Shown here: one piece after another, positions 1 through 64,000 of the stretch
Position numbering within the stretch: position 1 is the first letter of the stretch
How the letters are laid out: each line of letters opens with the position of its first letter
Assembly (NCBI GenBank): GCA_050734135.1
Contig: JBOHUG010000054.1
Coordinates: 8,189-72,188, forward strand
Reading direction: 5' to 3'
Origin: Candidatus Dormibacteria bacterium
Lineage (GTDB): Bacteria > Chloroflexota > Dormibacteria > Aeolococcales > Bog-877
Length of the DNA stretch: 64,000 nt
Made by a program: the position numbers and the translations under genes
The notes under the pieces: generated by a model
Told to the model about the DNA's origin: nothing
Database searches by the model: none
Seen by the model: the letters and a program-made list of their open reading frames with translations, nothing else

Positions 1-114
1 CATGGTCGTACGAGTATCCCATCCGCTATGGGCCGGCCAGCGCGAACCTGTGGCGCATACCATCTAGGAAGGGAAGTCGGTGAGCGAGCGGTCGAGCTTG
101 GGAGGTGCGCCTAG

Positions 115-792
115 ATGCCGGATTTGACAGTAGTCTGCGGGGCCAGCGGGGGCCTGGGGCCGGCGGTTGCGACCCGCCTCGCAGAGAGGGGCGACCGGGT
201 GATCGCCGTGGCCGCGCCCCAAGAGGAGCGCACGCAGCTGGAGAGCTCGGTTCCCGGTGTGATCTGGGAGCAGGCCGACCTAACCAGCAGGGAGCCCACG
301 GAGGAGCTCTGGCGCCGCATTGATGGCCAGGGGGCAAGAGTGCACTGGTTGGTCAACATAACGGGTGGCTACCGCGCCAGCCGGGCCCTGGAAACAAGTG
401 AGGAGGACTACCGTTTTCTACTGCGGCTCAATCTGGACAGCTGCTGGTGGTCCTGTCGGGAGGGCGCCCGTCGAATTGCCGCTGGCGGCGGCGGCGGGAT
501 AGTCAACATCTCCGCGCGACAGGCATTAGAGGGAGGGGTTGGCTCCGCCGCCTACGCGGTCTCCAAGGCGGCGGTGTTGCGGCTGAGCCAGGTGCTGGCG
601 GCTGAGCTCAAGCCAGATCGGGTGCGGGTAAATGTCTTGCTACCGACTCTGATCGACACTCCGGCCAACCGAGCCCAGCGCAGCCCCGAGGCGATGCGCA
701 ACGCCGTCTCCCCCGACTCCCTGGCCGATACCATTGCCTGGCTCTGTAGCGACGAATCAGGGGCGGTCACCGGCGCTGCGCTCACCGTCTGA
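115..792 (+). CDS. short-chain dehydrogenase/reductase (SDR) family oxidoreductase
   Basis: 225 aa. N-terminal Rossmann motif VCGASGGLGPAVA with the SDR fold pattern. Ends TGA at 790. Confidence 0.8.
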   Translation: MPDLTVVCGASGGLGPAVATRLAERGDRVIAVAAPQEERTQLESSVPGVIWEQADLTSREPTEELWRRIDGQGARVHWLVNITGGYRASRALETSEEDYRFLLRLNLDSCWWSCREGARRIAAGGGGGIVNISARQALEGGVGSAAYAVSKAAVLRLSQVLAAELKPDRVRVNVLLPTLIDTPANRAQRSPEAMRNAVSPDSLADTIAWLCSDESGAVTGAALTV

Positions 793-915
793 CCGCCTCC
801 CTCAGAGCAGCTGCCTTGGGCAATGAGCTTCGTCCCGGGGACCAGCACACGCGCAATCTACTGGTCGAACACCACTAGCTGGACGCTCTTCTCCCTCTCA
901 GCGAGCAGCTGGCGG

Positions 916-1524
916 CTAGTCCGGCGCTGGGACCCCCAACAGGTCGTGAAGTACAGAAATTAGCTCCTCCTTCAGCCCCTTGGGGGTTTCAGCGCCCAAT
1001 CCTCTGGTGGTCCCCACCGCCCCCGCCATCACCGCCCCCAGGGCGGCGGTCACGCGAACCCGGTCGCGGAGTGAGATCTTGGGGTTCGACACGAACGCCG
1101 CCCACTGCTGTTCTAGCATCTGGTGCTCCGCCTGGTGCTCGGGGTCGTGGTCACCAAGCCCCTCAATGGCGGTCCGATTCCGTTCCATCAGGACGAAGAT
1201 CTTGCGCTGCGCCAGGATCTGGTCCAGCAGCGTCTCGAAGAGCTGCAGCACTCCCGGGAAGTCGATCGGACCGTCCAGCAAGGGCAGCACGTCGAGACCG
1301 TGATGGCCGATCCCGTGGGCCCGCTCCACCAGGGAGGCGAGCAACTCCTCTTTGCTGCGGAAGTGGTAGTAGAGGGCCGCCTTGGTGACCCCGACCCGCT
1401 CCGCCACCTCGCGCAGCGATGTCTTGTCGAAGCCCTGCTCGGAGAAGAGATCGAGCGCCGATTCCAGGATCCGCTCTCTGGTAGAGAGAACCCCCGACTT
1501 CGCGGTATGATTCACGGACGTCAT
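916..1524 (-). CDS. TetR/AcrR family transcriptional regulator
   Basis: N-terminal HTH RERILESALDLFSEQGFDKTSLREVAERVGVTKAALYYHFRSKEEL is typical TetR. Start taken at internal Met MTSVNH, since the longer ORF adds a non-conserved extension. Divergent from the ABC exporter. Confidence 0.8.
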   Translation of the reverse strand: MTSVNHTAKSGVLSTRERILESALDLFSEQGFDKTSLREVAERVGVTKAALYYHFRSKEELLASLVERAHGIGHHGLDVLPLLDGPIDFPGVLQLFETLLDQILAQRKIFVLMERNRTAIEGLGDHDPEHQAEHQMLEQQWAAFVSNPKISLRDRVRVTAALGAVMAGAVGTTRGLGAETPKGLKEELISVLHDLLGVPAPD

Positions 1525-1582
1525 TCTACTTGACGGCCGGTAGGTGTACGCTCTACCATCTGCCACCTAGTTTACCGGCCGG

Positions 1583-2569
1583 ATGGTAAGGAGATCAAGA
1601 TTGAGTGACGGACCTCCGATCCTCGTCGAGGGGCTGGTGAAGCTCTACGGTTCTACCAGGGCCGTCGACGGACTGAACCTGGTCGTCGAGAAGGGAAGCG
1701 TGGTGGCGGTGCTGGGACCGAACGGGGCAGGCAAGACGACCTTGATTCGCATCCTCGCGACCCTGGCCAAGCCCACTGGGGGACGTGCGGTGGTGGCCGG
1801 CTTCGACGTTGCCGCGCACCCTGCCCAGGTCAGGCGCCACATCGGCATCGCCGGCCAGTCGGCCAGCATTGATGAGTATCTGACCGGGCGCCAGAACCTG
1901 GTCATGGTGGGCGAGCTGAGCCGACTTCCCCGGGGAGTGGCCAAGGCGCGGGCTGGGGAGCTTCTCGATCGCTTCGATCTCGGAGAAGCTGCCGATCGGA
2001 CGACCAAGACCTACTCCGGGGGGATGCGCCGCAAGCTCGACCTCGCCGCCAGCCTGGTCACCCAACCCGAAGTTCTGTTCTTGGACGAGCCCACGACCGG
2101 ACTCGATCCCCGGGCGCGCATGGGAATGTGGCAGCTGATTCGAGAGCTTGGGGAGGCCGGCACCACACTCCTGCTGACCACCCAGTACCTGGACGAGGCG
2201 GATCAACTTGCCCACCACATCGCCGTGGTGGACCTGGGGAAGGTGATCGCTTGGGGGACTCCAGACGAGCTCAAGACCCAGGTGGGCGGCGCCGTCCTTG
2301 AGGTCACCTTGCCGGAGACGGCCGACCCCGAGGCGGCCGGTCGACTGCTGCGGGCGGCGACCTCGCTGGCGGTGACCGTGGACCGGCGTCGGCGCCGACT
2401 CACCCTTCCCGCCGCTACCGAGGGCGGTCTGGTGACCAGGGTGATCCGAGCCCTGGACGCTGGCGGGGTCGAGGTTGACGACGTCACCGTGCGCCGACCG
2501 GCGCTGGATGACGTGTTCATGACCTTGACCGGTCACGGAGCGGAACTGGACCCGGAGGTGGCCGCATGA
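1583..2569 (+). CDS. ABC transporter ATP-binding protein (DrrA-like, ABC-2 exporter ATPase)
   Basis: Walker A GPNGAGKTT, signature YSGGMRRKLDLA, Walker B LFLDEPTTGLD. AAGGAG RBS at 1588. The start could be a downstream TTG. Confidence 0.85.
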   Translation: MVRRSRLSDGPPILVEGLVKLYGSTRAVDGLNLVVEKGSVVAVLGPNGAGKTTLIRILATLAKPTGGRAVVAGFDVAAHPAQVRRHIGIAGQSASIDEYLTGRQNLVMVGELSRLPRGVAKARAGELLDRFDLGEAADRTTKTYSGGMRRKLDLAASLVTQPEVLFLDEPTTGLDPRARMGMWQLIRELGEAGTTLLLTTQYLDEADQLAHHIAVVDLGKVIAWGTPDELKTQVGGAVLEVTLPETADPEAAGRLLRAATSLAVTVDRRRRRLTLPAATEGGLVTRVIRALDAGGVEVDDVTVRRPALDDVFMTLTGHGAELDPEVAA

Positions 2570-3420
2570 GCGTGGCCCAAGTGGCGGAAGCCCATGCCGG
2601 TTCCGGGGAAGTTGGGGCGGGCCGGGTCCTGTGGTTTCTGAAGGACGTCCTGGTACTGACCCGGCGCAGTCTGATCCACGTCGTGCGGGACCCCGCTCAG
2701 CTGGCAGACGTGACCATCCAGCCGATCATGTTCGTGGTTCTATTCACATTTGTCTTCGGCAGCGCGATCAAGCTTCCCGGAGGCGGCAACTACCACGAAT
2801 ACGTGGTGGCGGGTATCTTCGGGATCACCATGGCGGGCGCCGCGCCCGGCGTCGCCGTGGGGCTCGCCACCGACATCCAGTCGGGCATCATCGACCGCTT
2901 CCGGTCCTTGCCGATGTCCCGGGCCGCGGTCCTGGCGGGACGGCTCACGGCAGACCTGCTGACAGCGGTGCTGGGGCTGGTGGTGGTGGTCGCGGTCGGA
3001 CTCGCCGTGGGGTGGCGCGTGCACACCAACCCGGGCGAGGTGCTGCTCGGTTTCGCCTTGGCGCTGCTCTTCAACTACGCCATGAGCTGGGCGGGTGCGG
3101 CGGCGGGAATGTGGTTGCACAACCCTGAATCCGCGCAGGCGATGGCATTTGTGGTCTTCTTCCCCATGATCTTTGTTTCCAACGCGTTTGTGGCACTGCA
3201 GAACATGCCGGTCTGGCTGCGGGTGGTCGCCGAGTGGAATCCGGTGAGCACGGTGACCGCGAGCTGCCGGGAACTGTTCGGGAATCCCAACCCCTCAGCG
3301 TCGGTGCAGGTGTGGCCGCTGCAACATCCCGAGCTGGCGACGGCGCTGTGGGCGCTGGCATTGCTCTTGATTTTCGTACCGCTCTCGATTCGACTCTACC
3401 GGCGCGAGGACCTGACCTGA
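2566..3420 (+). CDS. ABC-2 type transporter permease (DrrB-like)
   Basis: 284 aa hydrophobic protein with six predicted TM segments. ATGA overlap with the upstream ATPase, suggesting translational coupling. Confidence 0.8.
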   Translation: MSVAQVAEAHAGSGEVGAGRVLWFLKDVLVLTRRSLIHVVRDPAQLADVTIQPIMFVVLFTFVFGSAIKLPGGGNYHEYVVAGIFGITMAGAAPGVAVGLATDIQSGIIDRFRSLPMSRAAVLAGRLTADLLTAVLGLVVVVAVGLAVGWRVHTNPGEVLLGFALALLFNYAMSWAGAAAGMWLHNPESAQAMAFVVFFPMIFVSNAFVALQNMPVWLRVVAEWNPVSTVTASCRELFGNPNPSASVQVWPLQHPELATALWALALLLIFVPLSIRLYRREDLT

Positions 3421-3460
3421 CCTGCAGAGAGTCCGGTCCCTGGAGCGGTGCGCTGAGGAG

Positions 3461-4198
3461 CTAGCCGACGCTGTCTGCGGTATCGGCGCTGATCGCAGAT
3501 AGGGGCTGTTTCTGAATTCCCTGTGCGTCGAAGTTGGCGGGGTCCAACCAGCTCTCCAGGCGCGCCTTTCGTGCGGGCCAGTCGCCGTCCAGGATGGAGT
3601 ACCAGGCGGTGTCGCGGCTGCGCCCCTTGATCACCATGTGCTGGCGGAAGGTTCCCTCATAGTTGAAGCCCAAGCGCAGTGCGGCGAGGCGCGAGGGCGC
3701 ATTGAGCGCGTCGCATTTCCACTCGTAGCGGCGATAGCCGAGATCTTCAAACACATACCTGGCCAAGAGATACATGGCTTCGGTCGCTCCCCGCGTCCGC
3801 TGCAGGGCGGGTGTGTAGAGGATGTACCCCACCTCCACGCAGCGGTGCGCCGGTTCGATCCGCATCAGCGACGCCCAGCCGAGGGCACGCTTGGTGTCCC
3901 CATCCAGGATGGCGAAGAAGAGGGGATTGTCGGTGCTGCAGGACCGGTGCAGGTGGGCGTCGAAGGCGACCCGGTCGGCAAATGGACCGACGGGAAGGTA
4001 GCGCCAGAGGTGGTCGTTGGCGGGATCGAGGAGGTGCTCCCAGAGCGCCGCGCCATGCTGCGCCTGGTTCAGTGGGGTCAGTTCGATGTAGCGGCCCTCC
4101 AGGGTCACCCTTTGGGGGAAGGGCGCCGGAGTGGGATCGACCCGGGGACCGACCGGCAGTCCGGTTTCGGGATCGGTCTCGGGAGCCGGTGCGGGCAC
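3461..4198 (-). CDS. GNAT family N-acetyltransferase (RimJ/RimL-like)
   Basis: Conserved GNAT core EVGYILYTPALQRTRGATEAMYLLARYVFEDLGYRRYEWKCDALNAPSRLAALRLGF. GTG start at 4198, preceded by GAGGAGG. Confidence 0.75.
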   Translation of the reverse strand: MPAPAPETDPETGLPVGPRVDPTPAPFPQRVTLEGRYIELTPLNQAQHGAALWEHLLDPANDHLWRYLPVGPFADRVAFDAHLHRSCSTDNPLFFAILDGDTKRALGWASLMRIEPAHRCVEVGYILYTPALQRTRGATEAMYLLARYVFEDLGYRRYEWKCDALNAPSRLAALRLGFNYEGTFRQHMVIKGRSRDTAWYSILDGDWPARKARLESWLDPANFDAQGIQKQPLSAISADTADSVG

Positions 4199-4382
4199 CT
4201 TCTCAAAACCTCCTCGGCGCTGGCGTCACCTCGGCTGGCGGGCGGCCAGCGGGCTTGCAGCCAACTCGCTCAAGAGCCCGTGGGGGCCGCGCCGTCCGCG
4301 CGGCGCCACTCCCGAGAGCTTCCCCCTCCCGGAGCGCCAAGTGGGAATCGTAGCAGCGCACACCTGGCTGTGGGAACCCACC

Positions 4383-4994
4383 TCAGGGCTGGAGACGCTC
4401 CCGTCGCCAGCCGGGCGGCTCGAGGACGTATCGGATCCGATCATGGAGCCGGTCTTCCCGGTGCTGCCAAAACTCATAGCCGACCGCCTGGAGCCGATAG
4501 CCGCCCCACCACTCTGGGCGGGGGACCGGGCCCCCTGCCAGAGATCCCTCGAGTTCGCTGACTCGGCGATCGAGCTCTGCCCGGCGGATGATCGGCCGGC
4601 TCTGAGCCGACGCCACGGCACCTAGCTGACTGGCGCGCGGCCGACTCGCAAAGTAATGATCAGAGTTGGCAGAGTCGAGTTGCTGGACTGGGCCCTCGAT
4701 CCGGACCTGGCGTCCCAGCTGCGGCCAGTAAAAGAGAAGGGCCGCCCAGGGATTGGTGGCCAGCTCACCGCCTTTGCGGCTCAGGTAGTTGCTGTAAAAG
4801 TCGAATCCACCAGCTCCCCATCCCTTCACCAAGACCATCCGCTGGGACGGGCGCCCGCTGCCATCGGCGGTGGCCAGTGCCGCGGCCTCGGCCAGGGGCT
4901 GGGCGGAGCTGGCCTCGGCAAACCATCGCTCGAACTGAGCCAGCGGATCGGGAGCGACATCCCGCTGGCCCAGTTTGGGGAACTTCTCCGTCAA
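4383..4994 (-). CDS. pdxH: pyridoxamine 5'-phosphate oxidase
   Basis: PNPOx motifs (RMVLVKGWGAGGFDFYSNYLSRKG, WGGYRLQAVGYEFWQHREDRLHDRIRY). TTG start, with AGGAGG upstream. The alternative TTG start at 5000 is possible. Confidence 0.8.
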   Translation of the reverse strand: MTEKFPKLGQRDVAPDPLAQFERWFAEASSAQPLAEAAALATADGSGRPSQRMVLVKGWGAGGFDFYSNYLSRKGGELATNPWAALLFYWPQLGRQVRIEGPVQQLDSANSDHYFASRPRASQLGAVASAQSRPIIRRAELDRRVSELEGSLAGGPVPRPEWWGGYRLQAVGYEFWQHREDRLHDRIRYVLEPPGWRRERLQP

Positions 4995-5045
4995 CTTCAA
5001 ACCTCCTGCACCGGTCCGGCGAGTCCCAGCGAGATCAGCCCCCGG

Positions 5046-6098
5046 TCAGCTGATGTAGCCCAGGGAGACCAGCAGCTCCGCGTTGAGCAGGGCAGCTCCG
5101 GCCGCACCGCGGATGGCGTTGTGAACTACCAGGGTGAACTTCCAGTCCAGCACGGAGCAGGGGCGGAGTCGGCCGACGCTGACCGCCATCCCCCGGGCCG
5201 CTTCGCGATCCAGTCGCGGTTGGGGACGGTCCACCCCATCCACCACCAGGATCGGGTTGGGCGGGGAGCTCGGCAGCTGCAGGCGCTGGGGTTCGGAGGT
5301 GAAGTCGGCGAGAGCCCGGCGAACCTGGTCGGCATCGGCTTCGGAGCGAAGCCGCACCGAGACCGCCTCGGTGTGCCCATCCAGCACCCCCACCCGGTTG
5401 CATTGGGCGCTGATCACCAGATTGGCCGGAACAAACCTGCCACCCTCCATCCCGCCCAGGATTTTGAGCGACTCACTCTCGATCTTCTCCTCCTCGCCGG
5501 CGACGTAGGGGATTACGTTGTCGAGGATGCTCAGCCCCGGAACCCCAGAGATCCCGGCACCGGAGACAGCCTGCATGGTCACGACGGAGACCGCAGCCAA
5601 TCCGAATGCGTCCTGAAGCGGCTTGAGCGCCAGCGCCAACCCGATCGCCGAGCAATTGGGATTGGTGACCAGGAGTCCCGTCGTGTACCCGCGCCTTGCG
5701 CGCTGATGTTGGAGCATCGCCGCGTGTTCCCAATTCACCTCGGGAATCAGCAGCGGGACATCGTCGTCGAACCGGTGGTTGCGGGCATTGCTGATCACCG
5801 GAAAGCCGGCCTTGGCTAACCTCGCTTCCGCGTCGCCGGCGACCTCGCCATCGAGGGCGGAGAGCACCAGGTCACACTCCAGGTGCTGGGAGAGGGGCCG
5901 AATCGTCAAATGGGAAACCGTTTCCGGGATGGGAGTGGCGAGCCTCCAGGCGACGGCCTTCCCGTAGGGTCGGCCCGCCGACCGCTCCGAGGCGACCACC
6001 TCAGACACCGTGAACCAGGGATGACCCTCCAGCAACTGCACCAGCCGCTGGCCGACCGCTCCCGTCGCCCCCAGCACCGCGACCCGGAAAACTCTCAT
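5046..6098 (-). CDS. asd: aspartate-semialdehyde dehydrogenase
   Basis: N-terminus MRVFRVAVLGATGAVGQ (NAD(P) binding) and catalytic Cys region LVTNPNCSAIGLALALKP. Start at the internal ATG at 6098. The longer ORF extending to 6224 adds a non-homologous extension. Confidence 0.85.
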   Translation of the reverse strand: MRVFRVAVLGATGAVGQRLVQLLEGHPWFTVSEVVASERSAGRPYGKAVAWRLATPIPETVSHLTIRPLSQHLECDLVLSALDGEVAGDAEARLAKAGFPVISNARNHRFDDDVPLLIPEVNWEHAAMLQHQRARRGYTTGLLVTNPNCSAIGLALALKPLQDAFGLAAVSVVTMQAVSGAGISGVPGLSILDNVIPYVAGEEEKIESESLKILGGMEGGRFVPANLVISAQCNRVGVLDGHTEAVSVRLRSEADADQVRRALADFTSEPQRLQLPSSPPNPILVVDGVDRPQPRLDREAARGMAVSVGRLRPCSVLDWKFTLVVHNAIRGAAGAALLNAELLVSLGYIS

Positions 6099-6482
6099 CC
6101 GCAAGGAGTTTGCCAGGCTCCGGCGCGAATGCTGCCGGCCTATTCGCTGTCCGACCGGGCCCGCAGTTCGGTACAGTTGCCGGATGGCACTCTGCCCGAC
6201 CGCTGGTGATTGGTTCCGAACCAACAGGAGGGGCCGTGATTCCGGCGCCTCTCCTACCCGGGGCAGCTCCCGGTGGACTGGCGGCCCTTGCCTGAATAGC
6301 CGCGCACGAGATTGGTCTCCTCTCCCTGAAGACCGAATGCTTCGGCGCGTCCCGGGGGACTCGCGAACTAGCTCCTAACGCCGACGGCTGCTGGCTCCCC
6401 CGGCTCGACCTGCAGGGCAGCCTCTCAGTTGCCCCAGGATTTTTCAGGCGGACAACCTAATTGCCACCCAAAGGAGCCAGCT

Positions 6483-7724
6483 GTGTCAGATCTCTTCCAG
6501 TTGCACTGCGAGCAGTGCGGGCGCAAGTTCGGAAACGGTCCGCTCGTGCTCTGCGAGGACTGCTTCGCTCCACTCGAAGTGAACCTCGACCTGCCCGCAG
6601 TCCGGGCGGCGATCAACCGCGACGCCATCGAGCGCCGCTCCCCCGACATCTGGCGCTACTCCGAATTCCTTCCTGTCGCGGAGGGGTTTCAGTCCGACCT
6701 ACCGGTGGGTTTCACGCCTTTGCTTCGAGCCGCTGAATTGGGGCGGCGCCTCGGGAGCCAGGATCTCTGGCTGAAGGACGATGCCGCCTGCTTTCCCACC
6801 CTCTCCTTCAAGGACCGGGTGGTGGCGGTCGCGCTGGCGCAGGCCCGGGCCTTCGGTTTCCAGGTGGTGGGCTGCGCCTCGACCGGCAACCTCGCCAATG
6901 CCGTCGCGGCCCAGGCGGCCCGATCGGGGCTGGAGGCGGTGATCCTGATCCCCGCGGATCTGGAGCAGGCCAAGGTCGTGGCGACTACCGTCTACGGGGC
7001 CCGGCTGATCCGGGTGGACGGCAACTACGATCAGGTGAATCGCCTGTGCGCCGAGATCGCCGAACTCCATCCCTGGGGCTTCGTCAACGTCAACCTCCGG
7101 CCCTACTACGCGGAGGGCTCCAAGACGGTGGGTTTCGAGATCGCGGAGCAGCTCGGCTGGCGCCTTCCCGACAACGTGGTGGTCCCCATGGCCGGAGGAG
7201 CCCAGATCTGCAAAATCGCCAAGGCGTTCGCGGAGCTGGTCGCGACCGGCCTGGTCGAATCCCGTCCGGTCAGGGTGTTCGGGGCGCAGGCGCTGGGCTG
7301 CTCCCCGATCTCCAGTGCCGTGTCCTCCGGTCAGAGCGAGATCACCCCGCAGCGTCCCGACACCATCTGTCGATCCCTGGCCGTCGGCAATCCCGCCGAC
7401 GGCTACCGGGCATTAGAGGTGATTCGCTCCAGCGGAGGTTGGGCGGGCTCCGCCGCCGACCCGGAGATCGTCGCTGGGATGAGAGATCTTGCCGAGTCGG
7501 AGGGAGTGTTTGGAGAAACCGCCGGGGGAGCTACCGTCGCGGTCGCGCGCCAGCTGCTCCAGGAGGGAAGAATCCAGTCTGGCGAGACGACGGTCCTCTG
7601 TGTCACCGGCAACGGGCTCAAAACTACGGACCCGCTGGTTGGCTACCTGCCTGAGATCCCGGTCCTGGCGCCTAAGATCGAGGCCCTCGAGGAGCAGCTG
7701 GCGGCGGTTGGGGCGCGGCGCTGA
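6483..7724 (+). CDS. thrC: threonine synthase (ThrC family, N-terminal zinc-ribbon subtype), paralog 1
   Basis: PLP lysine motif PTLSFKDRVVA. N-terminal Cys4 CEQCGRKF...CEDC. GTG start with AAGGAG RBS at 6470. Confidence 0.8.
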   Translation: MSDLFQLHCEQCGRKFGNGPLVLCEDCFAPLEVNLDLPAVRAAINRDAIERRSPDIWRYSEFLPVAEGFQSDLPVGFTPLLRAAELGRRLGSQDLWLKDDAACFPTLSFKDRVVAVALAQARAFGFQVVGCASTGNLANAVAAQAARSGLEAVILIPADLEQAKVVATTVYGARLIRVDGNYDQVNRLCAEIAELHPWGFVNVNLRPYYAEGSKTVGFEIAEQLGWRLPDNVVVPMAGGAQICKIAKAFAELVATGLVESRPVRVFGAQALGCSPISSAVSSGQSEITPQRPDTICRSLAVGNPADGYRALEVIRSSGGWAGSAADPEIVAGMRDLAESEGVFGETAGGATVAVARQLLQEGRIQSGETTVLCVTGNGLKTTDPLVGYLPEIPVLAPKIEALEEQLAAVGARR

Positions 7725-7744
7725 GCCCCGCCCCCAAGGAGTTG

Positions 7745-8674
7745 ATGGACGTGCTGGAGGTGACCGTACCTGCTACCTCCGCCAACCTCGGTTGTGCCTT
7801 CGACTGCGCCGCGCTGGCGCTCGAACTAGACCTTGTAGTGACGGCGACACCGCTGCCGGCGCCTGAGTTCGAGATCACCAGCCAGGGGGAGGGGGCCGAG
7901 ACGCTGCCCAGGGACTCCGCCAACCTGGTGGTCCAGGGTATCAACCGGCTAATCGCTTGGGCGGGAGTTCCGGCCGCGGGGCTGCGGCTCGAAGTTCGAA
8001 GCGCCATCCCGGTCGGGGTTGGGTTGGGCTCCAGCGCCGCGGCGATCGTCGCCGGACTGCTGATCGGGACGGAGCTGGTGCGGCGGCGCCCAGATGATGC
8101 CACGCTGATCGGTCTGGGGGCGGAGCTGGATGGGCACCCGGATAATGTCGCGGCCGCCTATTTGGGCGGTCTGGTGGTGTCGGCGGGGGGAGGGCCCCTG
8201 AGCCCGGTGCTGACCCGAAAGGCGGAGGTACCGAGGGATCTGGAGTTCGTGGTGGTCATCCCGGATCGACCCCTGGCTACGTCGAAGTCGCGGGCGGTCC
8301 TGCCGGACTCGTACAGTCGCGCCGATGCTGTTCACAACCTGCAGCGCACCGCCCTGCTGGTCGCCTCGGCCTTCTCCGGGGAGTTCAACTTCGAGCCAGA
8401 GTTCTTCGCGGATCGCTGGCATCAGTCTCAGCGGGCGGAGCTGATGCCTGGGCTCAAAGAGTGCCTGGAGCTGGAGCATCCGGACCTCCTCGGGATCTTC
8501 TTGAGCGGGGCCGGGTCGGCGGTGCTGGCGGTGACCAGGCGCGCGGGACCGGAGATCGAGGCCGAGCTCGTGAACCGCCTCCGACGTCAGGGACTGGGAG
8601 CCACGTCGCTCCGGCTCCGGGCTGACAACGAGGGCGCCAAGGGGCGGCTCCGTGGGGAGCTGATCCGCCCGTGA
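7745..8674 (+). CDS. thrB: homoserine kinase
   Basis: GHMP kinase motif PVGVGLGSSAAAIVAG, with homoserine kinase-like length and architecture. ATG at 7745, 6 nt after AAGGAG. Confidence 0.85.
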   Translation: MDVLEVTVPATSANLGCAFDCAALALELDLVVTATPLPAPEFEITSQGEGAETLPRDSANLVVQGINRLIAWAGVPAAGLRLEVRSAIPVGVGLGSSAAAIVAGLLIGTELVRRRPDDATLIGLGAELDGHPDNVAAAYLGGLVVSAGGGPLSPVLTRKAEVPRDLEFVVVIPDRPLATSKSRAVLPDSYSRADAVHNLQRTALLVASAFSGEFNFEPEFFADRWHQSQRAELMPGLKECLELEHPDLLGIFLSGAGSAVLAVTRRAGPEIEAELVNRLRRQGLGATSLRLRADNEGAKGRLRGELIRP

Positions 8675-10080
8675 TCACCCCGGGGCCGCACCTGCGGGTC
8701 ATGAAGTTTGGCGGCACCTCCGTCGGAGACCCGGAGCGGATGGCGGCGACCGCCAGGATCATTCAAGAAAACGCCACTCCTGGTCAGCTGGTGGTGGTCG
8801 TCTCCGCGATGCAGCAGGTGACGGCGTCCCTGCTCGCGGCCGCCACCGCGGCGAGCGCCCGAGAGACAGAGACCTGGCAGGCGATCGGGGAGGAGCTGCG
8901 GCGGCGCCACACCGAGGTCTGCGACGGGCTGGTCGCGGTCGAGGAGCGCCCGGCGATCCAGGCTCAGATCGACGCCGAGCTCTCCACCTTCAAGGACTTC
9001 TGCGTCGGCTTCTCCCTGGTCCGCGAGCTCACCCCCAGGGCTCTTGACTCCCTCTCTTCTCTGGGAGAGGTGATGTCCGCCACCCTGCTGGCCGCGGTGC
9101 TTCGGGCCGGCGGGCTTCGGGCGGAGGCGGTCGACGCCACCGAGGTGATCGTCACCGATGACGGGTTCGGCAACGCCTCGCTCCTCTTCGAGCCCACCAA
9201 CCAGAAGGTTCGGGGCCGCATCGGACCGCTCCTGCAGCGGCGGGTGGTGCCGGTGGTGACCGGCTTCCGGGCGGCCACCAGCGACGGCAGCTGCACCACC
9301 CTGGGCCGGGGCGGCTCCGACTACAGCGCCACCATCCTGGGCGCCACCATCCCCGCCAACGCCATCTGGATCTGGACGGATGTCGACGGAATGATGACCG
9401 CCGATCCGCGGTTGGTGCCGCAGGCTAGGGTTATCCCCGAGCTCTCCTACCGGGAAGCGATCGAGCTGTCGTTCTTCGGGGCCCGGGTCCTGCACCCCAA
9501 GGCGCTCGACCTTCCCTTTCTGGCCGGGATCCCGGTCCTGATCAAGAACAGCTTCAATCCCGGGTCCGCCGGCACCGAGATCGGCGGCTCCCGTCCGAGT
9601 CGCCCTGGGGTCAGGGCCATCGCCTCCACTGCGGAGACCTCCCTGTTCACCGTCTCCGCCACCCGTTCGATGTCCTTCACCCGCCTGGCGGCGCAGGTCT
9701 TCGGGGCGCTGGATGCAGATCGGATCAGCACCCTGGTGGTGACCCAGTCCTCGGCGGAGAACGTCATCTCGTTCGTGGTCAACGGCGCCGACGCGGCCCG
9801 GGTCAGACGGCGGCTGGAGCGGGAGCGGGGATCGCTTCGCGGCGGATCGTCCGTCGCGGCGGTGGAGGAGCTGCCCGACGTGGGGGTGGTGGTGGCGGTG
9901 GGAGAGGGGATGAAGGGCACGCCCGGGATTGCCGCCCGGATCTGCGGCTCGATCGCCCGCTTGGGGATCAACATCGTCGCGATCGCGCAGGGCTCCTCCG
10001 AGCTCAGTGTGTCTCTGGTCGTGAAATCGACTGACCTCCCGGCCGCCGTCGTTGCAATGCACCAGGAGTTCGGGCTCTAA
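8671..10080 (+). CDS. lysC: aspartate kinase
   Basis: N-terminus VMKFGGTSVGD. Kinase domain plus C-terminal ACT domains. GTGA overlap with the thrB stop. Alternative ATG start at 8701. Confidence 0.85.
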   Translation: MITPGPHLRVMKFGGTSVGDPERMAATARIIQENATPGQLVVVVSAMQQVTASLLAAATAASARETETWQAIGEELRRRHTEVCDGLVAVEERPAIQAQIDAELSTFKDFCVGFSLVRELTPRALDSLSSLGEVMSATLLAAVLRAGGLRAEAVDATEVIVTDDGFGNASLLFEPTNQKVRGRIGPLLQRRVVPVVTGFRAATSDGSCTTLGRGGSDYSATILGATIPANAIWIWTDVDGMMTADPRLVPQARVIPELSYREAIELSFFGARVLHPKALDLPFLAGIPVLIKNSFNPGSAGTEIGGSRPSRPGVRAIASTAETSLFTVSATRSMSFTRLAAQVFGALDADRISTLVVTQSSAENVISFVVNGADAARVRRRLERERGSLRGGSSVAAVEELPDVGVVVAVGEGMKGTPGIAARICGSIARLGINIVAIAQGSSELSVSLVVKSTDLPAAVVAMHQEFGL

Positions 10081-10090
10081 AGTCTGGCCG

Positions 10091-11374
10091 ATGGCTCGCA
10101 CCTTCCTGCGTTGCTCGGATCCAGGGTGTGCCCAAGAGAGCGCGGCGATCGGGATCTCCTACGCCTGTGCTACCTGTGGCGGGCTGCTGGAGGTCGGCTA
10201 CCAGTTCGACAGCCCCGACCTTGACCTGTGGCAGGGGGCCTGGCAGCGCCGCCAGCGCGGCAGTGGCGAGGCGGACAGGAGTGGAGTCTGGCGCTTTCGG
10301 GAGCTGCTGCCCTTCCTGTCCGAGCGGGAGCACCCGATCACACTCGGAGAGGGATCCACCCCGTTGGTCAGCTCGCCGGAAGCTGCCAGCTGGGCTGGGC
10401 TGAGCCGCCTGCAGGTGAAGCATCAGGGGGTCAACCCGACCGGATCCTTCAAGGATCTGGGGATGACAGCCTGCATCAGCCACGCCGCCTCCCTGGGCGC
10501 TCGGGTGGTCGCCTGCGCCTCGACCGGGAACACCTCGGCCTCGATGGCCGCCTACGCCGCCCGCGCCGGGATGCCGGCGCTGCTGTTGGTTCCCGAGGGG
10601 GCGGTCTCAAGCGCCAAACTGGCCCAGGCGATCGATTTCGGAGCCCTGGTGGTGGAGACTGGCCAAAACTTCGACCAGGCGCTGGAGCTGCTCCGCCGGG
10701 TCTCGGCCCAGCTCGGTTGGTATGTGGTGAACTCGATCAATCCCTATCGGATCGAGGGCCAAAAGACGGTTGTGGCGGAGCTGCTGGAGCAGCGGGGCTG
10801 GCGGGTACCGGACTATCTGGTGGTACCGGGGGGGAACCTGGGCAACGTCTCCGCGCTGGCCAAGGGGCTGATGGAGCTGGCCAGCTTCGGTCTGATCGCT
10901 AACATCCCTAGGCTGATCGTGGTCCAAGCGGATGGTTCGGATCCCTTCTTCAGGCTGTGGGCTGGCGGGGGAGACACCCTGGAGCCACTGCCAGAGCCCC
11001 ACACCCGTGCCACCGCGATCCGGATCGGAAGTCCCGCCAACTGGTCGAAGGCGCTGCGCGCCCTGCGCTGGTCCGAAGGCAGCTGTGAGTCCGTCACCGA
11101 CCAGGAGATCGCTGCCGCCAAGGAGGCACTGGGACGAGACGGGATCGGCTGCGAGCCCGCCTCGGCCACCACGCTGGCTGGGCTGCGAAAGCTCCGCCAG
11201 GGTGGGCATATCGAGGAGGACGCGGACGTGGTGGCGATCCTGACCGGGCACCAACTGAAGGACGTGGACTACATCCTGGAGCAACGCGCGGCACGGGACC
11301 GGACACTCAGGCTGGAAGCGGACCCAGAAACAGCGGTGGAACTACTCCGGGAGTGGTTGGAGCGGCTCGGCTAG
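10091..11374 (+). CDS. thrC: threonine synthase (ThrC family), paralog 2
   Basis: NPTGSFKDLGM PLP site. N-terminal Cys cluster CSDPGC...CATCGG. About 30% identity to paralog 1. Confidence 0.8.
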   Translation: MARTFLRCSDPGCAQESAAIGISYACATCGGLLEVGYQFDSPDLDLWQGAWQRRQRGSGEADRSGVWRFRELLPFLSEREHPITLGEGSTPLVSSPEAASWAGLSRLQVKHQGVNPTGSFKDLGMTACISHAASLGARVVACASTGNTSASMAAYAARAGMPALLLVPEGAVSSAKLAQAIDFGALVVETGQNFDQALELLRRVSAQLGWYVVNSINPYRIEGQKTVVAELLEQRGWRVPDYLVVPGGNLGNVSALAKGLMELASFGLIANIPRLIVVQADGSDPFFRLWAGGGDTLEPLPEPHTRATAIRIGSPANWSKALRALRWSEGSCESVTDQEIAAAKEALGRDGIGCEPASATTLAGLRKLRQGGHIEEDADVVAILTGHQLKDVDYILEQRAARDRTLRLEADPETAVELLREWLERLG

Positions 11375-11856
11375 CGGCGAGGCAGAGCCCAGGTCGGACT
11401 GGTCGAACAGCTGGAGTTCGGCGGGAGTTGGTGGTTGAAAGAGGCCGGTCCAGTGCGCCAGTTGGTCGGATCGGATTCGGGCGACGCCCCGCTCCGCTCG
11501 CTGATTGCGGAGCTCCAGGCGAATCCAAAGCTCCTCCTTCGGCACGTCCAGGAAAACCAGCTCCACGGTCGCTCTCAGCTCCCGGGCGCCGTTTCGCTTC
11601 TGATCTCGGTCCGAGCGGGACCAGAACCTGGACTCCAGAGTCAAGTGCCGGCCCTGCCGCAGCAGCTCCTGGGCCTGCCGCCAGTACGCCACCTCGAGCG
11701 TCTCACGGACTCGCTCATCGCGAAGGGAGATCCCCAGCAGGGCCATCTGCTCATCGCCGCAGAGTCGGCGCGCCGGCATCCGCTCTGCCAACTGTTTGAC
11801 CAAGTCGTCTTGCCTGAACCGGGGAGGCCACAGAGCAGGGTCAGTCGACCGTTCAC
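11342..11856 (-). pseudogene. P-loop NTPase (AAA-domain ATP-binding/kinase-like protein) interrupted by a -1 frameshift
   Basis: N-terminal part VNGRLTLLCGLPGSGKTT (GTG start at 11856) is in one frame. The homologous continuation LVKQLAERMPARRLCGDEQMALLG...FLDVPKEELWIRLELRN is in the -1 frame. The switch is at plus-strand ccAAgt (about 11801-11804), an AA homopolymer one base short. Confidence 0.55.
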
Positions 11857-11945
11857 CGGTCCTCTCCGAGTTGACTAGTGGCCACAGCGCCTCGAACGTC
11901 GCCGGTCGCAGACCGGGCGCTCTCAGGGGATCGGGCCGGGAGGGC

Positions 11946-12290
11946 TCAGACCCCAGTCAGCTCCTGAAGGCTGGTCTCCTCCGTTAGTGGGTAGTCGAAT
12001 CGGATCACGTCGAACGGACGCTCCCGCACCCAGGCGAGAAAGCTCTGGTGCAGCGGGTGTACCAGGTAGGCAGCGTAGGCGGCGGAGTCGCTGAACTCTG
12101 TAAAGAGTCCGAACTGGTAGCCGTCAGCTCTATCCAGCGTGTCCCTCCCAAACCTCAGCCGGCGCAGCCCCGGTAACCCCGCCCACCTGGCGATCTGGCG
12201 GCGCATCTCATCCTCCACCTCCGCGCCGGAATCCGCCCGGAGCCGGAACAGCACCAGGTGCTGGATTGGTTGGGACGGCGAGGATTCCAC
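11946..12290 (-). CDS. Dabb family stress-responsive A/B-barrel protein
   Basis: 114 aa. The pattern HLVLFRL...RFGRD...YQFGLFTEFSDSAAYAAYLVHPLHQSF is typical of the Dabb / stress-responsive protein dimeric barrel. Confidence 0.7.
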   Translation of the reverse strand: MESSPSQPIQHLVLFRLRADSGAEVEDEMRRQIARWAGLPGLRRLRFGRDTLDRADGYQFGLFTEFSDSAAYAAYLVHPLHQSFLAWVRERPFDVIRFDYPLTEETSLQELTGV

Positions 12291-12317
12291 TACCTAACCC
12301 GTCGTGGTGGGCGGAAG

Positions 12318-13820
12318 CTAGAAGAACTCAAAGTATTCGTTCTGCTCCCACTCGGTGACCTCGACCGAATCGGCGGCGGAGCCGGCCTCCTCAAGGTAGC
12401 GGTTGTACTCAAAACGCTTGAGCATGACCAGGTAGTCGACGATCTCAGGTCCGAGCGCCTGCCGGAAGAACTGGTCCTTCGCCAGTGCCTCTACCGCCTC
12501 CCCCAGGCTGGCGGGCAGGGCTGGGGCAGCCTCCGAATAGGGGTCCGCCTGCACCATCGGGGGCGGATTGAGCTGGCGCCGGATGCCGTCGAGACCGGCA
12601 GCGATGTTGGCGGCCATATAGAGGTAGGGGTTGGCGGCCGGCTCCCCGAGTCGGTTCTCCAGGTGGGACCCCTGGTCCCCCGGCTGCCCCTGGATCCGCA
12701 GCATCGATCCTCGGTTCTCCAGCGCCCAGTTCACCCGGTTCGGTGCGAAGGAGTACGGCTTGAAGCGCTTGAAGCCGTTGACCGTGGGGGTGGAAAAGAC
12801 AGTCATCGGGACTGCGTGCTCCAAGATCCCGGCGGCGAACTGGCGCCCGGTCACCGAGAGGGCCCCTTGGTCGGTGCTGGCGAAGGCGTTGCCGCCCTGG
12901 TCGGCGTCTTGGAGGGATTCGTGCAAATGCCAGCCGCTCGACGACACGTTGGGGATCCGAGGCCGGCACATGAAGGTGGCGTGGTAGCCGAGCTGGTGAC
13001 AGATCTGCTTGGTGGCGGTTCGGAACAGGATCATGCCGTCGGCGGCTCCCAGGCCGAGTTGGGGGTCGAAGGTGATCTCCGTCTGGCCGGGACCCCACTC
13101 ATCCTCCATGGTCCGGAGCGGCAGCCCAACCGCCTCGAGATGGTCCCGCAGGGGATCGAGTACCTCGCTGATCTGGGCGAGCCTGGTTTCGGAGAGGTAC
13201 TGATAGCCCTGGGCCACGACGCTCACCGGGGGCGCAGGCGGCGGCCAGCCGGTCTCGTTTAGGCCGATCTTGAGCTGCTCTCGGCGGAAGATGTAGAACT
13301 CCACCTCCAGTCCCGCCGCGTACTCGAATCCGAGCTCCCGGGCGAGCTCCAGCTGCCGGCGGAGCACCTGGCGGGTGAAGAGCGACACCGGCTTGCCGTT
13401 GCTGAAGTGGGCGTCCGAGAGCACCCAGGCCGTCTGATTAGCCCAGGGCAGGAACTGGAAGGTAGTGGGGTCGGGCACAAGGACCACATCTGGGAAGCCG
13501 GTCAGCTCAGGGATTCCGAAACCGCCCCCTTCCACGAACGCTGGGGGGAAGACCTTGTTGGCGGTGTCGAGGCTAAGGATGGCCCCCGAGAAGTCGATCC
13601 CGTTGCGGAGCGACAGCAGGAAATCATGAGCCGAGACGAACTTGCAGCGAACCGCCCCGTGCTGGTCCACCACGCCGATGCGCACCGTCCGGACTTCCTG
13701 CTCAGAGACCAGGGCGGTGGCCCGCTCGGCAGCCGCCCGCATGGCGTCGGTGAAAAGGCCGTGCTGCTCGATGAATCCCACCTTGCCAACGGCCAGGTCC
13801 TGCACTGACGTGCTGCTCAT
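12318..13820 (-). CDS. glutamine synthetase family protein (GlnA-like gamma-glutamyl:amine ligase)
   Basis: 500 aa. GS catalytic-domain motifs (EVEFYIF, MCRPRIPNVSSSGWHLHESL, NRGSMLRI) resembling the GlnA3/PuuA/GmaS-type gamma-glutamyl-amide synthetases. Confidence 0.8.
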   Translation of the reverse strand: MSSTSVQDLAVGKVGFIEQHGLFTDAMRAAAERATALVSEQEVRTVRIGVVDQHGAVRCKFVSAHDFLLSLRNGIDFSGAILSLDTANKVFPPAFVEGGGFGIPELTGFPDVVLVPDPTTFQFLPWANQTAWVLSDAHFSNGKPVSLFTRQVLRRQLELARELGFEYAAGLEVEFYIFRREQLKIGLNETGWPPPAPPVSVVAQGYQYLSETRLAQISEVLDPLRDHLEAVGLPLRTMEDEWGPGQTEITFDPQLGLGAADGMILFRTATKQICHQLGYHATFMCRPRIPNVSSSGWHLHESLQDADQGGNAFASTDQGALSVTGRQFAAGILEHAVPMTVFSTPTVNGFKRFKPYSFAPNRVNWALENRGSMLRIQGQPGDQGSHLENRLGEPAANPYLYMAANIAAGLDGIRRQLNPPPMVQADPYSEAAPALPASLGEAVEALAKDQFFRQALGPEIVDYLVMLKRFEYNRYLEEAGSAADSVEVTEWEQNEYFEFF

Positions 13821-13868
13821 TTACCTCTCCTCCTCTTGCGGGCTCCGCCGCCGATCAGCCGCCGGAAG

Positions 13869-14594
13869 TCACCCCGTCGCCGCCCGACGGTCGGTCCGGC
13901 TCAGACCGAGCGCCACCACCTCTCCGGCGGCGAGCCTAACGCGGTGACTGGCGTCAGGGAAGCAGAGGCTGAAGATGGCCTCGTCCGCCGAGTGGAGGGC
14001 AGTGCTGGCAATCTCGGCTCCCTCCAGCTGGAAGCGCCAGCCATCGTTCTCCGGATTGCCGGCGTAGAACAAGAACTCTCCCGTGGCCCCCAGAAACGCC
14101 AGGTTGGCGTTGCCCTCCATCTGCCGATGCACCTCCGGGAGCGCGGAGCTCGCAGCCATCCCCTCGCCCACGAGCTTCTCGCAGAGCCGGAACCCGACCT
14201 CGCTGTCGGCCTCACCGTCCAGCTGACCCGGGAAGCTGGGCCTAAAAGAGTGAGCCCCGGCCAGCCGGCCGTTGTGGGCGAAGGCGAAGGAGCCGTCGTC
14301 GGCCACAAAGGGCTGGGTGTCGGCCAAGGAGACAGTGCTGAGCCGGGAGGGGCGGCGGAGGTGGAGCAGGTAATGGCTGGAGCTGATCTCTCGCAGCTCG
14401 CGCCGGCCCGTCTGGTCATCGCTCAGCTTGCCCGGGTTTCGGTAGCGGCGCACCCGCCCGTTCTCCCGCCAGGCAAGACCCCACCCGAAGCCACCAATGC
14501 CGAGCTGCTCCAGCTGAAGCCCCCAAGGGAGCACCCGCTCAAAAGGTTGGGGCTCGGGCCAGACGATCCCCAAGATTTCACACATGGAGCTCAT
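13869..14594 (-). CDS. class II (Ntn) glutamine amidotransferase domain protein
   Basis: Begins MCEILG, so the nucleophile Cys immediately follows the initiator Met. This is the hallmark of GATase-2/Ntn hydrolases (EgtC/YafJ-like). Confidence 0.75.
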   Translation of the reverse strand: MSSMCEILGIVWPEPQPFERVLPWGLQLEQLGIGGFGWGLAWRENGRVRRYRNPGKLSDDQTGRRELREISSSHYLLHLRRPSRLSTVSLADTQPFVADDGSFAFAHNGRLAGAHSFRPSFPGQLDGEADSEVGFRLCEKLVGEGMAASSALPEVHRQMEGNANLAFLGATGEFLFYAGNPENDGWRFQLEGAEIASTALHSADEAIFSLCFPDASHRVRLAAGEVVALGLSRTDRRAATG

Positions 14595-15222
14595 CCGCTC
14601 GCGACCCGTTGCCGTCCCCGGGCCGGCTGCGGTCCAGGGCCGTCTCAGCCAGGAGGGACTCGGCCAGTTCTAGATCGAAAGATTTGGGGGGCAGCTCCCC
14701 GAGACAGAGCAAGGTCTCGGTGCGCTCGATCCCGCTGATTCTCCAGATCCGCTCGAAGAGCAGCTCGCGCAGGTGCGCCTGGTCACGGGCCCGCAGTCGC
14801 ACCAGCAGGTCGGAGTCGCCAGTCACCACCTCGACCTGCTCTACTTCCGGAAGCTGTCGCAGGTCCTGGACGGTTGCGGACTGCTCGCTGCCCTGCACCC
14901 CAGTCACCCGCACGTACACCAGGAGCCCGTAGCCGAGACGGCCCCAGTCGATCTCCGCCCGGTAGCCGCGAATCACCCCCTGGCGCTCCAGGCGGGCGAT
15001 CCGCTCGGCGACGGCGGGGGCCGACATGCTCACCTCCGAGGCGATCCCGCGTACCGAGCGGCGGGCGTCGCGGAGCAGCAGCACCAGGATCTGGAGATCG
15101 ATTGGGTCGAGGGCAGGCTGAGGAACCGAGGGCGCTGCCGGGGAGCTAGGTCCTGCCGCACCATCAGTAAGGTGGCGGACCGCTTTCACCGCCAAGTCGC
15201 GAGGGGCGCCATCGCTTGCCAC
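14578..15222 (-). CDS. Lrp/AsnC family transcriptional regulator
   Basis: HTH LDPIDLQILVLLLRDARRSVRGIASEVSMSAPAVAERIARLERQGVI followed by a RAM/AsnC C-terminal domain. GTG start at 15222 gives a 45-aa N-terminal extension, and the exact start is uncertain. 17-nt overlap with the GATase gene. Confidence 0.7.
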   Translation of the reverse strand: MASDGAPRDLAVKAVRHLTDGAAGPSSPAAPSVPQPALDPIDLQILVLLLRDARRSVRGIASEVSMSAPAVAERIARLERQGVIRGYRAEIDWGRLGYGLLVYVRVTGVQGSEQSATVQDLRQLPEVEQVEVVTGDSDLLVRLRARDQAHLRELLFERIWRISGIERTETLLCLGELPPKSFDLELAESLLAETALDRSRPGDGNGSRADELHV

Positions 15223-15372
15223 CTTTCCATGTTATCGGTAAATGCCTAATTCGGCTATCATTTGCGACTGGGGGCCCGTGGGGTCGCCCACCCGAGGTAC
15301 AGGGACGGCTTCGGCAGGAATGGAGGGGCGGGTGGAGATCGTCTGTTCCCGGGCATCCAGGGGAGACCAGCG

Positions 15373-15795
15373 ATGAGCCTCGCGGATAAGTACTTCGCCG
15401 CACCCGGGTCGGGCAAGGCCCCCACCAGCCGGGGACACTTCCTGGATCTGGAGCGCGACGGGGAGCCGGTCAGTTTCGTGCCCGGCCTGGAGTTCCGCCC
15501 CGCCCTGGGGGAGAGCACGATGCTCAACTCGGTGCGGTTCGCCGCCCACACCGTGGCACCGCTCCACAGTCACGATGAGGAGCAGCTGACCCTGGTGGTC
15601 GAGGGCGAACTGGAATTCGAGATCGATGGCGAGGTGCGGCTGATGACGCCCGGGATGGTGGCGGTGATCCCAGCGAACGTCCCCCATGGCGGCCGGACGG
15701 GCGATGTTCCGTGCCACGAGTACGACGTCTTCAACCCGCCCCGGCAGGCGCTGCTGGCGCTGCGGGGGCAGAGTCTGCCCGAGGCGGGCGGTTAG
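15373..15795 (+). CDS. cupin domain protein
   Basis: Cupin motifs HSHDEEQLTLVVEGELEFEIDGE and PANVPHGG. Start at MSLADKYF. Confidence 0.6.
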   Translation: MSLADKYFAAPGSGKAPTSRGHFLDLERDGEPVSFVPGLEFRPALGESTMLNSVRFAAHTVAPLHSHDEEQLTLVVEGELEFEIDGEVRLMTPGMVAVIPANVPHGGRTGDVPCHEYDVFNPPRQALLALRGQSLPEAGG

Positions 15796-15798
15796 CCG

Positions 15799-16581
15799 GT
15801 GGACCTTAGCCTTCGGAGCCGGCGCGCCATCGTGACGGGCGGCTCCAAGGGGCTGGGTGCGGCCATTGCCAAGGAGCTCCTGGCAGAGGGAGCCGCGGTC
15901 GCGATCTGCTCCCGAAACCAGGACGAGCTGGCGGCGACCGCCCAGGAGCTGCGGCGCGGTGGGGGCCACGTCGTAGCCCAGGTCGCCGATGTCACCAATG
16001 CTGACCAGCTCAACGGTTTCATCAGTCACGCGGTGGCCGAGCTCGGCGGTCTCGACGTGCTGGTGAACAACGCCGGGCGGGCTCACCCGGGCACCTTCGC
16101 CACCTTGACCGACCCCGACTTCCAGGCGGATCTGGAGGTCAAGCTCTTCTCCCAGATGCGCTGCAGTCGGGCCGCGCTGCCCCACCTGCGGGAGGCTGGC
16201 GGGGGCGCCATCATCAACATCAACGCCATCTACGGTCGCCAGCCTGACCCCGCCTTCTTCGCCACCTCGGTCGATCGGGCCGCCTGCCTGGCGTTCAACA
16301 AGGCCCTGGCGATGGAGCTCGCTCCGGACCGAATCCTGGTCAACAGCGTCAACATCGGCTTCGTCCGCACCCCCCAGTGGCGAAACATCCACCAGCGGCA
16401 GGCCCCGGAGCTGAGCGAGGACGAGTTCCTTGCCCGGACCGCGGCCGCCGAGGTTCCCCTGGGCAGGTTCGGGGAGGCCGAGGAAGTCTCAGGGCTGGTC
16501 GCCTTTCTGGCCAGCTCCCGGGCCAGCTATATCACCGGGGCGTCCATCGACGTCAGCGGTGGCATGGGGAGGTACGTATGA
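15799..16581 (+). CDS. SDR family oxidoreductase
   Basis: TGGSKGLGAAIA Rossmann motif, NNAG, and a catalytic Y...K region. Confidence 0.8.
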   Translation: MDLSLRSRRAIVTGGSKGLGAAIAKELLAEGAAVAICSRNQDELAATAQELRRGGGHVVAQVADVTNADQLNGFISHAVAELGGLDVLVNNAGRAHPGTFATLTDPDFQADLEVKLFSQMRCSRAALPHLREAGGGAIININAIYGRQPDPAFFATSVDRAACLAFNKALAMELAPDRILVNSVNIGFVRTPQWRNIHQRQAPELSEDEFLARTAAAEVPLGRFGEAEEVSGLVAFLASSRASYITGASIDVSGGMGRYV

Positions 16582-17552
16582 CCACGGCTGGTGAGATCGT
16601 CTACTTCGCCGGTGAGTTCGTGAACGAGGACCAGGCCCGCATCCCCATCACCGCGCACGCCTTCAACTACGGCACCGGTTGCTTCGAGGGGATCCGCGCC
16701 TACTGGAGCGACCAGCGCGAGCAGCTGTTTGTAATCCGGCTTCCAGAGCACCTCCAGCGGATCCTCCGCTCGGCTCGGATCCTGCGCCTGGAGCCCGATC
16801 CCGCCCTCACAGCGTCCAAACTCGAGGAGATCATCCTGGAGCTTCTGGCCCGCAACAACTACCACCAGGACGCCTACGTCCGCCCGATCATCTACAAGGG
16901 GGGCCACACGATCAAGGTCACCCTCTCGGGGATTGCCACGGAGTTCTGCTGCTACACCCTGGCCATGGGAGAATACCTGGACATCCGCAAAGGGCTGCGG
17001 ATGATGACCTCCAGCTGGCGCCGCATTGACGACAACGCCATCCCCGCCAGGGCAAAGCCAACTGGTGCTTATCTCAACGCCGCCCTGGCTGCCGACGAAG
17101 CCCGTTCGCTGGGATTCGACGAAGCCCTGATGCTGACCCATGACGGCCAGGTCGCCGAGGCTTCCTCAGCCAATCTCTTCATGGTCCAGGACGGGGTCCT
17201 GGTCACGCCCCCGGTCACCGATGACCTGTTGGTCGGGGTCACCCGGGACTGCGTTATCACGATGGCGAAGCAGAGGGGCTGCCAGCTCGAGGTTCGACAG
17301 ATCGACCGCAGTGAGCTCCTGGCGGCCGATGAGGCGTTCCTCTGCGGTACCGGTGTCCAGATCGCCCCGGTGACCAGCATCGATGGCCGCCAGGTCGGGA
17401 ACGGCCAGTCGGGCGAGATGACCAAGCAGCTCCAGGACTGGTATCTGCAGGTCGTTCGGGGCGAGGTGGAGGATTTCTCCAGCTGGCGCACGGCAGTGGA
17501 GCCGATCGCGCTGCCAGCAGGTCGCGGAGCGAGCCAAGGCACAAGGAGGTAG
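16579..17552 (+). CDS. class IV aminotransferase (branched-chain amino acid / D-amino-acid aminotransferase family)
   Basis: Start MTTAGEIVYF overlaps the upstream stop. PLP fold-type IV motifs (FNYGTGCFEGIRAY, ...EASSANLFMV...). Confidence 0.8.
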
Positions 17553-17555
17553 GGG

Positions 17556-18002
17556 ATGGCGTTGGTGCACCTCGTCGACGAGTCGGAGGCAGAGGGCGTG
17601 GTCAAGGACGTCTACCAGGAGATCATGACCAGCCGCAAGCTGGCCCAGGTACCCAACTACTGGAAGGCGCTCGCTAATCAGCCAGCCCTGCTTGCTGTCA
17701 CCTGGGAGAAGCTCAAGGTGGTGATGGCCGAGGGCGCGCTGGACCGGCAGACCAAGGAGATCATTGCGGTGGCGGTCTCCGCCACCAACAACTGTGACTA
17801 CTGCCTCAACAGTCACACCGACGCGCTGCGAGGGCTGGGGCTGGGCGACGCCGAGCTGGTGGAGCTGATGGCAGTGGTCGACTTTTTCAACGGTTCGAAC
17901 GCTCTGGCATCGGGGCTCAAAGTCGAATATGTGCCCCCGGTGCCCGAGGAGGAAGAGAGGCCGCTCGCGAGCGGATCAGAGAGCAGGAAGGAGGGGACCT
18001 AA
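17556..18002 (+). CDS. carboxymuconolactone decarboxylase (CMD/AhpD-like) family protein
   Basis: 148 aa with the AhpD-like CxxC motif NNCDYCLNSHT. Confidence 0.7.
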   Translation: MALVHLVDESEAEGVVKDVYQEIMTSRKLAQVPNYWKALANQPALLAVTWEKLKVVMAEGALDRQTKEIIAVAVSATNNCDYCLNSHTDALRGLGLGDAELVELMAVVDFFNGSNALASGLKVEYVPPVPEEEERPLASGSESRKEGT

Positions 18003-19523
18003 ATGGCGACCAGCGAAACGATCGCGGGTGCCGGGAGCCAGGCGGCCACCGGCGAGCTGCGAAAAGGGAGTCTGCGCACGATCGACGCGGTGGCGATGGC
18101 TGTCGCGGTGCTGGCACCGGCGATGGCCATGGCCTACAACACCAGCGGTTCTGCGGCCTTCTCGGGGACCTCGACCCCGCTGGCGTTCCTGATCGGTGGC
18201 ATTGGCTGTCTGGCACTCGGATTTGTGGTGATCGGATTCACCCGCCGGATGGCCTCGGCCGGCTACGCCTACACCTACTCCAGTCGAACCTTGGGCAAGC
18301 GGGTCGGCTTTCTCACCGGGTGGATGTATTTCTTTGGGTTCTTCTGCTTTGTTCCGATGACCATGAGCGGGGTGGGGGGCTTCACCGCCTCCTTGATCCA
18401 GACCGAGGTGTGGCACAGCGAGCCCAGCTGGTTCTGGTTCCCCATCTTCCTGGTGGGGATGGCCTGCCTGGTGACGCTCTCGGTGCGGGGGGTCAAGCTC
18501 AGTGCCAAGGCGCTGCTTTGGGTGGGAGCGGTCACGGTCACGGTGATCGTGGTCCTGGACATCATCCTGACCGCCAAGGGCGGGAAATTCGGGCAGACCC
18601 TGCAACCCTTCACCTTCGGGCACACCCTGCAGGGAGGCTTCAGTGGGATCTTCTACGGACTGATCTTCGGGGTCACCTCGTTCATCGGATTCGAGACCGC
18701 CGCTGTTCTCGGCGAGGAGACTAGAAACCCCCGCAGGGCGATCCCGATCTCAGTGCTGGTGGCGGTCTGTTTCGCGATCATCTTCTATGTGTGGACCACC
18801 TACAACATCGCCATCGGAGTTGGGGTCAACAAGGCTGGATCCACCGCTTGGGCCACCAATCCGGCGATTCTGGCGACGCTGGCCAAGACCTACGTCGGTA
18901 CCCCGATGATGATCCTGGTGGATTTGGCAGCGATCGGATCCGCCTTTATCGTCTGCCTCGCCTGCGCCACCGCAGCCACAAGAACCCTCTTCGCGATGGG
19001 TCGGGAAGGTGTGTTGCCGGCTTGGCTGGGACGCACGAACAAAATCACCCGGACACCCTCCAACGCGATCCTGATGCTCGCCGGAGCGGCCACGGTTTCC
19101 GCCTTCGTCAGCGGCATCCTCTGGAACTTAGGCCCCTCCAATAACTATTTCTTCTACGCCAGTGTCGGCACGATTGCCGTGTGCTTGGTCTATGTGGTCC
19201 TCTGTGTTGGCGGTTCCGTCTACTTCCGGCGGATCGCCCAGCGCTACAACCCGCTGGTGCACGGGCTGGTACCGGTGATCGGGATCGTCGTCTTCGGGCT
19301 CGCGGTCTACGGCTCGATCTACTCGGGGGCGGTACCACCGGCGCCCTACACCTACGTGCCCTACGTCAACCTGGGCTGGCTTGTGGTCGGCATTCTGTTC
19401 GTGGCCTACCTCTCCCGGACTGCACCGGACAAGGTGGGTCAGATCGGCTCCATCCTCGGCGAGGAAGGGGGGGAGTCCGCCGCCATTCTGGACCAGCCCA
19501 GCATTGCTCCCGCTGGCGGCTAG
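18003..19523 (+). CDS. APC family amino acid/polyamine permease
   Basis: 506 aa with 12 predicted TM segments in the APC superfamily pattern. ATG directly abuts the upstream TAA. Confidence 0.8.
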   Translation: MATSETIAGAGSQAATGELRKGSLRTIDAVAMAVAVLAPAMAMAYNTSGSAAFSGTSTPLAFLIGGIGCLALGFVVIGFTRRMASAGYAYTYSSRTLGKRVGFLTGWMYFFGFFCFVPMTMSGVGGFTASLIQTEVWHSEPSWFWFPIFLVGMACLVTLSVRGVKLSAKALLWVGAVTVTVIVVLDIILTAKGGKFGQTLQPFTFGHTLQGGFSGIFYGLIFGVTSFIGFETAAVLGEETRNPRRAIPISVLVAVCFAIIFYVWTTYNIAIGVGVNKAGSTAWATNPAILATLAKTYVGTPMMILVDLAAIGSAFIVCLACATAATRTLFAMGREGVLPAWLGRTNKITRTPSNAILMLAGAATVSAFVSGILWNLGPSNNYFFYASVGTIAVCLVYVVLCVGGSVYFRRIAQRYNPLVHGLVPVIGIVVFGLAVYGSIYSGAVPPAPYTYVPYVNLGWLVVGILFVAYLSRTAPDKVGQIGSILGEEGGESAAILDQPSIAPAGG

Positions 19524-19605
19524 TGGCCGGAACCAAAACAATCCCAAAGCGGGCTAGAGGTGGGGGCCAGGTGGCCCTCACCCCCGCCCGCCCGCCGGTC
19601 CGGCG

Positions 19606-20703
19606 ATGATTGACAGCCACGTTCACCCAGTCACCGGGGAGGGCGAGGCGCTCGATTTCAGCGCTATCTCCTTGGAAGTGCCGGGGGATAGGGCCGCTCG
19701 AGACCGCCGCGCGCGGGTGGCCCCCGGGCGACTCAGCCAGGAGTTGATGGCGGTGCGGCTGGCTAGCTACCTGTGCTGCGAGGTGGAGGAGCTGGGAGTG
19801 GCCCGGGCCCAGGCCAGCGCTCATTGGCCGGGGTATGTGGCGGGACTCTTTGCCGACGCCCGGATTGAGGGCGTGGTGCTGGACCCCGGCACCTACCTGG
19901 CGGACCCGGCCCCGGGCGCCGCCGAGATGGCCGCGGTCAGCGGGGCGGTGGTCCGCTCGATCATGCGCATCGACCCGCTGGTAGATCTGCTGATCGCCGA
20001 GGGTCAGACAGCAACCGAGATACTTGCCGCTGCCGAGCAGGCGGTGCGCCTGGCGCCTGGGCAGGGATACGTCGGGTTGAAGACGATCCTCGCCTATCGA
20101 ACTGGACTCAAGGTGGACCCGGGCGCCACCCTGAAGGACGCCGACGCCTCCCTGCGCACTACCAAAGAGCTTCCGACCAGACGGCGAGGCAAAGCGCTGC
20201 GAGATCTGATCTGTCGGCAAATGTTGGGCTGGGCCGCCGAGCTCGGACTGCCGATTCAGTTCCATACCGGATTCGGCGATTCGGAGATCCGCCTGAGCGA
20301 GGCCAACCCGCTCTTCCTGGAGGAACTTCTGCTGACTGCGGAGGGGACGGCTGCCACCGTGGTTTTGATCCACGGCGGCTACCCCTGGCACGAGGAGCTG
20401 GCGTATCTGGCGCTGGTCCGTCCCAATGTTTACGCCGAACTCTCGCTCTTCAACCTGTTCGCCCCGGCACGAACCGCGGAGCGGCTGGAGCGGGTGCTGG
20501 AATTGGCACCTGCCTCCCGGGTGCTGTGTGGCACCGACGGGCACGGTGCGCCGGAGTCGTACTGGTACGCCGCCCATGAGCTGAGGGCCGGCTGGGCCGT
20601 GGTGCGCAAGAACTGGGCCGCGCGCGGGGCCCGCAAGGCCTGGCTGTCCGAGTTGGAAGATGCCATTTTCCGAGGTAACACGGCCCGCCTGTATCAGTTC
20701 TAA
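19606..20703 (+). CDS. amidohydrolase family protein (metal-dependent TIM-barrel hydrolase, amidohydrolase-2 like)
   Basis: N-terminal MIDSHVHP metal-binding His pair, plus QFHTGFGD and HGGYPW motifs. Confidence 0.7.
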   Translation: MIDSHVHPVTGEGEALDFSAISLEVPGDRAARDRRARVAPGRLSQELMAVRLASYLCCEVEELGVARAQASAHWPGYVAGLFADARIEGVVLDPGTYLADPAPGAAEMAAVSGAVVRSIMRIDPLVDLLIAEGQTATEILAAAEQAVRLAPGQGYVGLKTILAYRTGLKVDPGATLKDADASLRTTKELPTRRRGKALRDLICRQMLGWAAELGLPIQFHTGFGDSEIRLSEANPLFLEELLLTAEGTAATVVLIHGGYPWHEELAYLALVRPNVYAELSLFNLFAPARTAERLERVLELAPASRVLCGTDGHGAPESYWYAAHELRAGWAVVRKNWAARGARKAWLSELEDAIFRGNTARLYQF

Positions 20704-20866
20704 GACAGAGAACCCCACCCCGGATGGCGACAAGGTCCCCCAGCCACGCGTGGTGCTCGTTTCCGCTTGGTGCCTAGCCATGCGGATCTCGGCGCGAGGG
20801 CGCCGGAGATCGCCGCGTTTGCTGCCGAATGCGAGGGTCACGCGGTGGATGGCCTGTTCGGGGCGT

Positions 20867-21790
20867 TTAGTTGAAGAGCGCGAGCGGCATGCACATGGCC
20901 ACATTCCACATCCCTGCGTCAACCACCTCCAGGATTCGCAGTTGCCCGGCGAGGCTGCAGAGGACATAGGCGTCCTCACGACTCAGTTCGTGTTCCTCAG
21001 ATAGCCAGGTGATCATCGCTCTAGTCGCGGTCTGCGCTCCTTGCATCAGGTCGGGCGCGAGCCCCATCACGCAGTACTCCTCCGATGCCGCCCTGCTCCC
21101 TCCCGCGCCGGGATTGAGGAATGCCGGAGCTGCCAGCGATCGCTTCTGCAGGGTGAAGCGCAAGCTGGCCTGGAGCGGGGATTCCAGGGCTGTGATGCAG
21201 ACCTCGCCGTCCCCCTGAACCGCGTGCGGGTCGCCACACGAGAAGAGGGCTCGGGGAAGGAAGACCGGCAGGTACAGGCGCGACCCCTCGGTCAAATACC
21301 GGTTGTCGATGTTGCCCCCGCCTCGATGCGGAGGAAAAGGTGAGAGCCGCACTCCGCCGCCCGGATTGACGCCCATCGTGCCAAGGAACGGCCGGTAGGG
21401 GATGCGGATTCCGGGGGAGAAGTCAACTCCTAGTTCTGAATCCAATGCGAAGGTACGCAGATAGCCGTCCGGAAAGTCACTTGCGAGTAGGCCGAACCCA
21501 GGCAAAATGGCGGCCCATCCCCACTTGCTGCGCACCAGCTCCAGAACCTCGATGCAGAGCGTATCGCCGGCCTCTGCCCCGACCACCGCAACCGGGCCGC
21601 TCAGGTTGTACATGGTCTCGAAATCGAATCGAACATCGTCAAAGTGGTCGCCGAGCTTGACCTGCCCGGAGCCAGCAACCTGGAGATCGAAGTGGACTAC
21701 GTCGCCCGACTCGACTTCAAGGATCGGCGCTAAGGATTCGTCCCAGTCGTGGTGAATCCGGGCAGAATCGGTGACGTGCTCGCGGCTCAC
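20867..21790 (-). CDS. acetamidase/formamidase (FmdA/AmdA family)
   Basis: 307 aa. FmdA_AmdA-family motifs (NLSGPVAVVGAEAGDTLCIE, GNIDNRYL, CGDPHAVQGDGEVC). GTG start. Confidence 0.8.
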   Translation of the reverse strand: MSREHVTDSARIHHDWDESLAPILEVESGDVVHFDLQVAGSGQVKLGDHFDDVRFDFETMYNLSGPVAVVGAEAGDTLCIEVLELVRSKWGWAAILPGFGLLASDFPDGYLRTFALDSELGVDFSPGIRIPYRPFLGTMGVNPGGGVRLSPFPPHRGGGNIDNRYLTEGSRLYLPVFLPRALFSCGDPHAVQGDGEVCITALESPLQASLRFTLQKRSLAAPAFLNPGAGGSRAASEEYCVMGLAPDLMQGAQTATRAMITWLSEEHELSREDAYVLCSLAGQLRILEVVDAGMWNVAMCMPLALFN

Positions 21791-21792
21791 GC

Positions 21793-22668
21793 TCAGCCTC
21801 CGGATTCTAGGCGAGCCAGGAAGGTGCGCAGGCGCGCTAAGTAAGCGGGGCGCTCCTCGAGAAAGGCGACATGCGCACTGTGCTCGAAGAGAGCCAGTTC
21901 GGCGCCAGGGATAGAGCGGGCCAAGAGCTCCATGTGCTCCGGACGCGCCTCGTCGAAACGGCCACCTGTCACCAAGGTGGGTATCCTGATCTGCCCCAGC
22001 CGATCGACCACCTCGAAGTTGACCAGCTCGCCAGTTACTGGTCCGAATTCGCTGGGACCCCAGAGCGTGGTGTAGACCTCCCCACCGAGGCCATTGAAGG
22101 TTTGCTCGATGCAGTCCGGCCAGGGCGAGAGTCGGCAGAGGTGTCGGCGGTAGAACTCAGCGACTGCGCCCTGATACTCGGGGCAAGCAAAGAATCCTGA
22201 CCGCTCATGGTTCTCCAGCACCGTCTGGACATCAGCTGGTAGCGCGCGTCTCAACTCGGCCGCGTCAGCCAACCAGCGGACAACGCTCACCGGAGTGCTG
22301 CTCAAGATCAGCCCGCGGAGCTGGGGGGCACGCTCGAGCAGGTACTGCAGGGCGAGCATGCCTCCCCAGGAATTACCAAAGAGCACCATCTCGTCGAGTC
22401 CGAGCGCAGTTCGAACCGCGATCAGTTCTTCCACGAAACGCTGCACCGTCCAGGTGATGCTTCCCGCAGCCGCTGGTGATCGGCCGCACCCCAGCTGATC
22501 GTAGAAGATGACCGGACGCTCATCACTGAGGTCGGCGAGAGGCTCCAGATAATCGTGTGGCATCCCCGGTCCGCCGTGAAGGCAGAGGATTGGGGTGCCC
22601 GAGCGATCCTCGCCCGCGATGCAGTACCAAACTCTACCGTCGGCGACATCGATGAACCCTTCAGTCAT
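21793..22668 (-). CDS. proline iminopeptidase (alpha/beta hydrolase, prolyl aminopeptidase family)
   Basis: LHGGPG, GNSWGG nucleophile elbow, and length and architecture of S33 prolyl aminopeptidases. Confidence 0.8.
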   Translation of the reverse strand: MTEGFIDVADGRVWYCIAGEDRSGTPILCLHGGPGMPHDYLEPLADLSDERPVIFYDQLGCGRSPAAAGSITWTVQRFVEELIAVRTALGLDEMVLFGNSWGGMLALQYLLERAPQLRGLILSSTPVSVVRWLADAAELRRALPADVQTVLENHERSGFFACPEYQGAVAEFYRRHLCRLSPWPDCIEQTFNGLGGEVYTTLWGPSEFGPVTGELVNFEVVDRLGQIRIPTLVTGGRFDEARPEHMELLARSIPGAELALFEHSAHVAFLEERPAYLARLRTFLARLESGG

Positions 22669-22710
22669 GGGGCCTTCTGACCGCCGGGTACACGAGGTCG
22701 GCCATCGGCC

Positions 22711-24165
22711 TCAGACCTCGGAGGAGAGCGAGATGCTGGAGAGCTTACGCCGGCTCCGCCACCAGAGGGTCCAGATGATCCCCAGGACGGTCCACCCCAG
22801 CGAGAACCAGACGATGCTGCTACCCGACGCGAAAGGAAGCGAGATCTCCGACACGAAGAACCCCTTGTAGAGGATGTATCCATCGATCCCGATACCCAGG
22901 ACCGGGATGATCCCATTGGTCAACCAGTTGAACTCACTTCGGCGAAATCGGGCGTGGTAGACGATGTTGGCGACATTGACGAAGATGTACAGAATCAGCA
23001 CGAAGAAGACGAAGATCTCCCCGAGGTAGCCATAGGCAAGCGCCACACCGCCCTGCCAGAGGGTGACCGCGAACAGGGCCACTGTCCCAACCACCAGGGT
23101 GGCCACCTCAGCCCGCCAGGGAGTCTGGAACCGTGGGTGAAGCTTGGAGAAGTAATGCCAGACAAACCCTTCTCTGGCAATGGCGTACGTGACTCGGCTG
23201 GCAGCGTATAGGGCCGCGCCGAAGCTGGCGAGAGCCGCGGTGAATCCGGTGATCGGGACCAGTACCGCCCAACCGCCGATGTACTTCTGAGCGATTGGTA
23301 GCACCGGTGTCAGCTGGCCCGCGGTGACGTAGTGCTCCACGGTAGAAACCGGCACCGAAATCGCGAACCCGTAAGAAACCAGCGTCCAGTATCCGCCCGC
23401 AATTAGGGTCATGAGAATGGTCGCCAAGGGAATCAGACGCCGCGGCGTGTGCGACTCCTCTGCGACCGGGGCGATTCCGTCAACTCCTGCGATCGAGAGA
23501 AACGCGAAGATGGCGGCCAAGCTGAGACCCGCGAAGCCCAGGGTTGCCGCTCCGGGGTTGAAAGGCTTGCTTGAGAAATGGCCCAGTGCACCGCCTTTGA
23601 CGACGATGACGATGGCTAGTGCTGCCACAAACGTGCCCTCGATCACCATCAGCACCGAGATGACGGTCGCCGACAGCTTGATGTTGTTGTGTTGCAGATA
23701 ACCGATGATCAGGATCGAGATCACGCCGCCGCCGATGCCGGTCCACGTTGTAGCGCTCAGGTGAAAGTAGGAGAGAAGGGCGTTGAAGAATGTCCCGAAT
23801 GCCGCCGGATAGAGGGCTGCCACCACCACATAGGTGGTGATCATCATCCAGCCCAACCAAAGCCCAACGGCGGGGTATGTGCTCTCCCAGAGCCAGGTGT
23901 ATCCGCTTCCAGCCGACGGTCGACGGTTGTTCATCACCGCGAAACTGACCGCCGTAGGAAGTACGGCGACGGTGATGAGGATAAACAAAAACGGCATGAC
24001 GGGACCGCCGGAGTCAGTCTCCATGAAGCCCATGTTTAGGTAGATGACGGGGGCCAGCGAGAAGTAGGCGAGTCCGATGAAAATCAAACGACGCAGATTC
24101 AGGCTGTTGCGCCGGAGGCCTGGGGTACTGGGTTCGGCGGACTCGTGGGCCGGGATGCTGGCCAC
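22711..24165 (-). CDS. APC family amino acid permease
   Basis: 484 aa polytopic membrane protein. GTG start preceded by AAGGAGGG. Confidence 0.8.
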   Translation of the reverse strand: MASIPAHESAEPSTPGLRRNSLNLRRLIFIGLAYFSLAPVIYLNMGFMETDSGGPVMPFLFILITVAVLPTAVSFAVMNNRRPSAGSGYTWLWESTYPAVGLWLGWMMITTYVVVAALYPAAFGTFFNALLSYFHLSATTWTGIGGGVISILIIGYLQHNNIKLSATVISVLMVIEGTFVAALAIVIVVKGGALGHFSSKPFNPGAATLGFAGLSLAAIFAFLSIAGVDGIAPVAEESHTPRRLIPLATILMTLIAGGYWTLVSYGFAISVPVSTVEHYVTAGQLTPVLPIAQKYIGGWAVLVPITGFTAALASFGAALYAASRVTYAIAREGFVWHYFSKLHPRFQTPWRAEVATLVVGTVALFAVTLWQGGVALAYGYLGEIFVFFVLILYIFVNVANIVYHARFRRSEFNWLTNGIIPVLGIGIDGYILYKGFFVSEISLPFASGSSIVWFSLGWTVLGIIWTLWWRSRRKLSSISLSSEV

Positions 24166-24625
24166 TTTCTCCCTCCTTCTCCGCGGGCGGGTTCGGCGTC
24201 CTCTTTCGACCCCGAAGGGACCGCGCTCCGCCAGGGCGACGCTACTGCGGGAACTGGCTGACTGTCAACCGCATCCGTTTTTGAGAGAAACCCTCGGCTG
24301 GGTTCGGGACGTCTTGCTACGTGCGAGCAGATTCCCGATCAGTTTCGGCGCCGGCCGCTGGCCCCGAGCTCCTTGAGATCGGTGGTGGATTGTTGACATG
24401 GAGACAATCCGGACCGATAATCCCCAGACCACGGGTACTGTCGGGCGGGCTGGGGTTCCAGCAGAGCGAAGTGCCCTGACCGGTTCGGGTCGCACACAGG
24501 AGGGGAGGGCGTGCCAACGGAGCGAAGTGGATGCGTCCGGCCGAGGCTCCCCGGGACCACAAGCCAGCGGCCCCCGGACTCAGGTCGTTGGCACTCCGGA
24601 GCGCTCGGGCAGGGGCATCACCGTC

Positions 24626-25576
24626 GTGGGTGAAGCGGCGGTAGTCGGCCAGACCGACGGGTTGACTGTGCCCCGGTTCGCTGGTCTGACCACATTCGCC
24701 CGCCTACCCCGGCTCGAGGACGTCTCAAGATACGATGTCGCCATCCTCGGCGTGCCCTTCGATGCGGGAACCACCTACCGTCCTGGCGCCCGGTTTGGGC
24801 CCTCCCACGTGAGGGAGTCCTCACGATTGCTCAGGCCGTACCATCCCTACCTCGATGCCGTCCCATTTGACCAGCAGCAGGTAGTTGATGCAGGTGACAT
24901 CAATTGCAACCCCTTCAGCATTGCCGAAGCAATCACGCAGATCCAGTCGGGAGCGACCGCCCTCTTGTCGGGGGGCGGCCGACTGATCACAATCGGTGGT
25001 GACCATACGGTGGCGCTCCCGCTCTTGCGAGCGGTCCACCCCAAGACAGGTCCCGTCGCAGTGGTTCACTTCGACGCCCACCTGGACACCTGGGACACCT
25101 ATTTCGGCGCTCCCTACACTCACGGGACTCCTTTTCGGCGAGCCTCCGAAGAAGGTCTGTTCCGGACGGACCGCTCGATCCACATCGGAATTCGCGGCTC
25201 CATCTATAACCGGACCGATCTGCCTCAGGATGAGAGTCTTGGGTTCGTAACCGTGCACGCCATGGAACTCGAGAGGATCGGCGTCTCCGGGGCAGTGGAG
25301 CGGATCCGTGAGCGGGTTGTTGACACGCCGCTCTACATCTCCATCGACATCGACGTCCTGGATCCTGCCTTCGCACCCGGGACCGGTACACCTGAGTCAG
25401 GCGGACTGAGTTCTCGAGAGTTGCTGGGAATCCTGCGTGGACTAGCAGGGCTCCCAATCGCGTCGGCAGATGTCGTGGAGGTCGCCCCCGCGTACGACCA
25501 CGCTCAGGTGACCGGCATCGCGGCATCCCACGTAATCTACGAGCTGCTGGCGCTTATGGCGACCACACCGCAGTGA
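24626..25576 (+). CDS. ureohydrolase (agmatinase/arginase/guanidino-acid hydrolase family), copy A
   Basis: Binuclear-metal motifs [19 protein letters not shown] and [19 protein letters not shown]. Start set at the GTG before [21 protein letters not shown]. The first 76 codons of the 24398 ORF lack homology. Confidence 0.75.
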
Positions 25577-25811
25577 ACGCCGTCGCGGACGCACGGAACT
25601 TATTCCGAGGGCGCTCCAAATTCCCGCCGCCGGCTCCTCGAACGGGCCCTAGAACACGACCGATCGAGCCTCTCACCCACAGGGAACCCGGGTCTAGGTT
25701 TCCTATCTCGGTGGATCTCCCGACTGATCCAGCAAGTGAACTACCGCGGCGGAGTCGAAGGGAGTGGCCGTCCTCGCGGCCTGAGTCGCGCTAATACAGG
25801 AGGAAGGAAGG

Positions 25812-27242
25812 TTGAGCCTAGAAGTTGCGCCGCCGGCGTCTGGAGTTCTTGGCGGAGTGGAGGTAGAGGGCCACAGCATCGACTTCATCCCCGCAAGCGA
25901 GCGCCACGGGAAGCCTTCGCGTCTCTTCTTCATCTGGTGGTCGTCGAACATGCAGATGACCACTGTCCTGACGGGGGTGATCGCGGCTGCGCTGGGACTC
26001 ACTTTTCCCTGGGCAGTTGTGTCGATCATCGTCGGCCTGGCGCTGGGTGGGGTGGTCATGTGCCTGCACATGGTTCAAGGCCCCAGACTCGGGATCCCCC
26101 AAATCCTGCAATCACGCGCGCAGTTTGGATTCACCGGCACGGTGATTCCGGCGGCTGTGGCGATCTTCATGTACGTCGGCTTCTTCGCCACTAGCAATCT
26201 CCTGGGTGGACAGGGAATCACGGCCACTCTCCCCGGAGTACCACTCAGTGTCGGGATCATCATCTGCGCCGCGGTGACGGCCGCCCTGGCAATCTTCGGC
26301 TACAAAGAAATCCACCGTTGGGCGCGGATTTGGGGATACGGCTTCCTTATCGCCTTCTTCGCCCTGACCATCAGCCTCTTCACCCGCGGAAAGGTCCCGT
26401 CCTCCGTTTGGACCTTCGGAAAATTTGACGGCGGACCTTTTCTGCTGATGCTGTCGATCGCTGCCGTGTGGGTAATCTCCTACGCCGTTTACGCTTCCGA
26501 CTACAGCCGCTATCTTCCAGCCGAAGTGCCCGCCCACAAGACCTTTTGGTGGAGCTATGCGGGAGGCAACCTGGCCTCCTTCTGGCTCCTGGCGTTCGGG
26601 GCGCTGCTGGGTGTAATCCTGCCTAAGTCCATCTCGGCGATGATCGCGGTGACAATCTCACTGGTCGGTCCTCTGGGTGTTCCGATGATGTTCATCATCG
26701 CTCTCGGGGTGATTTTTACCGACACTCTCAACGTGTACGGTGCCACTTTGTCCCTGCTCGCCATGACAGAACAGAAGCGGCGGATTCTTGGAATCGGGAG
26801 ACCGTCACGCATCGCGGTAATCCTTGTCATCAGCGCCATCGCCGCGATAATCGGAATCATCGGTTCCGCAAACTTCCTCACCAACTACTCAAATTTCCTC
26901 TCCTTTCTCTTTTACCTGATCATTCCCTGGAGCGCGGTGAACCTGGTCGACTTCTACCTGGTCCAGCACGGCCACTACAGCACTGCCGCGTTCTTCGACG
27001 CGGACGGTCCCTATCGAGGGGTGAAGTGGTACGCGGTGACGGCCTATATGGTGGGCTTCGTCTGCGAGATTCCGTTCATGAGCACCAGCATCCTGACGGG
27101 GCCGGTCGCCCAGCGGTTGAACGGTGGGGACCTCTCTTGGATCGTCGGACTGCTGGTGGCCGGATTGCTCTACCTCGGATTTGTCCGGTTGGGGCTTGTG
27201 GATCGGGGAAGGAGGAGCGCCACGGCGGAAGCCTCGGTGTAG
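25812..27242 (+). CDS. NCS1 family permease (cytosine/purine/uracil/hydantoin transporter family, CodB-like)
   Basis: SERHGKPSRLFFIWWSSNMQMTT N-terminal signature with 12 TM segments. TTG start after AGGAGGAAGGAAGG. Confidence 0.8.
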   Translation: MSLEVAPPASGVLGGVEVEGHSIDFIPASERHGKPSRLFFIWWSSNMQMTTVLTGVIAAALGLTFPWAVVSIIVGLALGGVVMCLHMVQGPRLGIPQILQSRAQFGFTGTVIPAAVAIFMYVGFFATSNLLGGQGITATLPGVPLSVGIIICAAVTAALAIFGYKEIHRWARIWGYGFLIAFFALTISLFTRGKVPSSVWTFGKFDGGPFLLMLSIAAVWVISYAVYASDYSRYLPAEVPAHKTFWWSYAGGNLASFWLLAFGALLGVILPKSISAMIAVTISLVGPLGVPMMFIIALGVIFTDTLNVYGATLSLLAMTEQKRRILGIGRPSRIAVILVISAIAAIIGIIGSANFLTNYSNFLSFLFYLIIPWSAVNLVDFYLVQHGHYSTAAFFDADGPYRGVKWYAVTAYMVGFVCEIPFMSTSILTGPVAQRLNGGDLSWIVGLLVAGLLYLGFVRLGLVDRGRRSATAEASV

Positions 27243-27297
27243 CAGGCTGAGCAGAGTCGTGAGGAGGCGAGTTGGCACCGCTTTTAGAGGAGTCTCG

Positions 27298-27936
27298 GTG
27301 AGCCACGTCGTGGATGACCTACTCGTCGAAGCAACCACCGCGGCCACCATGTCGGTGGCGCGAGGTAGCGTGGTCGAAGTCATCGACGTAGACGGCCAGC
27401 AGGTGGCCGACTTCGTGGCATTCGCGGCTGACGATTTTTCGGAGTGGTTGTCGACGACCCACACTCGGACTGCGCTGATGCGGCTGAAGTTGTCGGTCGG
27501 AGATGAACTCCGGACCAACCGGCGCCGGGCCATGTTCCGGGTGGTTGCAGATGACGTCGGAGTGCATGACCTCCTGATCGCGATGTGCGACCCCGAGCGC
27601 TACGAGCAGGACTTCGGCCTCGTAGGCCATCGCAGTTGCCGATCGAACCTGACCCGCGCCTTCAGCAATTGGAGCTTGGAGAGCTTCCAAATTCCAGATC
27701 CTCTGAACATATTTCAGAACTCGCCCGTGACCGAACTTGGCGAGATGACGACGGTTGAGCCCCTCTCTAGGGCCGGCCAGAAGCTGACCCTAGAGACTTT
27801 GATGGATGTTGTTCTCGGCGTCTCCGCTTGTCCTCAGGACCAGAACCCCTGTAACGGCTGGAACCCGAGCCGAATCCGGGTGCGCGTCCTCAGCGGTGAA
27901 AGAGATAACCCAGGTGGGGTGAGCGTCGGTGGCTGA
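27298..27936 (+). CDS. DUF1989 (urea-carboxylase-associated / carboxyguanidine deiminase-like) family protein
   Basis: 212 aa. Core VVEVIDVDGQQVADFVAF...MCDPERY is typical of DUF1989. GTG start after AGAGGAG. Confidence 0.6.
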   Translation: MSHVVDDLLVEATTAATMSVARGSVVEVIDVDGQQVADFVAFAADDFSEWLSTTHTRTALMRLKLSVGDELRTNRRRAMFRVVADDVGVHDLLIAMCDPERYEQDFGLVGHRSCRSNLTRAFSNWSLESFQIPDPLNIFQNSPVTELGEMTTVEPLSRAGQKLTLETLMDVVLGVSACPQDQNPCNGWNPSRIRVRVLSGERDNPGGVSVGG

Positions 27937-28014
27937 CCCGCGGATGAGAGTCGCGCAACGCGATCAAGGGCCGCGACAGGGGAGCAGTGGCCGCGCGACT
28001 TATCACGTGAAGGA

Positions 28015-28959
28015 TTGAGTATCATCGAACCAGAACGCCTGAATATGCCGTTCACGGGAATCGTCTCCTTCCTGCGGGCACCGGTGTGCCAAGAGATCGA
28101 TGTCCTGGACGCCGACATCGCCATCCTCGGAGTGCCCACCGACGAGGGGTCGCCCTTTATGCCTGGGTCTAGGTTTGGCCCCCGGAGCATTCGCGAGCAC
28201 TCGATGCGCTTCGTTGGTGATCAACCGGGCTTTTATAACCCGCAGACCAAGCGGCGATACCTGGCCGACGAGCTGGGCCGGAATCGTTTGGTAGATGTCG
28301 GAGATGCCGACATCCTGCCGACTAACGTGGCGGGTACCTTCGAGAACGTCACCCGAATGGTGCATCGCGTGCGCGGTCAGGGCGCCATGCCGGTGGTGCT
28401 CGGAGGCGACCACGCGATCTCGTTCCCAGTAGTCCGCGGGTTCGATGAGGATCTCCACGTCGTTCACTTCGATGCCCACCTGGACTACATGCCGTTCGTT
28501 CACGGCTTGGAGTACACCAACCAGCACGCGTTCCGGCAGATCCGCCGCCTGAAGCAGGTCCTGAGCCTGACTCAGGTCGGGATCAGAAGTATTCGAACCA
28601 GCCAGCGGATGATGGACGACACCCTGGGGGATGGCAATCGAGTGGTCACCATGGAGGAGTTCCGTGGCGCACCCGACCTGGTCATCGCAGGATTGCCATC
28701 TGGGGCACCGTGCTACATCAGTATCGATATCGACGTCCTCGACCTACCGCTGGTGCCGGGGTGCGTTTCCGCCGAGCCAGAGGGGATGAGCTACGGGGAG
28801 CTCAGGTCGGCCCTGTTCGCGATCGCCGGCCATATGAAGGTGATTGGCTTCGACCTGGTAGAGGTGAACCCGCTGCTGGATGTCGGCACCGGGGTAACGT
28901 CTTACTTGGCCGCCCACACCATCGTTGAATTGCTCGGGCGGATCAGGACTGGAGTCTAA
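28015..28959 (+). CDS. ureohydrolase (agmatinase/guanidino-acid hydrolase family), copy B
   Basis: Motifs GGDHAISFP, HFDAHLDYMP and [22 protein letters not shown]. The alternative start is MPFTGIV at 28045. Confidence 0.8.
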   Translation: MSIIEPERLNMPFTGIVSFLRAPVCQEIDVLDADIAILGVPTDEGSPFMPGSRFGPRSIREHSMRFVGDQPGFYNPQTKRRYLADELGRNRLVDVGDADILPTNVAGTFENVTRMVHRVRGQGAMPVVLGGDHAISFPVVRGFDEDLHVVHFDAHLDYMPFVHGLEYTNQHAFRQIRRLKQVLSLTQVGIRSIRTSQRMMDDTLGDGNRVVTMEEFRGAPDLVIAGLPSGAPCYISIDIDVLDLPLVPGCVSAEPEGMSYGELRSALFAIAGHMKVIGFDLVEVNPLLDVGTGVTSYLAAHTIVELLGRIRTGV

Positions 28960-29094
28960 CTTTGACCCGGGCGCCCGCTGGCGCGCCCCTAATCTGCGAC
29001 CGCCTTCGAGTGGAGGGAAGTGGCGGAGATGCGATATCTCACCGACCCGGTAACTGATTCGATATTGGACCGCTGACGGCGTGCGTCAGTCGCG

Positions 29095-29784
29095 GTGGTG
29101 ACCATGGCAGGCAGCGGTTTGCCCCAGCTGAGGCCGCTGGATCGGGACAGCACCTCAAGCCGCATCGCGGCCCGGATACGGTCCGCCATTATCAAAGGTG
29201 CACTACCCCCGGGAACTCAGCTGGCGGAGGTGTCGCTAACCCAACGGCTGGGCGTGAGTCGCGGCCCTGTTCGCGAAGCCCTCCAACGGCTCATCCAGGA
29301 AGGCCTGGTGGTGAGTGGCCGCAACCGGGGGGCCTTCGTCGCCGAGCTCGGCTTGAGGCAAATTCAGGATCTGTACCTAACCCGCGCGCTGATCGAGTCG
29401 GCGGTGGCGGAGAAACTCGCCCAGCAAAATGACGTGCGGTCGCTGGAGCCGCTGGAGGAGTCCCTGGCGCGGATTCGACGTGCTAAGTCGAGCGGGATCC
29501 GCGAGCGCGTCACCGAGGCCGACCTGCGATTCCATACAGTTCTGGTCGCCTCCGTGGGGAGCGATCGGCTGAGCCGCGCGTTTGCCACCCTGAGTGCCGA
29601 AACCAGGATCTGTTTGCGGCAGTTGGCTACGGTGTATCCGGAGGGACGAGACGCAGTGGGCGAGCATCGGGCGATCCTCGACGCGATCAAGTCGGGCGAT
29701 TCACTTCGCGCCAGCTTTCTGGTGCGAGAGCACATGGAGGACTCTGTCCAACAGTTGAGCCAGGCCCTATACCCGGCTAACTGA
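29095..29784 (+). CDS. GntR family transcriptional regulator (FadR/FCD subfamily)
   Basis: wHTH QLAEVSLTQRLGVSRGPVREALQRLIQEGLV followed by a C-terminal FCD domain. Confidence 0.8.
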   Translation: MVTMAGSGLPQLRPLDRDSTSSRIAARIRSAIIKGALPPGTQLAEVSLTQRLGVSRGPVREALQRLIQEGLVVSGRNRGAFVAELGLRQIQDLYLTRALIESAVAEKLAQQNDVRSLEPLEESLARIRRAKSSGIRERVTEADLRFHTVLVASVGSDRLSRAFATLSAETRICLRQLATVYPEGRDAVGEHRAILDAIKSGDSLRASFLVREHMEDSVQQLSQALYPAN

Positions 29785-29894
29785 GTTGACAAGTCGCCAC
29801 TCACCGCTGCCGATCGGAACGCTTTCGTGGGGCCCTTGGCCGGCTCAGGACTCGAAGCGCTGGCAGAGCCGGACCCGAGCCGCGTTGGCCAGCC

Positions 29895-30518
29895 TCAGCG
29901 GAACAATCCGTCGCTGGTCGTGACTGGCCGCCACGGCGGCCGGGTTGCCTCAAAGGCAGCGATGGATTTCTCCTGGCTGAGCGCCATGGCGATGGTATCC
30001 CTGCCGCTCAGCAGGCAGTCCCTCCAGAACGGATCGATGACGAAATCGGCCACTAGGCCTCCGCGATCGCGGACCTGCTGCTGCTGCAGGTCGAGCGCCA
30101 ATCGGTAGTCGCCCGGGGCAGCCCGCGCCCGCAGCTGGGTCACCACGGCGGCGCTGAGCTGCACCGGGAGGAGTCCGTTTTGCAGTGCGTTGGCGGTGAA
30201 GATGTCGGCGAAGGAGGGGGCGATGACCGCCCGAAAGCCCATCCCCAGGAGTGCCCACACGGCATGTTCCCGGGAGGAACCGCAGCCGAAGTTGCGCCCC
30301 GTGATGAGGACGCTGGCGTTGGCATAGGCAGGATTGTTGAGCTCGAATTCGGGGCGAGGCTTTCCTTCTTCGTCATAGCGCCAGGCAAAAAATCCGGCTG
30401 CGCCGTAGTCTCCCCGGTCGGTGCGCTTCAGGAACTGTTTGGGAATGATTTGATCCGTGTCGACGTCATCCCGACTGAGCACCGCTGCGAGCCCCTCGTG
30501 CACGGTGAAGGCCACCAT
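29895..30518 (-). CDS. leuD: 3-isopropylmalate dehydratase small subunit
   Basis: VDTDQIIPKQFLKR and GRNFGCGSSREHA motifs. Confidence 0.85.
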   Translation of the reverse strand: MVAFTVHEGLAAVLSRDDVDTDQIIPKQFLKRTDRGDYGAAGFFAWRYDEEGKPRPEFELNNPAYANASVLITGRNFGCGSSREHAVWALLGMGFRAVIAPSFADIFTANALQNGLLPVQLSAAVVTQLRARAAPGDYRLALDLQQQQVRDRGGLVADFVIDPFWRDCLLSGRDTIAMALSQEKSIAAFEATRPPWRPVTTSDGLFR

Positions 30519-30524
30519 TCCGGT

Positions 30525-32000
30525 CTACCCGGCTCCGACCAGTACGGCGGGCTGCAGATCTCGGACGTCGACAAAGTGACCGTGGAGCGCGGCCGCGGCC
30601 GCCATCGACGGGCTCACCAGATGAGTGCGCCCTCCGGCTCCTTGGCGCCCTTCGAAGTTGCGATTTGAGGTGGAGGCGCAGCGCTCGCCGGCGGCCAGCA
30701 CGTCCGGATTCATCCCGAGGCACATCGAGCAGCCTGCCTCCCGCCACTCGAAGCCAGCGGCCGTGAATATCTGGTCGAGTCCCTCGGCCTCGGCGGCCCG
30801 CTTCACCGTCTGGGACCCTGGAACCACCATGGCTCGCACCCGAGGATGGACCTTCCCCCCGGCTGCGATTGCGGCCGCCGCCCGGAGATCCTCGAGACGG
30901 CCGTTGGTGCACGACCCGATGAAGACACGGTCGATGGCGATCTCCTCAATCGCCGTCCCCTCGGTGAGCCCCATATAGGCCAGGGCCCGCTCGGCCTGCT
31001 GCCGGTCGAATTCCGTGGCGAAGTCGCTCAGACGTGGGATGCGCCCGGTGACCTGAGCCACCATCCCGGGGTTGGTACCCCAGGTCACGTGGGGAACCAA
31101 GCCGGCGGCATCGACCACGACGGTGCGGTCGAACTTAGCCCGCGGGTCGGTTGCGAACTCCAACCACGCCTGGGCGGCGCGGTCGAATTCTTCACCGCGT
31201 GGGGAGGCCGCCCGCCCTGCCAGGTAGCGCACCGTCGTCTCATCCGCGGAGACCAGTCCGGCCCGGGCGCCCGCTTCGATGGTCAGATTGCAGAGCGTCA
31301 GCCGGCCCTCCATCGACAAAGCTCGGACCACGCTCCCCCGGTACTCGACCACCGATCCTTGGGCGCCTGCAATACCCACCTGGCCGATGATGGCCAGTGC
31401 CATGTCCTTGGCGGTTACACCGAGCGGGAGTTCGCCATCAACTCGGATCTCCAGGGTCTCGGCCCGAGCTTGCCAGAGGCACTCGGTCGCCAGCACTTGC
31501 TCGACTTCGGAAGTCCCGATTCCGAAGGCCAGCGCTCCAAACGCCCCCAATGTGGAGGTGTGGGAGTCGCCGCAGACGACAGTCATCCCCGGCTGGATCA
31601 GGCCCAGTTCCGGACCGATCACGTGAACGATCCCCTGGCGCCGGTGATGCATGTCGAGGAGGGGTATCCCGGCCGCGGCCGCGTTCTCGGCCAGCTGGCG
31701 GAGCTGCTCTGCGGCGATCGGATCGGGAGTGGGCCGGCTGCGCTCCCAGGTTGGCACCGTGTGGTCCATCACCGCCAGGGTCAGATCGGGACGCCGGACC
31801 AGGCGTCCGGCTGCCCGCAAGCCGGCGAACGCCTGGGCCGAGGTCACCTCATGGACGAGGTGGAGGTCAACGTAGAGCAGGGCCCGCGAGTCGGGGTCGC
31901 CACTCACCAGATGGGCGTCCCAGATCTTGCGATAGGCAGTCCTCCCATCTGCCTCGCCGCGGTTGTGATCAGTAGGCTTCGGTCGCAACTCGCCTGTCAT
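30525..32000 (-). CDS. leuC: 3-isopropylmalate dehydratase large subunit
   Basis: Aconitase-family motifs with three cluster cysteines ([28 protein letters not shown]). Start at internal ATG MTGELRP, ahead of KIWDAH. Confidence 0.85.
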
Positions 32001-32028
32001 CGCTCCGACCCGCCAAACCACTGCATGG

Positions 32029-33660
32029 TCACGCGGTCGAGGAGAGGCCGCTTCGGGTCTCGGCATGCCGCGCCGCCCATTCGTAGCTGTCAATCAGCGC
32101 CAGGGCCGACGCCTGGAGGATGTTCGGGGAGCACCCCACCGTGGTCCACACCTGCTCACCGTCGCTGGAGTCGATACCCACTCGCACCGTCGCCCCAGTG
32201 CCCTGGTCACCGTCGATGACCCGGACCCGGTAGTCGAGCAGCTTGACTGTGGCCAGAGTGGGGAAGTGGGGAGCCAGAGCGCGTCGGAGGGCTATGTCAA
32301 GCGCCTCCACAGGTCCGGCGGCCTCGGCGGCGGTGTGCACCAGCGCGCCACCCACCAGGACCTTAACACTGGCATGAACGTTTCCAGAGGGCTCAGCCGG
32401 CCTGGGCGTCGAGGTCTCGTGGGCGACCACCAGTGATTCCTGGAGCGCGAAGGGTGCGGAATCGCCGGGGGTTCCCCGGGTGACCAGAAGTTCGAAGGAG
32501 GCGTCAGCGTCCTCAAAGGCCCAGCCTGCGTTCTCGAGCTGCTTCAGTCGCGCCACGATCGATCGAAGCGCGTCCTGATCGAGCCCGGTGATGCCGAGTT
32601 CCTTCAGCTTGCCGGCGACGTTACTTCGCCCGCTCTGGTCCGAGACCACGGTCCGCGCCTCGTTCCCCACCTCAGTTGGGTCGATGTGCTGGTAGGCGTG
32701 CTGGTCCCGCGTCATCGCCTGGGCATGAAGTCCGCCCTTGTGCAGGAAAGCAGCGGCCCCAAGGTACGGCCGGTGGGGGTCTGGGGCCCGATTGACCAGG
32801 GCGTCGAACAGCCGGGACACCTCGGCCAGCTCCCGCAGGCGCTCCCGGTCGAGCACCGGCCGACCCATCTTGAGACGAAGGTTGGCCGCGATCACCAGCA
32901 AGTCGGCGTTGCCGCAGCGCTCGCCGCTTCCGTTGATGGTGCCCTGAACCATGGTGGCGCCGGACTCCACCGCGGCGAGGGAGTTGGCCACCGCGACCCC
33001 CGCATCGTTGTGACAGTGGATGCCGAGGGGAACGTCGACCTGCTGCCGCACTGCCTCCGTGGCCCGACCCACTGCCGAGGGGAGCCGGCCGCCGTTGGTA
33101 TCGCAGAGCACCACCCACCGGGCTCCGGCCCGAGCGGCGGTCTCGATCACCGCCAGGGCGTAGCCCCGGTCCTGCTCCAGTCCGTCGAAGAAATGCTCGG
33201 CGTCGAAGATCACCTCCCTACCCTGGGCGACGGCATAGATGACAGTGTTTCCCACCATCCTCAGGTTCTCCTGGGGGCTCGTGCCCAACACCGTCTCCAC
33301 CTGCCAGCGCGAGGACTTACCGACCACCGTCACCACCCCAGCCCCGGAGCCGAGGGTCAGCGCCAGCCCAGAGTCCGCTTCGGCCTCGACCCCGGGATGG
33401 CAGGTCGAGCCGAAGGCGGCCAGCCGGGCGCGAGATAGGGGCGACTGGGCCAGTCGCTCGAAGACCGCTGTGTCCCGGGGACTCGCCCCCGGCCAGCCGG
33501 CCTCGACATAGTCGACCCCCAGCTCATCGAGGCGGCGCGCGATGCGGACTTTCTGCTCGACGCTGAGCTGGAGCCCGAAACCCTGCATCCCGTCACGCAG
33601 GGTGGTGTCGTAGAGCAGGACCTTTTCCACCCCCGGCTGAACCCATGCCCGCCGGCTCAT
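32029..33660 (-). CDS. cimA: (R)-citramalate synthase / 2-isopropylmalate synthase family protein with C-terminal LeuA-type regulatory domain (CimA-like, LeuA_rel)
   Basis: [10 protein letters not shown] and GWPGASPRD (CimA/TIGR00977-like) motifs. HxH motif [12 protein letters not shown]. About 160 aa C-terminal regulatory domain. ATG at 33660 overlaps the leuB stop (ATGA). Confidence 0.7.
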
Positions 33661-34742
33661 GCTTTGGCTCCCACCGCCAACCGCCCGATCACCGCCTCGG
33701 TGACCGAATCGGTGGACTCGTGGCCACCGAGATCCGGGGTGAGTCGACCCTCGGCAATCACCGCCTCGACCGCCCGCTCCACCACCCCGGCCAGCTGGTC
33801 CAGCTGGAGGGTGAGCCGGAGCAGAAGGGCGATGGTGAGAATGGCGCCAATCGGATTGGCGATCCCCCGCCCGGCCAGGTCGGGTGCCGAGCCATGCACC
33901 GGCTCGTACAGCCAAGGGCCCTCTCCGCCGCCACTGGCGGAGGGCAGCACGCCGAGAGAGCCGCTGAGGGCAGCCGCCTCATCGGTGAGGATGTCGCCGA
34001 AGAGGTTCTCGGTGACCACCACATCGAACTCCCCGGGGCGCTGCAGCAGGCGGAGGGCAAAGCTGTCCACCAGAAAGTGCTCGAGGGCCACGTCGGGGAA
34101 CTTCCCGCCCACCTCGGTGATCACCTCGCGCCAGAGCTGGGATGTTGCCAGCACGTTGGCCTTGTCGACCGAGGTGACCTTCGAGCGGCGCCCCCGGGCG
34201 GCCTGGAAAGCCACCTCGGCCGTGCGCCGAACTTCGGCTTCGCCGTACTCGCTGGTGTCCACCGCGTGACGGTGGGGCGAGTTGCCGGAGATCCCTTTGG
34301 GCTTGCCGAAGTAGATCCCCCCGGTGAGCTCGCGGATGAAAAGGATATCGACGCCCCGAAGCAGCTCGCCTCGAAGCGGGCTGTGGCTCACCAGTCCGGG
34401 CCAGCTCCGGACCGGGCGGAGGTTGGCGAAGGCGCCCACGCCCGACCTCAGCCGGAGCAAACCCGCCTCCGGCCTGACCGGCGCTCGATCCCACTCCGGT
34501 CCGCCGACCGCGCCGAGCAGCACTGCGTCGGCCCCGCGGGCTGATTGCAGGCTCGGCGCTGGCAGCGGGTTCCCAGTCTCTTCTAAGGCGACGCCCCCGA
34601 TCTGCTGCTCGGTAGTTACCAGCTCGACTCCGGCCGCTGGCAGAGCCGCTGTCAAGACGTTCAGCGCCGCCCGGGTCACCTCGGGTCCAATCCCGTCACC
34701 GGCCAGCACCGTTAGGTGCAGGGTTTTCGCTGGTTCGATCAC
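33657..34742 (-). CDS. leuB: 3-isopropylmalate dehydrogenase
   Basis: Isocitrate/isopropylmalate dehydrogenase motif NLFGDILTDEAAALSGSLGVLPSAS. GTG start at 34742 overlapping the upstream stop (GTGA). Confidence 0.85.
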   Translation of the reverse strand: MIEPAKTLHLTVLAGDGIGPEVTRAALNVLTAALPAAGVELVTTEQQIGGVALEETGNPLPAPSLQSARGADAVLLGAVGGPEWDRAPVRPEAGLLRLRSGVGAFANLRPVRSWPGLVSHSPLRGELLRGVDILFIRELTGGIYFGKPKGISGNSPHRHAVDTSEYGEAEVRRTAEVAFQAARGRRSKVTSVDKANVLATSQLWREVITEVGGKFPDVALEHFLVDSFALRLLQRPGEFDVVVTENLFGDILTDEAAALSGSLGVLPSASGGGEGPWLYEPVHGSAPDLAGRGIANPIGAILTIALLLRLTLQLDQLAGVVERAVEAVIAEGRLTPDLGGHESTDSVTEAVIGRLAVGAKA

Positions 34743-35976
34743 CCGGCGGCTGACCCCGCAGCTGCCTCGGCGACCGACACCTCGCCGACTATCTGAGCGA
34801 GGGCGTCGTCCTCCACCTCCTTGGCGGTGTCGGCGACCTCGAGAAAGCGCGTCCAAACCGCTTGGAACGAGTCGGGGGAGAGCTCCAGCCCGATGCGGTC
34901 CAGGCGGTGCCGCAAGGCATGTCGCCCAGAGCGGGCGGTCAGGACAATTTTGGACGCCCCGGCGCCGACGTCCTCAGCGGCGATGATCTCGTAGGTGCGG
35001 CGGTCGCGGAGGACCCCGTGCTGGTGGACGCCGGAGGCGTGGGCAAAGGCGTTAGCGCCCACCACCGGCTTGTTGGGAGGCACCATCATGCCGGTCAGCT
35101 CCGCGACCAGACGGCTGGTCGGCACCAGCTCCTGGGCGCATACGTTGTCGGCCAGCCCCAGCACCGGCCGGCGCACCCGCAGTGCCATCAGGATCTCCTC
35201 GATCGAGGCGTTGCCGGCCCGCTCGCCGATCCCGTTGATGCAGCCCTCCACTCGGCGGGCCCCGGCGTCTATCCCGGCCAGCGAGTTGGCGGTCGCCAGC
35301 CCGAGGTCGTCATGGCAGTGGACGCTGACCAGGACCTGCTCCATCCCCCGCACTTCTTGGCGCACGGTGGCGACCAGGTGATGGAACTCCTTGGGAAGGC
35401 AGTAACCGGTGGTGTCAGGCAGGTTGATCACATTGGCTCCGGCGTCGACCGCCGCCTGAACCACGGTGCAGAGATAGTCGAGGTCGGCCCGGCCAGCGTC
35501 CTCAGGGGAGAACTGGACGTTCTCGCAGAGAGTCCTGGCGTAAGCGATCGCCTGGGCCGTCTGGCTCAGGACGGCGGCCCGGTCGAGGCCTAGCTTGTAG
35601 TTGATGTGGATGTCGGACACGCTCATGAACACGTGGATCAGGTGCCGGGGCGCGTCGCAGACAGCTTGGTGGACTGAGTCGATGTCGCTCCGCTTGGTCC
35701 GGGCCAGCCCCGTCACCGCCGGGCCCTCGACCTCCCGGGCGATCTGCTGCACCGCCGCGAAATCTCCCGGAGAGGAGGCTGGGAAGCCGGCCTCGATGAC
35801 ATCGACCCGGAGCCGACGCAGCTGGTGCGCGATCAAGAGCTTGTCAGCCGGGTGGAGGGTGGCTCCTGGGCACTGCTCACCGTCCCGCAGCGTGGTGTCG
35901 AAGAACTCCACGATCTCCGGCTCAGGCTCTGCCCCGGAATCCCTGTCGAACCGGGCTACTGAGCCCTCCTGTGAAC

Positions 35977-35980
<4 letters not shown>
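34739..35980 (-). CDS. leuA: 2-isopropylmalate synthase / homocitrate synthase family protein, short form lacking C-terminal regulatory domain
   Basis: DTTLRDGEQ and [16 protein letters not shown] motifs. Only 413 aa, so it has the catalytic TIM barrel and subdomains without the LeuA dimer/allosteric domain. Confidence 0.75.
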
Positions 35981-37040
<1,060 letters not shown>

Positions 37041-37044
<4 letters not shown>

Positions 37045-37643
37045 CTCGGTTGGCCACCTCCAGCGCCGGGTGGGGATGTGGTGCCAGACCCAACGGCGGG
37101 TGCCAGGGCCATGGCGAGCGGTCCGCTGCAGATCCAGTTCGAACTCGGCTCTCGGCGCAGATCGGCCAGCACCTTGTCGACCCGCGCCGGCGGACCTGAG
37201 ACGGCGATGATCGTTCGCGTCCCGCACTCCTGAACCAGCTGGCCAGCCACCCCACCGGGCAAGCTGGCGAGGGCTAGCTCCACCTGGTCGGTATGGAGCT
37301 CGACCAGGGCTGTGCTCCACTCCACTGTGGCCGGTTGGGTGATGTCCTCGACGCTGACCACGTCGATCAGCTTGGTCAGCTGTTTGATGATCTGGTCGTG
37401 AGCCTGGGTGCCGGCGTCGATGCGCAGGCTGATCGCCACCACTCCCGGCTCGGCGCTGGGGCCTACGGCGCAGGCCTCGATGCCGAAGCCGCGCCGGCCG
37501 AGCAGGTTGGTGACTCGCTGCAGCACCCCGCGCCGGTCCTCGACCCTAACCGAGATCAATCGAATCCGGGACGCGGGCCGAGTGGTGGTGAGTCCGTCCG
37601 TGCCGGGGGCCAGACGGGGGGCGGGGATGGCGGCCACCGTCAT
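37041..37643 (-). CDS. ilvN: acetolactate synthase small (regulatory) subunit
   Basis: ACT domain [37 protein letters not shown] at 37643 overlaps the ilvB stop (ATGA). The upstream part of the 420-aa ORF is non-homologous. Confidence 0.8.
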
Positions 37644-39379
37644 CGATTCTCCGGGCACTCGACGAAGTCGGAGAGTCCTTTGCCGAGCGGCACGATCGGG
37701 TAGACGTTGGCGTCGGGGTCGATCTCGAAGTCGATCACGGCGGGACCTGGATGGGCGAAGGCGGCGTCCAGCACCGCCTCCATCTCGCTCGCCTCCCGGA
37801 CCACCGCTCCGAAGCAGCCGAAGGCCCGGGCCAGCATCGCGAAGTCGGGAGTGAGCAGATGGTCGACCTGGGAGCGCACCCCGCCATAGAAGTCGTCCTG
37901 GAACTGGCGCACCATCCCCAGCTGCCGGTTGTTGAGCACTGCCGCCTTCACCGGCAGCCGGGCCTCGACTGCGGTTGCCAGCTCCTGCAGGGTCATCACG
38001 AAGCCGCCCTCGCCACTGACGCTGAGCACCCGGCGGTCCGGGAATGCGGCCTGGGCGCCGATGGCGGCCGGGAGAGCGAAGCCCATTGTCCCCTGTCCGC
38101 CGGAGTTGAGGAAGTGGCCGGGCCGGTCTCCGCTCCAGGCCACAGCCGCCCAGATCTGGTTCAGCCCGACGTCGGCGACGGTGATGTCGTCCGGACCGAG
38201 CCTGGCGTAGCAGGCGGTGAGTACCTCCTGCGGTTGGAGTCGCCCGTTGACGGGGTGGCGCAGGGGATGCTGGGTGCGCCAGGACTCCACCTGGGCGAGC
38301 CACCCCGGCCGAGGCCGCGATGGCACCTGGCTCGCCAGTTCTCTCAAGGCAGCTTGGGCGTCGCCGACGATCTGGCAGTCCGCCTTCACCGTCTTACCGA
38401 GCTCTGCGGGATCGATGTTGATGTGGATGAGGTGGTTCGCACGCGGGGCGAACTCGTCCAGACGGCAGGTGACCCGGTCGTCGGCCCGCATCCCCACCAT
38501 CAGCAACACGTCGCAGTTGCTGACCGCCAGGTTGCAGTAGCCGGTGCCCATGAAACCGACCAGCCCCAGTGCCAGAGGATGGGTGCTGGGAAAGATCCCG
38601 GTCCCCAGCAGCGTGGTGCCCACCGGCGCATCGCAGGACTCGGCCAGCGCCCGCAGGGCGGATTGGCCACCGGAGATGGCAACTCCACGGCCCGCCAGGA
38701 TCATGGGGCGCTCGGCGCCCGCCAGGAACTCCGCTGCCTGAAGCAGCTGGAAGCTGTCCGGGCGGCCCGGCGCCCGGTGGGGTCGCGGCCGCTGGATCGG
38801 ATCCGCCACCCACTCGACCCGTTGCTGCTGGACGTCGCGGGGAACGTCGATCAGAACCGCCCCCGGCCGGCCGGTGCGGGCAATGTGGAATGCCTCTGCG
38901 ACGACCCCGGGAATGTCGGCGGCGTCCAGGATCTGGTAGCTGTGCTTGGTCACGGACAGGCTGGAGCCGATCACGTCCGACTCCTGGAAGGCATCGGTGC
39001 CGATGGTCGCCGCCGGCACCTGGCCGGTGATCGCCACCACCGGAACCGAGTCGAAGTGGGCGGTGGCGAGTCCGGTGATCAGGTTGAGGGCGCCCGGCCC
39101 CGAAGTTGCCACGCAGACTCCGACCTTGCCGCTGGCCCGGGCATAGCCGTCGGCCATGTGAGCTGCGCCCTGCTCGTGACGGACCAGGACATGCCGCAGC
39201 GGAAAGGCGGGCAGGTGCTGGTAGATCGGCAGGTTGGCGCCGCCGGGAATTCCGAAGACCGTATCCACCCCCTCCCGCACTAGCGCAGCCAGCAGCAGCT
39301 CCGCGCCGGTTGTTCCGGGGGAGACGCCGGCGGCCACGCGGGGCTGGGCGGTCCGTTCGACTGTGGCGGTGACGGTCAC
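37640..39379 (-). CDS. ilvB: acetolactate synthase large subunit
   Basis: ThDP enzyme with three-domain architecture. Motifs include GIPGGANLPIY and GGQGTMGFALPAAIGAQAAFPDRRVLSVSGEGGF. GTG start. Confidence 0.85.
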   Translation of the reverse strand: MTVTATVERTAQPRVAAGVSPGTTGAELLLAALVREGVDTVFGIPGGANLPIYQHLPAFPLRHVLVRHEQGAAHMADGYARASGKVGVCVATSGPGALNLITGLATAHFDSVPVVAITGQVPAATIGTDAFQESDVIGSSLSVTKHSYQILDAADIPGVVAEAFHIARTGRPGAVLIDVPRDVQQQRVEWVADPIQRPRPHRAPGRPDSFQLLQAAEFLAGAERPMILAGRGVAISGGQSALRALAESCDAPVGTTLLGTGIFPSTHPLALGLVGFMGTGYCNLAVSNCDVLLMVGMRADDRVTCRLDEFAPRANHLIHINIDPAELGKTVKADCQIVGDAQAALRELASQVPSRPRPGWLAQVESWRTQHPLRHPVNGRLQPQEVLTACYARLGPDDITVADVGLNQIWAAVAWSGDRPGHFLNSGGQGTMGFALPAAIGAQAAFPDRRVLSVSGEGGFVMTLQELATAVEARLPVKAAVLNNRQLGMVRQFQDDFYGGVRSQVDHLLTPDFAMLARAFGCFGAVVREASEMEAVLDAAFAHPGPAVIDFEIDPDANVYPIVPLGKGLSDFVECPENR

Positions 39380-39392
39380 GGGCTCAGTTCCC

Positions 39393-39584
39393 TCAGTCCG
39401 ACCCGTAGGCGTCGCCGATGGCGGCCGTCACTGCGGCATCGGCAGCCAGGCGGCGCAGCGGTCGCCGGGGGTCCGCGGCACTCTGACGGCTTACCCAGTT
39501 GCGGCCGGCCTCGTCCAGGTCGATGTCGTCCGGATACTGGTCGGAGCCGGAAAAGCTGTCGGAGCCTGATGCTTCGGTGGTCAC
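39393..39584 (-). CDS. small acidic hypothetical protein (63 aa) immediately upstream of ilvB
   Basis: GTG start 7 nt after a consensus AAGGAG SD. Encodes VTTEASGSDSFSGSDQYPDDIDLDEAGRNW... The stop is 13 nt before the ilvB GTG. It lies between the attenuator-like terminator and ilvB. No recognisable family. Confidence 0.35.
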   Translation of the reverse strand: MTTEASGSDSFSGSDQYPDDIDLDEAGRNWVSRQSAADPRRPLRRLAADAAVTAAIGDAYGSD

Positions 39585-39650
39585 GGGGTTTCTCCTTGGC
39601 GGGTGGTCGGGTGGACTCATTCGTGGGCGGTTTCGGATCGGCGCCGGGCA

Positions 39651-39686
39651 TAAAAAAACCGGCCCCCGGGGTATCCGGGGGGCCGG
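39651..39686 (-). terminator. Rho-independent terminator hairpin (candidate attenuator) in ilvB leader
   Basis: Minus-strand sequence CCGGCCCCCCGG-ATAC-CCCGGGGGCCGG followed by TTTTTTT. No upstream minus-strand gene needs terminating. It sits between the divergent promoter region and ilvB. Confidence 0.5.
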
Positions 39687-39710
39687 TGATCTCGCCAGGT
39701 CGCGCAGACG

Positions 39711-39752
39711 CTAGCTGATCAGCCCTCCGGTAATTAGGCGTACTAGGACCAC
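39711..39752 (-). promoter_or_regulatory. candidate ilv-leu attenuator leader peptide ORF (13 codons, Val/Leu/Ile-rich)
   Basis: GTG GTC CTA GTA CGC CTA ATT ACC GGA GGG CTG ATC AGC TAG encodes VVLVRLITGGLIS. 8 of 13 residues are branched-chain. It ends 24 nt upstream of the terminator hairpin. The SD is weak. Confidence 0.3.
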
Positions 39753-40040
39753 GAGGTCCCGGGTGATCAACTGCACGTGCTGGACTTTCGGCAAAGTGGG
39801 GTCATTATCCGGGGCGACCCGAGGAGTGTCAAGTCACGGAACGGTCGCAGGTTCGCCCGCCGCCACTCCAGAATCCGTGTAGCCGGGGAGTTTCAGCGCG
39901 GCGGGGCGGGCTGGACCACCGCGCTGATCGGCCGTCCCGGCGCTTCCCGAACCCGATCGGGAGGCTCAACTCGTGGCGCGGCCACGCAAAATCTTCTTGC
40001 TAGCATCGAGTGGTCAGGCGACCTCTGGGAGGAATCGACC

Positions 40041-41066
40041 ATGATGAAATTGCGCACCATTTCGATCGCCGCGGCGGCCGCTGGGGCCGCCGGTTTGTTC
40101 ATCTTCGGAATAGCGCCGGCCCTGGCCCAGGCTGGTACCAGACCGCTGTCAATCGAAGCGGGTCAGGTCCGGGCAGTGAACGGCTCCACCAGCGTCAGCA
40201 GCTGCGGGAGTCCGGGCCAAAGCACCACGGTGACCCTGCTCTTGCGCAATGGCAGCAGCAGGACCCTGGTACTCGCCAACTCCACCTCTCTGATCGGTCT
40301 TGGGACCGGTTCGGCGGCTCAAGCTAACCTCTGTGTTGGGGATTGGGTGACCGCGTCCGGTACCCGCTCAGGTCACGTCTTGCCGATGCCGGTCACCAAA
40401 CTCCGATTCAGTCCTCCGGTTGCCTTCGGGTCGGTCGATTCAGTCAACGGCTCGGCAGCTGCCGGCAGCTGCGGCAGCTCTGGAACCTCCGGGACTTTCA
40501 CCGTCCAGGGCTGGGTCGATTCGGCGCCCCGGTGGACCGTGACGGTCGGCTCGGCCACGCTCTTTTGTCAGCGCGACCTTGCCACCGCCGCCTTCGCCAA
40601 CCTCTGTGTCGGTGACTGGGCGGCCGCCTCAGGGACCGTCACCGGGGCCGGCACCCTGATTGCCCGCAGGGTGGGGATCACCACGCCGCGGGTGGTTGGT
40701 GATGTCCGCTCCGTAAACGGCGTGAGTGGGGCTGGTACGTGTGGCAGTGCCTCCTCCGCCGGGAGCTTCACTATCACCGGGGAGTACGGCACCAGCTGGA
40801 GCGTGGCGGTGACCCCGGCCACGATCTTTACCGATGGCGGATCTGGTCCGGCCTCGGTTTCCGGCGTCTGCGCCGGTGACGCGGTGGCTGCGTTTGGCAC
40901 CGCTTCGGGCACCAGGCTCGCCGCGACCGCGGTTGCGATCAGCGCCCCGTTCAACGGACCGCTGGCGCCCCCCAGTTCTGCACCTCCGGCTACCAAGGCA
41001 GAGCCGCTTCCCGATCAGCCCCAGCCGATCCTCGCCGGCGGCGGGCCAGTGCGAGTGGGTTACTGA
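40041..41066 (+). CDS. secreted protein with three tandem ~85-aa Cys-containing repeats and Pro-rich C-terminus
   Basis: Signal peptide MMKLRTISIAAAAAGAAGLFIFGIAPALAQA. Three repeats of the pattern VNGS..CGS.G.S.T.T...[W]..V.V.....L......AAFANLCVGDW..ASGT. GGGAGG RBS 8 nt upstream. The ORF-track start at 39777 is too far upstream. Confidence 0.65.
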   Translation: MMKLRTISIAAAAAGAAGLFIFGIAPALAQAGTRPLSIEAGQVRAVNGSTSVSSCGSPGQSTTVTLLLRNGSSRTLVLANSTSLIGLGTGSAAQANLCVGDWVTASGTRSGHVLPMPVTKLRFSPPVAFGSVDSVNGSAAAGSCGSSGTSGTFTVQGWVDSAPRWTVTVGSATLFCQRDLATAAFANLCVGDWAAASGTVTGAGTLIARRVGITTPRVVGDVRSVNGVSGAGTCGSASSAGSFTITGEYGTSWSVAVTPATIFTDGGSGPASVSGVCAGDAVAAFGTASGTRLAATAVAISAPFNGPLAPPSSAPPATKAEPLPDQPQPILAGGGPVRVGY

Positions 41067-41725
41067 GCGGAATCCGCATCCTCCCCTGACCAACAGGCGG
41101 GAGGGCGAGGGTCAAGAACCCACCCCGCCGCCAACAGGCGGTGTGGATCTCCCCGGGGACCGGAACCACCTCAGTTAGGGAGAGGGTCGGCCGGGACCTC
41201 CACCTCGCACGACCGTGTCGGCGTGCAGATGCCGGGCGCTATGCCCGCTGATCGTCCCGGCAGTTCCTGGCTGGAGCTCGCGGTCCTTCGCTCCTGGGTC
41301 AGTTTCAACTGGTCTGCTCGCCGATCGGGCGACCTCTCTCCCAAGCTGGTCACGACCTCCTCAGGAGGGTCGTGACCGTGAGACTGGTCGCTACTGAGCC
41401 AGCGGAAAGCGTCGCCTTGGGCTGCGGTCGATGTCGCAGCCATACGGCAGCCGTCCAGGAGGGGGGGCGGCCTCGTCCGTCCCCTGCTCGGGCTGCCGAA
41501 GCTCTCGTGCAAGGCGCCAAACCCGCGCCGACTCGCGCTCGTCCGCCTGCCTCCTCGCCGTGTACTTCTGCGCCGCATACAGATTGATCATGACTTGATA
41601 TTAGCATATAGCTATACGACTGTCAAGGCTATGGATTGCAAGCTACCTGATCCCGTGGCCTAAACATAGGCGTGTCCGGCCTGTCTCGTTTTCAACTGCG
41701 TTGGAAATGATATAGTCGATTGGCT

Positions 41726-42730
41726 ATGACTCCTGTCGACGAGGGAACTGAGCCCACCAAGGCACGACCGCTTGTGGAACCGTCTGCGCCGATGGAGTTG
41801 CTCTGGCTGGGCCACCAGTTACTCAACCGGCAGCCCGGGGTTGCCGACCGGTTTGATGCGCTCGACGCGCAGCGGGTCGATCGCATCGCGGAGAGGCTGC
41901 GCTCGTTCTGGGGAGACGGTGTCAGCGGCGGTGCTGGGGAACTGGTGGTTCTGGCCGACTATGCCGGCCAGCTCTTCTCCCAGAGCTTGGACGGGCTCTT
42001 GGCCGACCTTCCCGGAGCGGCGATAGAACTCTCCAGGGTCGGCCTCCGCGCCGAGTCAACTGACGACCGGCGCCGCTTCGTCGAGAGGCTGACCCGCCTC
42101 CAAGGCGAGCCGGAGCTGCGGCGCCGATACGCGGGTGTCCTTCGCGATCTGTGGGAACCAATGCGGTCCGAGTGGGAATCGAACGCTCTACCCGAGGTAC
42201 TCCGTGTCTGCAGGCGCACGGCCCAGCGCCTCGACCTCGGAGTCCCGCTGCGGGAGGTGGTCCCAGCGGTAGCCGCAGTAAGCAGGAAGAAGCCGGAATG
42301 GCGGGCCCTGGTCGACAACGCGGAGGAGTCCGGACGGCTAGCCCTGATCCCGGGCTACTTCGGCGGGAGCTGGAGCATCTGGGACCTGCCGGATCACATG
42401 GTCGTGAGCTTTCGGGGTGACGCGGATCCGCTGACTGACGCCAAGAGCAGCGGTCAGCGGCTGGCCCCCAGGCTGCGCGCCCTGGGAGACCCCACTCGGC
42501 TTTCGATACTGCTCTACTTGGCCGAGAACTCCACCAGTGTCGGCCAGGTGGCACGCCGGTTCGATCTGGCGCAACCCACCGTCAGCGCGCACCTGCGAGC
42601 CCTGAGGGGGGCTGGCCTGGTGACCGGCACTCGGTCCCAGGGCCGGACCGTCTACCGAGTGGAACAGGGTCGACTGGCGCAGCTGCTCCAGGACCTCGCC
42701 GAGTCTTCAGGGATCGATCTGAGCAACTAG
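41726..42730 (+). CDS. ArsR/SmtB-family wHTH transcriptional regulator with ~230-aa N-terminal domain of unknown function
   Basis: C-terminal LGDPTRLSILLYLAENSTSVGQVARRFDLAQPTVSAHLRALRGAGLV is a classical ArsR HTH. The N-terminal domain has no recognisable catalytic motif. Confidence 0.7.
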   Translation: MTPVDEGTEPTKARPLVEPSAPMELLWLGHQLLNRQPGVADRFDALDAQRVDRIAERLRSFWGDGVSGGAGELVVLADYAGQLFSQSLDGLLADLPGAAIELSRVGLRAESTDDRRRFVERLTRLQGEPELRRRYAGVLRDLWEPMRSEWESNALPEVLRVCRRTAQRLDLGVPLREVVPAVAAVSRKKPEWRALVDNAEESGRLALIPGYFGGSWSIWDLPDHMVVSFRGDADPLTDAKSSGQRLAPRLRALGDPTRLSILLYLAENSTSVGQVARRFDLAQPTVSAHLRALRGAGLVTGTRSQGRTVYRVEQGRLAQLLQDLAESSGIDLSN

Positions 42731-43026
42731 CAGCTGTTCTACCTCCGGCGTCCCAGTTCTCCCCGCGGACCTCACCTCCGGCACGGACCTCCGCCGCGGT
42801 GAGTTCAACCCCAGCCCAGCGCCTGCTTGACAGCTTCTCCGGTCTCCTGCCATCCTCGCGGTGATAAGGGTGCTGGTGGAGAGCGAGCTTTCCGACGGCG
42901 CGATGCCACTCTCCAGTTCGGTCACCGCTCCGGCGGCAACGGTGTGCCGAACCGTCGCCTCCGGAGTGCTCATCAACCCGAGAGCTGGATACGGATCGAC
43001 GACCAGCAAATGGAGATCAGGTCTGG

Positions 43027-44745
43027 ATGGAACGCAGCATCCCCAACGTGAACCTCCCGAGCCGGGGCCTGGTCGTGGGGCGGGAACGAGCCGCGGCCCG
43101 AGCCATGTTGAAGGCGACCGGCCTCAGCGACGCCGACCTGGAGCGCCCGCTGATCGGAGTGGCTAACACATGGATCGAGACCATGCCCTGCAATCTCGGG
43201 CTGCGAGAGCTGGCGAAGCACGTAAAGGCGGGGATCCGGGCGGCGGGCGCCACCCCCCTGGAGTTCAACACGATCGCAATCAGCGATGGAGTTTCGATGG
43301 GAACCCAGGGGATGAAGGCCTCGCTGATAAGCCGGGAGCTGATCGCCGACTCCATCGAGCTCGTCTGTCGTGGCCACCTCCTGGACGGGGTGGTGGCGCT
43401 CGTGGCCTGTGACAAAACGATCCCTGGGGCCGCCATGGCCCTCGCCCGCCTCGACCTCCCCGGCTGCCTGCTCTACGGAGGCGCCATCCAGCCGGGTCGG
43501 TACCGCGACCGGGACGTGACCATCATCGACGTGTTCGAGGCGATCGGCAGCGTCGAGGCCGGCCGTATGACGGACCAGGAACTGGGCGAGCTCGAGGATG
43601 TCGCCTGCCCCGGGGTCGGCGCCTGCGGCGGTCAGTTCACCGCCAACACCATGGCCCTGGCGGTCGAGTTGCTGGGGATCGCCCCGCTGCAGTCTGGCGG
43701 GGTGGCGGCGACCGATCCCGCCAAACCAGCGGTGGCCAAGGAGGTGGGGGGGCTGGTGGTCGAGATGGTGCTGCGGGATCGCCGCCCAAGCTCGTATCTG
43801 AGTCCGGCGTCATTTCAGAACGCTGTGGCCGGGGTGATGGCGACCGGAGGTTCAACCAACGCCGTGCTCCACCTGCTCGCGATCGCCCGCGATGCCGGGG
43901 TTCCGCTGCTGATCGACGACTTCGACGTCATCAGCCAGCGCACCCCCTGGATCGCCGACCTTAGGCCCGGCGGCCGCTTCAACGCGGTCGACCTGACCCG
44001 GGCCGGGGGGGTGGCCCTGGTGGCGCGACGCCTCTTGGAGCGGGACCTCCTCCAGGGCGGGGCCGTAACCTGCACCGGGGAGACGCTGGCCGCCGCGGCC
44101 AGTGCCGCCGAGTCCACATCTCCCGAGCCCCCCGGGCAAGAGGTGGTCCGGAGCCTGGAGCGGCCGCTCACGGCGGCCGGAGGGACGGTGATCCTGCACG
44201 GACCGCTAGCCCCCGAGGGAGCCGTGGTCAAGGTGGCCGGCCACGAACGCCGACACCACACCGGCCCTGCCCGGGTCTTTGACTCCGAGGAGGAAGCGAT
44301 GGCCGCGGTCAAGGCGCAGCGGATCGAGGCGGGTGATGTGGTGGTCGTGCGCTATGAGGGACCCCGGGGAGGCCCGGGGATGCGGGAGATGCTCGGAGTC
44401 ACGGCGGCCCTGGTCGGCCAGGGACTGGGTGACTCGGTGGCGCTCATGACCGACGGGCGCTTCAGCGGTGCCACCCACGGGTTGATGGTAGGTCACGTCG
44501 CCCCGGAGGCTGCCGTAGGCGGTCCGATCGCGCTGATCGCTGACGGCGATGAGGTCACGATCGATGTCGACTCTCGAACCATCTCCGCCTCGGTATCACC
44601 GGGGGAGTGGAGCCGGCGCACGCAGGCGTGGCTCCCGCCCGCGCCTCTGACCGGAACCAGCGCCTTCGCCAGGTATGCCCACCTGGTGGGAACCGCCTCC
44701 CGGGGCGCGGTGGTGGCGGTGGGAGAGTCGGCGGAACGGTCCTGA
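43027..44745 (+). CDS. ilvD: dihydroxy-acid dehydratase
   Basis: ILVD_EDD family motifs ([31 protein letters not shown]) with Fe-S ligand cysteines. Confidence 0.85.
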
Positions 44746-45590
44746 TCAGCCCCGGCCCCAACGTCGGCGCGGCGCTCTCGGTTTCCTATCAAGGAGAGCC
44801 GGGGGCGTACTCCGATGAGGCCGCTCAGCAGCTCTTCCCGGGGATCGGGACCGTGGGCTATCCCACCTTCGCCGGCGCAGCCGCCGGGGTCGAGGCGGGG
44901 GCCTCACAGGCCGCCGTGCTGCCGGTCGAGAACAGTGTTGCTGGCGTGGTCCAGGAGGTCTCGGATCTGCTCTGGCAGCACCCCGGACTCACAGTGGTTC
45001 AGGAGCACGTCAGCCCCATTCGCCATCATCTGCTGAGCCGCGGTCAGGAGCCGGTCCGGCGGGCTCTCTCGCACCCCCAGGCGCTCGCCCAGTGCGCCTC
45101 TTGGCTGGCGCGGCATCAGATCACCCCTATCCCCGTACATGACACCGCCGGAGCGGCCCGGCAGATCGCTGAGCAGACATCGCCTGGGGACGGTGCCATC
45201 GCCAGCCGCGCCGCCGCCGAGCGCTACCAGCTCCAGATCGTCGCCTCCGACATCGCCGACCAGCCCAGCAACCGCACCCGCTTTCTGGTGGTGCGGCGCA
45301 GTCCCCAGTCCAGCCCCTCGACGGGGGCGTTGAAGTTGGCTCTGGGCATCGTGGCGGAGCACCGGCCAGGCGGTCTGGCCCAGGTCCTGGAAGTCTTCGC
45401 CGGCCAAGCTGTCAATCTGACCCGTCTGGACTCCCGACCGATCCCTGAGCAACCTTTCAACTACCGCTTTTATCTGGACGCAGAGATCGCGGACGCGCAA
45501 CAGTTGGAAGCTCTACTAGCCTCCTTGGAGGCCGCCACCACCGAGCTCCGGCTGTTCGGCGCCTACCCACTTCGGATTGCTCCTGACTGA
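44742..45590 (+). CDS. pheA: prephenate dehydratase
   Basis: PDT domain ([22 protein letters not shown]-like LDSRP) plus a C-terminal ACT domain. No canonical start codon lies near the conserved N-terminus. In-frame ATG at 44607 or GTG at 44628 would overlap ilvD by about 120-140 nt. CTG at 44742 or ATC at 44745 abut the ilvD stop. The start is unresolved. Confidence 0.6.
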
Positions 45591-45596
45591 GCATTC

Positions 45597-45619
45597 AGCC
45601 CGTGCCGCGGCACCGGCTG
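45597..45619. terminator. GC-rich hairpin between convergent pheA and GT87 genes (possible bidirectional terminator)
   Basis: Imperfect inverted repeat CCCGTGCCGCGGCACCGG. No clear U-tract. Confidence 0.25.
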
Positions 45620-45622
45620 CTC

Positions 45623-47264
45623 TCACCCGGACTCCGTCGTCGCCGGCAGCGGCAGGTTGGAGGGATGGGGAGCTGGTACCGGGAGCCGGGCCAGAACCAA
45701 GACTGGAGCCTCGGAGAGGGGCCGGAAGTTCCGTTCTAGGTACTCCTCCAGTTTCCGGTTCCAGGGGATCCGCGAGCCGCTGAGTGGGGTCAGGACGACG
45801 TAGTCGGCTCGCCGGAAGAGACCGAGCCAGGTCGGCGCTGCCCGCTGCGCCCCCCGGCTGCCGGGCACCTGGCTTCCTGAGATGGCGATGGTGGTGCCGA
45901 GGGCGTCGACCAGGTCGGGGCAGTCGGAGGACGTCGCCACGAAGCGGTTGGCGGTGAGAGTGTATTCGGGGTCGTCGGTCACCACACAGCTGCCCCCCGG
46001 GATTAGAGCCGCGAGCTGCGCGCCCGGGGTCGGTGCGCGCTGGAGTAGGATCGGGATCGCCAAGGCGTGCAGCAGCCCTACGAACCCCACCAGGGCCACC
46101 AAGGCGAGTACCGGCCGGGGATTGCCAGCGGCGGAGGCGCCCGACTGCCAGGGCCAGCAGCAGGGCCAGGAACGGTCCCAAGAACGCCGCATAGTGGTAG
46201 AAGAAGTCTGCCGGGACGAGAAGCGCGACGCCTGTCAGCAGGGTGCAGGCCAAGGCGAACAGCTCCAGCTGGCTGAGGTGTCCGTAGCCAGCGGACGCGG
46301 CCCGGCTACCACTCCTCCGAGGTCTCGAAAGCGAACTTCCGTACCCGGCCAGGACCACTACCGCGATCCCGATCACCGCTGCAGCGGCCAGCGGTTCGTA
46401 CAGATGCCCCGGGGGCACCCCCAGCCCCGGCCAGACCCCGGTCAGGAATTCGAGACGGATCAGGGGGGCGATGGCGGAGGCTCCGGTGCGGCCCGCCTGG
46501 TCGACCACAACCTGATGCCAGAACGCCACCGGGGCCGAGACCAGGAAGGGAATGGCGGGGAGAAGCCACCCCACTGCGGCGCTCACCACCAGCCGGGCAT
46601 CGCGAGGCGGTCGGGGAAGCCAGAGCAGCACCAGGATCACCGCTGGAAAGGCCGCCCAGAGTTTGACGTCAGCCCCAACCCCGAGGGCCACCCCGGCCCA
46701 GAAGATCCTGCCCCTGGAGCTGGTCAGCTGATCCCCCTCGAAGATCGCGACCAGGGCCAGAAGACAGAAGAGGATCACGAACGGCTCCAGCAGCAGGGCG
46801 GTGGAGGCGAGGATGTCATCCGGGTAGACGGCCAGAATCAGGCACCCGACCGCCACAACCAGCCGGGAGCGATGGCGGAGTAGCAGCCCCACCAGCACCA
46901 CGTTGGCACCTGCGACCAAAGGGACCGCCAGCCGAGCCAGCTCCAGCGCGCGAGCGGTGCCGGTCCAGTTGGCGAGGAGCGCGAACGGTGTGAGTAGGAG
47001 GGTCAGGCCGGGTGGCTGGATCAGCACGAAGTCCCGGTAGGGCAGGTGACCATGGACCAGCATCACCGCCGAGCCGAAGTAGACCCCGTCGTCGTATTCG
47101 AAGGCGCCGTTCAGGTGATGGGTCAGGACCAGAGTCGCCACTCGGATGGCCACGGCCACTATCGCCGTTGCCGCGACGATCGTCCGCCAATTCCAGGTAA
47201 CTGCTCGGACCGGGGCGCGCTGATCCCTCGGCTCGTCGGTCCACGGGCTGACCCATTTGCTCAC
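45623..47264 (-). pseudogene. glycosyltransferase family 87 (DUF2029, PimE-like membrane mannosyltransferase), frameshifted
   Basis: N-terminal roughly 360 aa in one frame are polytopic, ending ...YHYAAFLGPFLALLLALAVGRL. The homologous C-terminal 180 aa (NPRPVLALVALVGFVGLLHALAIPILLQ...DPEYTLTANRF...) are in the +1 frame (ORF 45623..46192). The shift maps to 46100-46140 and is consistent with one extra G in the G4 run at 46117-46120. Confidence 0.55.
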
Positions 47265-47539
47265 CTCAGCCTGCGACTCCAGTACCCATCGTCAAGGTTC
47301 TCTTCTTCGCAGCGGTCGGCGCGCGGGCGTCGGTCTAAGTGCGCTCGAGCTCCGCCGGACCAAGCTGACCCGCCTCCAACAGTGAGTCTCCGTGATAGCA
47401 GTCGCAATTAATCCCAGCACCGCCTCAATCGTGACCGGGGCCTCGGCTACAGAGCATGCAGGAGCTCCGAGGGGAGGGCTGGTTGGGACGAAGGGAGCCC
47501 CGGAGTCTATCCGGCGAAGCCAGCGGAATCCCCAACAAA

Positions 47540-47983
47540 TCAAGCCTTTTTGGCGGCGATGATGGAGTTGAGGGCCTCATCCTGGGCGGCCAGATGGGCC
47601 TGGATCTGCATCGCTTCGTGAAGCACCGCCTCGGCGTCCGCGTACGTGTTCTCGGCTCGCTTGTCCGCTGCCGCGCTCTGAATATTGGTGCCCACGATGA
47701 TGATGCTCAAGAGCACCAACTGCAGGAAGGTTTGCGCCACCCAGGCGATGACGCCTTCCCCGCCGGGCTTCAGTGCAGCCGGCAGTCCCACCAGTGCCAG
47801 GATGGCGAAAATGTAGGCGCACCACATGCTGCCGACTCCGGTGGTGATTTTGACCGCCAGCCAGGAATTGGCGCGATTGGCGACGTTGCTGCGGTCCAGC
47901 TGATCTTGGACCTTGACGGGGCCCCCGGTCTTACCTTCGAGGACGGCGGTCGTGTGCGGGTGAGGCTTGTGGGTGAAGTTCAT
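47540..47983 (-). CDS. DUF1003 family membrane protein
   Basis: 147 aa with two TM segments and a C-terminal coiled region ADKRAENTYADAEAVLHEAMQIQAHL, typical of DUF1003. Confidence 0.6.
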   Translation of the reverse strand: MNFTHKPHPHTTAVLEGKTGGPVKVQDQLDRSNVANRANSWLAVKITTGVGSMWCAYIFAILALVGLPAALKPGGEGVIAWVAQTFLQLVLLSIIIVGTNIQSAAADKRAENTYADAEAVLHEAMQIQAHLAAQDEALNSIIAAKKA

Positions 47984-48329
47984 GACCCTCCTAAGAGTTC
48001 TTTACTACGCTTGCAAAAGCTTGGCGTCGGGCGGAAACCCAGGCGCAAGTGCGACGCCTGTTGCAGGACTTCAATCGCGCCCCGTCCGCGCCGGGGCAGG
48101 GTGGAGGGTGCTGGCTCGCAAAGCGTCACCGAAGGCACATCCGCAGGAGGGTCCCTGTGCTCGGTTACAACGATTCCCGTCGGACACCGCGGCGATCTTA
48201 CGGTCAGGATGACTCCTACGGGAACCACCAGGCAATCTGAGTGGTTGCCAAGAGCTTGGCGGCAAGCGTCCGATCCGACGCCTCACCGGTAGCAACACCT
48301 CGACCGTTAGGCCCGGATCTGCACCGAAT

Positions 48330-49631
48330 CTAGCTGATTGGGGGTGCTCCGATCATGACCGCCGCCACCGTGACATTGGTCTCGGGATCGATCACTATCA
48401 GACTGCCAGTGACCCGGCTGTCGCGGTACCGGTCCGCGGCCAGCGGGGCGGAGAAGCGCCAGCGAACGACGCCGATGTCGTTGGCAGAGAGGCTCGTCGC
48501 CGGCGCCAGGCGCAGAGTAGTCAGATCGAGCCGGCTGTCAATCCCCAACACCTCCCCCGTCGTCAATCGAGTGGTGTGTTTGATCAGGAAACGCTGGCCC
48601 GGGTCGAGGCGCCGCTCGGCGAACCAGCACACGGTGGTCAGCTGGTCACGGCCGACCGGCGGGGGATCGGCGGCGGCGGCGATCAGATCACCACGCTCGA
48701 TGGCGAAATCATGGGCCAGTGCGAGCGAGATGGACAGCGGGGCCTGCGCCGCGGGCACAGCCTCGCTCAGGGTCGCCAGGCTGGCGACCTGGGAGCGGCG
48801 GCCCGAGGGCAGCAGCACCACCTCGTCTCCGGTGCGGAGTCCCCCCCGCCCGGACAGCATCCCGGCGATCCGCACCGAGCCGTCGACCTGGGGGATCACC
48901 GCCTGGACGGGGAGACGCGCCCCCGTGCTCCCCTGGTCGGTGAAGGTCGCGGTGGGGCCCTGTTCCAACGCTTCCAACACGGTTGGACCGCGGTACCAGT
49001 CGACTCGGCGTGATCGTTCCACCACGTTGTCTCCATGGAGCGCCGAGATTGGCACCGCCTGGACCGTGGCTCCGCCCAGCTGCTGGGCCAGCTCCCGCAT
49101 CTGCTCGGCGACTTCGCGGTAGCTCGCCTCCTCCCAGCTGATCAGATCCATCTTGTTGACCGCCACCAGGAGGTGGCGGACGCCAAAGAGTAGCGCCAGC
49201 GCCGTGTGGCGCCGGGTCTGCTCGCGCAGGCCTTTGGTGATGTCGACAACCACCAGGGCGAGGTCGGCAGTCGAGGCTCCGCTGGCCATGTTCCTGGTGT
49301 ATTCCAGGTGACCCGGGCAGTCGGCGATCACCAGCTTTCGGTGCGGCGTCACCGCGTACCGATAGGCGACGTCAATGGTGATCCCCTGGTCCCGCTCTGC
49401 CTTGAGACCGTCGGTGGCGAAGCTGAGGTTCAGCGCGGTTTGACCCCGGGCCAGGCTGGCGCACTCCAGCGCCGCCAGTTGATCGTCGGTGAGCTGATCG
49501 GAGTCATGCAACAAGCGTCCGATCAGGGTTGACTTGCCATCGTCAACTGCACCCACCGCCGCCAGTCGGAGCAGGGTCGACTCGCTGGCGGAGGCGGCAG
49601 GAGGCGAAATGGTGCCGGGGCCAGCGGTCAA
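48330..49631 (-). CDS. cysN: sulfate adenylyltransferase subunit 1 (GTPase)
   Basis: G1 VDDGKST, G3 DCPGH, G4 NKMD. No fused APS-kinase domain. TTG start overlapping the cysD stop (TTGA). Confidence 0.85.
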   Translation of the reverse strand: MTAGPGTISPPAASASESTLLRLAAVGAVDDGKSTLIGRLLHDSDQLTDDQLAALECASLARGQTALNLSFATDGLKAERDQGITIDVAYRYAVTPHRKLVIADCPGHLEYTRNMASGASTADLALVVVDITKGLREQTRRHTALALLFGVRHLLVAVNKMDLISWEEASYREVAEQMRELAQQLGGATVQAVPISALHGDNVVERSRRVDWYRGPTVLEALEQGPTATFTDQGSTGARLPVQAVIPQVDGSVRIAGMLSGRGGLRTGDEVVLLPSGRRSQVASLATLSEAVPAAQAPLSISLALAHDFAIERGDLIAAAADPPPVGRDQLTTVCWFAERRLDPGQRFLIKHTTRLTTGEVLGIDSRLDLTTLRLAPATSLSANDIGVVRWRFSAPLAADRYRDSRVTGSLIVIDPETNVTVAAVMIGAPPIS

Positions 49632-50584
49632 AAGTAGCCCTCGCGTTTGCGGTCCTCCATCGAGCTTTCGGAGAACTTGTCATCGCCGCGGGTGGCCCCG
49701 CGCTCGCTGAGGCGGGAATGGGAGATCTCGGCGATCACCTCGTCGACGGTGACCGCTCGGGAGCGCACCGCCCCGGTCAGAGTTGCGTCGCCGACAGTTC
49801 GGTAGCGCACGCTGAGCCGCATCGCCGCCTCGTCGGGATCGGGCACCACCCACTCCGAGACCGCCAGCAGCATCCCTTGGCGCTCCACCACCTCGCGCTG
49901 GTGGGCGTAGTAGATGGACGGCAGCTCCATGTGCTCCCGGCGGATGTAGTGCCAGACATCCAGCTCGGTCCAGTCGGAGAGCGGGAAGACCCGCAGGTGC
50001 TCGCCTTGGCCCGCACCGCCGTGGTAGAGATTCCAGAGTTCGGGACGCTGGCGGTCCGGCTGCCAACTGCCCCGGCGATCCCGCACGGAGAGGATTCGCT
50101 CCTTGGCCCGGGCCTTGTCCTCGTCGCGGCGCGCTCCCCCGATGCAGGCGTCGAATCCGTGGTCGCTGATCGCCTCCATCAAGGTCACGCTCTGGATGCG
50201 GTTGCGCGACTGTCCAGGGCCAGGATCCCCCACCCGACCGCTGTCGATCGAGTCCTGGACGCGGCCCACCCGGAGATCCGCCGCCAGCTGGCGCACCCGC
50301 CGGTCACGGAACTCGATGGTCTCTGGAAAGTTGTGGCCGGTGTCCACGTGGAGCAGCGGGAACGGGATAGGTCCTGGTTGGAACGCCTTCTCGGCCAGCC
50401 GTAGCAACACCGCCGAGTCCTTGCCGCCACTGAACAGCAGGGCTGGGCGCCGGCACTCGGCTGCCACCTCTCGGAGCACAAAGACGGAGTGACTCTCCAA
50501 GACCTCCAGGTAATCGGGGCCGACCGGAACCTCGGCAGGCGCCGGAGCCGGGTGAGCCACGGGAACCGAAGTGCTCTGGACCAA
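49628..50584 (-). CDS. cysD: sulfate adenylyltransferase subunit 2
   Basis: PAPS-reductase-like ATP PPase motif LFSGGKDSAV. CysD-family length. Confidence 0.85.
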   Translation of the reverse strand: MVQSTSVPVAHPAPAPAEVPVGPDYLEVLESHSVFVLREVAAECRRPALLFSGGKDSAVLLRLAEKAFQPGPIPFPLLHVDTGHNFPETIEFRDRRVRQLAADLRVGRVQDSIDSGRVGDPGPGQSRNRIQSVTLMEAISDHGFDACIGGARRDEDKARAKERILSVRDRRGSWQPDRQRPELWNLYHGGAGQGEHLRVFPLSDWTELDVWHYIRREHMELPSIYYAHQREVVERQGMLLAVSEWVVPDPDEAAMRLSVRYRTVGDATLTGAVRSRAVTVDEVIAEISHSRLSERGATRGDDKFSESSMEDRKREGYF

Positions 50585-50741
50585 AGGGCGCTCCCCGGGT
50601 GGTGACTCCCGGCGTCCGAGGAGATGCCGGAAGGGGTGGTTTAAAACTACGGGGGAGGCTAGCTAAGGTGCCTCCCAGGTAAGTCTACTAGGATGATGGT
50701 GTTTCCCGAGCCAGCAGTCCGGCAACGGGTACAACAAGGAG

Positions 50742-51422
50742 GTGCGGATGGTCACAGTCAGAGGGGTCGAGATGGAGGAGGCCGAGTTGGTCACGTTGTC
50801 GGCTGGCCTTGAGGAAGCGGGCGCGCTCGAGACGATTCGCTGGTGCGTGGAGCGCTTCGGTGCCGGGGTGGCCCTGGCCTGCTCCTTTCAGGACTGCGTC
50901 ATCGTCGACCTGGCGGTCCGCGTCGATCCGGGGCTGGAGGTGATCTTCCTCGACACCGAGTCTCACTTTCCGGAGACCCTGGCATTTGTGGAACTGGTTC
51001 GCGATCGCTACCGGCTCCACCTGACGGTGACCCACCCCAGCCCGGAGGCGGACAGCTGGCCTTGCGGCAGCAGCGAGTGCTGCCAGCGGCGCAAGGTCGA
51101 GCCGCTTTTCCGTGCCCTGGCGGGCAAGTCCGCCTGGCTAACAGGTCTCAAACGTTGCGACGCTGCCACCCGTGCCGTGACACCGGTGGTGTCCTGGGAC
51201 CACGCACGCCAGATGGTCAAGGTCAATCCGCTAGCGGCTTGGACTGACGCCGACATCGCGAGCTACATCGCCGACCACGACCTCCCCGTCCACCCGCTGC
51301 TGGCCCAGGGCTACCTCTCCATCGGCTGCGCCCCCACCACCCGACCAGTGCGGCCCGGGGAGGACCCGAGGGCGGGGCGGTGGTCGGAGAGCGAAAAAAC
51401 CGAGTGCGGTCTCCACAGTTGA
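50742..51422 (+). CDS. cysH: adenylyl-sulfate (APS)/PAPS reductase, thioredoxin-dependent
   Basis: PP-loop LACSFQDCVIVDLA. Cys cluster CC...C at SSECCQRR and C-terminal KTECGLHS, which fits an Fe-S-containing APS reductase subtype. Divergent from cysDN. Confidence 0.8.
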   Translation: MRMVTVRGVEMEEAELVTLSAGLEEAGALETIRWCVERFGAGVALACSFQDCVIVDLAVRVDPGLEVIFLDTESHFPETLAFVELVRDRYRLHLTVTHPSPEADSWPCGSSECCQRRKVEPLFRALAGKSAWLTGLKRCDAATRAVTPVVSWDHARQMVKVNPLAAWTDADIASYIADHDLPVHPLLAQGYLSIGCAPTTRPVRPGEDPRAGRWSESEKTECGLHS

Positions 51423-51558
51423 AATTACCCGGGTTCCGCGACGCCCAAGACTCACTTTCCTCTGTGCTGTTACAGCGCTACTGGTGTCTACCCGAGCGTC
51501 TCGGTACGGGCTGACTTTCAAGGCCTCACCGAGCTGCCGACGCTCGGAGCCCTGGGGA

Positions 51559-52083
51559 TGGGACATCGTCCTCCGCTTCCAGCACTACGCCCCCTTTCGT
51601 CATCTCGGTGTCCTCGAGAACTTCGCCTTCGGCCTGCGGGTGTGACCGCGGTCGGCGATCGAGGTCAGACAGCGGGTGGGCGAGCTGCTCAAGCGAGTCC
51701 GTCTCCAGGGCGAGTCGGCGCGCTAGCCATCCCAGCTGTCGGGCGGCCAGCTCCTGCGAATGGCGCTGGCCGGAGCCGTGGCAGTCCGGCCCCAACTGTT
51801 ACTTCTCGACGAGTCCTGCGGCGCCCTGGACGCGACCGTTCGCAAGGGACTTCGGGCCTGGCTGCGAAACCGGCACGACCGAGTGGAGATCAGCACGGTG
51901 CTGGTCACGCACGATCAGGACGAGGCGCCCGAGGTGGCTGACCGGCTGGTGATCATGGCCCAGGGCCGCCTGGTCCGGGTGGGGGCGCCCGCGGAGCTCG
52001 ATTACGAGACCGCCAACGACTCCGTGTTCACCCTCCTCGGTCCGGGCGACCAGATTCCGGGGGACGTGGGTTCGGCCCCATGA
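51559..52083 (+). pseudogene. cysA: sulfate/thiosulfate ABC transporter ATP-binding protein CysA relic (5'-truncated, two in-frame stops)
   Basis: Single reading frame [68 protein letters not shown]...LLLLDESCGALDATVRKGLRAWL...VLVTHDQDEA. This aligns to CysA Q-loop, signature, Walker B and H-loop. There is a TGA at a conserved Leu position (51640) and a TAG at a conserved Tyr (51724). Only about 135 nt separate it from cysH, so the Walker A region is missing. Confidence 0.6.
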
Positions 52084-52334
52084 CCTCGGGCTCGGACGTG
52101 AAAGCACCGTAGGCGCGGTGTGGACCCGGGCGATCTGGGGCGTGGACCTTGTCTTCGAGATCCGGGCTGAGCTTCGTTGCGCTGGCGAATCCCGACTCTT
52201 GGTGAAGCTGACGCGCTCAGCCGCCGCCGGCCTCCACCTTCGGATGGGCGACCTGACCCGGGGGGCCAACCGAGAGTCCTGGGCCAGGTCGGAGTCGAGC
52301 CGGGTCTCTCTCGTCTGTTGAACTCGTCCGCGGC

Positions 52335-53111
52335 TCAGAGCCGGCCCCCGTCGGTCAGGCTCTTGAGGAACTGCTGGGTCCGCTCTCGCTGGGGCTGGCG
52401 GAAGATCGCCTGCGGGGGACCCTGCTCCAGGATCACCCCGCCATCCAGGAAGCAAACCTGGTTGGCGATGTCGCGGGCGAAGCCCATCTCATGGGTGGCG
52501 ATCACCATGGTCATGCCGGCCTGGGCCAGCGCCCGGATCACGCTCAGGACCTCGGCCACCAGTTCCGGGTCCAGCGCCGAGGTGACCTCGTCAAGCAGCA
52601 TCAAACGCGGCTGCATCGCCAGCGCTCTCGCGATCGCAGCTCGCTGCTGCTGTCCGCCGGAGAGCCGGTCGGGGTACTCCTTGCGCTTCTCCAACAAGCC
52701 AAACTGGCGCAGCAGAGCGTCAGCCTCCGCTTCCGCCTCCGGGCGCGGCTTTCCCAGAACGCGGATCGGGGCGAGGGTCAGGTTCTGCAGCACCGTCATG
52801 TGGGGAAAGAGGTTGAAGGACTGGAACACGATCCCGATCTGGCGTCGGAGCTGGTTGACGTTGACGATGTCGGAGTTGATCTCGCCACCGAAGAAGCTGA
52901 TCCGGCCCTGGTCGATCTCCTCCAGGAGATTGATGCAGCGCAGCAGGGTGGACTTTCCAGAGCCGGAGGCTCCGATCAAACAGACCACCTCGTGGGGTGC
53001 CACCGCCAGCTCGATTTCGCTGAGCACCAGGTTGTTCCCGAACGACTTGCGCACGCCCTCCAGTTGCAGGGCCAGATTGGGGTCAGGAGGAGCCATCGCT
53101 TCCGCCATCAT
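52335..53111 (-). CDS. polar amino acid ABC transporter ATP-binding protein
   Basis: Walker A GASGSGKST, signature LSGGQQQRAAIARAL, Walker B LMLLDEVTSALD. GlnQ/HisP-like. Confidence 0.85.
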   Translation of the reverse strand: MMAEAMAPPDPNLALQLEGVRKSFGNNLVLSEIELAVAPHEVVCLIGASGSGKSTLLRCINLLEEIDQGRISFFGGEINSDIVNVNQLRRQIGIVFQSFNLFPHMTVLQNLTLAPIRVLGKPRPEAEAEADALLRQFGLLEKRKEYPDRLSGGQQQRAAIARALAMQPRLMLLDEVTSALDPELVAEVLSVIRALAQAGMTMVIATHEMGFARDIANQVCFLDGGVILEQGPPQAIFRQPQRERTQQFLKSLTDGGRL

Positions 53112-54028
53112 CGTGTCGTCCCCGCCTGGCGCCGGCGCCGGTCGCGGGCGATCAGCCAGTCGGTGAAACGAGCCATCGGCACTGTCAAGAGCAAAAATAG
53201 GAAGGCACCGACCGTGTAGCCGGTGTAGTTGAAGTCGGTGGAGCTCACGATCCCAGCGGCCCGGTTAACCTCGATGATGCCCAGCACCGCCACCAGTGCC
53301 GTGTCCTTCTGGAGGCTGATGAAGTCATTCAGCAGCGGCGGAATCACTCGTCGGATCGCCTGGGGGATGACCACCGAGCGCATTGCCTGCCAGTGCGACA
53401 GCCCCAGCGACCTGGCTGCCGCCACCTGGCTCGGGTGCACCGAGTCGATCCCGGCCCGATAGACCTCGGAGACATAGGCCGAGTACGAAAGCACCAGGGC
53501 CGCCAGACCGTACACGATCACGTTCTGGGTCGAGATCCCGGCCAGGTTTAGCGCGGGCACACCGAAACCGATCGCGTAGACCACCAGCAGCAGCGGCACT
53601 CCCCGGAAGAAATCGGTGTAGGCGATCGCCAGCATCCGCAGGGGAAAGGTCACCGGACCGCTGAGCTGGCGGATCATCGCGATCACCATCGCCAGAATCA
53701 GAATCAGAACCTCGGCGATGAGGAACATCTCGATGTTGAGGCGGAGCGCGTACAGTTCCGAGAAGATTCCTCCTCGAGGATCGCCCAGGAATGCGGTGCG
53801 CGCGTCGGAGATATTGAAGAAGGTGCGGCGCACGACCGCGCTGCCGGGGGCGAAGAAGAAGAGCGCTGCCAGCACCGCCAAGAAGATCACCGAACTCGTG
53901 GCGGAGACCACGATGGCCCGCCGGCCCTTGAGGGCTGGTCGCCGCCGGCCACCGCCGAGGCTGCTCATCGCCGGACCCCCGGCGACCATCAGCGGACCCT
54001 GGTCGAATCCGCCGAGGTCTGAGCTCAC
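53108..54028 (-). CDS. amino acid ABC transporter permease (His/Glu/Gln/Arg/opine family)
   Basis: Polytopic protein with the EAA-like loop of HisM/GlnP-type permeases. ATGA overlap with the ATPase gene. Confidence 0.8.
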   Translation of the reverse strand: MSSDLGGFDQGPLMVAGGPAMSSLGGGRRRPALKGRRAIVVSATSSVIFLAVLAALFFFAPGSAVVRRTFFNISDARTAFLGDPRGGIFSELYALRLNIEMFLIAEVLILILAMVIAMIRQLSGPVTFPLRMLAIAYTDFFRGVPLLLVVYAIGFGVPALNLAGISTQNVIVYGLAALVLSYSAYVSEVYRAGIDSVHPSQVAAARSLGLSHWQAMRSVVIPQAIRRVIPPLLNDFISLQKDTALVAVLGIIEVNRAAGIVSSTDFNYTGYTVGAFLFLLLTVPMARFTDWLIARDRRRRQAGTTR

Positions 54029-54049
54029 GGAGCCAAGGCGCCAGCCCGG

Positions 54050-54919
54050 CTAGGGCTGGATGGTGGGGATCTTCGTGTAGATCCCCAGCCACTTGTTCTG
54101 CAGCCGGTTGAGGGTTCCGTCAGATTTGAGCTCGGTGATCGCCTTGTCGACGCAGGTCACCAGGGGATTGCCCTTTGTGAAGAGCAGCCCGTACTTCTCG
54201 TCGTTGCTGGGGAACTGGCCGACCACCACTCCGTGCTTCACCTCCCCCGAGGCAGCCATGTACTGCGCGGTCGGCGCGTCAGTCACGAATCCCTGGATGG
54301 TGTGGTTGGAGAGCGCCGAGGAGACGTCATTGAGGGTGTTGTAGACCGACGGCGTCTGGGTCGCCTGGATCTTCTGCTCGATGTAGGCGAGGCTGGTGGT
54401 GCCGACCTGGTCGCCGTAGCTGTACTTCTTCAGATCATTCGGTGTGTCGGCCTTGATCATAGGTGAGCCCTTGACAGTGATCAGCGCCTCGTGGTCGTTG
54501 TAGTACCCCTCGCTGAAGGTCACCGCCGTGGCCCGCGCCGCCGTGATCGTGATCTCGTTGATGTCGAAGTCGAAGGTCTTGGGACCGGGCGCGTACGAGC
54601 TGTCAAACGGCTCCACTGACCAGTGCACGTCCTTCCTCGTGAAACCGAGCGCCTCGGCGACCGCGTACGCCACCGCGCTCTCGAAGCCCTCGCCGTTGCG
54701 CGGCTGGTTATGGGCGAACCAGGGGGTGTAGGCGGGGGCATCGGTCGCGACTGTGAGCTGGCCAGCCTTGTATAGGTGCAGCTGGCTCGGGGCGCAGCCG
54801 GCGATGGTGGCCGGGGACTTAGCCAGTACCGGGGCGATCTGGCTGGCCCCGGCTGCGTTCAGGCCAGCCGCCGCCAGCAGGAGTACGCCGAGGCTGGTCG
54901 CCAGCTTCTGCCTCTTCAT
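54050..54919 (-). CDS. amino acid ABC transporter substrate-binding protein (family 3 SBP), probable lipoprotein
   Basis: Start at MKRQKLATSLGVLLLAAAGLNAAG signal with Cys (AGCAP). Family 3 SBP fold pattern. Confidence 0.8.
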   Translation of the reverse strand: MKRQKLATSLGVLLLAAAGLNAAGASQIAPVLAKSPATIAGCAPSQLHLYKAGQLTVATDAPAYTPWFAHNQPRNGEGFESAVAYAVAEALGFTRKDVHWSVEPFDSSYAPGPKTFDFDINEITITAARATAVTFSEGYYNDHEALITVKGSPMIKADTPNDLKKYSYGDQVGTTSLAYIEQKIQATQTPSVYNTLNDVSSALSNHTIQGFVTDAPTAQYMAASGEVKHGVVVGQFPSNDEKYGLLFTKGNPLVTCVDKAITELKSDGTLNRLQNKWLGIYTKIPTIQP

Positions 54920-55098
54920 CGGATTTTCCCTCCCGCCCCGTGGGGCTCCCAATCTCCCTTCCGGGTGCTCTGAGCGCCCTGGTAGCTCCAACCCGTCGTT
55001 CATTGCCCGTACGGCGGCACAGTCCTCTGTCATCGGAGGACGCCAGCATATCTCTGCCCGATCCGCGATCCGGGCCTCCGGTCGCGGAGCTGGGTTAT

Positions 55099-55545
55099 TC
55101 AGAGGGTCAGGGGTCGGGTGGGGGCAAGCAGGAGGTGGGGATCGCTTCGCCAGTCAGCCCCGGCAACGTCGGAGTAGAGCTCGATCTCATTCCCGTCCGG
55201 ATCTTTGATGTAGATGCTGTGGGTGACGGTGTGGTCGGCAGTCCCGACCAGGGTCACCCCCCGCTCCCGGATATGGTCCAGAGCCGCCTTCAACTCCTCG
55301 TCGGAGTCGGCCACCTTGAGGCCGAAGTGATAGAGCCCCACATGCCGTCCTCGGGGCAGCTCCTCCGCCTCCGGGCCCACTTCGATCAGAAGGAGCTCAT
55401 GGTGAGTGCGTCCACTCGAGAAGGCCGCCACCGGCAAACCCTTGGGCGAGATCCGCTCCCAGCCCAGTACCTCGCCATAAAAGTCCGCAGACCGCTTGAT
55501 GTCGTGCACGTAGAGCACCAGGTGCCCCAGCTCTTTGACTTCCAT
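55099..55545 (-). CDS. VOC family protein (glyoxalase/bleomycin-resistance/dioxygenase fold)
   Basis: Start at MEVKELGHLVLYVHDIKRSADFY. VOC paired beta-alpha-beta-beta-beta motifs. Confidence 0.7.
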   Translation of the reverse strand: MEVKELGHLVLYVHDIKRSADFYGEVLGWERISPKGLPVAAFSSGRTHHELLLIEVGPEAEELPRGRHVGLYHFGLKVADSDEELKAALDHIRERGVTLVGTADHTVTHSIYIKDPDGNEIELYSDVAGADWRSDPHLLLAPTRPLTL

Positions 55546-56058
55546 CTTGCCTGCCTCAATACCGACGGCGATGACGCTTGCTCTCCCACCGGGAGGAGCG
55601 CCCTTCTTCGAACCCCGGTCTGAAGCTTGCCATAGAGTGGTGCTGACCGATACAACTCGCACCGCGTAGCGCGATGAGGCCCGCGTAACCCGGATCGCCC
55701 GGGTGATGGCTTCTACCCCAGCTGGATAGAAGCCGAGTTAGGAGCCTCGCGTTGTCCTAGCGACCATTTTTCCCAGGGCGCCCCGGCGTTCGCCGCTTAC
55801 CGGACCTAGCAGCTCCCGCAGCTGCGAGATTTTCCAGAGATCGATGCTAGCTGCTGCGCTGGGGCAAGTCATCGCGGTTCTGACCGTGATTGCGGTGGCG
55901 CCACCGCTTAGGGGCGAGATCGAAAGGCTCAAAGCCAGAGTCCAGTCGCGCCGCGGACCCGCGCTGCTGAGCCTTATTACGACCTCTGGAAGCTGCTGGC
56001 CAAAGAACGCACGGTCACCCCCTATGCCTCGTTCCTATTCCGGATTGCCCCATACGTT

Positions 56059-57411
56059 GTGTTTACGACTCGCATCGCTTTCGCAATGCTCATCCCAGTG
56101 CTGACCGCGATGCCGCTCAGCTGGGCGCTGATGGCGGACATGGTACGCAGCGGCAGCCTCTACCAACACAACACCGACTCCGCCCACGCGTTCCTGCCGC
56201 GGATCAATGTCGGGGTGGCGGTGATGACCGCGGAGTCGCCCCTTTCACTGTCCGAAGCTCGCTGGCTCCGGAGTGCGGCGAGCCGAGCCTCGCGGGTCGC
56301 GGTATGCATCAACAAGGTGGACACAATCGCCGCGGCCGACCGGAGCGAGATTCTAGCTTTCGTGCAAGAGGGAGTGGCCCGCATGGTGGGCGATTGTGCG
56401 ACTCCTCTTTTCATGACCTCCGCGCGCCGAGAGCCGGAGCGGGGAGATGATCAGGGGGTTGCTCACCTGCGGCAGTGGCTAACCGGTCAGCTACAGCAAT
56501 CTCGCTTCACCATCGCGTCGGAAAGTGCTGCTCGAGTCTGCCGGTCGGCTCTAGAACTCGCCGTTTCCTGGCTGGCGCTGGAGCGCGCCGTGCTTGATGC
56601 GCCGATCACCGAGGAAGGTGACCGCGCGCGGCGGCTATCAGCCGCTCAGGATCACCTGGCACGGGTCGGGAGGGAAGGGCGAGCGCTGATCACATCCCAG
56701 GCCGCTGCCCTGATCCAGAATTCAGTCGACCCGCAACTGATCTCGATGCGGACGAACCTTGAGCCGCGACTGCAGGCACTTTCTGATGTGCACGAATGGC
56801 CCCAGGAATTCCAGACCACGACCGATCACTTCGGACGCTTGATGGAGAGTGTCCTGGGAGATTCGCTACAGCTCATGTTGGTGGAACAAGGGGAGCGTCT
56901 CCAGGGCGTGGTGGATCACTTCCTGAGCGAGGTTGGCGGGATTTACCAGGTCACAATCCCGGCCGCTCTCCGGCTGGCGGATCCAGCGCGGTTCCCCACC
57001 GTGCGGATCTCGATCGGCGATGACCCGGGAGCGGTGGCGATGGGTCTTCGCATGATCAGGCACGCGCTTCCCGGTTCGCTCGGGCGCGGGTGGCGCGAGC
57101 GAGCGCACCACCAGGAGGCGGAAGAGGCGGCGGACCGCCTAGCCGGTCGACTCCGCCACGCCGCGGTATCGGCCGTTGACAAAGCGCTCAATGATTGGTT
57201 GGCTTGGTCTGAAGCCGAGCTGAGCAGCCGTACCAAGTCCGTGAGCGAAGCCTTGCGCCGTAGTGGGGACGCGGCGGCTTCAGGCGAGGCGTCAGCCAGG
57301 GCTCAGCGGGACCGGCTCAGCCGAATGGAGGAAGTGCTAACCGCGGTCGCGGAGACGGTGCCGCAGCCCGGCTCAGTCGGTCCCGGCGCCGCCGATGCAG
57401 CTGGCCGATAG
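56059..57411 (+). CDS. degenerate dynamin-like GTPase-domain protein lacking G1/P-loop (pseudo-GTPase or gene remnant)
   Basis: Retains G4 NKVD (CINKVD) and the downstream dynamin-like region ...LFMTSAR plus a long helical C-terminus. There is no GxxxxGK[ST] in any upstream frame. The G3 position reads VLTAMP instead of DTPG. GTG start, with an upstream in-frame stop at 55909. Confidence 0.45.
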   Translation: MFTTRIAFAMLIPVLTAMPLSWALMADMVRSGSLYQHNTDSAHAFLPRINVGVAVMTAESPLSLSEARWLRSAASRASRVAVCINKVDTIAAADRSEILAFVQEGVARMVGDCATPLFMTSARREPERGDDQGVAHLRQWLTGQLQQSRFTIASESAARVCRSALELAVSWLALERAVLDAPITEEGDRARRLSAAQDHLARVGREGRALITSQAAALIQNSVDPQLISMRTNLEPRLQALSDVHEWPQEFQTTTDHFGRLMESVLGDSLQLMLVEQGERLQGVVDHFLSEVGGIYQVTIPAALRLADPARFPTVRISIGDDPGAVAMGLRMIRHALPGSLGRGWRERAHHQEAEEAADRLAGRLRHAAVSAVDKALNDWLAWSEAELSSRTKSVSEALRRSGDAAASGEASARAQRDRLSRMEEVLTAVAETVPQPGSVGPGAADAAGR

Positions 57412-57596
57412 AGAGCGGAGGGCGGCCAGGAGCTAGGCCCGAGGAGCGGGGCGATCCGGCCGAGGCTCCCGAGGCGGGATTGCACTAGAGAGCGGGAGAT
57501 GGCCGTCGCCAGGGATGGCATCGACCACCCTCACCCGCCAAAGGCTGCTGGCTCTGACCACCAGATTCCAGCAGCCCACACGCTGGCGAATCGGGC

Positions 57597-58058
57597 TCAG
57601 CTCCTGATTGGGCGGCAGTCCGCGAGGAGGAGGGTATTGATGAAATCGTGAGCCACCACTGCGAAGGGGCCGGGAGCCAACTCGGCCGCCCAATCTGTGA
57701 TCGGCGAGAGCGCGCGAGCCATCACCGCCGCTCGCTCCTCGACACCCGGGGCGGCGTCCACTCTGCCGAAGCGAGCTTCAATCTCGGCCGGCGAATGGCC
57801 CGCCCAGACACCATAGTCCCGGTCGATGAGACGTGGATCGACAAACTGAGAAGCTCCGGTGCTTACTGCGATCGGGACGCCTGTGTCCCGGGCACGCTGC
57901 AGGGGACTGGTGATCACCGTGGTCAGCGGAACCGGGCCGAAGAGGGCTCCCAGCGCCCGAGCTTGGTCTTTGCCAGTGGCGTCCAAGGGTAAGTCCGAGT
58001 GACCGCGCAGCAGTCCACGCACATTGCTTCGAGTTTGCCGGTGCCGAAGCAAGTACAT
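57597..58058 (-). CDS. histidine phosphatase family protein (phosphoglycerate mutase-like)
   Basis: N-terminal MYLLRHRQT (RHG-motif variant). Branch-1 histidine phosphatase pattern. Start at the internal Met. Confidence 0.65.
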   Translation of the reverse strand: MYLLRHRQTRSNVRGLLRGHSDLPLDATGKDQARALGALFGPVPLTTVITSPLQRARDTGVPIAVSTGASQFVDPRLIDRDYGVWAGHSPAEIEARFGRVDAAPGVEERAAVMARALSPITDWAAELAPGPFAVVAHDFINTLLLADCRPIRS

Positions 58059-58326
58059 CACAAAAAGGGTGGAGTCCGGCCCGGTCACAGCTCGCCAGCC
58101 ACGGTGGGTCAGGTTAGCCTTCCTCCACCGTCAACCGCAGCCTCGCTCGCCCCTGACTTCGAGCTCTGAGTCGCCTCCGAAACTGGGCTCGGACGGCGGT
58201 GGACATCGACCAGAGCGCCCGTAGCGGATCCCAGCGGTCGGCGATTGGCCTTGGTCGCCGAGGTGCTGTACACGTGCAGTCGGGCGAGCTCGCGGACTCT
58301 TCACGTCAACTGGTCGATCGCCGGGC

Positions 58327-59204
58327 CTAGCTCCGGTTGTCGAGTCGGGTGGCGACCGTCCCAGCGCTCGCGACAATCAGGACTCCGTACACCCCACCCA
58401 CTGCACTGGATCGGGTAGCCACCACCACGGCGACTGCAATGGCCACCACGAACTCCCGAATCCCAATCGGGAAGCCGACCGCGATCGCTCGCCGGGGCCG
58501 GAGGCGCAGAGCCCGGCCGAATCCCCAACCGACGAGGCCCCCGCCACCTAGCAGCGCCGCGACCAAGGGCAGGATGGAGAAGATCGTCAGGGAGGTCAGA
58601 ACCCCTCTCGCGCTACTGGTTCCGGCGAGCACCACCAGCACCAGGCAGACGGCGCTCAGGTCCAGAAACAGATGGCGCCAGCGGGCGATCTGGGGAAAGT
58701 GCGCTCGCAAGCTGATCCCCACCAGGAGCGGAAGCACGGCGCATAGAGCCAGAAGGGGGTCAGAACGCTGGAGAGGGCCAAGGAGCCGGACATGCAAGCC
58801 ATCGCCAGAGCGGTGTCGCCGCCGGTGATGGTCGCCATCAAGCCGCTGGTGATCTCGGCTGACGCGGCAGCGCAGATCATGATCCCGGTGGCTGCAGCTG
58901 GGGTGGGAGCAATCACGTGGAGGAGCAGTCCGATCACGGGGAGGACCGTCCACTGCACCAGCAGCGCCAGTCGGACCAGCCCAGCGTCGCGGGAAGCGGC
59001 CCGGACCTCCCCGGGCATGAGGTTGAACGCCACGCTCAGTACCTGACCCGCGAGTAACAGCGGGACTACGGCGTCGAGATCCTTTGCGCCTCGGGGCATG
59101 AGCAGTCCGACCACCGCTACGACCACCGCCCAGGCGAGGAGTCCGTGGCCCACCGGGATCAGCACCTTGGCCACCCGGCTGGTGAAGCGAACCAGCTCCT
59201 CCAT
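58327..59204 (-). pseudogene. bile acid:sodium symporter (BASS) family transporter, frameshifted
   Basis: N-terminal part (MEELVRF...SGLMATITGGDTALAMACMSGSLALSSVLTPFWLYA) is in one frame. The C-terminal TM helices (LLALCAVLPLLVGISL...) are in another (ORF 58327..59211). The frames rejoin perfectly if the G5 run at plus 58755-58759 were G6 (...VLTPLLALCAVLPLLVG...). Confidence 0.55.
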
Positions 59205-59358
59205 CGGCCATACGTTACCCGGGGATGCGCACTGGGACCGGGCCTGCGGCAGCCCCGCTGCTGAAGGCATTCATCCCTCGGGATAAGATCAGCGGATCTG
59301 GGCTTACTAACACCATCCTGGCGACGGTCAGCAACTCTCCCAGTGGGAGTAGGAGAAT

Positions 59359-60321
59359 TTGAGTAAGTCGGCGGAGTTGGAGCGGCGCCTCCTCGGACTG
59401 GGCGGACCGTCGGTATCCGTGGTCGGACTGGGGACCAACAGTTTCGGGACCCGGATGCAGGACGAGGCCGTAGGCAAGGTTGTCGACACCGCCCTCGATC
59501 GGGGCATCAACCTCTTCGACACCGCCGACATCTACGGAGGGGGGGAAAGCGAGCGACTTCTCGGAGAAGCGCTTCGGGGACGACGAGACGAGGCGCTGAT
59601 TGCCACCAAATTCGGCCTGAAGCGGGCCGGCGAGGATCCTGCTCAGCACCGGGGTGCTCCTGCGTACATCAGGGCGTCGGCGGAAGCCAGCCTCCGGCGA
59701 CTCGGGGTCGAGGTCATCGATCTGTATCAGATGCACGAGCCTGACCCCACCACGCCGATCTCGGAGTCGCTGGCGGCGCTCCATGAGCTCGTTCAGGCCG
59801 GCAAGGTGCGCTGGATCGGCTGCTCCAACTTCCCGAGTTGGCAGATGGTGGAGGCCAATTGGACGGCCCGCTCGTTGGGCTTCACGGCCTTCGTCAGCGC
59901 TCAGGACGAATACAGCCTCCTCAGCCGAGGAGCAGAGCGAGACCTGCTGTCGGCGTTGGATCACCTGGGAATGCGGCTGCTTCCCTACTTTCCTTTGGCG
60001 AGGGGTCTTCTGACCGGGAAGTACCGGCGGGGCCAGCCGGCCCCTCTCGGGTCGCGGGCGAGCCTCGCTACCGGCGCCGCAATGCTGGAAGACCAGAGCC
60101 GCTTCGACACGATCGAGGCCCTCGAGCGCTTCGCTGCAAGTTGCGGCCTCTCATTGCTGCAGGTCGCCTTCGGAGCCCTTCTGGGGCGGCCCCAAGTGGC
60201 CTCGGTGATCGCGGGAGCCACCCGCCCGGAGCAGGTCGTCGCCAACGTGGCTGCGGCAAATTGGATCGCTACCGGCGAGGACTGGGCGGAGCTGGACCGA
60301 GTCACCAGCGTTCCGGAGTAG
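59359..60321 (+). CDS. aldo/keto reductase
   Basis: AKR motifs (GLGTNSFG, DTADIYGGGESE, IGCSNF). 320 aa. Confidence 0.8.
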   Translation: MSKSAELERRLLGLGGPSVSVVGLGTNSFGTRMQDEAVGKVVDTALDRGINLFDTADIYGGGESERLLGEALRGRRDEALIATKFGLKRAGEDPAQHRGAPAYIRASAEASLRRLGVEVIDLYQMHEPDPTTPISESLAALHELVQAGKVRWIGCSNFPSWQMVEANWTARSLGFTAFVSAQDEYSLLSRGAERDLLSALDHLGMRLLPYFPLARGLLTGKYRRGQPAPLGSRASLATGAAMLEDQSRFDTIEALERFAASCGLSLLQVAFGALLGRPQVASVIAGATRPEQVVANVAAANWIATGEDWAELDRVTSVPE

Positions 60322-60417
60322 GCCGGCTCCACCGCCATTCGCGTTCTGGGCTGGAACCAGCGCCCTTCTAGACTGGGTCGGCGCGGGGCGACCAGCCAAG
60401 CAAAGGGAGGGAGTGGT

Positions 60418-61245
60418 ATCCGAATCTACATTTCCTGCGACATGGAGGGCGTTGCCGGAGTCGTCGACTGGCGCCAGGTGATAGCCGGTGACGAACTGGG
60501 GGTTGGGCAGCGGCTGCTGCTGGAGGAGGTGAACGCCGCGATCGACGGCGCGGAAGCTGCGGGCGCGACCAGCTTTCTGGTAAACGACTCCCACGGGGCG
60601 ATGCGCAACTTAGCCCCCGATCAAATCCACGGCGACGCTGAGTACTGCTCCGGGCAGCACAAGCCCCTGTACATGATGGAGGGGCTAGACGAGGAGTTCG
60701 ACGCCTGCTTCTTCGTCGGATACCACGGGGCGGTCGATGGCGCCGCTTCGGTGCTGTCGCACACGTACAACCCGGGCGTGATCCAGGGGGTCACCCTCAA
60801 CGGTCGCCTGGTCGGGGAGAGCGGAGTCAATGCGCTGGTGGCCAGCCACTTCAAGGTTCCGGTGGCATTGATCACAGGCGACCAGCACACCGCCGCCCAG
60901 GCGGAGCCCATCCTCCGTGGTGTGGAGATGGTGGTGGTGAAGCAGTCGACGAGCCGGCTCGCGGCACGAAACCTCCACCCCACGGTGGCTCGCCGGCGGA
61001 TACACGACGGTGCGGTCAATGCTTTGGCGCGCCTCTCGGAGATCCCGCCACCGACTCTCTCGCCGCCGTTTCGTCTTGAGGTACGCCTCCGGAACGCGGA
61101 CCTAGCCGCGGTCGCTATCCAGGTCCGGGGCGTTCGCCAAGTTTCCGATCTGGCGGTGATGGTCGAAGGGGAAGATGCGCTCGCGGTCTACCGAAGCTTC
61201 GTGGGACTGCTGCAAATCTCCAGAGGGCTCGCCCAGGAGCGCTAG
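60418..61245 (+). CDS. M55 family metallopeptidase (D-aminopeptidase DppA-like)
   Basis: Conserved N-terminus IRIYISCDMEGVAGVV. M55 normally begins MKIYISxDMEG. The first ATG at 60442 lies inside the conserved block. AAGGGAGGGAG RBS at 60403 is followed by ATC at 60418, so the start is non-canonical or a base error. Confidence 0.65.
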   Translation: MRIYISCDMEGVAGVVDWRQVIAGDELGVGQRLLLEEVNAAIDGAEAAGATSFLVNDSHGAMRNLAPDQIHGDAEYCSGQHKPLYMMEGLDEEFDACFFVGYHGAVDGAASVLSHTYNPGVIQGVTLNGRLVGESGVNALVASHFKVPVALITGDQHTAAQAEPILRGVEMVVVKQSTSRLAARNLHPTVARRRIHDGAVNALARLSEIPPPTLSPPFRLEVRLRNADLAAVAIQVRGVRQVSDLAVMVEGEDALAVYRSFVGLLQISRGLAQER

Positions 61246-61881
61246 CGACTTCGAACTCTCGATGGGTCCGCAGCATTCGGCTCAGTTCAGGAGGTGGCTA
61301 ACGGTCAGAAGCAGCGCCGTTCGAACTCATGCCGGAGTTCTGACAGTGCAGCTTCCGGGCTGACCGGGAGTAGAACCCGGGCACCTCCCAGGGCACCGCG
61401 TTCCGGGCCAGATCTGGGCACCCTCGTCCGCGGTCGGTTCCAACCGGTTCACCTCGCCTCCCTCGGTGATTCCCAGGCCCGCCGCCGCCAGCTGCGCGCT
61501 CGCCTGAGCCAGAACCCAAAAACGACCTGACCGACTCCGCCGGCGCAGGTCCCAGACGGTCCGCCCGCTGTTGGCCCTCGCCGAGCTGCCCGGTGATGAA
61601 GGCTCCGGCTTTGTGCCAACATGCGAGCCATCTCCCGCGCCACGAACGATTCGTGGCTGGTCGCGACCAGATGGCAGGAGCTGTTCGGAAGAAGGGGAAC
61701 GGTGGCCGGTCCCTTCGCGGGGAGTCGTTGGACCTGGGCGCCAGGTCGCCGACCCCCTCGGCTCCCAGCTGCGACGGTCGTTGCTGGGCGAGGGAGAGAT
61801 TGGGCGCGCACCCCTCGGCGGCCACTCTCCGGGGTCGGCGATGCTCGTACCGGGCTAGCCCCTCGCAGCCCCAGTTCTAGG

Positions 61882-63537
61882 ATGCCAAAGCCGACCATGA
61901 CGACGATACTGGGCAGCGTGGAGCTTGCCGAACTAGATCTCAGCCGGGAGGGTAGACGGCCGCCGGACACCGATCCCGGACGGCTTGCCACCGATCCCGG
62001 CTGGCGGGACCTTGGACCGGCAGATCCCGATGAGGAGGCTGTGGTCACCATCGTGTTGCGGCCCCGGCCGGATACCGCATCCCCATCTCCCCAAGACCTG
62101 GGTCGGCTGAGCCCTCGGCTGCGAGCACATCTCTCCCGGGAACAGCTGGCGGACGTGCGCGGCGCCCACCCCGACGATGTGGAGGTCCTTCGCGACTGGA
62201 CCAGCGCGGTGGGAGTCGAATTGATCTCGGTCGCGGCCGATCGGAGGACCGTCGAGATTCGGGGCCCGCTGGAGCGTCTGGGCCAGATCTTCGGCGTCGA
62301 GCTCCGCCGCAGTTCCGGAGTCGCAGGGGAGCTCCGCGCGGCCCGTGGAGTCCCTCGGCTACCGGGCGAGCTCGGGGAACGGGTGGTGGCGGTTCTGGGA
62401 CTGGCGACGGTGCCGGTAGCCGCTACCCAGTTCCGACGCTTTCCGCTTCCCAAACCGGTCGGATCACTTGTCGAGGCGGCTCCGCTCAGCTACCTGCCGA
62501 CCCAGGTCGCTGAGTTGTACGGTTTTCCCGGGGACACCAGCGGCTCCGGGCAATGTGTCGGGCTGGTCGAGCTCGGGGGTGGGTACCGGAGCGACGATGT
62601 CACGAAATACTTCCAGGGACTCGACGTGCCGCCACCGGAACTCGTCGCGGTTCCCGTGGCGGGCGGAACCAACAGCCCCACCGGGGCTCAGGACGGGCCC
62701 GATGGCGAGGTGATGCTGGATATCGAGCTGGTCGGAGCAATGGCTCCTGCCGTGCGGCTGGCGGTCTACTTTGCTCCCAACACCGACCAGGGTTTCCTGG
62801 CCGCGGTCAACGCGGCCCTGCACGACGAGACCAACCGGCCGTCCGTGATCTCGATCAGCTGGGGCGGACCCGAGGCCAATTGGCCGGCGGCCACCATGAC
62901 CGCCTTCGATCAGGCCTTCCAGGACGCGGCCCTGCTCGGGGTGAGCGTCTGCGTGGCGGCGGGCGACAACGGTTCCAGCGACGGGTTGACTGACGGTGAG
63001 GCTCATGTTGACTTCCCCGCCTCTAGTCCGCACGTTCTCGCCTGCGGGGGAACTCGGCTCACGTCCAAAGTAGGCGTGATCCATTCGGAGGTGACCTGGA
63101 ACGATGGCGTTCAGGGTGGCACGACCGGCGGTGGCGTAAGCGCCGCCTTCCCGCTCCCGAGCTGGCAGGACAAAGCCCATGTCCCCGACTCCGCCGACCC
63201 TGGCCACAATCCGGGCCGTGGCCTCCCCGACGTCGCCGGAGATGCCGACCCCGAGACGGGATACCAGGTGTTCGTCGACGGTCAGCCGGCCGTTTTTGGG
63301 GGAACCAGCGCGGTCGCCCCGCTCTGGGCGGCGCTGCTGGTCCGCTGCGCCCAGGCTCTCGGCCACAGCCCAGGCTACCTGAACCCACTGCTTTACCAGA
63401 CGCTGGCCGAAGAGGGGGTGACCAGGGATATCACCAATGGCGACAACGGCGCCTATCACGCCGGAGTCGGCTGGGACCCCTGCACAGGGTGGGGCAGTCC
63501 GCATGGTGCGACTCTGCTGGCGGGACTCGAGGGCTAG
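61882..63537 (+). CDS. S53 family peptidase (sedolisin/kumamolisin-like) with N-terminal pro-domain
   Basis: Pro-kumamolisin activation domain followed by a subtilisin-like catalytic domain, with active-site region ...FGGTSAVAPLWAALL (Ser), Asp in ISISWGGPE and Glu. Start at the first ATG, MPKPTM. The upstream 87 codons of the ORF are non-homologous. Confidence 0.75.
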   Translation: MPKPTMTTILGSVELAELDLSREGRRPPDTDPGRLATDPGWRDLGPADPDEEAVVTIVLRPRPDTASPSPQDLGRLSPRLRAHLSREQLADVRGAHPDDVEVLRDWTSAVGVELISVAADRRTVEIRGPLERLGQIFGVELRRSSGVAGELRAARGVPRLPGELGERVVAVLGLATVPVAATQFRRFPLPKPVGSLVEAAPLSYLPTQVAELYGFPGDTSGSGQCVGLVELGGGYRSDDVTKYFQGLDVPPPELVAVPVAGGTNSPTGAQDGPDGEVMLDIELVGAMAPAVRLAVYFAPNTDQGFLAAVNAALHDETNRPSVISISWGGPEANWPAATMTAFDQAFQDAALLGVSVCVAAGDNGSSDGLTDGEAHVDFPASSPHVLACGGTRLTSKVGVIHSEVTWNDGVQGGTTGGGVSAAFPLPSWQDKAHVPDSADPGHNPGRGLPDVAGDADPETGYQVFVDGQPAVFGGTSAVAPLWAALLVRCAQALGHSPGYLNPLLYQTLAEEGVTRDITNGDNGAYHAGVGWDPCTGWGSPHGATLLAGLEG

Positions 63538-63562
63538 GGAGACCCGCAGTGCGGTTCTCAGC

Positions 63563-63931
63563 ATGAACTGGAGTGGAATCAAGACTTCCGAGTTCGAAGC
63601 CGGCGGTCGCTTCTTCACCGAGGTGATCGGTCTAGATATCACCTACCAGAGCGCCGGCTTCGCGGTGGTCCAACTCCCAGACGGTGACAGGCTCGAGATT
63701 TTCGGACCTGAAGCACCCGATCCGGAGCTCCAGTTCGGCCAGAACCCAGTCGTCGCCGGATTCTGGGTGGGGGACATCAACAGGGCCCGCACCGAGGTGG
63801 CAAAGAAGGGTGCGGAGTTGATCGGCACCATCCACGGTACCGAAGGCGAGTACCAGGGGCAGCACTTCCGCTCTCCCGACAGCAAGGGATTCGAACTCTG
63901 CTCGGACCGCAGGCGTCACCTCACCAGTTGA
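63563..63931 (+). CDS. VOC family protein (glyoxalase-like)
   Basis: 122 aa. Start at MNWSGIKTSEFEAGGRFFTEVIGLD. VOC fold pattern. Confidence 0.6.
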   Translation: MNWSGIKTSEFEAGGRFFTEVIGLDITYQSAGFAVVQLPDGDRLEIFGPEAPDPELQFGQNPVVAGFWVGDINRARTEVAKKGAELIGTIHGTEGEYQGQHFRSPDSKGFELCSDRRRHLTS

Positions 63932-64000
63932 GGGCATTGGCCGAGGGCGCAATAGTGGGGCTCCCGCGACCAGCATCCGAAAGCAGTAGTTGAGGAATCC

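Follow-up and report, generated by a model that had tools for sequence, protein, structure and literature searches.

What does a glutamine synthetase (GS)-fold enzyme do when its gene lies directly beside that of a stand-alone class-II (Ntn) glutamine-amidotransferase-fold protein? A locus in the window analyzed here, i.e., the whole 64-kb (64,000 nt) stretch of DNA from a Candidatus Dormibacteria soil bacterium, raises this question. Gamma-glutamylation is a recurrent means by which bacteria handle reactive or toxic amines, including putrescine, isopropylamine, ethanolamine, and anilines. To our knowledge, all described routes of this kind rely on class-I GATase-like hydrolases to take the glutamate off again, and the nitrogen metabolism of Dormibacterota and of uncultured soil Actinomycetota is almost unknown. 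Here, we describe a ten-gene cluster that is predicted to be a new variant of the routes that degrade amines by gamma-glutamylation.

Organization of the locus

The ten genes form two tightly packed, divergent operons, with the order lrp-GAT2-GS-Dabb on the minus strand and cupin-SDR-IlvE-AhpD-like-APC permease-amidohydrolase_2 on the plus strand. The features are as follows:

11946–12290, minus strand: Dabb (stress-responsive alpha/beta barrel) protein (PF07876, 55.9 bits); final conserved gene of the minus-strand operon
12318–13820, minus strand: GS-fold protein of the GoaS type, 500 amino acids (Gln-synt_C, 275 bits), here called the “GS-like protein”
13869–14585, minus strand: stand-alone class-II (Ntn, Cys1) glutamine-amidotransferase-fold protein, 238 amino acids (GATase_4), here called “GAT2”
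14578–15222, minus strand: Lrp/AsnC-family transcriptional regulator (PF13404 and PF01037, both above cutoffs); opens the minus-strand operon
15223–15266, intergenic: conserved AT-rich element, from an alignment of 11 Dormibacterota intergenic regions
15373–15795, plus strand: small Cupin_2 protein (PF07883, 51.9 bits); opens the plus-strand operon
15799–16581, plus strand: short-chain dehydrogenase/reductase (SDR; adh_short_C2, 175 bits)
16578–17552, plus strand: class-IV aminotransferase, IlvE-type branched-chain amino-acid transaminase (NF005146, TIGR01122)
17556–18002, plus strand: AhpD-like/carboxymuconolactone-decarboxylase-family protein with a CxxC motif (PF02627, 66 bits)
18003–19523, plus strand: APC-superfamily amino-acid/amine permease (AA_permease_2, 120 bits)
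19606–20703, plus strand: amidohydrolase_2 of the 2QPX type, with the binuclear-metal signature H5, H7, K159, Y164, H220, H256, and D311

By their coordinates, genes within the operons overlap by 8 or 4 nt or are separated by gaps of 0–48 nt, with a single gap of 82 nt. Direct reading of the sequence places the 8-nt overlap at the lrp stop and GAT2 start (ATGTGTGA). The ATG of the IlvE gene overlaps the SDR stop codon (ATGA), the APC permease gene starts immediately after the AhpD-like stop codon, and 27 nt separate the Dabb and GS-like genes. A preliminary description of this DNA had reported adjacent GS-fold and stand-alone GATase-2 genes and an adjacent, overlapping Lrp/AsnC gene; all three sit where described, on the minus strand, overlap included. 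The same description treated the first two as a pair. They do adjoin, but they belong to a conserved, divergent cluster of ten genes. Around this cluster lie genes of nitrogen catabolism (for formamidase, arginase-family proteins, and permeases).

Conservation of the gene set

Synteny was counted in 43 related loci flanked on each side by ≥3 kb of sequence. In 38 of these loci, a GS-like gene is found no more than 8 kb from GAT2, as was anticipated when co-localization in other genomes was put forward as a check; in 29 it is immediately downstream on the same strand. An lrp gene is present in 31 of the 43 loci and immediately upstream of GAT2 in 30. The adjacency of the GS-like, GAT2, and lrp genes is not due to chance. 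The cupin, SDR, and amidohydrolase genes are each found in 32/43 loci, the Dabb gene in 28/43 (mostly directly after the GS-like gene), the IlvE and AhpD-like genes in 27/43 each, and the APC permease gene in 17/43. The complete block occurs repeatedly in Dormibacterota and, in a different gene order, in Actinomycetota and Acidimicrobiales; its genes stay together across two phyla.

There are exceptions to this pattern, and they count against the explanation that we favor, i.e., use of an amine through transient gamma-glutamylation. Five of the 43 loci have GAT2 with no nearby GS-like gene. Loci L056 and L058 retain only aminotransferases and an SDR, and relatives of GAT2 in Limnocylindria (~40% identity) are found without any partner genes. 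A gene of the NSAR/OSBS subfamily (291 bits to 1sja; TIGR01928 above cutoff) lies beside the GS-like and GAT2 genes in seven of the 43 loci, and also in variant clusters. These independent variants (L032, L034, and L057) pair a GS-like protein of a different clade with a GAT2 of the same family, and they also contain an SDR, an aldehyde dehydrogenase, a permease, the NSAR-like protein, and a GntR regulator. Their layout is that of a classical Puu/Ipu-like operon with GAT2 in the position of the hydrolase.

The GS-like protein

The best match of the GS-like protein in the PDB, spanning its full length, is 8wwu (402.6 bits, E = 2e-119, query residues 13–498), which is NpaA1, a proven gamma-glutamyl-arylamine ligase (PMC11335346). 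No other solved structure exceeds 184 bits, and GmaS structures score 126–148 bits. Sequence identity is 40–50% to the NpaA1/TdnQ group, 27% to E. coli GlnA, and 24% to E. coli PuuA. The protein groups with its counterparts from other GAT2 loci in a clade that is sister to the NpaA1/AtdA1/TdnQ arylamine ligases.

In S. typhimurium numbering, the metal ligands (E129, E131, E212, E220, H269, and E357), the ATP/phosphate residues (H271, S273, R339, R344, and R359), and the glutamate residue R321 are all retained, both in the GS-like protein and in its counterparts from related loci. The ammonium site, by contrast, is altered: E327 corresponds to F358, S53 to G100, and N264-G265 to S293-S294, while an insertion makes the alignment of the D50 region ambiguous. 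Replacement of the flap Glu by Phe is shared with NpaA1, TdnQ, and PuuA. The tunnel residues W235, F86', and E232/E234 are retained, and the N-terminal pocket loop (“motif 15”) is present, with a basic residue after a conserved Asn; V201 of NpaA1 is replaced by Tyr. These features lead us to predict that the GS-like protein is an ATP-dependent gamma-glutamyl-amine ligase.

Three more familiar assignments were considered and rejected: (i) GlnA, with 213.6 bits to TIGR00653 (cutoff 429.15), low identity, and a lost ammonium site; (ii) PuuA, with 238.3 bits to NF045547 (cutoff 650) and low identity; and (iii) GmaS/type III, with 240.9 bits to TIGR03105 (cutoff 469.6). Whether the protein groups with GlnA had been posed as a check at the outset; its identity to GlnA, its below-cutoff score, and its best match, NpaA1, all place it elsewhere.

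The class-II Ntn protein

The mechanically called GAT2 ORF begins at position 14594 (MSSMCEILG), and an ATG at position 14585 gives MCEILG. Because M1 and C2 are kept in ≥90% of rows of a 30-row alignment, we place the Cys directly after the initiator Met, in agreement with the start that had been read initially. GAT2 scores 33.2 bits against Pfam GATase_4 (cutoff 23). C2, R77, N105-G106, and D127 are invariant in the family, the last three sites aligning with R73, N101-G102, and D127 of PurF; these glutamine-site residues also align with those of GlmS and YafJ. In its AlphaFold model (pLDDT 92), GAT2 has the four-layer alpha-beta-beta-alpha fold of class-II (Ntn) glutamine amidotransferases, and the model matches the GlmS glutaminase domain (TM 0.76), EgtC (TM 0.66), and PurF with a probability of 1.00.

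GAT2 has no fused synthase domain, and the cluster contains no gene for a synthase partner. Against the EgtC model, TIGR03442, GAT2 scores 24.2 bits, far under the cutoff of 218.65. Its subfamily is small, separate, and previously uncharacterized, counting 60 representatives at E ≤ 1e-30 out of 1.84 billion. We predict from the retained residues and context that it is a gamma-glutamyl-amide hydrolase. The suggestion that the partner of the GS-like protein is a class-II enzyme, rather than a class-I hydrolase or a three-subunit synthase, agrees with the retained glutamine-site residues and with the lack of class-I GATase and MgsB/MgsC-type genes in the cluster. The central proposal, that a ligase and a class-II hydrolase together make and cleave a gamma-glutamyl amide, is likewise supported at the level of sequence.

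The regulator and the intergenic element

The Lrp/AsnC protein has an N-terminal AsnC-type HTH domain (48.4 bits) and a C-terminal AsnC_trans_reg domain (59.9 bits), both above cutoffs. It does not reach the cutoff of any named NCBIfam equivalog, including Lrp and AsnC, and is therefore a family member rather than an E. coli-type Lrp. A 44-bp AT-rich element adjoins the lrp start codon on its upstream side, within a divergent intergenic region of ~150 bp. When the 11 intergenic regions from Dormibacterota are compared, the blocks ATGATAGCC and ACC.ATA.CATG show little or no variation, and the remaining spacer is variable. A scan for the sigma-70 consensus gave no match in this region. The element is a candidate operator/promoter, and the regulator probably controls the cluster, judging from the gene overlap, the synteny, and the conserved upstream element.

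Accessory genes

The start of the cupin gene was moved to the ATG at position 15373 because a conserved block of Shine-Dalgarno sequence and ATG aligns there. The best PDB match of the encoded protein is 4e2g, with weaker matches to KdgF and BacB. The SDR scores 245 against PRK07062, under the cutoff of 266, and matches 3lf1 (PA3507) and TsaC in the PDB. The IlvE-type transaminase exceeds the cutoffs of both NF005146 (336.5 versus 279) and TIGR01122 (311 versus 246); it could also be the housekeeping enzyme that happens to lie here, a point against our favored explanation. The AhpD-like protein matches the ahpD core domain (TIGR00778), with 2ouw as its best PDB match. For the cupin, AhpD-like, and Dabb proteins, the nearest solved relatives are structural-genomics entries. 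The APC permease matches NCBIfam models (BcaP, ethanolamine, tyramine, and others) weakly, under their cutoffs. The 64-kb window contains no gene for an aldehyde dehydrogenase, oxidase, or NSAR, which counts against our favored explanation.

A proposed pathway

We consider it somewhat probable that the cluster serves to break down or salvage an organic amine that is transiently gamma-glutamylated, probably under the control of the Lrp/AsnC regulator. The APC permease would import the substrate, and the 2QPX-type amidohydrolase may first act on an amide or cyclic amide to release an amine, following the logic of the FluG/NodGS fusions. The GS-like enzyme would use ATP to form gamma-glutamyl phosphate and transfer the glutamyl group to the amine, not to ammonia, yielding an N-gamma-glutamyl amide. 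The SDR and cupin would modify this intermediate, joined in some relatives by the NSAR-like racemase and aldehyde dehydrogenase. GAT2, using its Cys1 nucleophile, would then cleave the gamma-glutamyl amide bond and free glutamate, replacing the class-I GATase-like hydrolases of other gamma-glutamylation pathways (PuuD, IpuF, and TdnT). Finally, the IlvE-type transaminase would remove the amino group from the released amino acid. The IlvE and Lrp genes, the aromatic tunnel of the ligase, and the NSAR gene in relatives weakly suggest a hydrophobic or branched-chain amino-acid-like substrate.

Three other explanations start from the same genes. The cluster might be biosynthetic, producing a gamma-glutamyl metabolite (e.g., a signal or compatible solute, roles that have been put forward for FluG/NodGS and theanine) or using the gamma-glutamyl group to protect a modified amino acid that GAT2 would later deprotect. 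EgtC, a structural relative of GAT2, belongs to a biosynthetic pathway, and aminotransferases and SDRs are often used in amino-acid tailoring; moreover, amidohydrolase_2 and a GS-like protein are the domain pair of FluG, NodGS, and CsTSI, which are thought to make signaling metabolites (PMC6478659, PMC9909507). However, the uptake-type permease, the Lrp/AsnC regulator, and the nitrogen-catabolic surroundings point toward catabolism, as does the resemblance of the variant clusters, with their aldehyde dehydrogenase and GntR regulator, to the Puu and Ipu catabolic operons. No exporter, NRPS/PKS, or ATP-grasp gene was found in the cluster, and we regard a biosynthetic role as unlikely.

GAT2 might instead be a true glutamine amidotransferase subunit that feeds ammonia to a partner in the cluster, with the GS-like enzyme separately regenerating glutamine or making an amide. 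Its glutamine-site residues are those of the PurF and GlmS glutaminase domains, which are also its best structural matches. Yet there is no fused synthase; known acceptor families (asparagine synthetase and the GltB FMN, GXGXG, PRTase, and sugar isomerase domains) have no gene nearby; the GS-like partner lacks an ammonium site; and stand-alone class-II proteins of known function (EgtC) are hydrolases. This arrangement is quite improbable. Least probable of all, and largely refuted, is ordinary nitrogen assimilation or methylamine metabolism, with the GS-like protein as a GlnA paralog or GmaS and GAT2 as a GOGAT- or MgsA-type subunit. The Gln-synt_C domain and the below-cutoff matches to TIGR00653 and TIGR03105 would fit it, and the N-methylglutamate pathway likewise has a stand-alone class-II GATase-like subunit, MgsA. 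Nevertheless, the GS-like protein reaches only about half of each curated cutoff; its distance from E. coli GlnA, its replaced flap Glu, and the gulf between the GmaS and NpaA1 structure scores (126–148 versus 402 bits) weigh against both forms of the idea. The cluster has no MgsB/MgsC or GltB/GltD-like genes, and no GXGXG (mgsB) or FMN glutamate-synthase (mgsC) domains occur in the 20 neighboring genes scanned.

Comparison with known systems

If amine use by transient gamma-glutamylation is the correct reading, the cluster would add a second, unrelated family of deglutamylases (class-II Ntn), together with a novel group of accessory enzymes, found in Dormibacterota and uncultured soil Actinomycetota. 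The closest characterized relatives of the ligase belong to the aniline/naphthylamine systems (AtdA1/TdnQ/DcaQ/NpaA1 with AtdA2/TdnT/NpaA2). The GS-like protein is 40–44% identical to the arylamine ligases over the full length and has in common with them a C-terminal WEQxEYF tail, the tunnel residues W235 and F86', and an EDEW motif, and the arylamine systems follow the same logic of a ligase plus an enzyme that undoes glutamylation (PMC11335346). Their hydrolase, with Delftia pLME1 as reference, is class-I GATase-like, whereas that of this cluster is a class-II Cys1 Ntn protein. They also have a Rieske dioxygenase, a ferredoxin reductase, and a LysR regulator, none of which is present in this cluster; the two-component Rieske dioxygenase with reductase and the class-I GATase-like hydrolase of Delftia pLME1 are absent from both the window and the related loci. 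That the nearest ligase relatives act on arylamines, yet no Rieske dioxygenase accompanies this ligase, counts against our explanation.

The E. coli putrescine (Puu), isopropylamine (Ipu), and Streptomyces GlnA2/3/4 systems share the scheme of glutamylation, modification, and hydrolysis, with a clustered permease and regulator. Their hydrolase belongs to a different superfamily from GAT2, their oxidase or aldehyde dehydrogenase is missing from the window, and they have no counterpart of the cupin, AhpD-like, Dabb, 2QPX-type amidohydrolase, or IlvE genes. EgtC, YafJ, and PA1307 resemble GAT2 in being single-domain Cys1 Ntn proteins of ~230–250 amino acids with the same fold and glutamine-site residues, although GAT2 is only 16–18% identical to EgtC and 25% to YafJ, and no egtA, egtB, egtD, or egtE gene lies near GAT2. 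EgtC, an enzyme of ergothioneine biosynthesis, cleaves a gamma-glutamyl amide from a bulky substrate. It offers a precedent, with a solved structure, for this activity in a class-II domain that stands alone.

The plus-strand operon invites a further comparison. In the eukaryotic GSI-like proteins FluG, NodGS, and tea theanine synthetase (CsTSI), an N-terminal amidohydrolase/nodulin-like domain is fused to a GS-like domain, and 2QPX is the closest solved template for the N-terminal domain of FluG (PMC6478659, PMC9909507). In the present, conserved cluster, each is encoded by its own gene, alongside those for an Ntn hydrolase and six additional genes; the link to FluG is a shared closest solved structure, 2QPX, rather than a direct comparison with FluG sequences. 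The cluster would provide an operon context for this combination, and the bacterial substrate, once identified, could suggest candidates for the fungal (FluG) and plant (NodGS) signals.

A more specific and, in our view, doubtful version of the scheme would make the cluster a free-standing bacterial FluG/NodGS “amidohydrolase + GS-like” system with a dedicated Ntn deglutamylase. The gamma-glutamyl group would act as an N-acyl handle that can be taken off again, carried by amino compounds of hydrophobic or branched-chain type (e.g., D-amino acids, amino alcohols, or amines from amides), which could be oxidized or racemized in their glutamylated form and would then be released as L-amino acids for IlvE. 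The gamma-glutamyl group is chemically near the succinyl group. In the N-succinylamino-acid racemase pathway, as attributed to Sakai et al. 2006 in PMC12006748, D-amino acids are irreversibly converted to L-amino acids. An entirely hypothetical gamma-glutamyl counterpart would set ligase, racemase, and hydrolase in parallel with succinyltransferase, NSAR, and desuccinylase, with glutamate and ATP in place of the succinyl-CoA donor and an Ntn hydrolase in place of the M20 peptidase that removes the group. If true, the gamma-glutamyl/NSAR link in the related loci would amount to a new salvage route for D-amino acids or amino alcohols.

Gene organization

The preliminary description placed a gene for a glutamine-synthetase-fold protein (hereafter, GS-like) beside one for a class-II (Ntn) glutamine-amidotransferase-fold protein that begins MCEILG (hereafter, GAT2), with an overlapping Lrp/AsnC regulator gene. 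Every one of these details is borne out (coordinates, start, and overlap), and the genes lie as placed. However, the pair is not the whole unit: a second, divergent operon belongs to it, giving a cluster of ten genes.

Genes of the cluster in the window, assigned from an ORF listing and Pfam/NCBIfam scans
11946–12290, −, Dabb alpha/beta-barrel protein
12318–13820, −, GS-like protein, 500 aa
13869–14585, −, GAT2, 238 aa
14578–15222, −, Lrp/AsnC regulator
15373–15795, +, Cupin_2 protein
15799–16581, +, SDR
16578–17552, +, IlvE-type class-IV aminotransferase, passes the curated thresholds of two models for branched-chain transaminases
17556–18002, +, AhpD-like CMD-family protein
18003–19523, +, APC permease
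19606–20703, +, Amidohydrolase_2

The GAT2 start and the lrp stop codon share 8 nt (ATGTGTGA), and gaps of 48 nt and 27 nt separate GAT2 from the GS-like gene and the GS-like gene from the Dabb gene, respectively. The plus-strand operon is closely packed and begins ~150 bp upstream of lrp. The mechanical ORF of GAT2 opens MSSMCEILG; we place the start at the second ATG (14585) because at least 90% of the rows in a 30-row homologue alignment share M1 and C2. With this start, Cys is the N-terminal nucleophile after Met removal.

The window has ~66% G+C, and no tRNA genes or Rfam families were found in it. Its GAT2 and amidohydrolase sequences match NCBI entries from a Candidatus Dormibacteria metagenome-assembled genome with 100% identity. 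PDB sequence searches with the cupin, Dabb, AhpD-like, and SDR proteins returned mainly structural-genomics entries; the characterised matches (KdgF, BacB, olivetolic acid cyclase, and TsaC) are weak or distant, and these searches gave no usable functional clue.

Conservation of the cluster across genomes

An alignment of GAT2 homologues was used to scan GTDB, with one genome per species. The best 80 of 337 genomic hits yielded 79 loci, against which all window proteins were searched. Partners were counted at the 43 of these loci, again from the best 80 of 337 hits, where GAT2 is at least 46% identical and 3 kb of flanking sequence is available on both sides. The pairing proposed from the window recurs elsewhere: a GS-like gene is present at 38 of the 43 loci, immediately downstream of GAT2 in 29. 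Lrp is found at 31 (immediately upstream of GAT2 in 30), cupin, SDR, and Amidohydrolase_2 at 32 each, Dabb at 28, IlvE and AhpD-like at 27 each, and the APC permease at 17. The order and orientation of the cluster genes differ in Actinomycetota, in Acidimicrobiales, and at one Dormibacteraceae locus (L031, L036–L038, L042, L047–L049, and L052). That the gene set is kept despite rearrangement argues for a functional unit, and not for inherited synteny alone.

More distant GAT2 relatives from Limnocylindria (39–44% identity; L061–L079, with other Chloroflexota) have none of the cluster partners and probably form a separate orthologue group with another role. At these loci, GAT2 directly follows a gene for a ~1560-aa Lhr-like helicase and lies near a cyanophycin-synthetase-like gene (both named from translations). 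At the closely related locus L001 (GAT2 78% identical), only a remnant of 223 aa is left of the GS-like gene and no APC permease is present (L001:8766–9437 and L001:1445–4600), which suggests either decay of the cluster or a faulty assembly of the region. In the actinomycetotal loci L056 and L058, GAT2 retains IlvE, an SDR, and a class-I/II aminotransferase as neighbours but has no GS-like gene within 8 kb, and is followed instead by sulfatases and a PQQ-propeller protein. A tblastn search of 72,556 PLSDB plasmids gave no GAT2 match at E ≤ 1e-8, and hence no cultured, plasmid-borne example.

The GS-like protein, a predicted ligase

Assignments to housekeeping GlnA, PuuA, and GmaS/MgsABC are each ruled out here by curated cutoffs, neighbours, identities, and active site. 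The GS-like protein scores about half the curated cutoff of the NCBIfam models for GlnA, type III/GmaS, and gamma-glutamylputrescine synthetase. Among all PDB sequences, 8wwu stands far ahead of the rest as a match (402.6 bits over residues 13–498); the next best scores 184 bits, bona fide GlnA at most 173, GmaS 126–148, and PA5508 95. The 8wwu structure is that of NpaA1, a Pseudomonas sp. JS3066 enzyme that attaches glutamate to 1-naphthylamine and anilines (PMC11335346). By neighbour-joining and identities, the window protein groups with the GS genes of other GAT2 loci. The sister group, at 40–50% identity, comprises NpaA1, a TdnQ-like protein of Delftia pLME1, and two uncharacterised plasmid proteins, while E. 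coli PuuA (24%) and GlnA (27%) are distant. The protein is not GlnA, from which it is separate in the tree, nor is it PuuA or GmaS, and its clade is sister to the NpaA1 group.

Active-site mapping shows that the GS-like protein retains every GS ligand of metal, ATP/phosphate, and glutamate. At the position of the flap residue Glu327, which closes the ammonium site in GS, it has Phe; NpaA1 and TdnQ carry Leu there, and PuuA carries Tyr. Gly replaces Ser53. The protein shares with NpaA1 the tunnel residues W235 and F86′ and the amine-binding E232/E234 and has Tyr at NpaA1 V201; in its pocket loop, an Asn conserved within the clade precedes His, Lys, or Arg. From the sequence, we predict that the protein is able to ligate glutamate to an organic amine with ATP, through the gamma-carboxyl group; it is related to the arylamine ligases and lies outside their subgroup.

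The closest GS relatives from cultured organisms are encoded on plasmids of Streptomyces tendae (L080) and Methylobacterium aquaticum (L081), with 48–49% identity by tblastn and 49–50% in the trimmed alignment. The neighbours in S. tendae are a CN-hydrolase, a class-I GATase, and a GntR regulator; those in M. aquaticum are a Rieske oxygenase alpha subunit and an ABC substrate-binding protein. The partners of the plasmid relatives, including that of Delftia, are class-I GATase or Rieske proteins, not GAT2. L080 and L081 are predicted to be further, uncharacterised gamma-glutamylation modules.

The class-II protein

GAT2 is just over the cutoff of Pfam GATase_4, and its sole clear PDB sequence match is YafJ-like PA1307 (E = 3e-9). 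The family is small, with 60 proteins at E ≤ 1e-30 and 203 at E ≤ 1e-10 in a profile search of 1.84 billion representatives. A confident AlphaFold model built with the family alignment (pLDDT 92) superposes on the GlmS glutaminase domain (TM 0.76), EgtC (0.66), and PurF. In class-II amidotransferases, Cys1, an Arg, an Asn-Gly pair, and an Asp hold the glutamyl alpha-carboxylate and alpha-amino groups and form the oxyanion hole. These residues (Cys1, PurF R73, N101-G102, and D127) are invariant when GAT2 is aligned with E. coli YafJ, PurF, and GlmS. We found neither a fused synthase domain nor a candidate synthase partner. Identity with EgtC itself is ruled out by the curated cutoff and by neighbours. 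The most economical reading is that GAT2 is a predicted hydrolase that frees glutamate from a gamma-glutamyl amide, as EgtC does.

A variant cluster bears on this role. The canonical Puu/Ipu/GlnA4 layout consists of a ligase, an alcohol dehydrogenase, an aldehyde dehydrogenase, and a hydrolase. In L032, L034, and L057, where GAT2 is 42–50% and the GS-like protein, from a different clade, 33–37% identical to the window proteins, the order is GntR-SDR-GS-APC-aldehyde dehydrogenase-GAT2-NSAR-like racemase (enolase superfamily)-SDR-class-V aminotransferase. This is the same layout, but with GAT2 where the canonical pathways have a class-I hydrolase; its position is independent evidence that the GAT2 family may act as a deglutamylase in such pathways. 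L032 additionally has a CN-hydrolase.

Substrate clues

The Amidohydrolase_2 protein is of the 2QPX type, and its signature for a binuclear metal site (H-x-H, K, Y, H, H, D) is invariant. For the N-terminal half of FluG, the closest template is 2QPX; in FluG, NodGS, and tea theanine synthetase, a domain of this kind is fused to a GS-like ligase (PMC6478659, PMC9909507). PMC6478659 cites Iyer et al. 2009 (amidoligases) on GS-amidohydrolase neighbourhoods. The fusions support a functional link between the cluster's amidohydrolase and ligase and suggest that the former may supply or process the amine for the latter. The presence of IlvE and the Lrp/AsnC regulator, together with the retained aromatic tunnel, suggests an amino compound that is hydrophobic or branched-chain.

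A racemase of the NSAR (N-succinylamino-acid racemase)/OSBS subfamily accompanies the ligase and GAT2 in 7 of the 43 related loci (from the best 80 of 337 hits) and in the variant clusters. It scores 291 bits against the Amycolatopsis N-acylamino-acid racemase and is over the TIGR01928 cutoff. In a D-to-L conversion pathway, NSARs racemise N-succinyl amino acids (PMC12006748). An N-succinyl amino acid is a close analogue of a gamma-glutamyl amino acid. Since the NSAR gene is absent from the window, we offer a gamma-glutamyl/NSAR reading as a hypothesis that concerns the family rather than the present locus. The class-I/II and class-V aminotransferases, aldehyde dehydrogenase, and CN-hydrolase of related loci likewise have no homologue in the window. 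None of the substrate clues is decisive, and confidence in any particular substrate is low.

Regulation and flanking genes

Among 11 Dormibacterota loci, the lrp-cupin spacer is variable except for one 44-bp AT-rich block (15223–15266) directly upstream of the lrp GTG. The block is largely invariant (consensus CGCAAATGATAGCCGAATTAC..CCTTTACCGATAACATGAAAAG), and its TAACAT hexamer ends 6 nt ahead of the GTG. It is a plausible candidate operator/promoter, and its position so near the start codon would be compatible with a leaderless lrp mRNA. A scan of 11200–15900 found no sigma-70 consensus promoters or intrinsic terminators.

On the Dabb side, the cluster is flanked by thrB, aspartate kinase (ask), and thrC (7742–11374). 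The thr genes lie on the amidohydrolase side in other Dormibacterota (L017, L021–L024, and L035) and are absent in Actinomycetota. We set aside a threonine-pathway link: a simple inversion of the whole cluster explains the switch of side, so the neighbourhood is probably not functional for the cluster. An AAA_33 kinase-like ORF (11342–11803, −) has homologues adjoining the cluster in three loci only; its Pfam match starts only at position 16, so it seems to have no P-loop. Directly after the cluster is a second nitrogen-compound island (20867–29784). It encodes an acetamidase/formamidase, an alpha/beta hydrolase, two more permeases (one APC and one NCS1 of the cytosine/purine/allantoin type), two arginase-family proteins, a DUF1989 protein, and a GntR/FCD regulator.

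Comparison with known pathways

We hold the description of the gene cluster with high confidence. The preliminary description suggested that the pair may make and cleave a gamma-glutamyl amide. We have moderate confidence in such a mechanism. We found no published description of the cluster in the searchable literature, although older comparative work may mention GS-amidohydrolase neighbourhoods. The cluster belongs with none of the GlnA, PuuA, GmaS/MgsABC, aniline dioxygenase, or EgtC systems. We predict, with moderate confidence, that it works like known gamma-glutamylation pathways, from which it differs by its predicted class-II Ntn deglutamylase, its 2QPX-type amidohydrolase, and its accessory set of cupin, AhpD-like, Dabb, and IlvE proteins.

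Follow-up and report, generated by a model that had tools for sequence, protein, structure and literature searches.

A conserved Dormibacterota cassette of two ureohydrolases, an NCS1 permease and a stand-alone DUF1989 protein, with a proposed role in the catabolism of a guanidino, amidino or N-heterocycle-derived compound

The window, a 64-kb stretch of DNA, comes from a Candidatus Dormibacteria MAG (a soil bacterium of the uncultured phylum Dormibacterota) and not from the Actinobacteria, the lineage suggested by the initial annotation. Its DUF1989, UH1 and UH2 proteins show 100% identity to MAG proteins at NCBI, encoded on a 118-kb contig. It contains a set of five genes, all on the forward strand, confirmed by Pfam and lying near the positions first given for them: an arginase-fold ureohydrolase (UH1), an NCS1 permease, a stand-alone DUF1989 protein, a second arginase-fold ureohydrolase (UH2) and a GntR/FCD regulator (Table 1). 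The GTG start chosen for UH1 gives the N-terminus xxxxVGQxDGL, as in its orthologues and GpuA; a longer 392-aa ORF from 24398 was rejected, its start falling within a promoter-like site. This site and an overlapping inverted repeat, a candidate operator, occupy 24387 to 24421 in the divergent intergenic stretch between UH1 and an APC-permease operon on the reverse strand. Three promoter-like sites were found in the scanned region vs 0.9 expected, and neither the site nor the repeat was conserved across the other loci carrying the cassette.

Table 1 Features of the locus, with positions in the window.
Feature	Position	Strand	Evidence
FmdA/AmdA-family protein ("formamidase"), 307 aa, short	20867-21790	-	84 bits vs formamidase cut-off 500
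Inverted repeat GATTGT-N10-ACAATC, candidate operator	24387-24408		Overlaps promoter-like site; read from sequence
Promoter-like site TTGACA-17-GATAAT	24393-24421	+	11/12 consensus matches (promoter scan)
UH1, arginase-fold ureohydrolase, 316 aa	24626-25576	+	PF00491 311 bits
NCS1 permease, 476 aa	25812-27242	+	PF02133 172 bits, profile positions 2-440 of 440
Stand-alone DUF1989 protein, 212 aa	27298-27936	+	PF09347 164 bits vs cut-off 27
UH2, arginase-fold ureohydrolase, 314 aa	28015-28959	+	PF00491 190 bits
GntR/FCD regulator	29095-29784	+	GntR 65 bits + FCD 85 bits (Pfam)

The order UH1–NCS1–DUF1989–UH2 recurred at at least 12 other Dormibacterota loci with 55-74% protein identity, being complete in L001, L004, L005, L007, L009, L013, L021 and L094-L096 and partial in L025, L078 and L093, where it is cut by contig ends. 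As this order is kept while the flanks are unrelated, the four genes can be considered an operon, and the supposition that they form a module shared with relatives was borne out. The neighbourhood of a formamidase, an amidohydrolase and APC permeases, originally offered as context, is not conserved with the cassette, and the "formamidase" scores far below the cut-off for that family. UH1 orthologues (69-74% identity) are the first gene of the cassette and NCS1 orthologues (65-72%) the second.

The best PDB matches of UH1 were guanidinopropionase (GpuA; 3nip, 3e-79) and guanidinobutyrase (GbuA; 3nio, 7e-76) of Pseudomonas aeruginosa and proclavaminate amidinohydrolase of Streptomyces (PAH; 1gq6, 3e-74), which are its closest characterised relatives at approximately 45-48% identity, a by-eye estimate from the alignments and not a computed value; the match to E. 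coli SpeB was weaker (4e-57). These matches place UH1 in a putative GpuA/GbuA/PAH-like group, nearer to these enzymes than to any solved agmatinase and, as had been anticipated, apart from the SpeB clade. UH1 resembles them in fold, hexamer-type family and metal ligands, whereas its operon partners NCS1, DUF1989 and UH2 differ from those of gbuA and gpuA. UH1 also scores above the NCBIfam agmatinase cut-off (308.6 vs 302), and plain agmatine hydrolysis is therefore a possible activity.

Both ureohydrolases retain all six metal ligands (His, Asp-x-His-x-Asp and Asp-x-Asp) plus a downstream Glu, and the same residues are intact in five orthologues of each. The complete metal sites described in the initial annotation thus stand, but the motif given for UH2 does not: it reads SIDIDVLDL followed by the unusual substrate loop VPGCVSAEPEGM, rather than ...DP/APGTGTP. 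UH2 fell below every NCBIfam cut-off, including those for agmatinase (135.8 bits), arginase and HutG (121.6 bits), and its best PDB match was the Deinococcus radiodurans agmatinase 1wog (3e-49), followed by GdmH (7esr, 2e-33). Its clade is large and highly conserved, with over 120 clusters at 63-72% identity.

The assignment of the third gene to DUF1989 held in both profile search and fold prediction (AF2 model pLDDT 94.9; Foldseek match to 3siy with TM 0.88), with matches to 3oru (3e-33) and the TMAO demethylase Tdm (3e-24). Residues C97, C114, C178 and D38 do not vary among 35 relatives and align with C263, C279, C343 and D198 of Tdm, an alignment by which the protein would carry the family's Cys3 zinc site. 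It corresponds to the catalytic domain of Tdm, including equivalents of the Zn ligands C263, C279 and C343 and of D198 and H276; however, Tdm is a multidomain protein of ~790 aa with GCV_T, and the window protein is a 212-aa domain alone, with a score of 125 bits (cut-off 1100). Its proposed membership of the CgdAB family is correct at the level of the family but not of the orthologue, with scores of 124 and 84 bits against the UAAP1 and UAAP2 models (cut-offs 285 and 206) and 33% identity to canonical UAAP2, and the analogy with carboxyguanidine is therefore a lead only. The closest relatives (46-55% identity) are mostly found with RidA, a Liv-type ABC transporter and GntR/FCD and without a ureohydrolase, so the reaction of the DUF1989 protein need not involve a guanidine group. 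These uncharacterised operons have a regulator class in common with the window, but RidA and an ABC importer in place of UH1, UH2 and NCS1. RidA adjoins the DUF1989 gene in 39 of 80 loci, none of which also has a ureohydrolase; Dormibacteria locus L009 carries a DUF1989–RidA module and the four-gene cassette side by side.

The permease is a secondary permease of the cytosine/purine/hydantoin-type NCS1 family but lies under the NCBIfam NCS1 and CytX cut-offs; a search by sequence found no solved relative, and we presume it to be an importer. The GntR/FCD gene does follow UH2, as annotated, but is missing from the other loci with the cassette and is likely to be a local regulator in this genome only. 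We infer its link to the cassette and the operator, neither of which is conserved. A 51%-identical GntR gene heads an aminotransferase–UH–Amidohydro_2–UH2 cluster at L098, and FCD-type GntR genes also occur at the end of DUF1989–RidA–ABC operons.

Far more widespread than the four-gene order is the pair of UH2 and DUF1989, often with NCS1, which constitutes a deeper conserved core. Among 20 well-flanked UH2-family loci, DUF1989 was present within 3 kb in 15 (35-45% identical to that of the window) and NCS1 in 14 (25-33% identical). Other pairs of a ureohydrolase with DUF1989 included MFS–UH–DUF1989 (L074), MFS–DUF1989–UH1-like (L077), amino-acid ABC–UH–DUF1989 in Aneurinibacillus terranovensis, LysR followed by agmatinase–ABC×4–UH2-like (56%)–DUF1989 in Chelatococcus sp. 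CO-6, and UH–DUF1989, LysR and ABC–UH–UH in Mesorhizobium ciceri. In an NJ tree the ureohydrolase-linked DUF1989 proteins were spread over several clades. From the survey of loci, these other pairs and the tree, the linkage is independent of orthology. The gene content of the other UH2-family loci also points to catabolism, with an XDH-like MoCo enzyme, diaminopropionate ammonia-lyase, NCS1, Zn-ADH, Amidohydro_2, a CDA-type deaminase, an isochorismatase-like hydrolase and a PucR regulator.

Given the gene content, the intact active sites, the conservation of the operon and the recurrent linkage of ureohydrolase, DUF1989 and transporter, we consider it probable that the operon serves the uptake and hydrolysis of a guanidino, amidino or N-heterocycle-derived compound in a substrate-specific catabolic route. 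We infer the direction of transport, all of the reactions, the order of the steps and their regulation as follows. NCS1 would import a small N-rich compound with a guanidino, or possibly amidino or formimino, group; the compound may be a ring or a product of an N-heterocycle. UH1 and UH2, predicted to be two independent and catalytically competent binuclear-metal amidinohydrolases, would each hydrolyse this group at a C–N bond, with urea (or formamide) and an amine as products. One further C–N (or N–O) cleavage required by the pathway, of a type other than that of ureohydrolases, would fall to the DUF1989 protein, a predicted Zn(Cys3) enzyme of the family of carboxyguanidine deiminase and TMAO demethylase; it might deiminate the compound or open its ring so that the hydrolysable group becomes accessible, or it might act on the amine that is released. 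GntR/FCD is probably a repressor of the operon in this genome, with the substrate or an intermediate relieving repression. Besides the DUF1989–RidA operons without a ureohydrolase, the agmatinase score of UH1, the partly HutG-like loop of UH2 and the lack of conservation of the GntR link and the operator, further points count against this reading: the intergenic gaps of the window (235, 55, 78 and 135 nt) are wider than in relatives (45, 3 and 6 nt in L001); genes to consume urea are absent from the window, where tblastn detected neither urease alpha nor urea carboxylase nor allophanate hydrolase homologues; and the UH1 clade, the UH2 clade and the subfamily of the window DUF1989 are without a characterised enzyme. 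The searchable literature yielded no description or function for a module of ureohydrolase and stand-alone DUF1989. Because DUF1989 was confirmed, the order is conserved, UH1 is not SpeB-like, UH2 lies under the cut-offs and no paper was found, the module appears undescribed and unlike canonical agmatine, arginine or guanidine catabolism, in agreement with the initial annotation; its substrate class may be other than guanidino, since the UH2 loop is also formiminoglutamase-like.

Ordinary polyamine or arginine metabolism, in which UH1 and/or UH2 would be an agmatinase (SpeB) or arginase near unrelated genes by chance, would account for UH1 passing two NCBIfam agmatinase models, for its public name of "agmatinase" and for the best solved relative of UH2. 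This is unlikely given that GpuA, GbuA and PAH are nearer to UH1, that UH2 passes no model, that the order with permease and DUF1989 is kept across loci with different flanks and that the annotated part of the window (5-53 kb) contains no arginine decarboxylase or other polyamine genes. We rate as less likely still that UH2 is a HutG-like formimino (amidine) hydrolase releasing formamide from a ring-opened N-heterocycle on which DUF1989 acts, the module then belonging to purine-, pyrimidine- or imidazole-type rather than guanidino catabolism. The similar HutG and agmatinase scores of UH2, the HutI-like/Amidohydro_2 hydrolases, XDH, CDA-type deaminase, PucR and NCS1 of its family loci and the FmdA/AmdA-family gene 3 kb upstream fit this, as does its "PGC" loop, which matches the Bacillus subtilis formimidoylglutamase 3m1r; but the loop is equally near to agmatinase 1wog, the FmdA-like gene does not travel with the cassette and the affinities of UH1 are clearly with guanidino-acid hydrolases.

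Two guanidine-related alternatives are more doubtful again. A variant of guanidine degradation, with UH2 as a GdmH-like guanidine hydrolase or DUF1989 as a CgdAB-type carboxyguanidine deiminase, is improbable, even though GdmH ranks second among the solved relatives of UH2 and the window shares with the CgdAB/urea-guanidine carboxylase/allophanate hydrolase pathway PF09347, the Cys3 metal site and an N-compound catabolic operon with a dedicated transporter. CgdAB (UAAP1/UAAP2) is a heteromeric pair of paralogues, whereas the window has one DUF1989 gene, far under both equivalog cut-offs, with arginase-fold partners and, as initially annotated, no carboxylase or allophanate hydrolase (AtzF), in contrast to canonical locus L173. 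No guanidine riboswitch was found, lenient threshold included, nor were hypA/hypB-type nickel chaperone genes in or beside the operon, and NCS1 would be an unusual importer for guanidine. The least probable reading is that UH1 and UH2 are subunits of one heteromeric ureohydrolase of the metformin/dimethylguanidine hydrolase type, with NCS1 importing a substituted guanidine or biguanide. An NCS1 importer and two arginase-family genes also occur together in the metformin cluster (metR2TR1ABCaCb; MefH/DmgH; PMC11271267, PMC11399263), and at L172 ureohydrolase paralogues with degenerate metal sites adjoin DUF1989 genes. However, in that cluster the genes are tandem, the enzyme is an obligate heteromer with a metal-free beta subunit lacking the ligands (PMC11399263), and genes for the Ni chaperones HypA and HypB are present but none for DUF1989; in the operon described here, a permease and DUF1989 separate two genes with every ligand present, with no hypAB in or beside it. 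Each hydrolase also occurs without the other, UH2 with DUF1989 at other loci and the UH1 family in Dermatophilaceae and Ornithinimicrobium, and MefH alpha and beta are only remotely similar (2e-24 and 2e-15). Identity with metformin hydrolase itself was ruled out by the intact metal sites, the non-tandem genes and this remote similarity.

The pairing of hydrolase and DUF1989 recurs in several phyla. The Chelatococcus, Mesorhizobium and Aneurinibacillus carriers of hydrolase–DUF1989–transporter clusters are cultured.

Pfam profiles confirmed the cluster of five genes described in the initial annotation, all on the forward strand between 24.6 and 29.8 kb. Two arginase-fold ureohydrolases (UH1 and UH2) enclose an NCS1 permease and a DUF1989 protein, and a regulator lies downstream; we refer to the order UH1–NCS1–DUF1989–UH2 as the cassette. 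The regulator matched both domains of the GntR/FCD (FadR-type) family. The permease belongs to the NCS1 family by its full-length PF02133 match but is not assigned to a subfamily (TIGR00800: 90 vs 353), and no related solved structure was found for it by sequence search.

Positions of the clustered genes and of the operon directly upstream, with supporting matches
Feature	Position	Strand	Match or content
UH1	24626-25576	+	PF00491 (Arginase), 311 bits
NCS1 permease	25812-27242	+	PF02133, 172 bits, full length (profile positions 2-440 of 440)
DUF1989 protein	27298-27936	+	PF09347, 164 bits vs cut-off 27
UH2	28015-28959	+	PF00491, 190 bits
Regulator	29095-29784	+	GntR PF00392, 65 bits (N-terminal winged helix-turn-helix); C-terminal FCD PF07729, 85 bits
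Divergent operon directly upstream	20867-24165	-	APC permease, proline-iminopeptidase-family hydrolase, short 307-aa FmdA/AmdA-family protein

The two ureohydrolases were 35% identical to each other. Both belong to the arginase/ureohydrolase superfamily (PF00491) by profile and by their six binuclear-metal ligands (His, Asp-x-His-x-Asp, Asp-x-Asp), which were retained together with a downstream Glu in both proteins and in five orthologues of each. The initial annotation had ascribed GGDH / DAHLD / SIDIDVLDP metal sites to both; this was right as to the ligands but not letter for letter, with UH2 carrying SIDIDVLDL and then VPGCVSAEPEGM in place of the canonical ...DP..APGTGTP. The closest solved relatives of UH1 were P. 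aeruginosa guanidinopropionase (GpuA; 3e-79), guanidinobutyrase (GbuA; 7e-76) and proclavaminate amidinohydrolase (PAH; 3e-74), which ranked (270-253 bits) ahead of the agmatinases (221-197 bits; 2e-64 to 4e-57). Its identity to GbuA and GpuA, estimated by eye from the alignment at approximately 45-48%, is too low for specificity to be transferred. UH1 is publicly annotated as an agmatinase because it narrowly clears the NCBIfam agmatinase cut-offs (NF002564: 308.6 vs 302; TIGR01230: 235.5 vs 174.3). UH2 scored under every NCBIfam cut-off (agmatinase: 135.8 vs 174.3), and its best solved relatives were the D. radiodurans agmatinase 1wog (3e-49, only 171 bits) and the guanidine hydrolase GdmH (2e-33). 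Its substrate loop was intermediate between those of 1wog (PGTSSPEPDGL) and B. subtilis formimidoylglutamase (PGCPAIGPGGL). The UH2 clade is very large, with > 120 clusters at 90% identity among the matches listed and a plateau at 63-72% identity; the UH1 family is also large and was found in cultured Actinobacteria with PucR, NCS1 or APC permeases and SDRs.

The DUF1989 protein matched 3oru (3e-33) and TMAO demethylase (Tdm; 3e-24), and its AF2 model (pLDDT 94.9) had a Foldseek TM of 0.88 to 3siy; it is thus a member of PF09347 both by a profile score above the gathering cut-off and by its fold. C97, C114 and C178 were invariant in 35 relatives and aligned with Tdm C263, C279 and C343, the zinc ligands of that enzyme (PMC12560246), giving the protein the three-cysteine zinc site. 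D38 and D181, which aligned with Tdm D198 and D346, were likewise invariant or nearly so.

We compared the proteins of the window by tblastn with 80 genome loci and 80 metagenome loci; locus counts rest on tblastn, and the GC3-based gene calling mis-called some antisense ORFs (e.g. ‘L074_5703’). The gene order, which the initial annotation had proposed to check in relatives, was conserved: the full order and orientation were present in loci L004, L005, L007, L009, L013, L021 and L094-L096, partial cassettes were found at contig ends in L025, L078 and L093, and L006 (‘uncultured Actinomycetes’) was a variant with UH1 displaced. Identities to the window were 66-74% for UH1, 60-72% for NCS1, 52-59% for DUF1989 and 67-72% for UH2. 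The order Arginase–Transp_cyt_pur–DUF1989–Arginase was also found around a 58%-identical DUF1989 relative, with gaps of 45, 3 and 6 nt and entirely different flanks. Nearly all of the cassette loci were labelled Dormibacterota. The cassette is a new combination of known enzyme families which is conserved in Dormibacterota, and it is echoed in Actinomycetota, Bacillota, Alphaproteobacteria and many unassigned soil metagenome contigs.

Two parts of the earlier interpretation did not hold. The cluster had been placed in an actinobacterial setting, whereas the host is a member of the Dormibacterota: the DUF1989 protein, UH1 and UH2 were 100% identical to Candidatus Dormibacteria MAG proteins. Neighbouring amidase and APC-permease genes had also been read as part of the context, but neither these upstream genes nor the GntR gene travel with the cassette, and the flanking amidase, amidohydrolase and APC genes were not conserved with it in the compared loci. 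The exceptions were weak family-level matches (27-32% identical) to the FmdA-like and/or APC-permease proteins beside some type-B loci (L029, L034, L036, L043 and L049). A GntR gene 51% identical to that of the window heads an aminotransferase-III – UH – Amidohydro_2 – … – UH2 cluster in L098.

The deeper conserved unit is UH2 plus DUF1989. A DUF1989 gene lay within 3 kb in 38 of the 83 loci centred on the UH2 clade; among those with ≥ 3 kb of flank on each side (n = 20), 15 had a DUF1989 gene and 14 an NCS1 permease. The partner genes at these loci were only 35-45% (DUF1989) and 25-33% (NCS1) identical to those of the window, so the UH2–DUF1989–NCS1 linkage is re-created with non-orthologous partners. 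When 126 DUF1989 sequences were placed in a neighbour-joining tree, the cassette proteins grouped in a single clade with L077 and two genes of Actinomycetospora, and ureohydrolase-linked DUF1989s were also found in several other clades. The Actinomycetospora loci (L075 and L076) were discarded as context, as little can be learned from their neighbours: Usp genes, an AmiC-like protein and, 4 kb away, a formamidase. Other arrangements included MFS–UH–DUF1989 at L074, MFS–DUF1989–UH1-like (61% identity) at L077, Sigma54 activator – CN-hydrolase – amino-acid ABC – UH – DUF1989 in Aneurinibacillus terranovensis DSM 18919, LysR | agmatinase – amino-acid ABC ×4 – UH2-like (56%) – DUF1989 on a plasmid of Chelatococcus sp. 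CO-6, and UH–DUF1989 | LysR | amino-acid ABC – UH – UH on a plasmid of Mesorhizobium ciceri.

The commonest UH2–DUF1989 cluster, carried by L088, L125, L127, L132, L136, L142, L151 and others, comprised an XDH-type MoCo enzyme, a diaminopropionate ammonia-lyase (NF006058, 355 bits vs 276), DUF6282, NCS1, a Zn-ADH, DUF1989 (divergent from UH2), UH2, Amidohydro_2, a CDA-type deaminase, an isochorismatase-like hydrolase and a PucR regulator, and looks like an undescribed N-heterocycle degradation pathway. In a separate metagenome locus (L172, positions 1-8776; contig Ga0066709_100002375), six ureohydrolase paralogues and two adjacent DUF1989 paralogues were present in approximately 8 kb. In two of the ureohydrolases, with starts at 715 and 6000, the metal sites are degenerate. 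This resembles the metal-free beta subunit of metformin hydrolase and suggests heteromeric ureohydrolases at this locus.

DUF1989 was also found with other partners. Its nearest relatives (46-55% identity) were mostly located in a different operon, DUF1989–RidA–Liv-type ABC transporter–GntR/FCD. Within the 80 genome loci, RidA directly followed the DUF1989 gene in 39 and a ureohydrolase lay beside it in 12, with both present in none, indicating that DUF1989 has alternative partners and that its own reaction need not target a guanidine group. In L009 (Dormibacteria MAG JBOHUM010000016, 4483-11000), a second DUF1989 paralogue comes immediately after the cassette, accompanied by RidA and a Liv-type ABC transporter, so that both types of DUF1989 module lie next to each other in one genome. 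A third context, found in L028, L033, L035, L053, L055, L056 and L068 (approximately 4300-12800 in each), had the order Liv-type ABC – DUF1989 paralogue (27% identical) – SDR – DUF1989 – alpha/beta hydrolase – MFS – XDH-type MoCo enzyme – GntR/UTRA; like CgdAB it has two paralogues, but it lacks the carboxylase. On the Deinococcus ficus plasmid pDFI1 (L092, 6118-7600), a DUF1989 gene directly follows an annotated GntA-like heme-dependent guanidine N-hydroxylase, which, together with TMAO demethylase, is a hint that the family may carry out N–O chemistry.

We considered whether the cassette could be a known system. Carboxyguanidine deiminase (CgdAB) consists of two adjacent paralogous DUF1989 subunits (UAAP1 and UAAP2), whereas tblastn of the 64-kb window found no second DUF1989 gene, and the protein present scored below both cut-offs (UAAP2: 124.3 vs 284.7; UAAP1: 84.1 vs 205.95). 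CgdAB also clusters with urea/guanidine carboxylase and allophanate hydrolase (AtzF), as seen in L173, but no homologues of urease alpha, urea carboxylase or allophanate hydrolase were found in the 64-kb window by tblastn. Control of CgdAB by a guanidine riboswitch is frequent, though not obligatory; Rfam searches of the window at the gathering score and of 24000-30000 at E ≤ 5 returned neither this riboswitch nor any other relevant riboswitch or leader RNA. CgdAB is therefore not a match, and polyamine synthesis is supported by neither the gene context nor the placement of UH1; on these points, and in regarding the cluster as an undescribed module, the earlier interpretation stood, and overall it is partly supported. 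The nearest relatives speak against SpeB agmatinase, with UH1 closer to GpuA, GbuA and PAH, and UH2 matching 1wog best at its low score.

The metformin/dimethylguanidine hydrolase cluster is not a match either, although it too combines NCS1 with two ureohydrolases (PMC11271267, PMC11399263). Its hydrolases, MefH/DmgH, are encoded by tandem alpha and beta genes, the beta subunit being without metal ligands (PMC11399263), whereas in the window both metal sites are intact, two genes lie between the ureohydrolases, the genes annotated between 5 and 53 kb include no hypA/hypB nickel chaperone genes, and the similarity is remote. The missing nickel-insertion genes also argue against GdmH, and UH2 is not close to Sll1077 (structure 7esr, 119 bits). 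TMAO demethylase was rejected since the window protein is a single domain of 212 aa without a GCV_T fusion (125 vs 1100), and the canavanine gamma-lyase operon since it has neither a ureohydrolase nor DUF1989. In the literature searched we found no description of a ureohydrolase with a stand-alone DUF1989 module or of a stand-alone DUF1989 member, nor was such a cluster found in publications on carboxyguanidine deiminase, ureohydrolases, guanidino-acid hydrolases and canavanine/hydroxyguanidine.

Most likely, the cassette is an inducible uptake-and-hydrolysis operon, putatively under the control of the GntR protein. NCS1 would import a small guanidino, possibly amidino, compound, perhaps cyclic or heterocycle-derived; UH1 and UH2 would each work independently as an amidinohydrolase that releases urea (or formamide); and DUF1989 would contribute one additional metal-dependent cleavage, of a C–N or N–O bond, either preceding or following the ureohydrolase steps. 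This model builds on the gene content, the intact active sites, the conserved operon and the recurrent linkage, from which the reactions, their order, the direction of transport and the control by GntR are inferred. We also put forward tentatively a wider reading, which as a whole is possible but rather doubtful: that a widespread system of two enzymes, a UH2-clade ureohydrolase and a stand-alone DUF1989, generally accompanied by an NCS1 or amino-acid-type importer, processes a natural guanidine-bearing metabolite outside the known pathways, with a DUF1989 reaction of a type new for the family and a second hydrolase in Dormibacterota. Candidate substrates for such a system include a cyclic or acyl-guanidine of the creatinine/glycocyamidine type, oxidised guanine products (e.g. 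5-guanidinohydantoin or iminoallantoin), 2-amino-3-guanidinopropionate, and N–O compounds (e.g. canavanine, canaline or hydroxyguanidine). DUF1989 could catalyse acylguanidine deimination or ring opening, or a Tdm-like redox-neutral N–O cleavage, and the second, GbuA-like hydrolase of the Dormibacterota could widen or complete the route.

Since 2020, several unexpected enzymes for guanidine and guanidino compounds have been described: CgdAB, GdmH, guanidino-acid hydrolases, and metformin and dimethylguanidine hydrolases. To our knowledge, only two activities have been characterised for DUF1989. From the recurrent pairing of ureohydrolase and DUF1989, one would predict both an additional route for nitrogen-rich compounds and a novel DUF1989 reaction; if this is true, the ‘agmatinase/speB’ annotation on two large protein clades would need correcting, and a nitrogen-scavenging trait would be added to the little-known phylum Dormibacterota. 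The pairing is directly testable because it has cultured carriers (Chelatococcus sp. CO-6, M. ciceri WSM1284 and A. terranovensis DSM 18919).

The GTG at 24626 is the right start of UH1, as it matches the N-terminus of the orthologues and of GpuA; a longer ORF from 24398 starts within a promoter-like site. Both proteins are shorter in the public MAG gene models (302 aa for UH1, 304 aa for UH2), and we favour the longer starts because the upstream residues are conserved in homologues (VGQxDGL in UH1, RLxMPF in UH2). The promoter scan gave a strong sigma-70-like match (TTGACA-17-GATAAT, 24393-24421, 11/12) which overlaps an inverted repeat (GATTGT-N10-ACAATC; 24387-24408); together they span 24387-24421, between UH1 and the divergent APC-permease operon. 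This putative promoter would give UH1 a 5' leader of approximately 200 nt, which had no Rfam match and was not conserved in other cassette loci when 420 nt upstream of UH1 were aligned from ten of them. No intrinsic terminators were found inside the operon.

Housekeeping genes for amino-acid biosynthesis lie on both sides of the cassette. Those upstream are asd, thrC-like, thrB-like, aspartokinase, a GS-III-like gene and Lrp, and those downstream are leuD, leuC, leuA-like, ilvC, ilvB and ilvD. The divergent operon may serve separately in the use of amides or peptides; its hydrolase matched TIGR01250 (288 bits vs 168) and its FmdA/AmdA-family protein scored far under the formamidase cut-off. 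Another APC permease and an Amidohydro_2 protein lie farther upstream. From approximately 20.8 to 29.8 kb, GC (0.60-0.635) and GC3 (0.71-0.78) were lower than in the surrounding biosynthesis genes (0.65-0.70 and 0.80-0.89), and on this basis the cassette and the divergent operon may have been acquired together. A further group on the reverse strand (12318-15222) comprises a type-III glutamine-synthetase-like or gamma-glutamylputrescine-synthetase-like gene, which falls under both cut-offs, a class-II GATase-like gene and an Lrp/AsnC regulator, and may represent a gamma-glutamylation route for amines.

Follow-up and report, generated by a model that had tools for sequence, protein, structure and literature searches.

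What does an intrinsic terminator do when it stands directly ahead of a biosynthetic operon and behind no gene of its own strand? The question arises upstream of ilvB in the window, by which we mean the entire 64-kb stretch of DNA analysed (64,000 nucleotides, 66% G+C). A preliminary description had proposed transcription attenuation, on the grounds that no minus-strand gene upstream needs terminating. That premise was borne out: the neighbour is a divergent plus-strand DUF5666 gene (ATG 40041), and since a same-strand gene is absent upstream, no terminator is needed at this site for a preceding gene. The attenuator reading of the ilv-leu leader was itself supported, surviving both refutation tests set beforehand, one on the antiterminator and the other on codon conservation. 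We consider it likely that the leader acts as a ribosome-mediated (leader-peptide) transcription attenuator of a 63-aa ORF and of ilvBNC-leuA-leuB-cimA-leuCD. As judged from the codons it carries, it would sense the charging of tRNA-Leu, tRNA-Val and tRNA-Ile and respond to branched-chain amino acids (BCAA).

The ilv-leu operon, its promoter and its terminator

The window belongs to an uncultured soil bacterium of the Candidatus Dormibacterota. Its IlvB was 82–89% identical to those of three MAGs (one labelled Candidatus Dormiibacterota, two with discordant labels) and 57–74% identical to those of about twenty further MAGs, mostly labelled Dormibacterota or 'Chloroflexi'. Searches with Pfam and NCBIfam confirmed the gene order ilvB-ilvN-ilvC-leuA-leuB-cimA-leuC-leuD given in the preliminary description, and placed the genes as follows:

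29895–39379, minus strand: regulated structural genes, ilvB to leuD
39379–37640, minus strand: ilvB
about 37643–37041, minus strand: ilvN
about 37020–35977, minus strand: ilvC
35980–34739, minus strand: short leuA
34856–33657, minus strand: leuB (ORF)
33915–32029, minus strand: cimA (ORF)
32093–30525, minus strand: leuC (ORF)
30518–29895, minus strand: leuD

These genes are closely packed or overlap, and a simple scan of positions 29000–40100 found no promoter-like site and no minus-strand terminator-like site inside the operon. We infer that ilvB-ilvN-ilvC-leuA-leuB-cimA-leuC-leuD are transcribed as a single operon. No tRNA genes were found in the 64-kb window.

The region upstream of ilvB holds four elements, in the order in which they would be transcribed:

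39832–39804, minus strand: promoter, with −35 box TTGACA (39832–39827), 17-nt spacer and −10 box GATAAT (39809–39804), 11 of 12 positions matching
39794–39711, minus strand: leader ORF of 27 codons plus stop, (M)PKVQHVQLITRDLVVLVRLITGGLIS, from TTG 39794 to TAG 39713–39711
39687–39652, minus strand: intrinsic terminator found by folding, with stem 39687–39675 pairing with 39670–39658, loop AUAC and T7 at 39658–39652
39597–39393, minus strand: 63-aa ORF, the first gene past the terminator, with Shine-Dalgarno AAGGAGA (39597–39591), GTG 39584 and a TGA ending at 39393

Shuffled sequences are expected to give 0.1 sites matching the promoter at 11 of 12 positions, and TTGACA-17-GATAAT was the sole promoter-like site found between 29000 and 40100. 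TTGAC and the −10 box were kept in all 18 close homologues described below. Spacing predicts a transcription start near A39797, about 7 nt past GATAAT. The promoter-driven leader would measure about 145 nt and end in the GC hairpin and T7; folded whole, as 154 nt, the leader reached −70.4 kcal/mol (z = −4.4).

The terminator consists of the arms CCGGCCCCCCGG (39686–39675) and CCCGGGGGCCGG (39670–39659), separated by ATAC and followed by T7. The hairpin-ATAC-hairpin-TTTTTTT that the preliminary description had reported 24 nt past the ORF stop was thus present at that spot; its description as perfect has to be dropped, because the two arms carry one C-C mismatch. The minimum-energy fold comprised 10 bp, a 1×1 internal loop and 2 bp, at −26.6 kcal/mol (z = −3.3 against shuffles). 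Apart from the T7 at 39658–39652, neither strand of the 64 kb contains a run of at least seven T, and the terminator is the sole minus-strand terminator-like site within 29000–40100. It is also kept upstream of ilvB in Dormibacterota loci. An intrinsic terminator made of a GC hairpin and a U-run thus lies past the leader ORF and ahead of the first structural gene.

A leader reading frame and its branched-chain codons

A leader peptide had been described as a 13-codon ORF starting at GTG 39752–39750, encoding VVLVRLITGGLIS and ending at TAG 39713–39711. Such a frame was found, with Val, Leu or Ile at 8 of its 13 codons. As a start, however, GTG 39752 did not stand, since the codon is unconserved and the 13 codons are the tail of the 27-codon ORF.

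Homologous leaders gave the basis for this revision. Loci L001–L007 carry an alignable leader upstream of ilvB, and a 20-base core pattern, CTAGTANNCCTAATTNCNGGAGGG, which is unique in the window with 0 occurrences expected by chance, was used to retrieve others and yielded 20 metagenome loci. Of the 20, 17 have ilvB downstream of the core motif; two are truncated by the contig end, and in one locus, L098, no ilvB follows. After duplicate removal, 18 distinct close leaders formed the alignment referred to here as A2. The 27-codon frame is open in all 18 with zero indels, and its TTG start is invariant and in frame in every one of them, amid variable flanking columns. At the position of GTG 39752, by comparison, 17 of the 18 leaders read GTA, CGG, ATG, GAG, TTC, ATC, CAG, CCG or CTG, and this codon was rejected as a start. 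GTG 39776 and TTG 39770 were likewise rejected, neither being conserved, and no conserved in-frame start other than TTG 39794 was found in the 18 close leaders.

TTG 39794 lies only 9 nt past the −10 box, which excludes a Shine-Dalgarno sequence for the leader ORF. The frame would accordingly be translated from UUG 39794, with about 3 nt predicted for the 5′ UTR. In mycobacteria, a 5′-terminal AUG or GUG has been shown to support robust leaderless initiation (bioRxiv 10.1101/834739). That the sole conserved in-frame start of the clade is a UUG lacking a Shine-Dalgarno sequence counts against an attenuator.

The composition of the frame is skewed, with Ile, Leu or Val at 13 of 26 codons against a background of 23.5% (p = 0.003). 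It includes one run in which seven of eight residues are Ile, Leu or Val:

39755–39732, minus strand: control codons CTC GTG GTC CTA GTA CGC CTA ATT (L V V L V R L I), delimited by alignment

The core of the run, CTA GTA nnC CTA ATT (39746–39732), is invariant in 17 of the 18 close leaders, the exception being L005 (CTC GTA CTC CTT ATT). Among 2509 codons of the operon, CTA accounts for 1.6% of Leu codons, GTA for 2.6% of Val codons and ATT for 12% of Ile codons; by these frequencies, no Leu or Val synonym is rarer than the control codons CTA and GTA, and ATT is a minor codon for Ile.

Fifteen more distant Dormibacterota loci (IlvB 57–60% identical) carry leaders that cannot be aligned with that of the window and yet share its layout. 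Each begins with ATG or GTG, continues as an Ile/Leu/Val-rich ORF of 21–31 codons (for example MATSARTLVLLLGLLGLIGFGRTGARAN, where GTA, CTT and ATT are used again) and a stop, and is followed by a GC hairpin with a U-rich tail directly ahead of ilvB. The expectation that Leu, Val and Ile codons would be found in frame in orthologous leaders thus held in both groups, the core being nearly invariant in the close leaders and the distant ORFs still being rich in these residues. With the two groups combined, the element is kept in 33 distinct Dormibacterota loci (18 close and 15 distant), its richness in Ile, Leu and Val is kept in frame throughout, and it precedes ilvB in all Dormibacterota genome loci examined. 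Counted over a representative 23 of the 33 leaders, Ile, Leu and Val make up 39% of 593 codons, compared with 23.5% in the operon's proteins. The start codon lies 9–10 nt past a −10-like hexamer in 27 of the 33 leaders (range 7–12 nt), and from this spacing we estimate 5′ UTRs of roughly 0–4 nt. With so short a 5′ UTR and no room for a Shine-Dalgarno sequence, leaderless-type initiation is implied across the leaders.

Outside the phylum, a crude scan of 53 ilvB loci for an Ile/Leu/Val-rich uORF and a T-run returned just six weak and unsystematic candidates. These being so few and weak, we claim no wider family beyond Dormibacterota.

A conserved hydrophobic frame with its own promoter and terminator could also be a gene in its own right, encoding a functional small membrane peptide, with ilvB expressed free of any amino-acid sensing, either through read-through or under a promoter of its own. 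The encoded peptides do resemble a single transmembrane helix, especially in distant clades (e.g., MDKSSRVFVGLLLGLLGLIGLGQSGARAT), and in L098 the leader precedes small ORFs rather than ilvB. We nevertheless hold this reading to be very improbable. The close and distant groups have little peptide sequence in common beyond the Ile/Leu/Val run, selection has favoured the rarest synonymous codons, and in 33 of 33 loci a terminator arm is complementary to the last part of the ORF, a feature needless for a plain peptide gene. Moreover, ilvB would be left without any other promoter-like site upstream, and the element stands ahead of it in every Dormibacterota genome locus examined.

Alternative pairings of the leader RNA

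Besides the terminator itself, two alternative structures were found in the leader RNA, and compensatory changes occur in all three:

39771–39714, minus strand: anti-antiterminator, helix A enclosing helix B, from the RNAalifold consensus on A2
39730–39675, minus strand: antiterminator hairpin, 39730–39707 pairing with 39701–39675, from folding and covariation

The anti-antiterminator is built from ORF sequence. In helix A, 39771–39762 pairs with 39724–39714 (alignment columns 29–38 with 76–86), and in helix B 39760–39755 pairs with 39750–39745 (columns 40–45 with 50–55). Helix B is 94% paired among the aligned leaders, with compensatory changes at three of its six pairs, and eight pairs of the RNAalifold consensus are kept through changes on both sides. 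The 5′ strand of helix A, region 1, is found upstream of the control codons and does not overlap them. We propose that, on an ORF carrying no ribosome, helices A and B would keep the 5′ arm of the antiterminator occupied. A long 5′ helix (39795–39789 with 39697–39691) appeared in the single-sequence fold only and was set aside, being 72% paired in homologues and dropped by RNAalifold.

The antiterminator joins CCGG-A-GGGCUGAUC... (39730–39707) to ...GAUC-ACC-GGCCC-C-CCGG (39701–39675). It spans the last six sense codons of the leader ORF and the stop, and it takes up the terminator 5′ arm completely; antiterminator and terminator thus share a strand, as 2:3 against 3:4. These folds were computed on RNA cut before the terminator 3′ arm, with sequence 5′ of the edge of a stalled ribosome removed. 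Under this treatment the antiterminator of the window reached −31.4 kcal/mol (z = −3.9), and it formed in all 18 close leaders at −22 to −35 kcal/mol. In all 15 distant leaders, the last 10–15 codons of the ORF pair with 8–12 nt of the terminator 5′ arm, and the resulting hairpins have energies of −25 to −46 kcal/mol against −19 to −34 kcal/mol for the terminators. The alternative pairing on which the attenuator proposal had been made to depend can therefore be drawn, both in the 18 close leaders and, in equivalent form, in the 15 distant ones.

Base changes within A2 agree with both states. Eight pairs of the antiterminator change on both sides. For the terminated state, 79% of alignment cells were paired and covariation was 0.179 (shuffled mean 0.139; best slid control 0.081), and for the antiterminator the values were 86% and 0.185 (shuffled mean 0.136; best slid control 0.099); in both cases 0 of 500 shuffles reached the observed covariation, a statistic to be read with the caveat that kin sequences can beat every shuffle without any structure. 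One position links the two folds. Column 81 (A39719) covaries with column 34 (T39766) in helix A, as U-A in 13 leaders and C-G in 5, and with column 111 (T39689) in the antiterminator, as A-U in 12 and G-C in 4, which is as expected of a strand that switches between two partners.

These observations bear on whether a chance hairpin and T-run simply happen to lie beside a chance short ORF. Frames of about 27 codons are common at 66% G+C, some 50% staying open from a given start by an estimate from base composition. The T7 has no second instance in the 64 kb, however, the fold z-scores run from −3.3 to −4.4, and the element is conserved and covarying across 33 loci. We regard coincidence as scarcely credible.

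The energies also constrain how a switch could operate. At equilibrium, the stalled-ribosome truncations favoured the upper antiterminator helix together with the terminator (about −42 kcal/mol) over the antiterminator alone (−31 kcal/mol). A purely thermodynamic switch was rejected, as the folds of the truncations never displaced the terminator except partly in L004. Because equilibrium favours the terminator, read-through must be kinetic, as in trp, and because equilibrium never replaces the terminator, the antiterminator is to be judged on the co-transcriptional intermediate.

A proposed switch and its relation to known systems

Under attenuation by a leader peptide, the elements would work as follows. 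Transcription would begin about 7 nt past GATAAT, and a ribosome would initiate at the near-leaderless TTG 39794. With BCAA plentiful, it would reach the TAG at 39713–39711 and cover the antiterminator 5′ arm (39730–39707), so that the terminator (39687–39652) could form and polymerase would stop. On an ORF free of ribosomes, helices A and B would hold the same arm and the terminator would form as well. If charged tRNA for CUA, GUA or AUU (39746–39732) were scarce, the ribosome would stall at those codons, keeping helices A and B melted and leaving the RNA from 39730 onward free. Once 39701–39675 had been transcribed, the freed strand would pair with it, the 5′ arm of the terminator would be consumed and polymerase would read through. 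The antiterminator would form ahead of the synthesis of the terminator 3′ arm, so that the competition would be kinetic.

The geometry can be compared with this scheme. The stop codon TAG (39713–39711) lies inside the antiterminator 5′ arm. The first control codons lie 14–17 nt upstream of that arm and the last two (CUA and AUU) 2–5 nt upstream of it, figures to be read against an assumed ribosome footprint. A ribosome halted at either of these last two codons would mask some of the arm, and sensing of Ile is for this reason less certain than that of Leu and Val.

A terminator/antiterminator pair may also be switched otherwise than by a ribosome, namely by a riboswitch ligand, by uncharged tRNA in T-box-like fashion or by an RNA-binding protein, with the ORF incidental. 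At the gathering score, Rfam 15 gave no match to the leader in the window or in 12 related loci. Between 39300 and 40100, matches admitted at E up to 10 were at chance level only (E of at least 1.8), leaving none for the T-box, ppGpp/ykkC, ilvB-OMG or any other family; at E up to 0.1, four loci gave nothing for the leader, the sole match being a sub-threshold T-box in L022. For want of an Rfam match, the leader lies outside all curated RNA families. L022 and a second locus, L029, related to the window but outside its clade, carry a T-box-like GGGUGGUACCGCGGG and a terminator before ilvB, so that a T-box-like element occupies the equivalent position there, and this lends the non-ribosomal reading some weight. 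T-box leaders share with the present one a terminator/antiterminator switch ahead of amino-acid genes that responds to tRNA charging; they sense tRNA by direct binding, whereas the Dormibacterota leader would do so via the ribosome. Its sequence bears this difference out, with no T-box sequence, no specifier stem and no UGGN bulge found in the leader of the window, where the bulge of the antiterminator is ACC instead of the UGGN that pairs with the NCCA end of tRNA.

Sequence conservation speaks in both directions. Positions 39746–39723 are invariant in the close clade even at synonymous sites, as for a binding site at the RNA level, and the start codon is weak (TTG, no Shine-Dalgarno). A precedent exists in S. 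coelicolor, where mutation of the control codons in a look-alike ilvB leader is reported to have left regulation unaffected, unlike in a classical attenuator (PMC1262725). The 15 distant leaders, however, are unrelated in sequence and still retain a position-fixed start, an Ile/Leu/Val-rich frame (GTA, CTT, ATT), a stop immediately ahead of the terminator, and an ORF end that pairs with the terminator arm. The persistence of these frame features points to selection on the reading frame and not on a ligand pocket, and we judge a switch independent of the ribosome unlikely.

Ribosome-mediated attenuation has well-known counterparts in the enterobacterial leu, ilvGMEDA and ilvBN operons. Shared with these are a short ORF rich in codons for the products of its own pathway, three mutually exclusive hairpins (1:2, 2:3 and 3:4) with the terminator before the first gene, rare control codons, and, if the assumed ribosome footprint holds, a stop at which an unstalled ribosome would mask region 2. 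The leu leader of E. coli and Salmonella contains four rare CUA codons. No similarity in sequence or by covariance model connects the enterobacterial attenuators with the Dormibacterota leader, which differs further in that its ORF lacks a Shine-Dalgarno sequence and starts 9–10 nt past the −10 box, that its region 1 (39771–39762) lies upstream of the control codons instead of overlapping them, and that one leader, carrying codons for all of Leu, Val and Ile, would control ilv, leu and cimA genes fused into one operon.

The precedent that comes nearest is the ilvBNC attenuator of Corynebacterium glutamicum (ilvB-II motif), where a Val/Ile/Leu-rich leader peptide likewise precedes ilvBNC and is followed by a terminator. 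Synthesis of this peptide reportedly proceeds without a ribosome-binding site (Morbach 2000, cited in PMC4046766), and the ilvB-II motif opens with the start codon of a uORF whose length is divisible by three (PMC10272879). The organism belongs to the Actinomycetota, however, and its peptide has 15–17 aa against 27 in the window, with no detectable sequence relation; its start is AUG or GUG against UUG in the clade of the window, whose operon adds the leu genes, cimA and the 63-aa ORF. More broadly, uORF attenuators of ilvB have been proposed in several phyla (PMC10272879), among them the ilvB-OMG and Leptospira motifs and actinobacterial leader peptides (Seliverstov et al. 2005; PMC10272879, PMC1262725). 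These too are elements upstream of ilvB with in-frame uORFs rich in BCAA codons; the ilvB-OMG and Leptospira motifs differ from the present leader inasmuch as the window and 12 related loci are without an Rfam 15 match. Leaderless sensory ORFs that open a biosynthetic operon as its first cistron are also known from mycobacteria, in the polycysteine ORFs of the Cys 'ribulon'. Those ORFs begin with a 5′ AUG or GUG and lack an intrinsic terminator; their effect is on translation, through exposure of the Shine-Dalgarno sequence of the following gene (bioRxiv 10.1101/834739), whereas the output of the Dormibacterota leader is a hairpin and U-run terminator.

The putative attenuator is a well-supported regulatory element of an ordinary switch type, conserved across Dormibacterota. 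A literature search returned no paper linking Dormibacterota with attenuators, and the leader would extend classical leader-peptide attenuation to the Candidatus Dormibacterota, a lineage in which it was previously undescribed; our understanding of attenuation itself would be left unchanged. The alignment of 33 loci with its covariation would allow an RNA family to be built, improving the annotation of MAGs, and the ilv-leu-cimA cluster would be marked as one unit under BCAA control. Of wider interest are the start fixed 9–10 nt past the −10 box (leaderless-type, and UUG here) and the strict choice of the rarest codons for Leu and Val, and of a minor one for Ile, as putative sensors.

The 63-aa ORF is conserved between the terminator and ilvB. 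Its product had 31 homologues, none of them named or carrying a precomputed Pfam domain, and no Pfam, NCBIfam or PDB relative was found; one homologue, a hypothetical protein of a 'Candidatus Dormibacteria bacterium', is 100% identical. By these searches the protein is Dormibacteria-specific, with a function unassigned by homology. AlphaFold modelled it as a two-helix hairpin (mean pLDDT 73), so simple a shape that a fold search would carry little meaning.

Only two parts of the system may be unusual, the predicted leaderless start at UUG and the 63-aa protein that would be co-regulated. It is conceivable, if rather doubtful, that sensory ORFs that are leaderless or have leaders of at most 3 nt (with UUG in the clade of the window) occur throughout the phylum and that the 63-aa protein may be a BCAA-responsive factor. 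Transcription and translation would then start at essentially one nucleotide, so that the lead ribosome could couple to polymerase from the promoter on. If true, this would amount to attenuation through a terminator that depends on non-canonical leaderless initiation at UUG, and the 63-aa protein would be an unrecognised BCAA-responsive factor instead of a passenger. At L098, where ilvB is missing downstream, the 63-aa ORF stays with the attenuator.

Small ORFs between the terminator and ilvB

In the window, a conserved ORF of 63 aa, preceded by a strong Shine-Dalgarno sequence (AAGGAGA), separates the attenuator's terminator from ilvB.

39393-39597, minus strand: conserved 63-aa ORF and its Shine-Dalgarno sequence

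Its product has 31 homologues, all of those with a named source being labelled Dormibacteria/Dormibacterota, which vary at the N-terminus and share a conserved C-terminal part, PEDIxLDEAGRNWVxRQSAADPxRPLRxLAADAAVTAAIGQAYGxD. Searches of Pfam, NCBIfam and PDB returned no relatives, and AlphaFold predicted a two-helix hairpin (mean pLDDT 73).

In the subclade of the related locus L003 and the metagenome contig L098, an additional 64-aa ORF follows the terminator and precedes the 63-aa ORF, which accounts for the 516-nt spacer in L003. This additional ORF encodes two CxxC pairs and looks zinc-ribbon-like.

L003 about 2500-2700, plus strand: 64-aa ORF, two CxxC pairs
L098 5531-5725, minus strand: 64-aa ORF, two CxxC pairs
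L098 5343-5987, minus strand: leader and small ORFs
L098 3997-5274, plus strand: convergent PLP-dependent enzyme gene

In L098 the same leader as in the window is followed by the CxxC ORF and the 63-aa ORF; ilvB does not follow, and the convergent enzyme gene comes next. This locus is either a second attenuator copy governing the small ORFs alone or a rearranged region.

Domain content of leuA and cimA

34739-35980, minus strand: leuA, 413 aa
32029-33915, minus strand: cimA paralogue, LeuA_dimer domain present

The operon's LeuA, at just 413 aa, aligns to the IPMS model (516 positions) over positions 5-385. Its C-terminal allosteric domain, LeuA_dimer, is missing; the cimA paralogue retains this domain. 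Because this LeuA is without the leucine feedback domain, transcriptional control by the attenuator would matter more.

Upstream regions in the window and in related loci

40041-41066, plus strand: DUF5666 gene, divergent neighbour

The divergent neighbour has GGGAGGAA as its Shine-Dalgarno sequence. The N-terminus of its product is hydrophobic and resembles a signal peptide, and the protein also contains repeats and a DUF5666 domain; a simple scan of the 246-nt intergenic region found no consensus promoter for the gene.

The distant Dormibacterota leaders have in common a partly palindromic box, a possible transcription-factor operator, that overlaps the -35 position. Leaders of the window's clade have no such box and carry a consensus TTGACA instead.

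L008-L025, roughly positions -57 to -37 relative to the leader's start codon: TTTGTG-N8-9-CAC(A/T)A
L013 1139-1157: example of this box

Upstream of ilvB in two further related loci, labelled Dormiibacterota (L022) and Limnocylindrales (L029), is an element that looks like a T-box.

L022 about 1290-1345: GGGUGGUACCGCGGG and terminator
L029 about 2740-2800: GGGUGGUACCGCGGG and terminator

The sole T-box match in Rfam was sub-threshold (L022 989-1103, 40.5 bits, E = 7e-6) and lay away from the GGGUGGUACCGCGGG site. Between its terminator and ilvB, L029 carries an unrelated small ORF.
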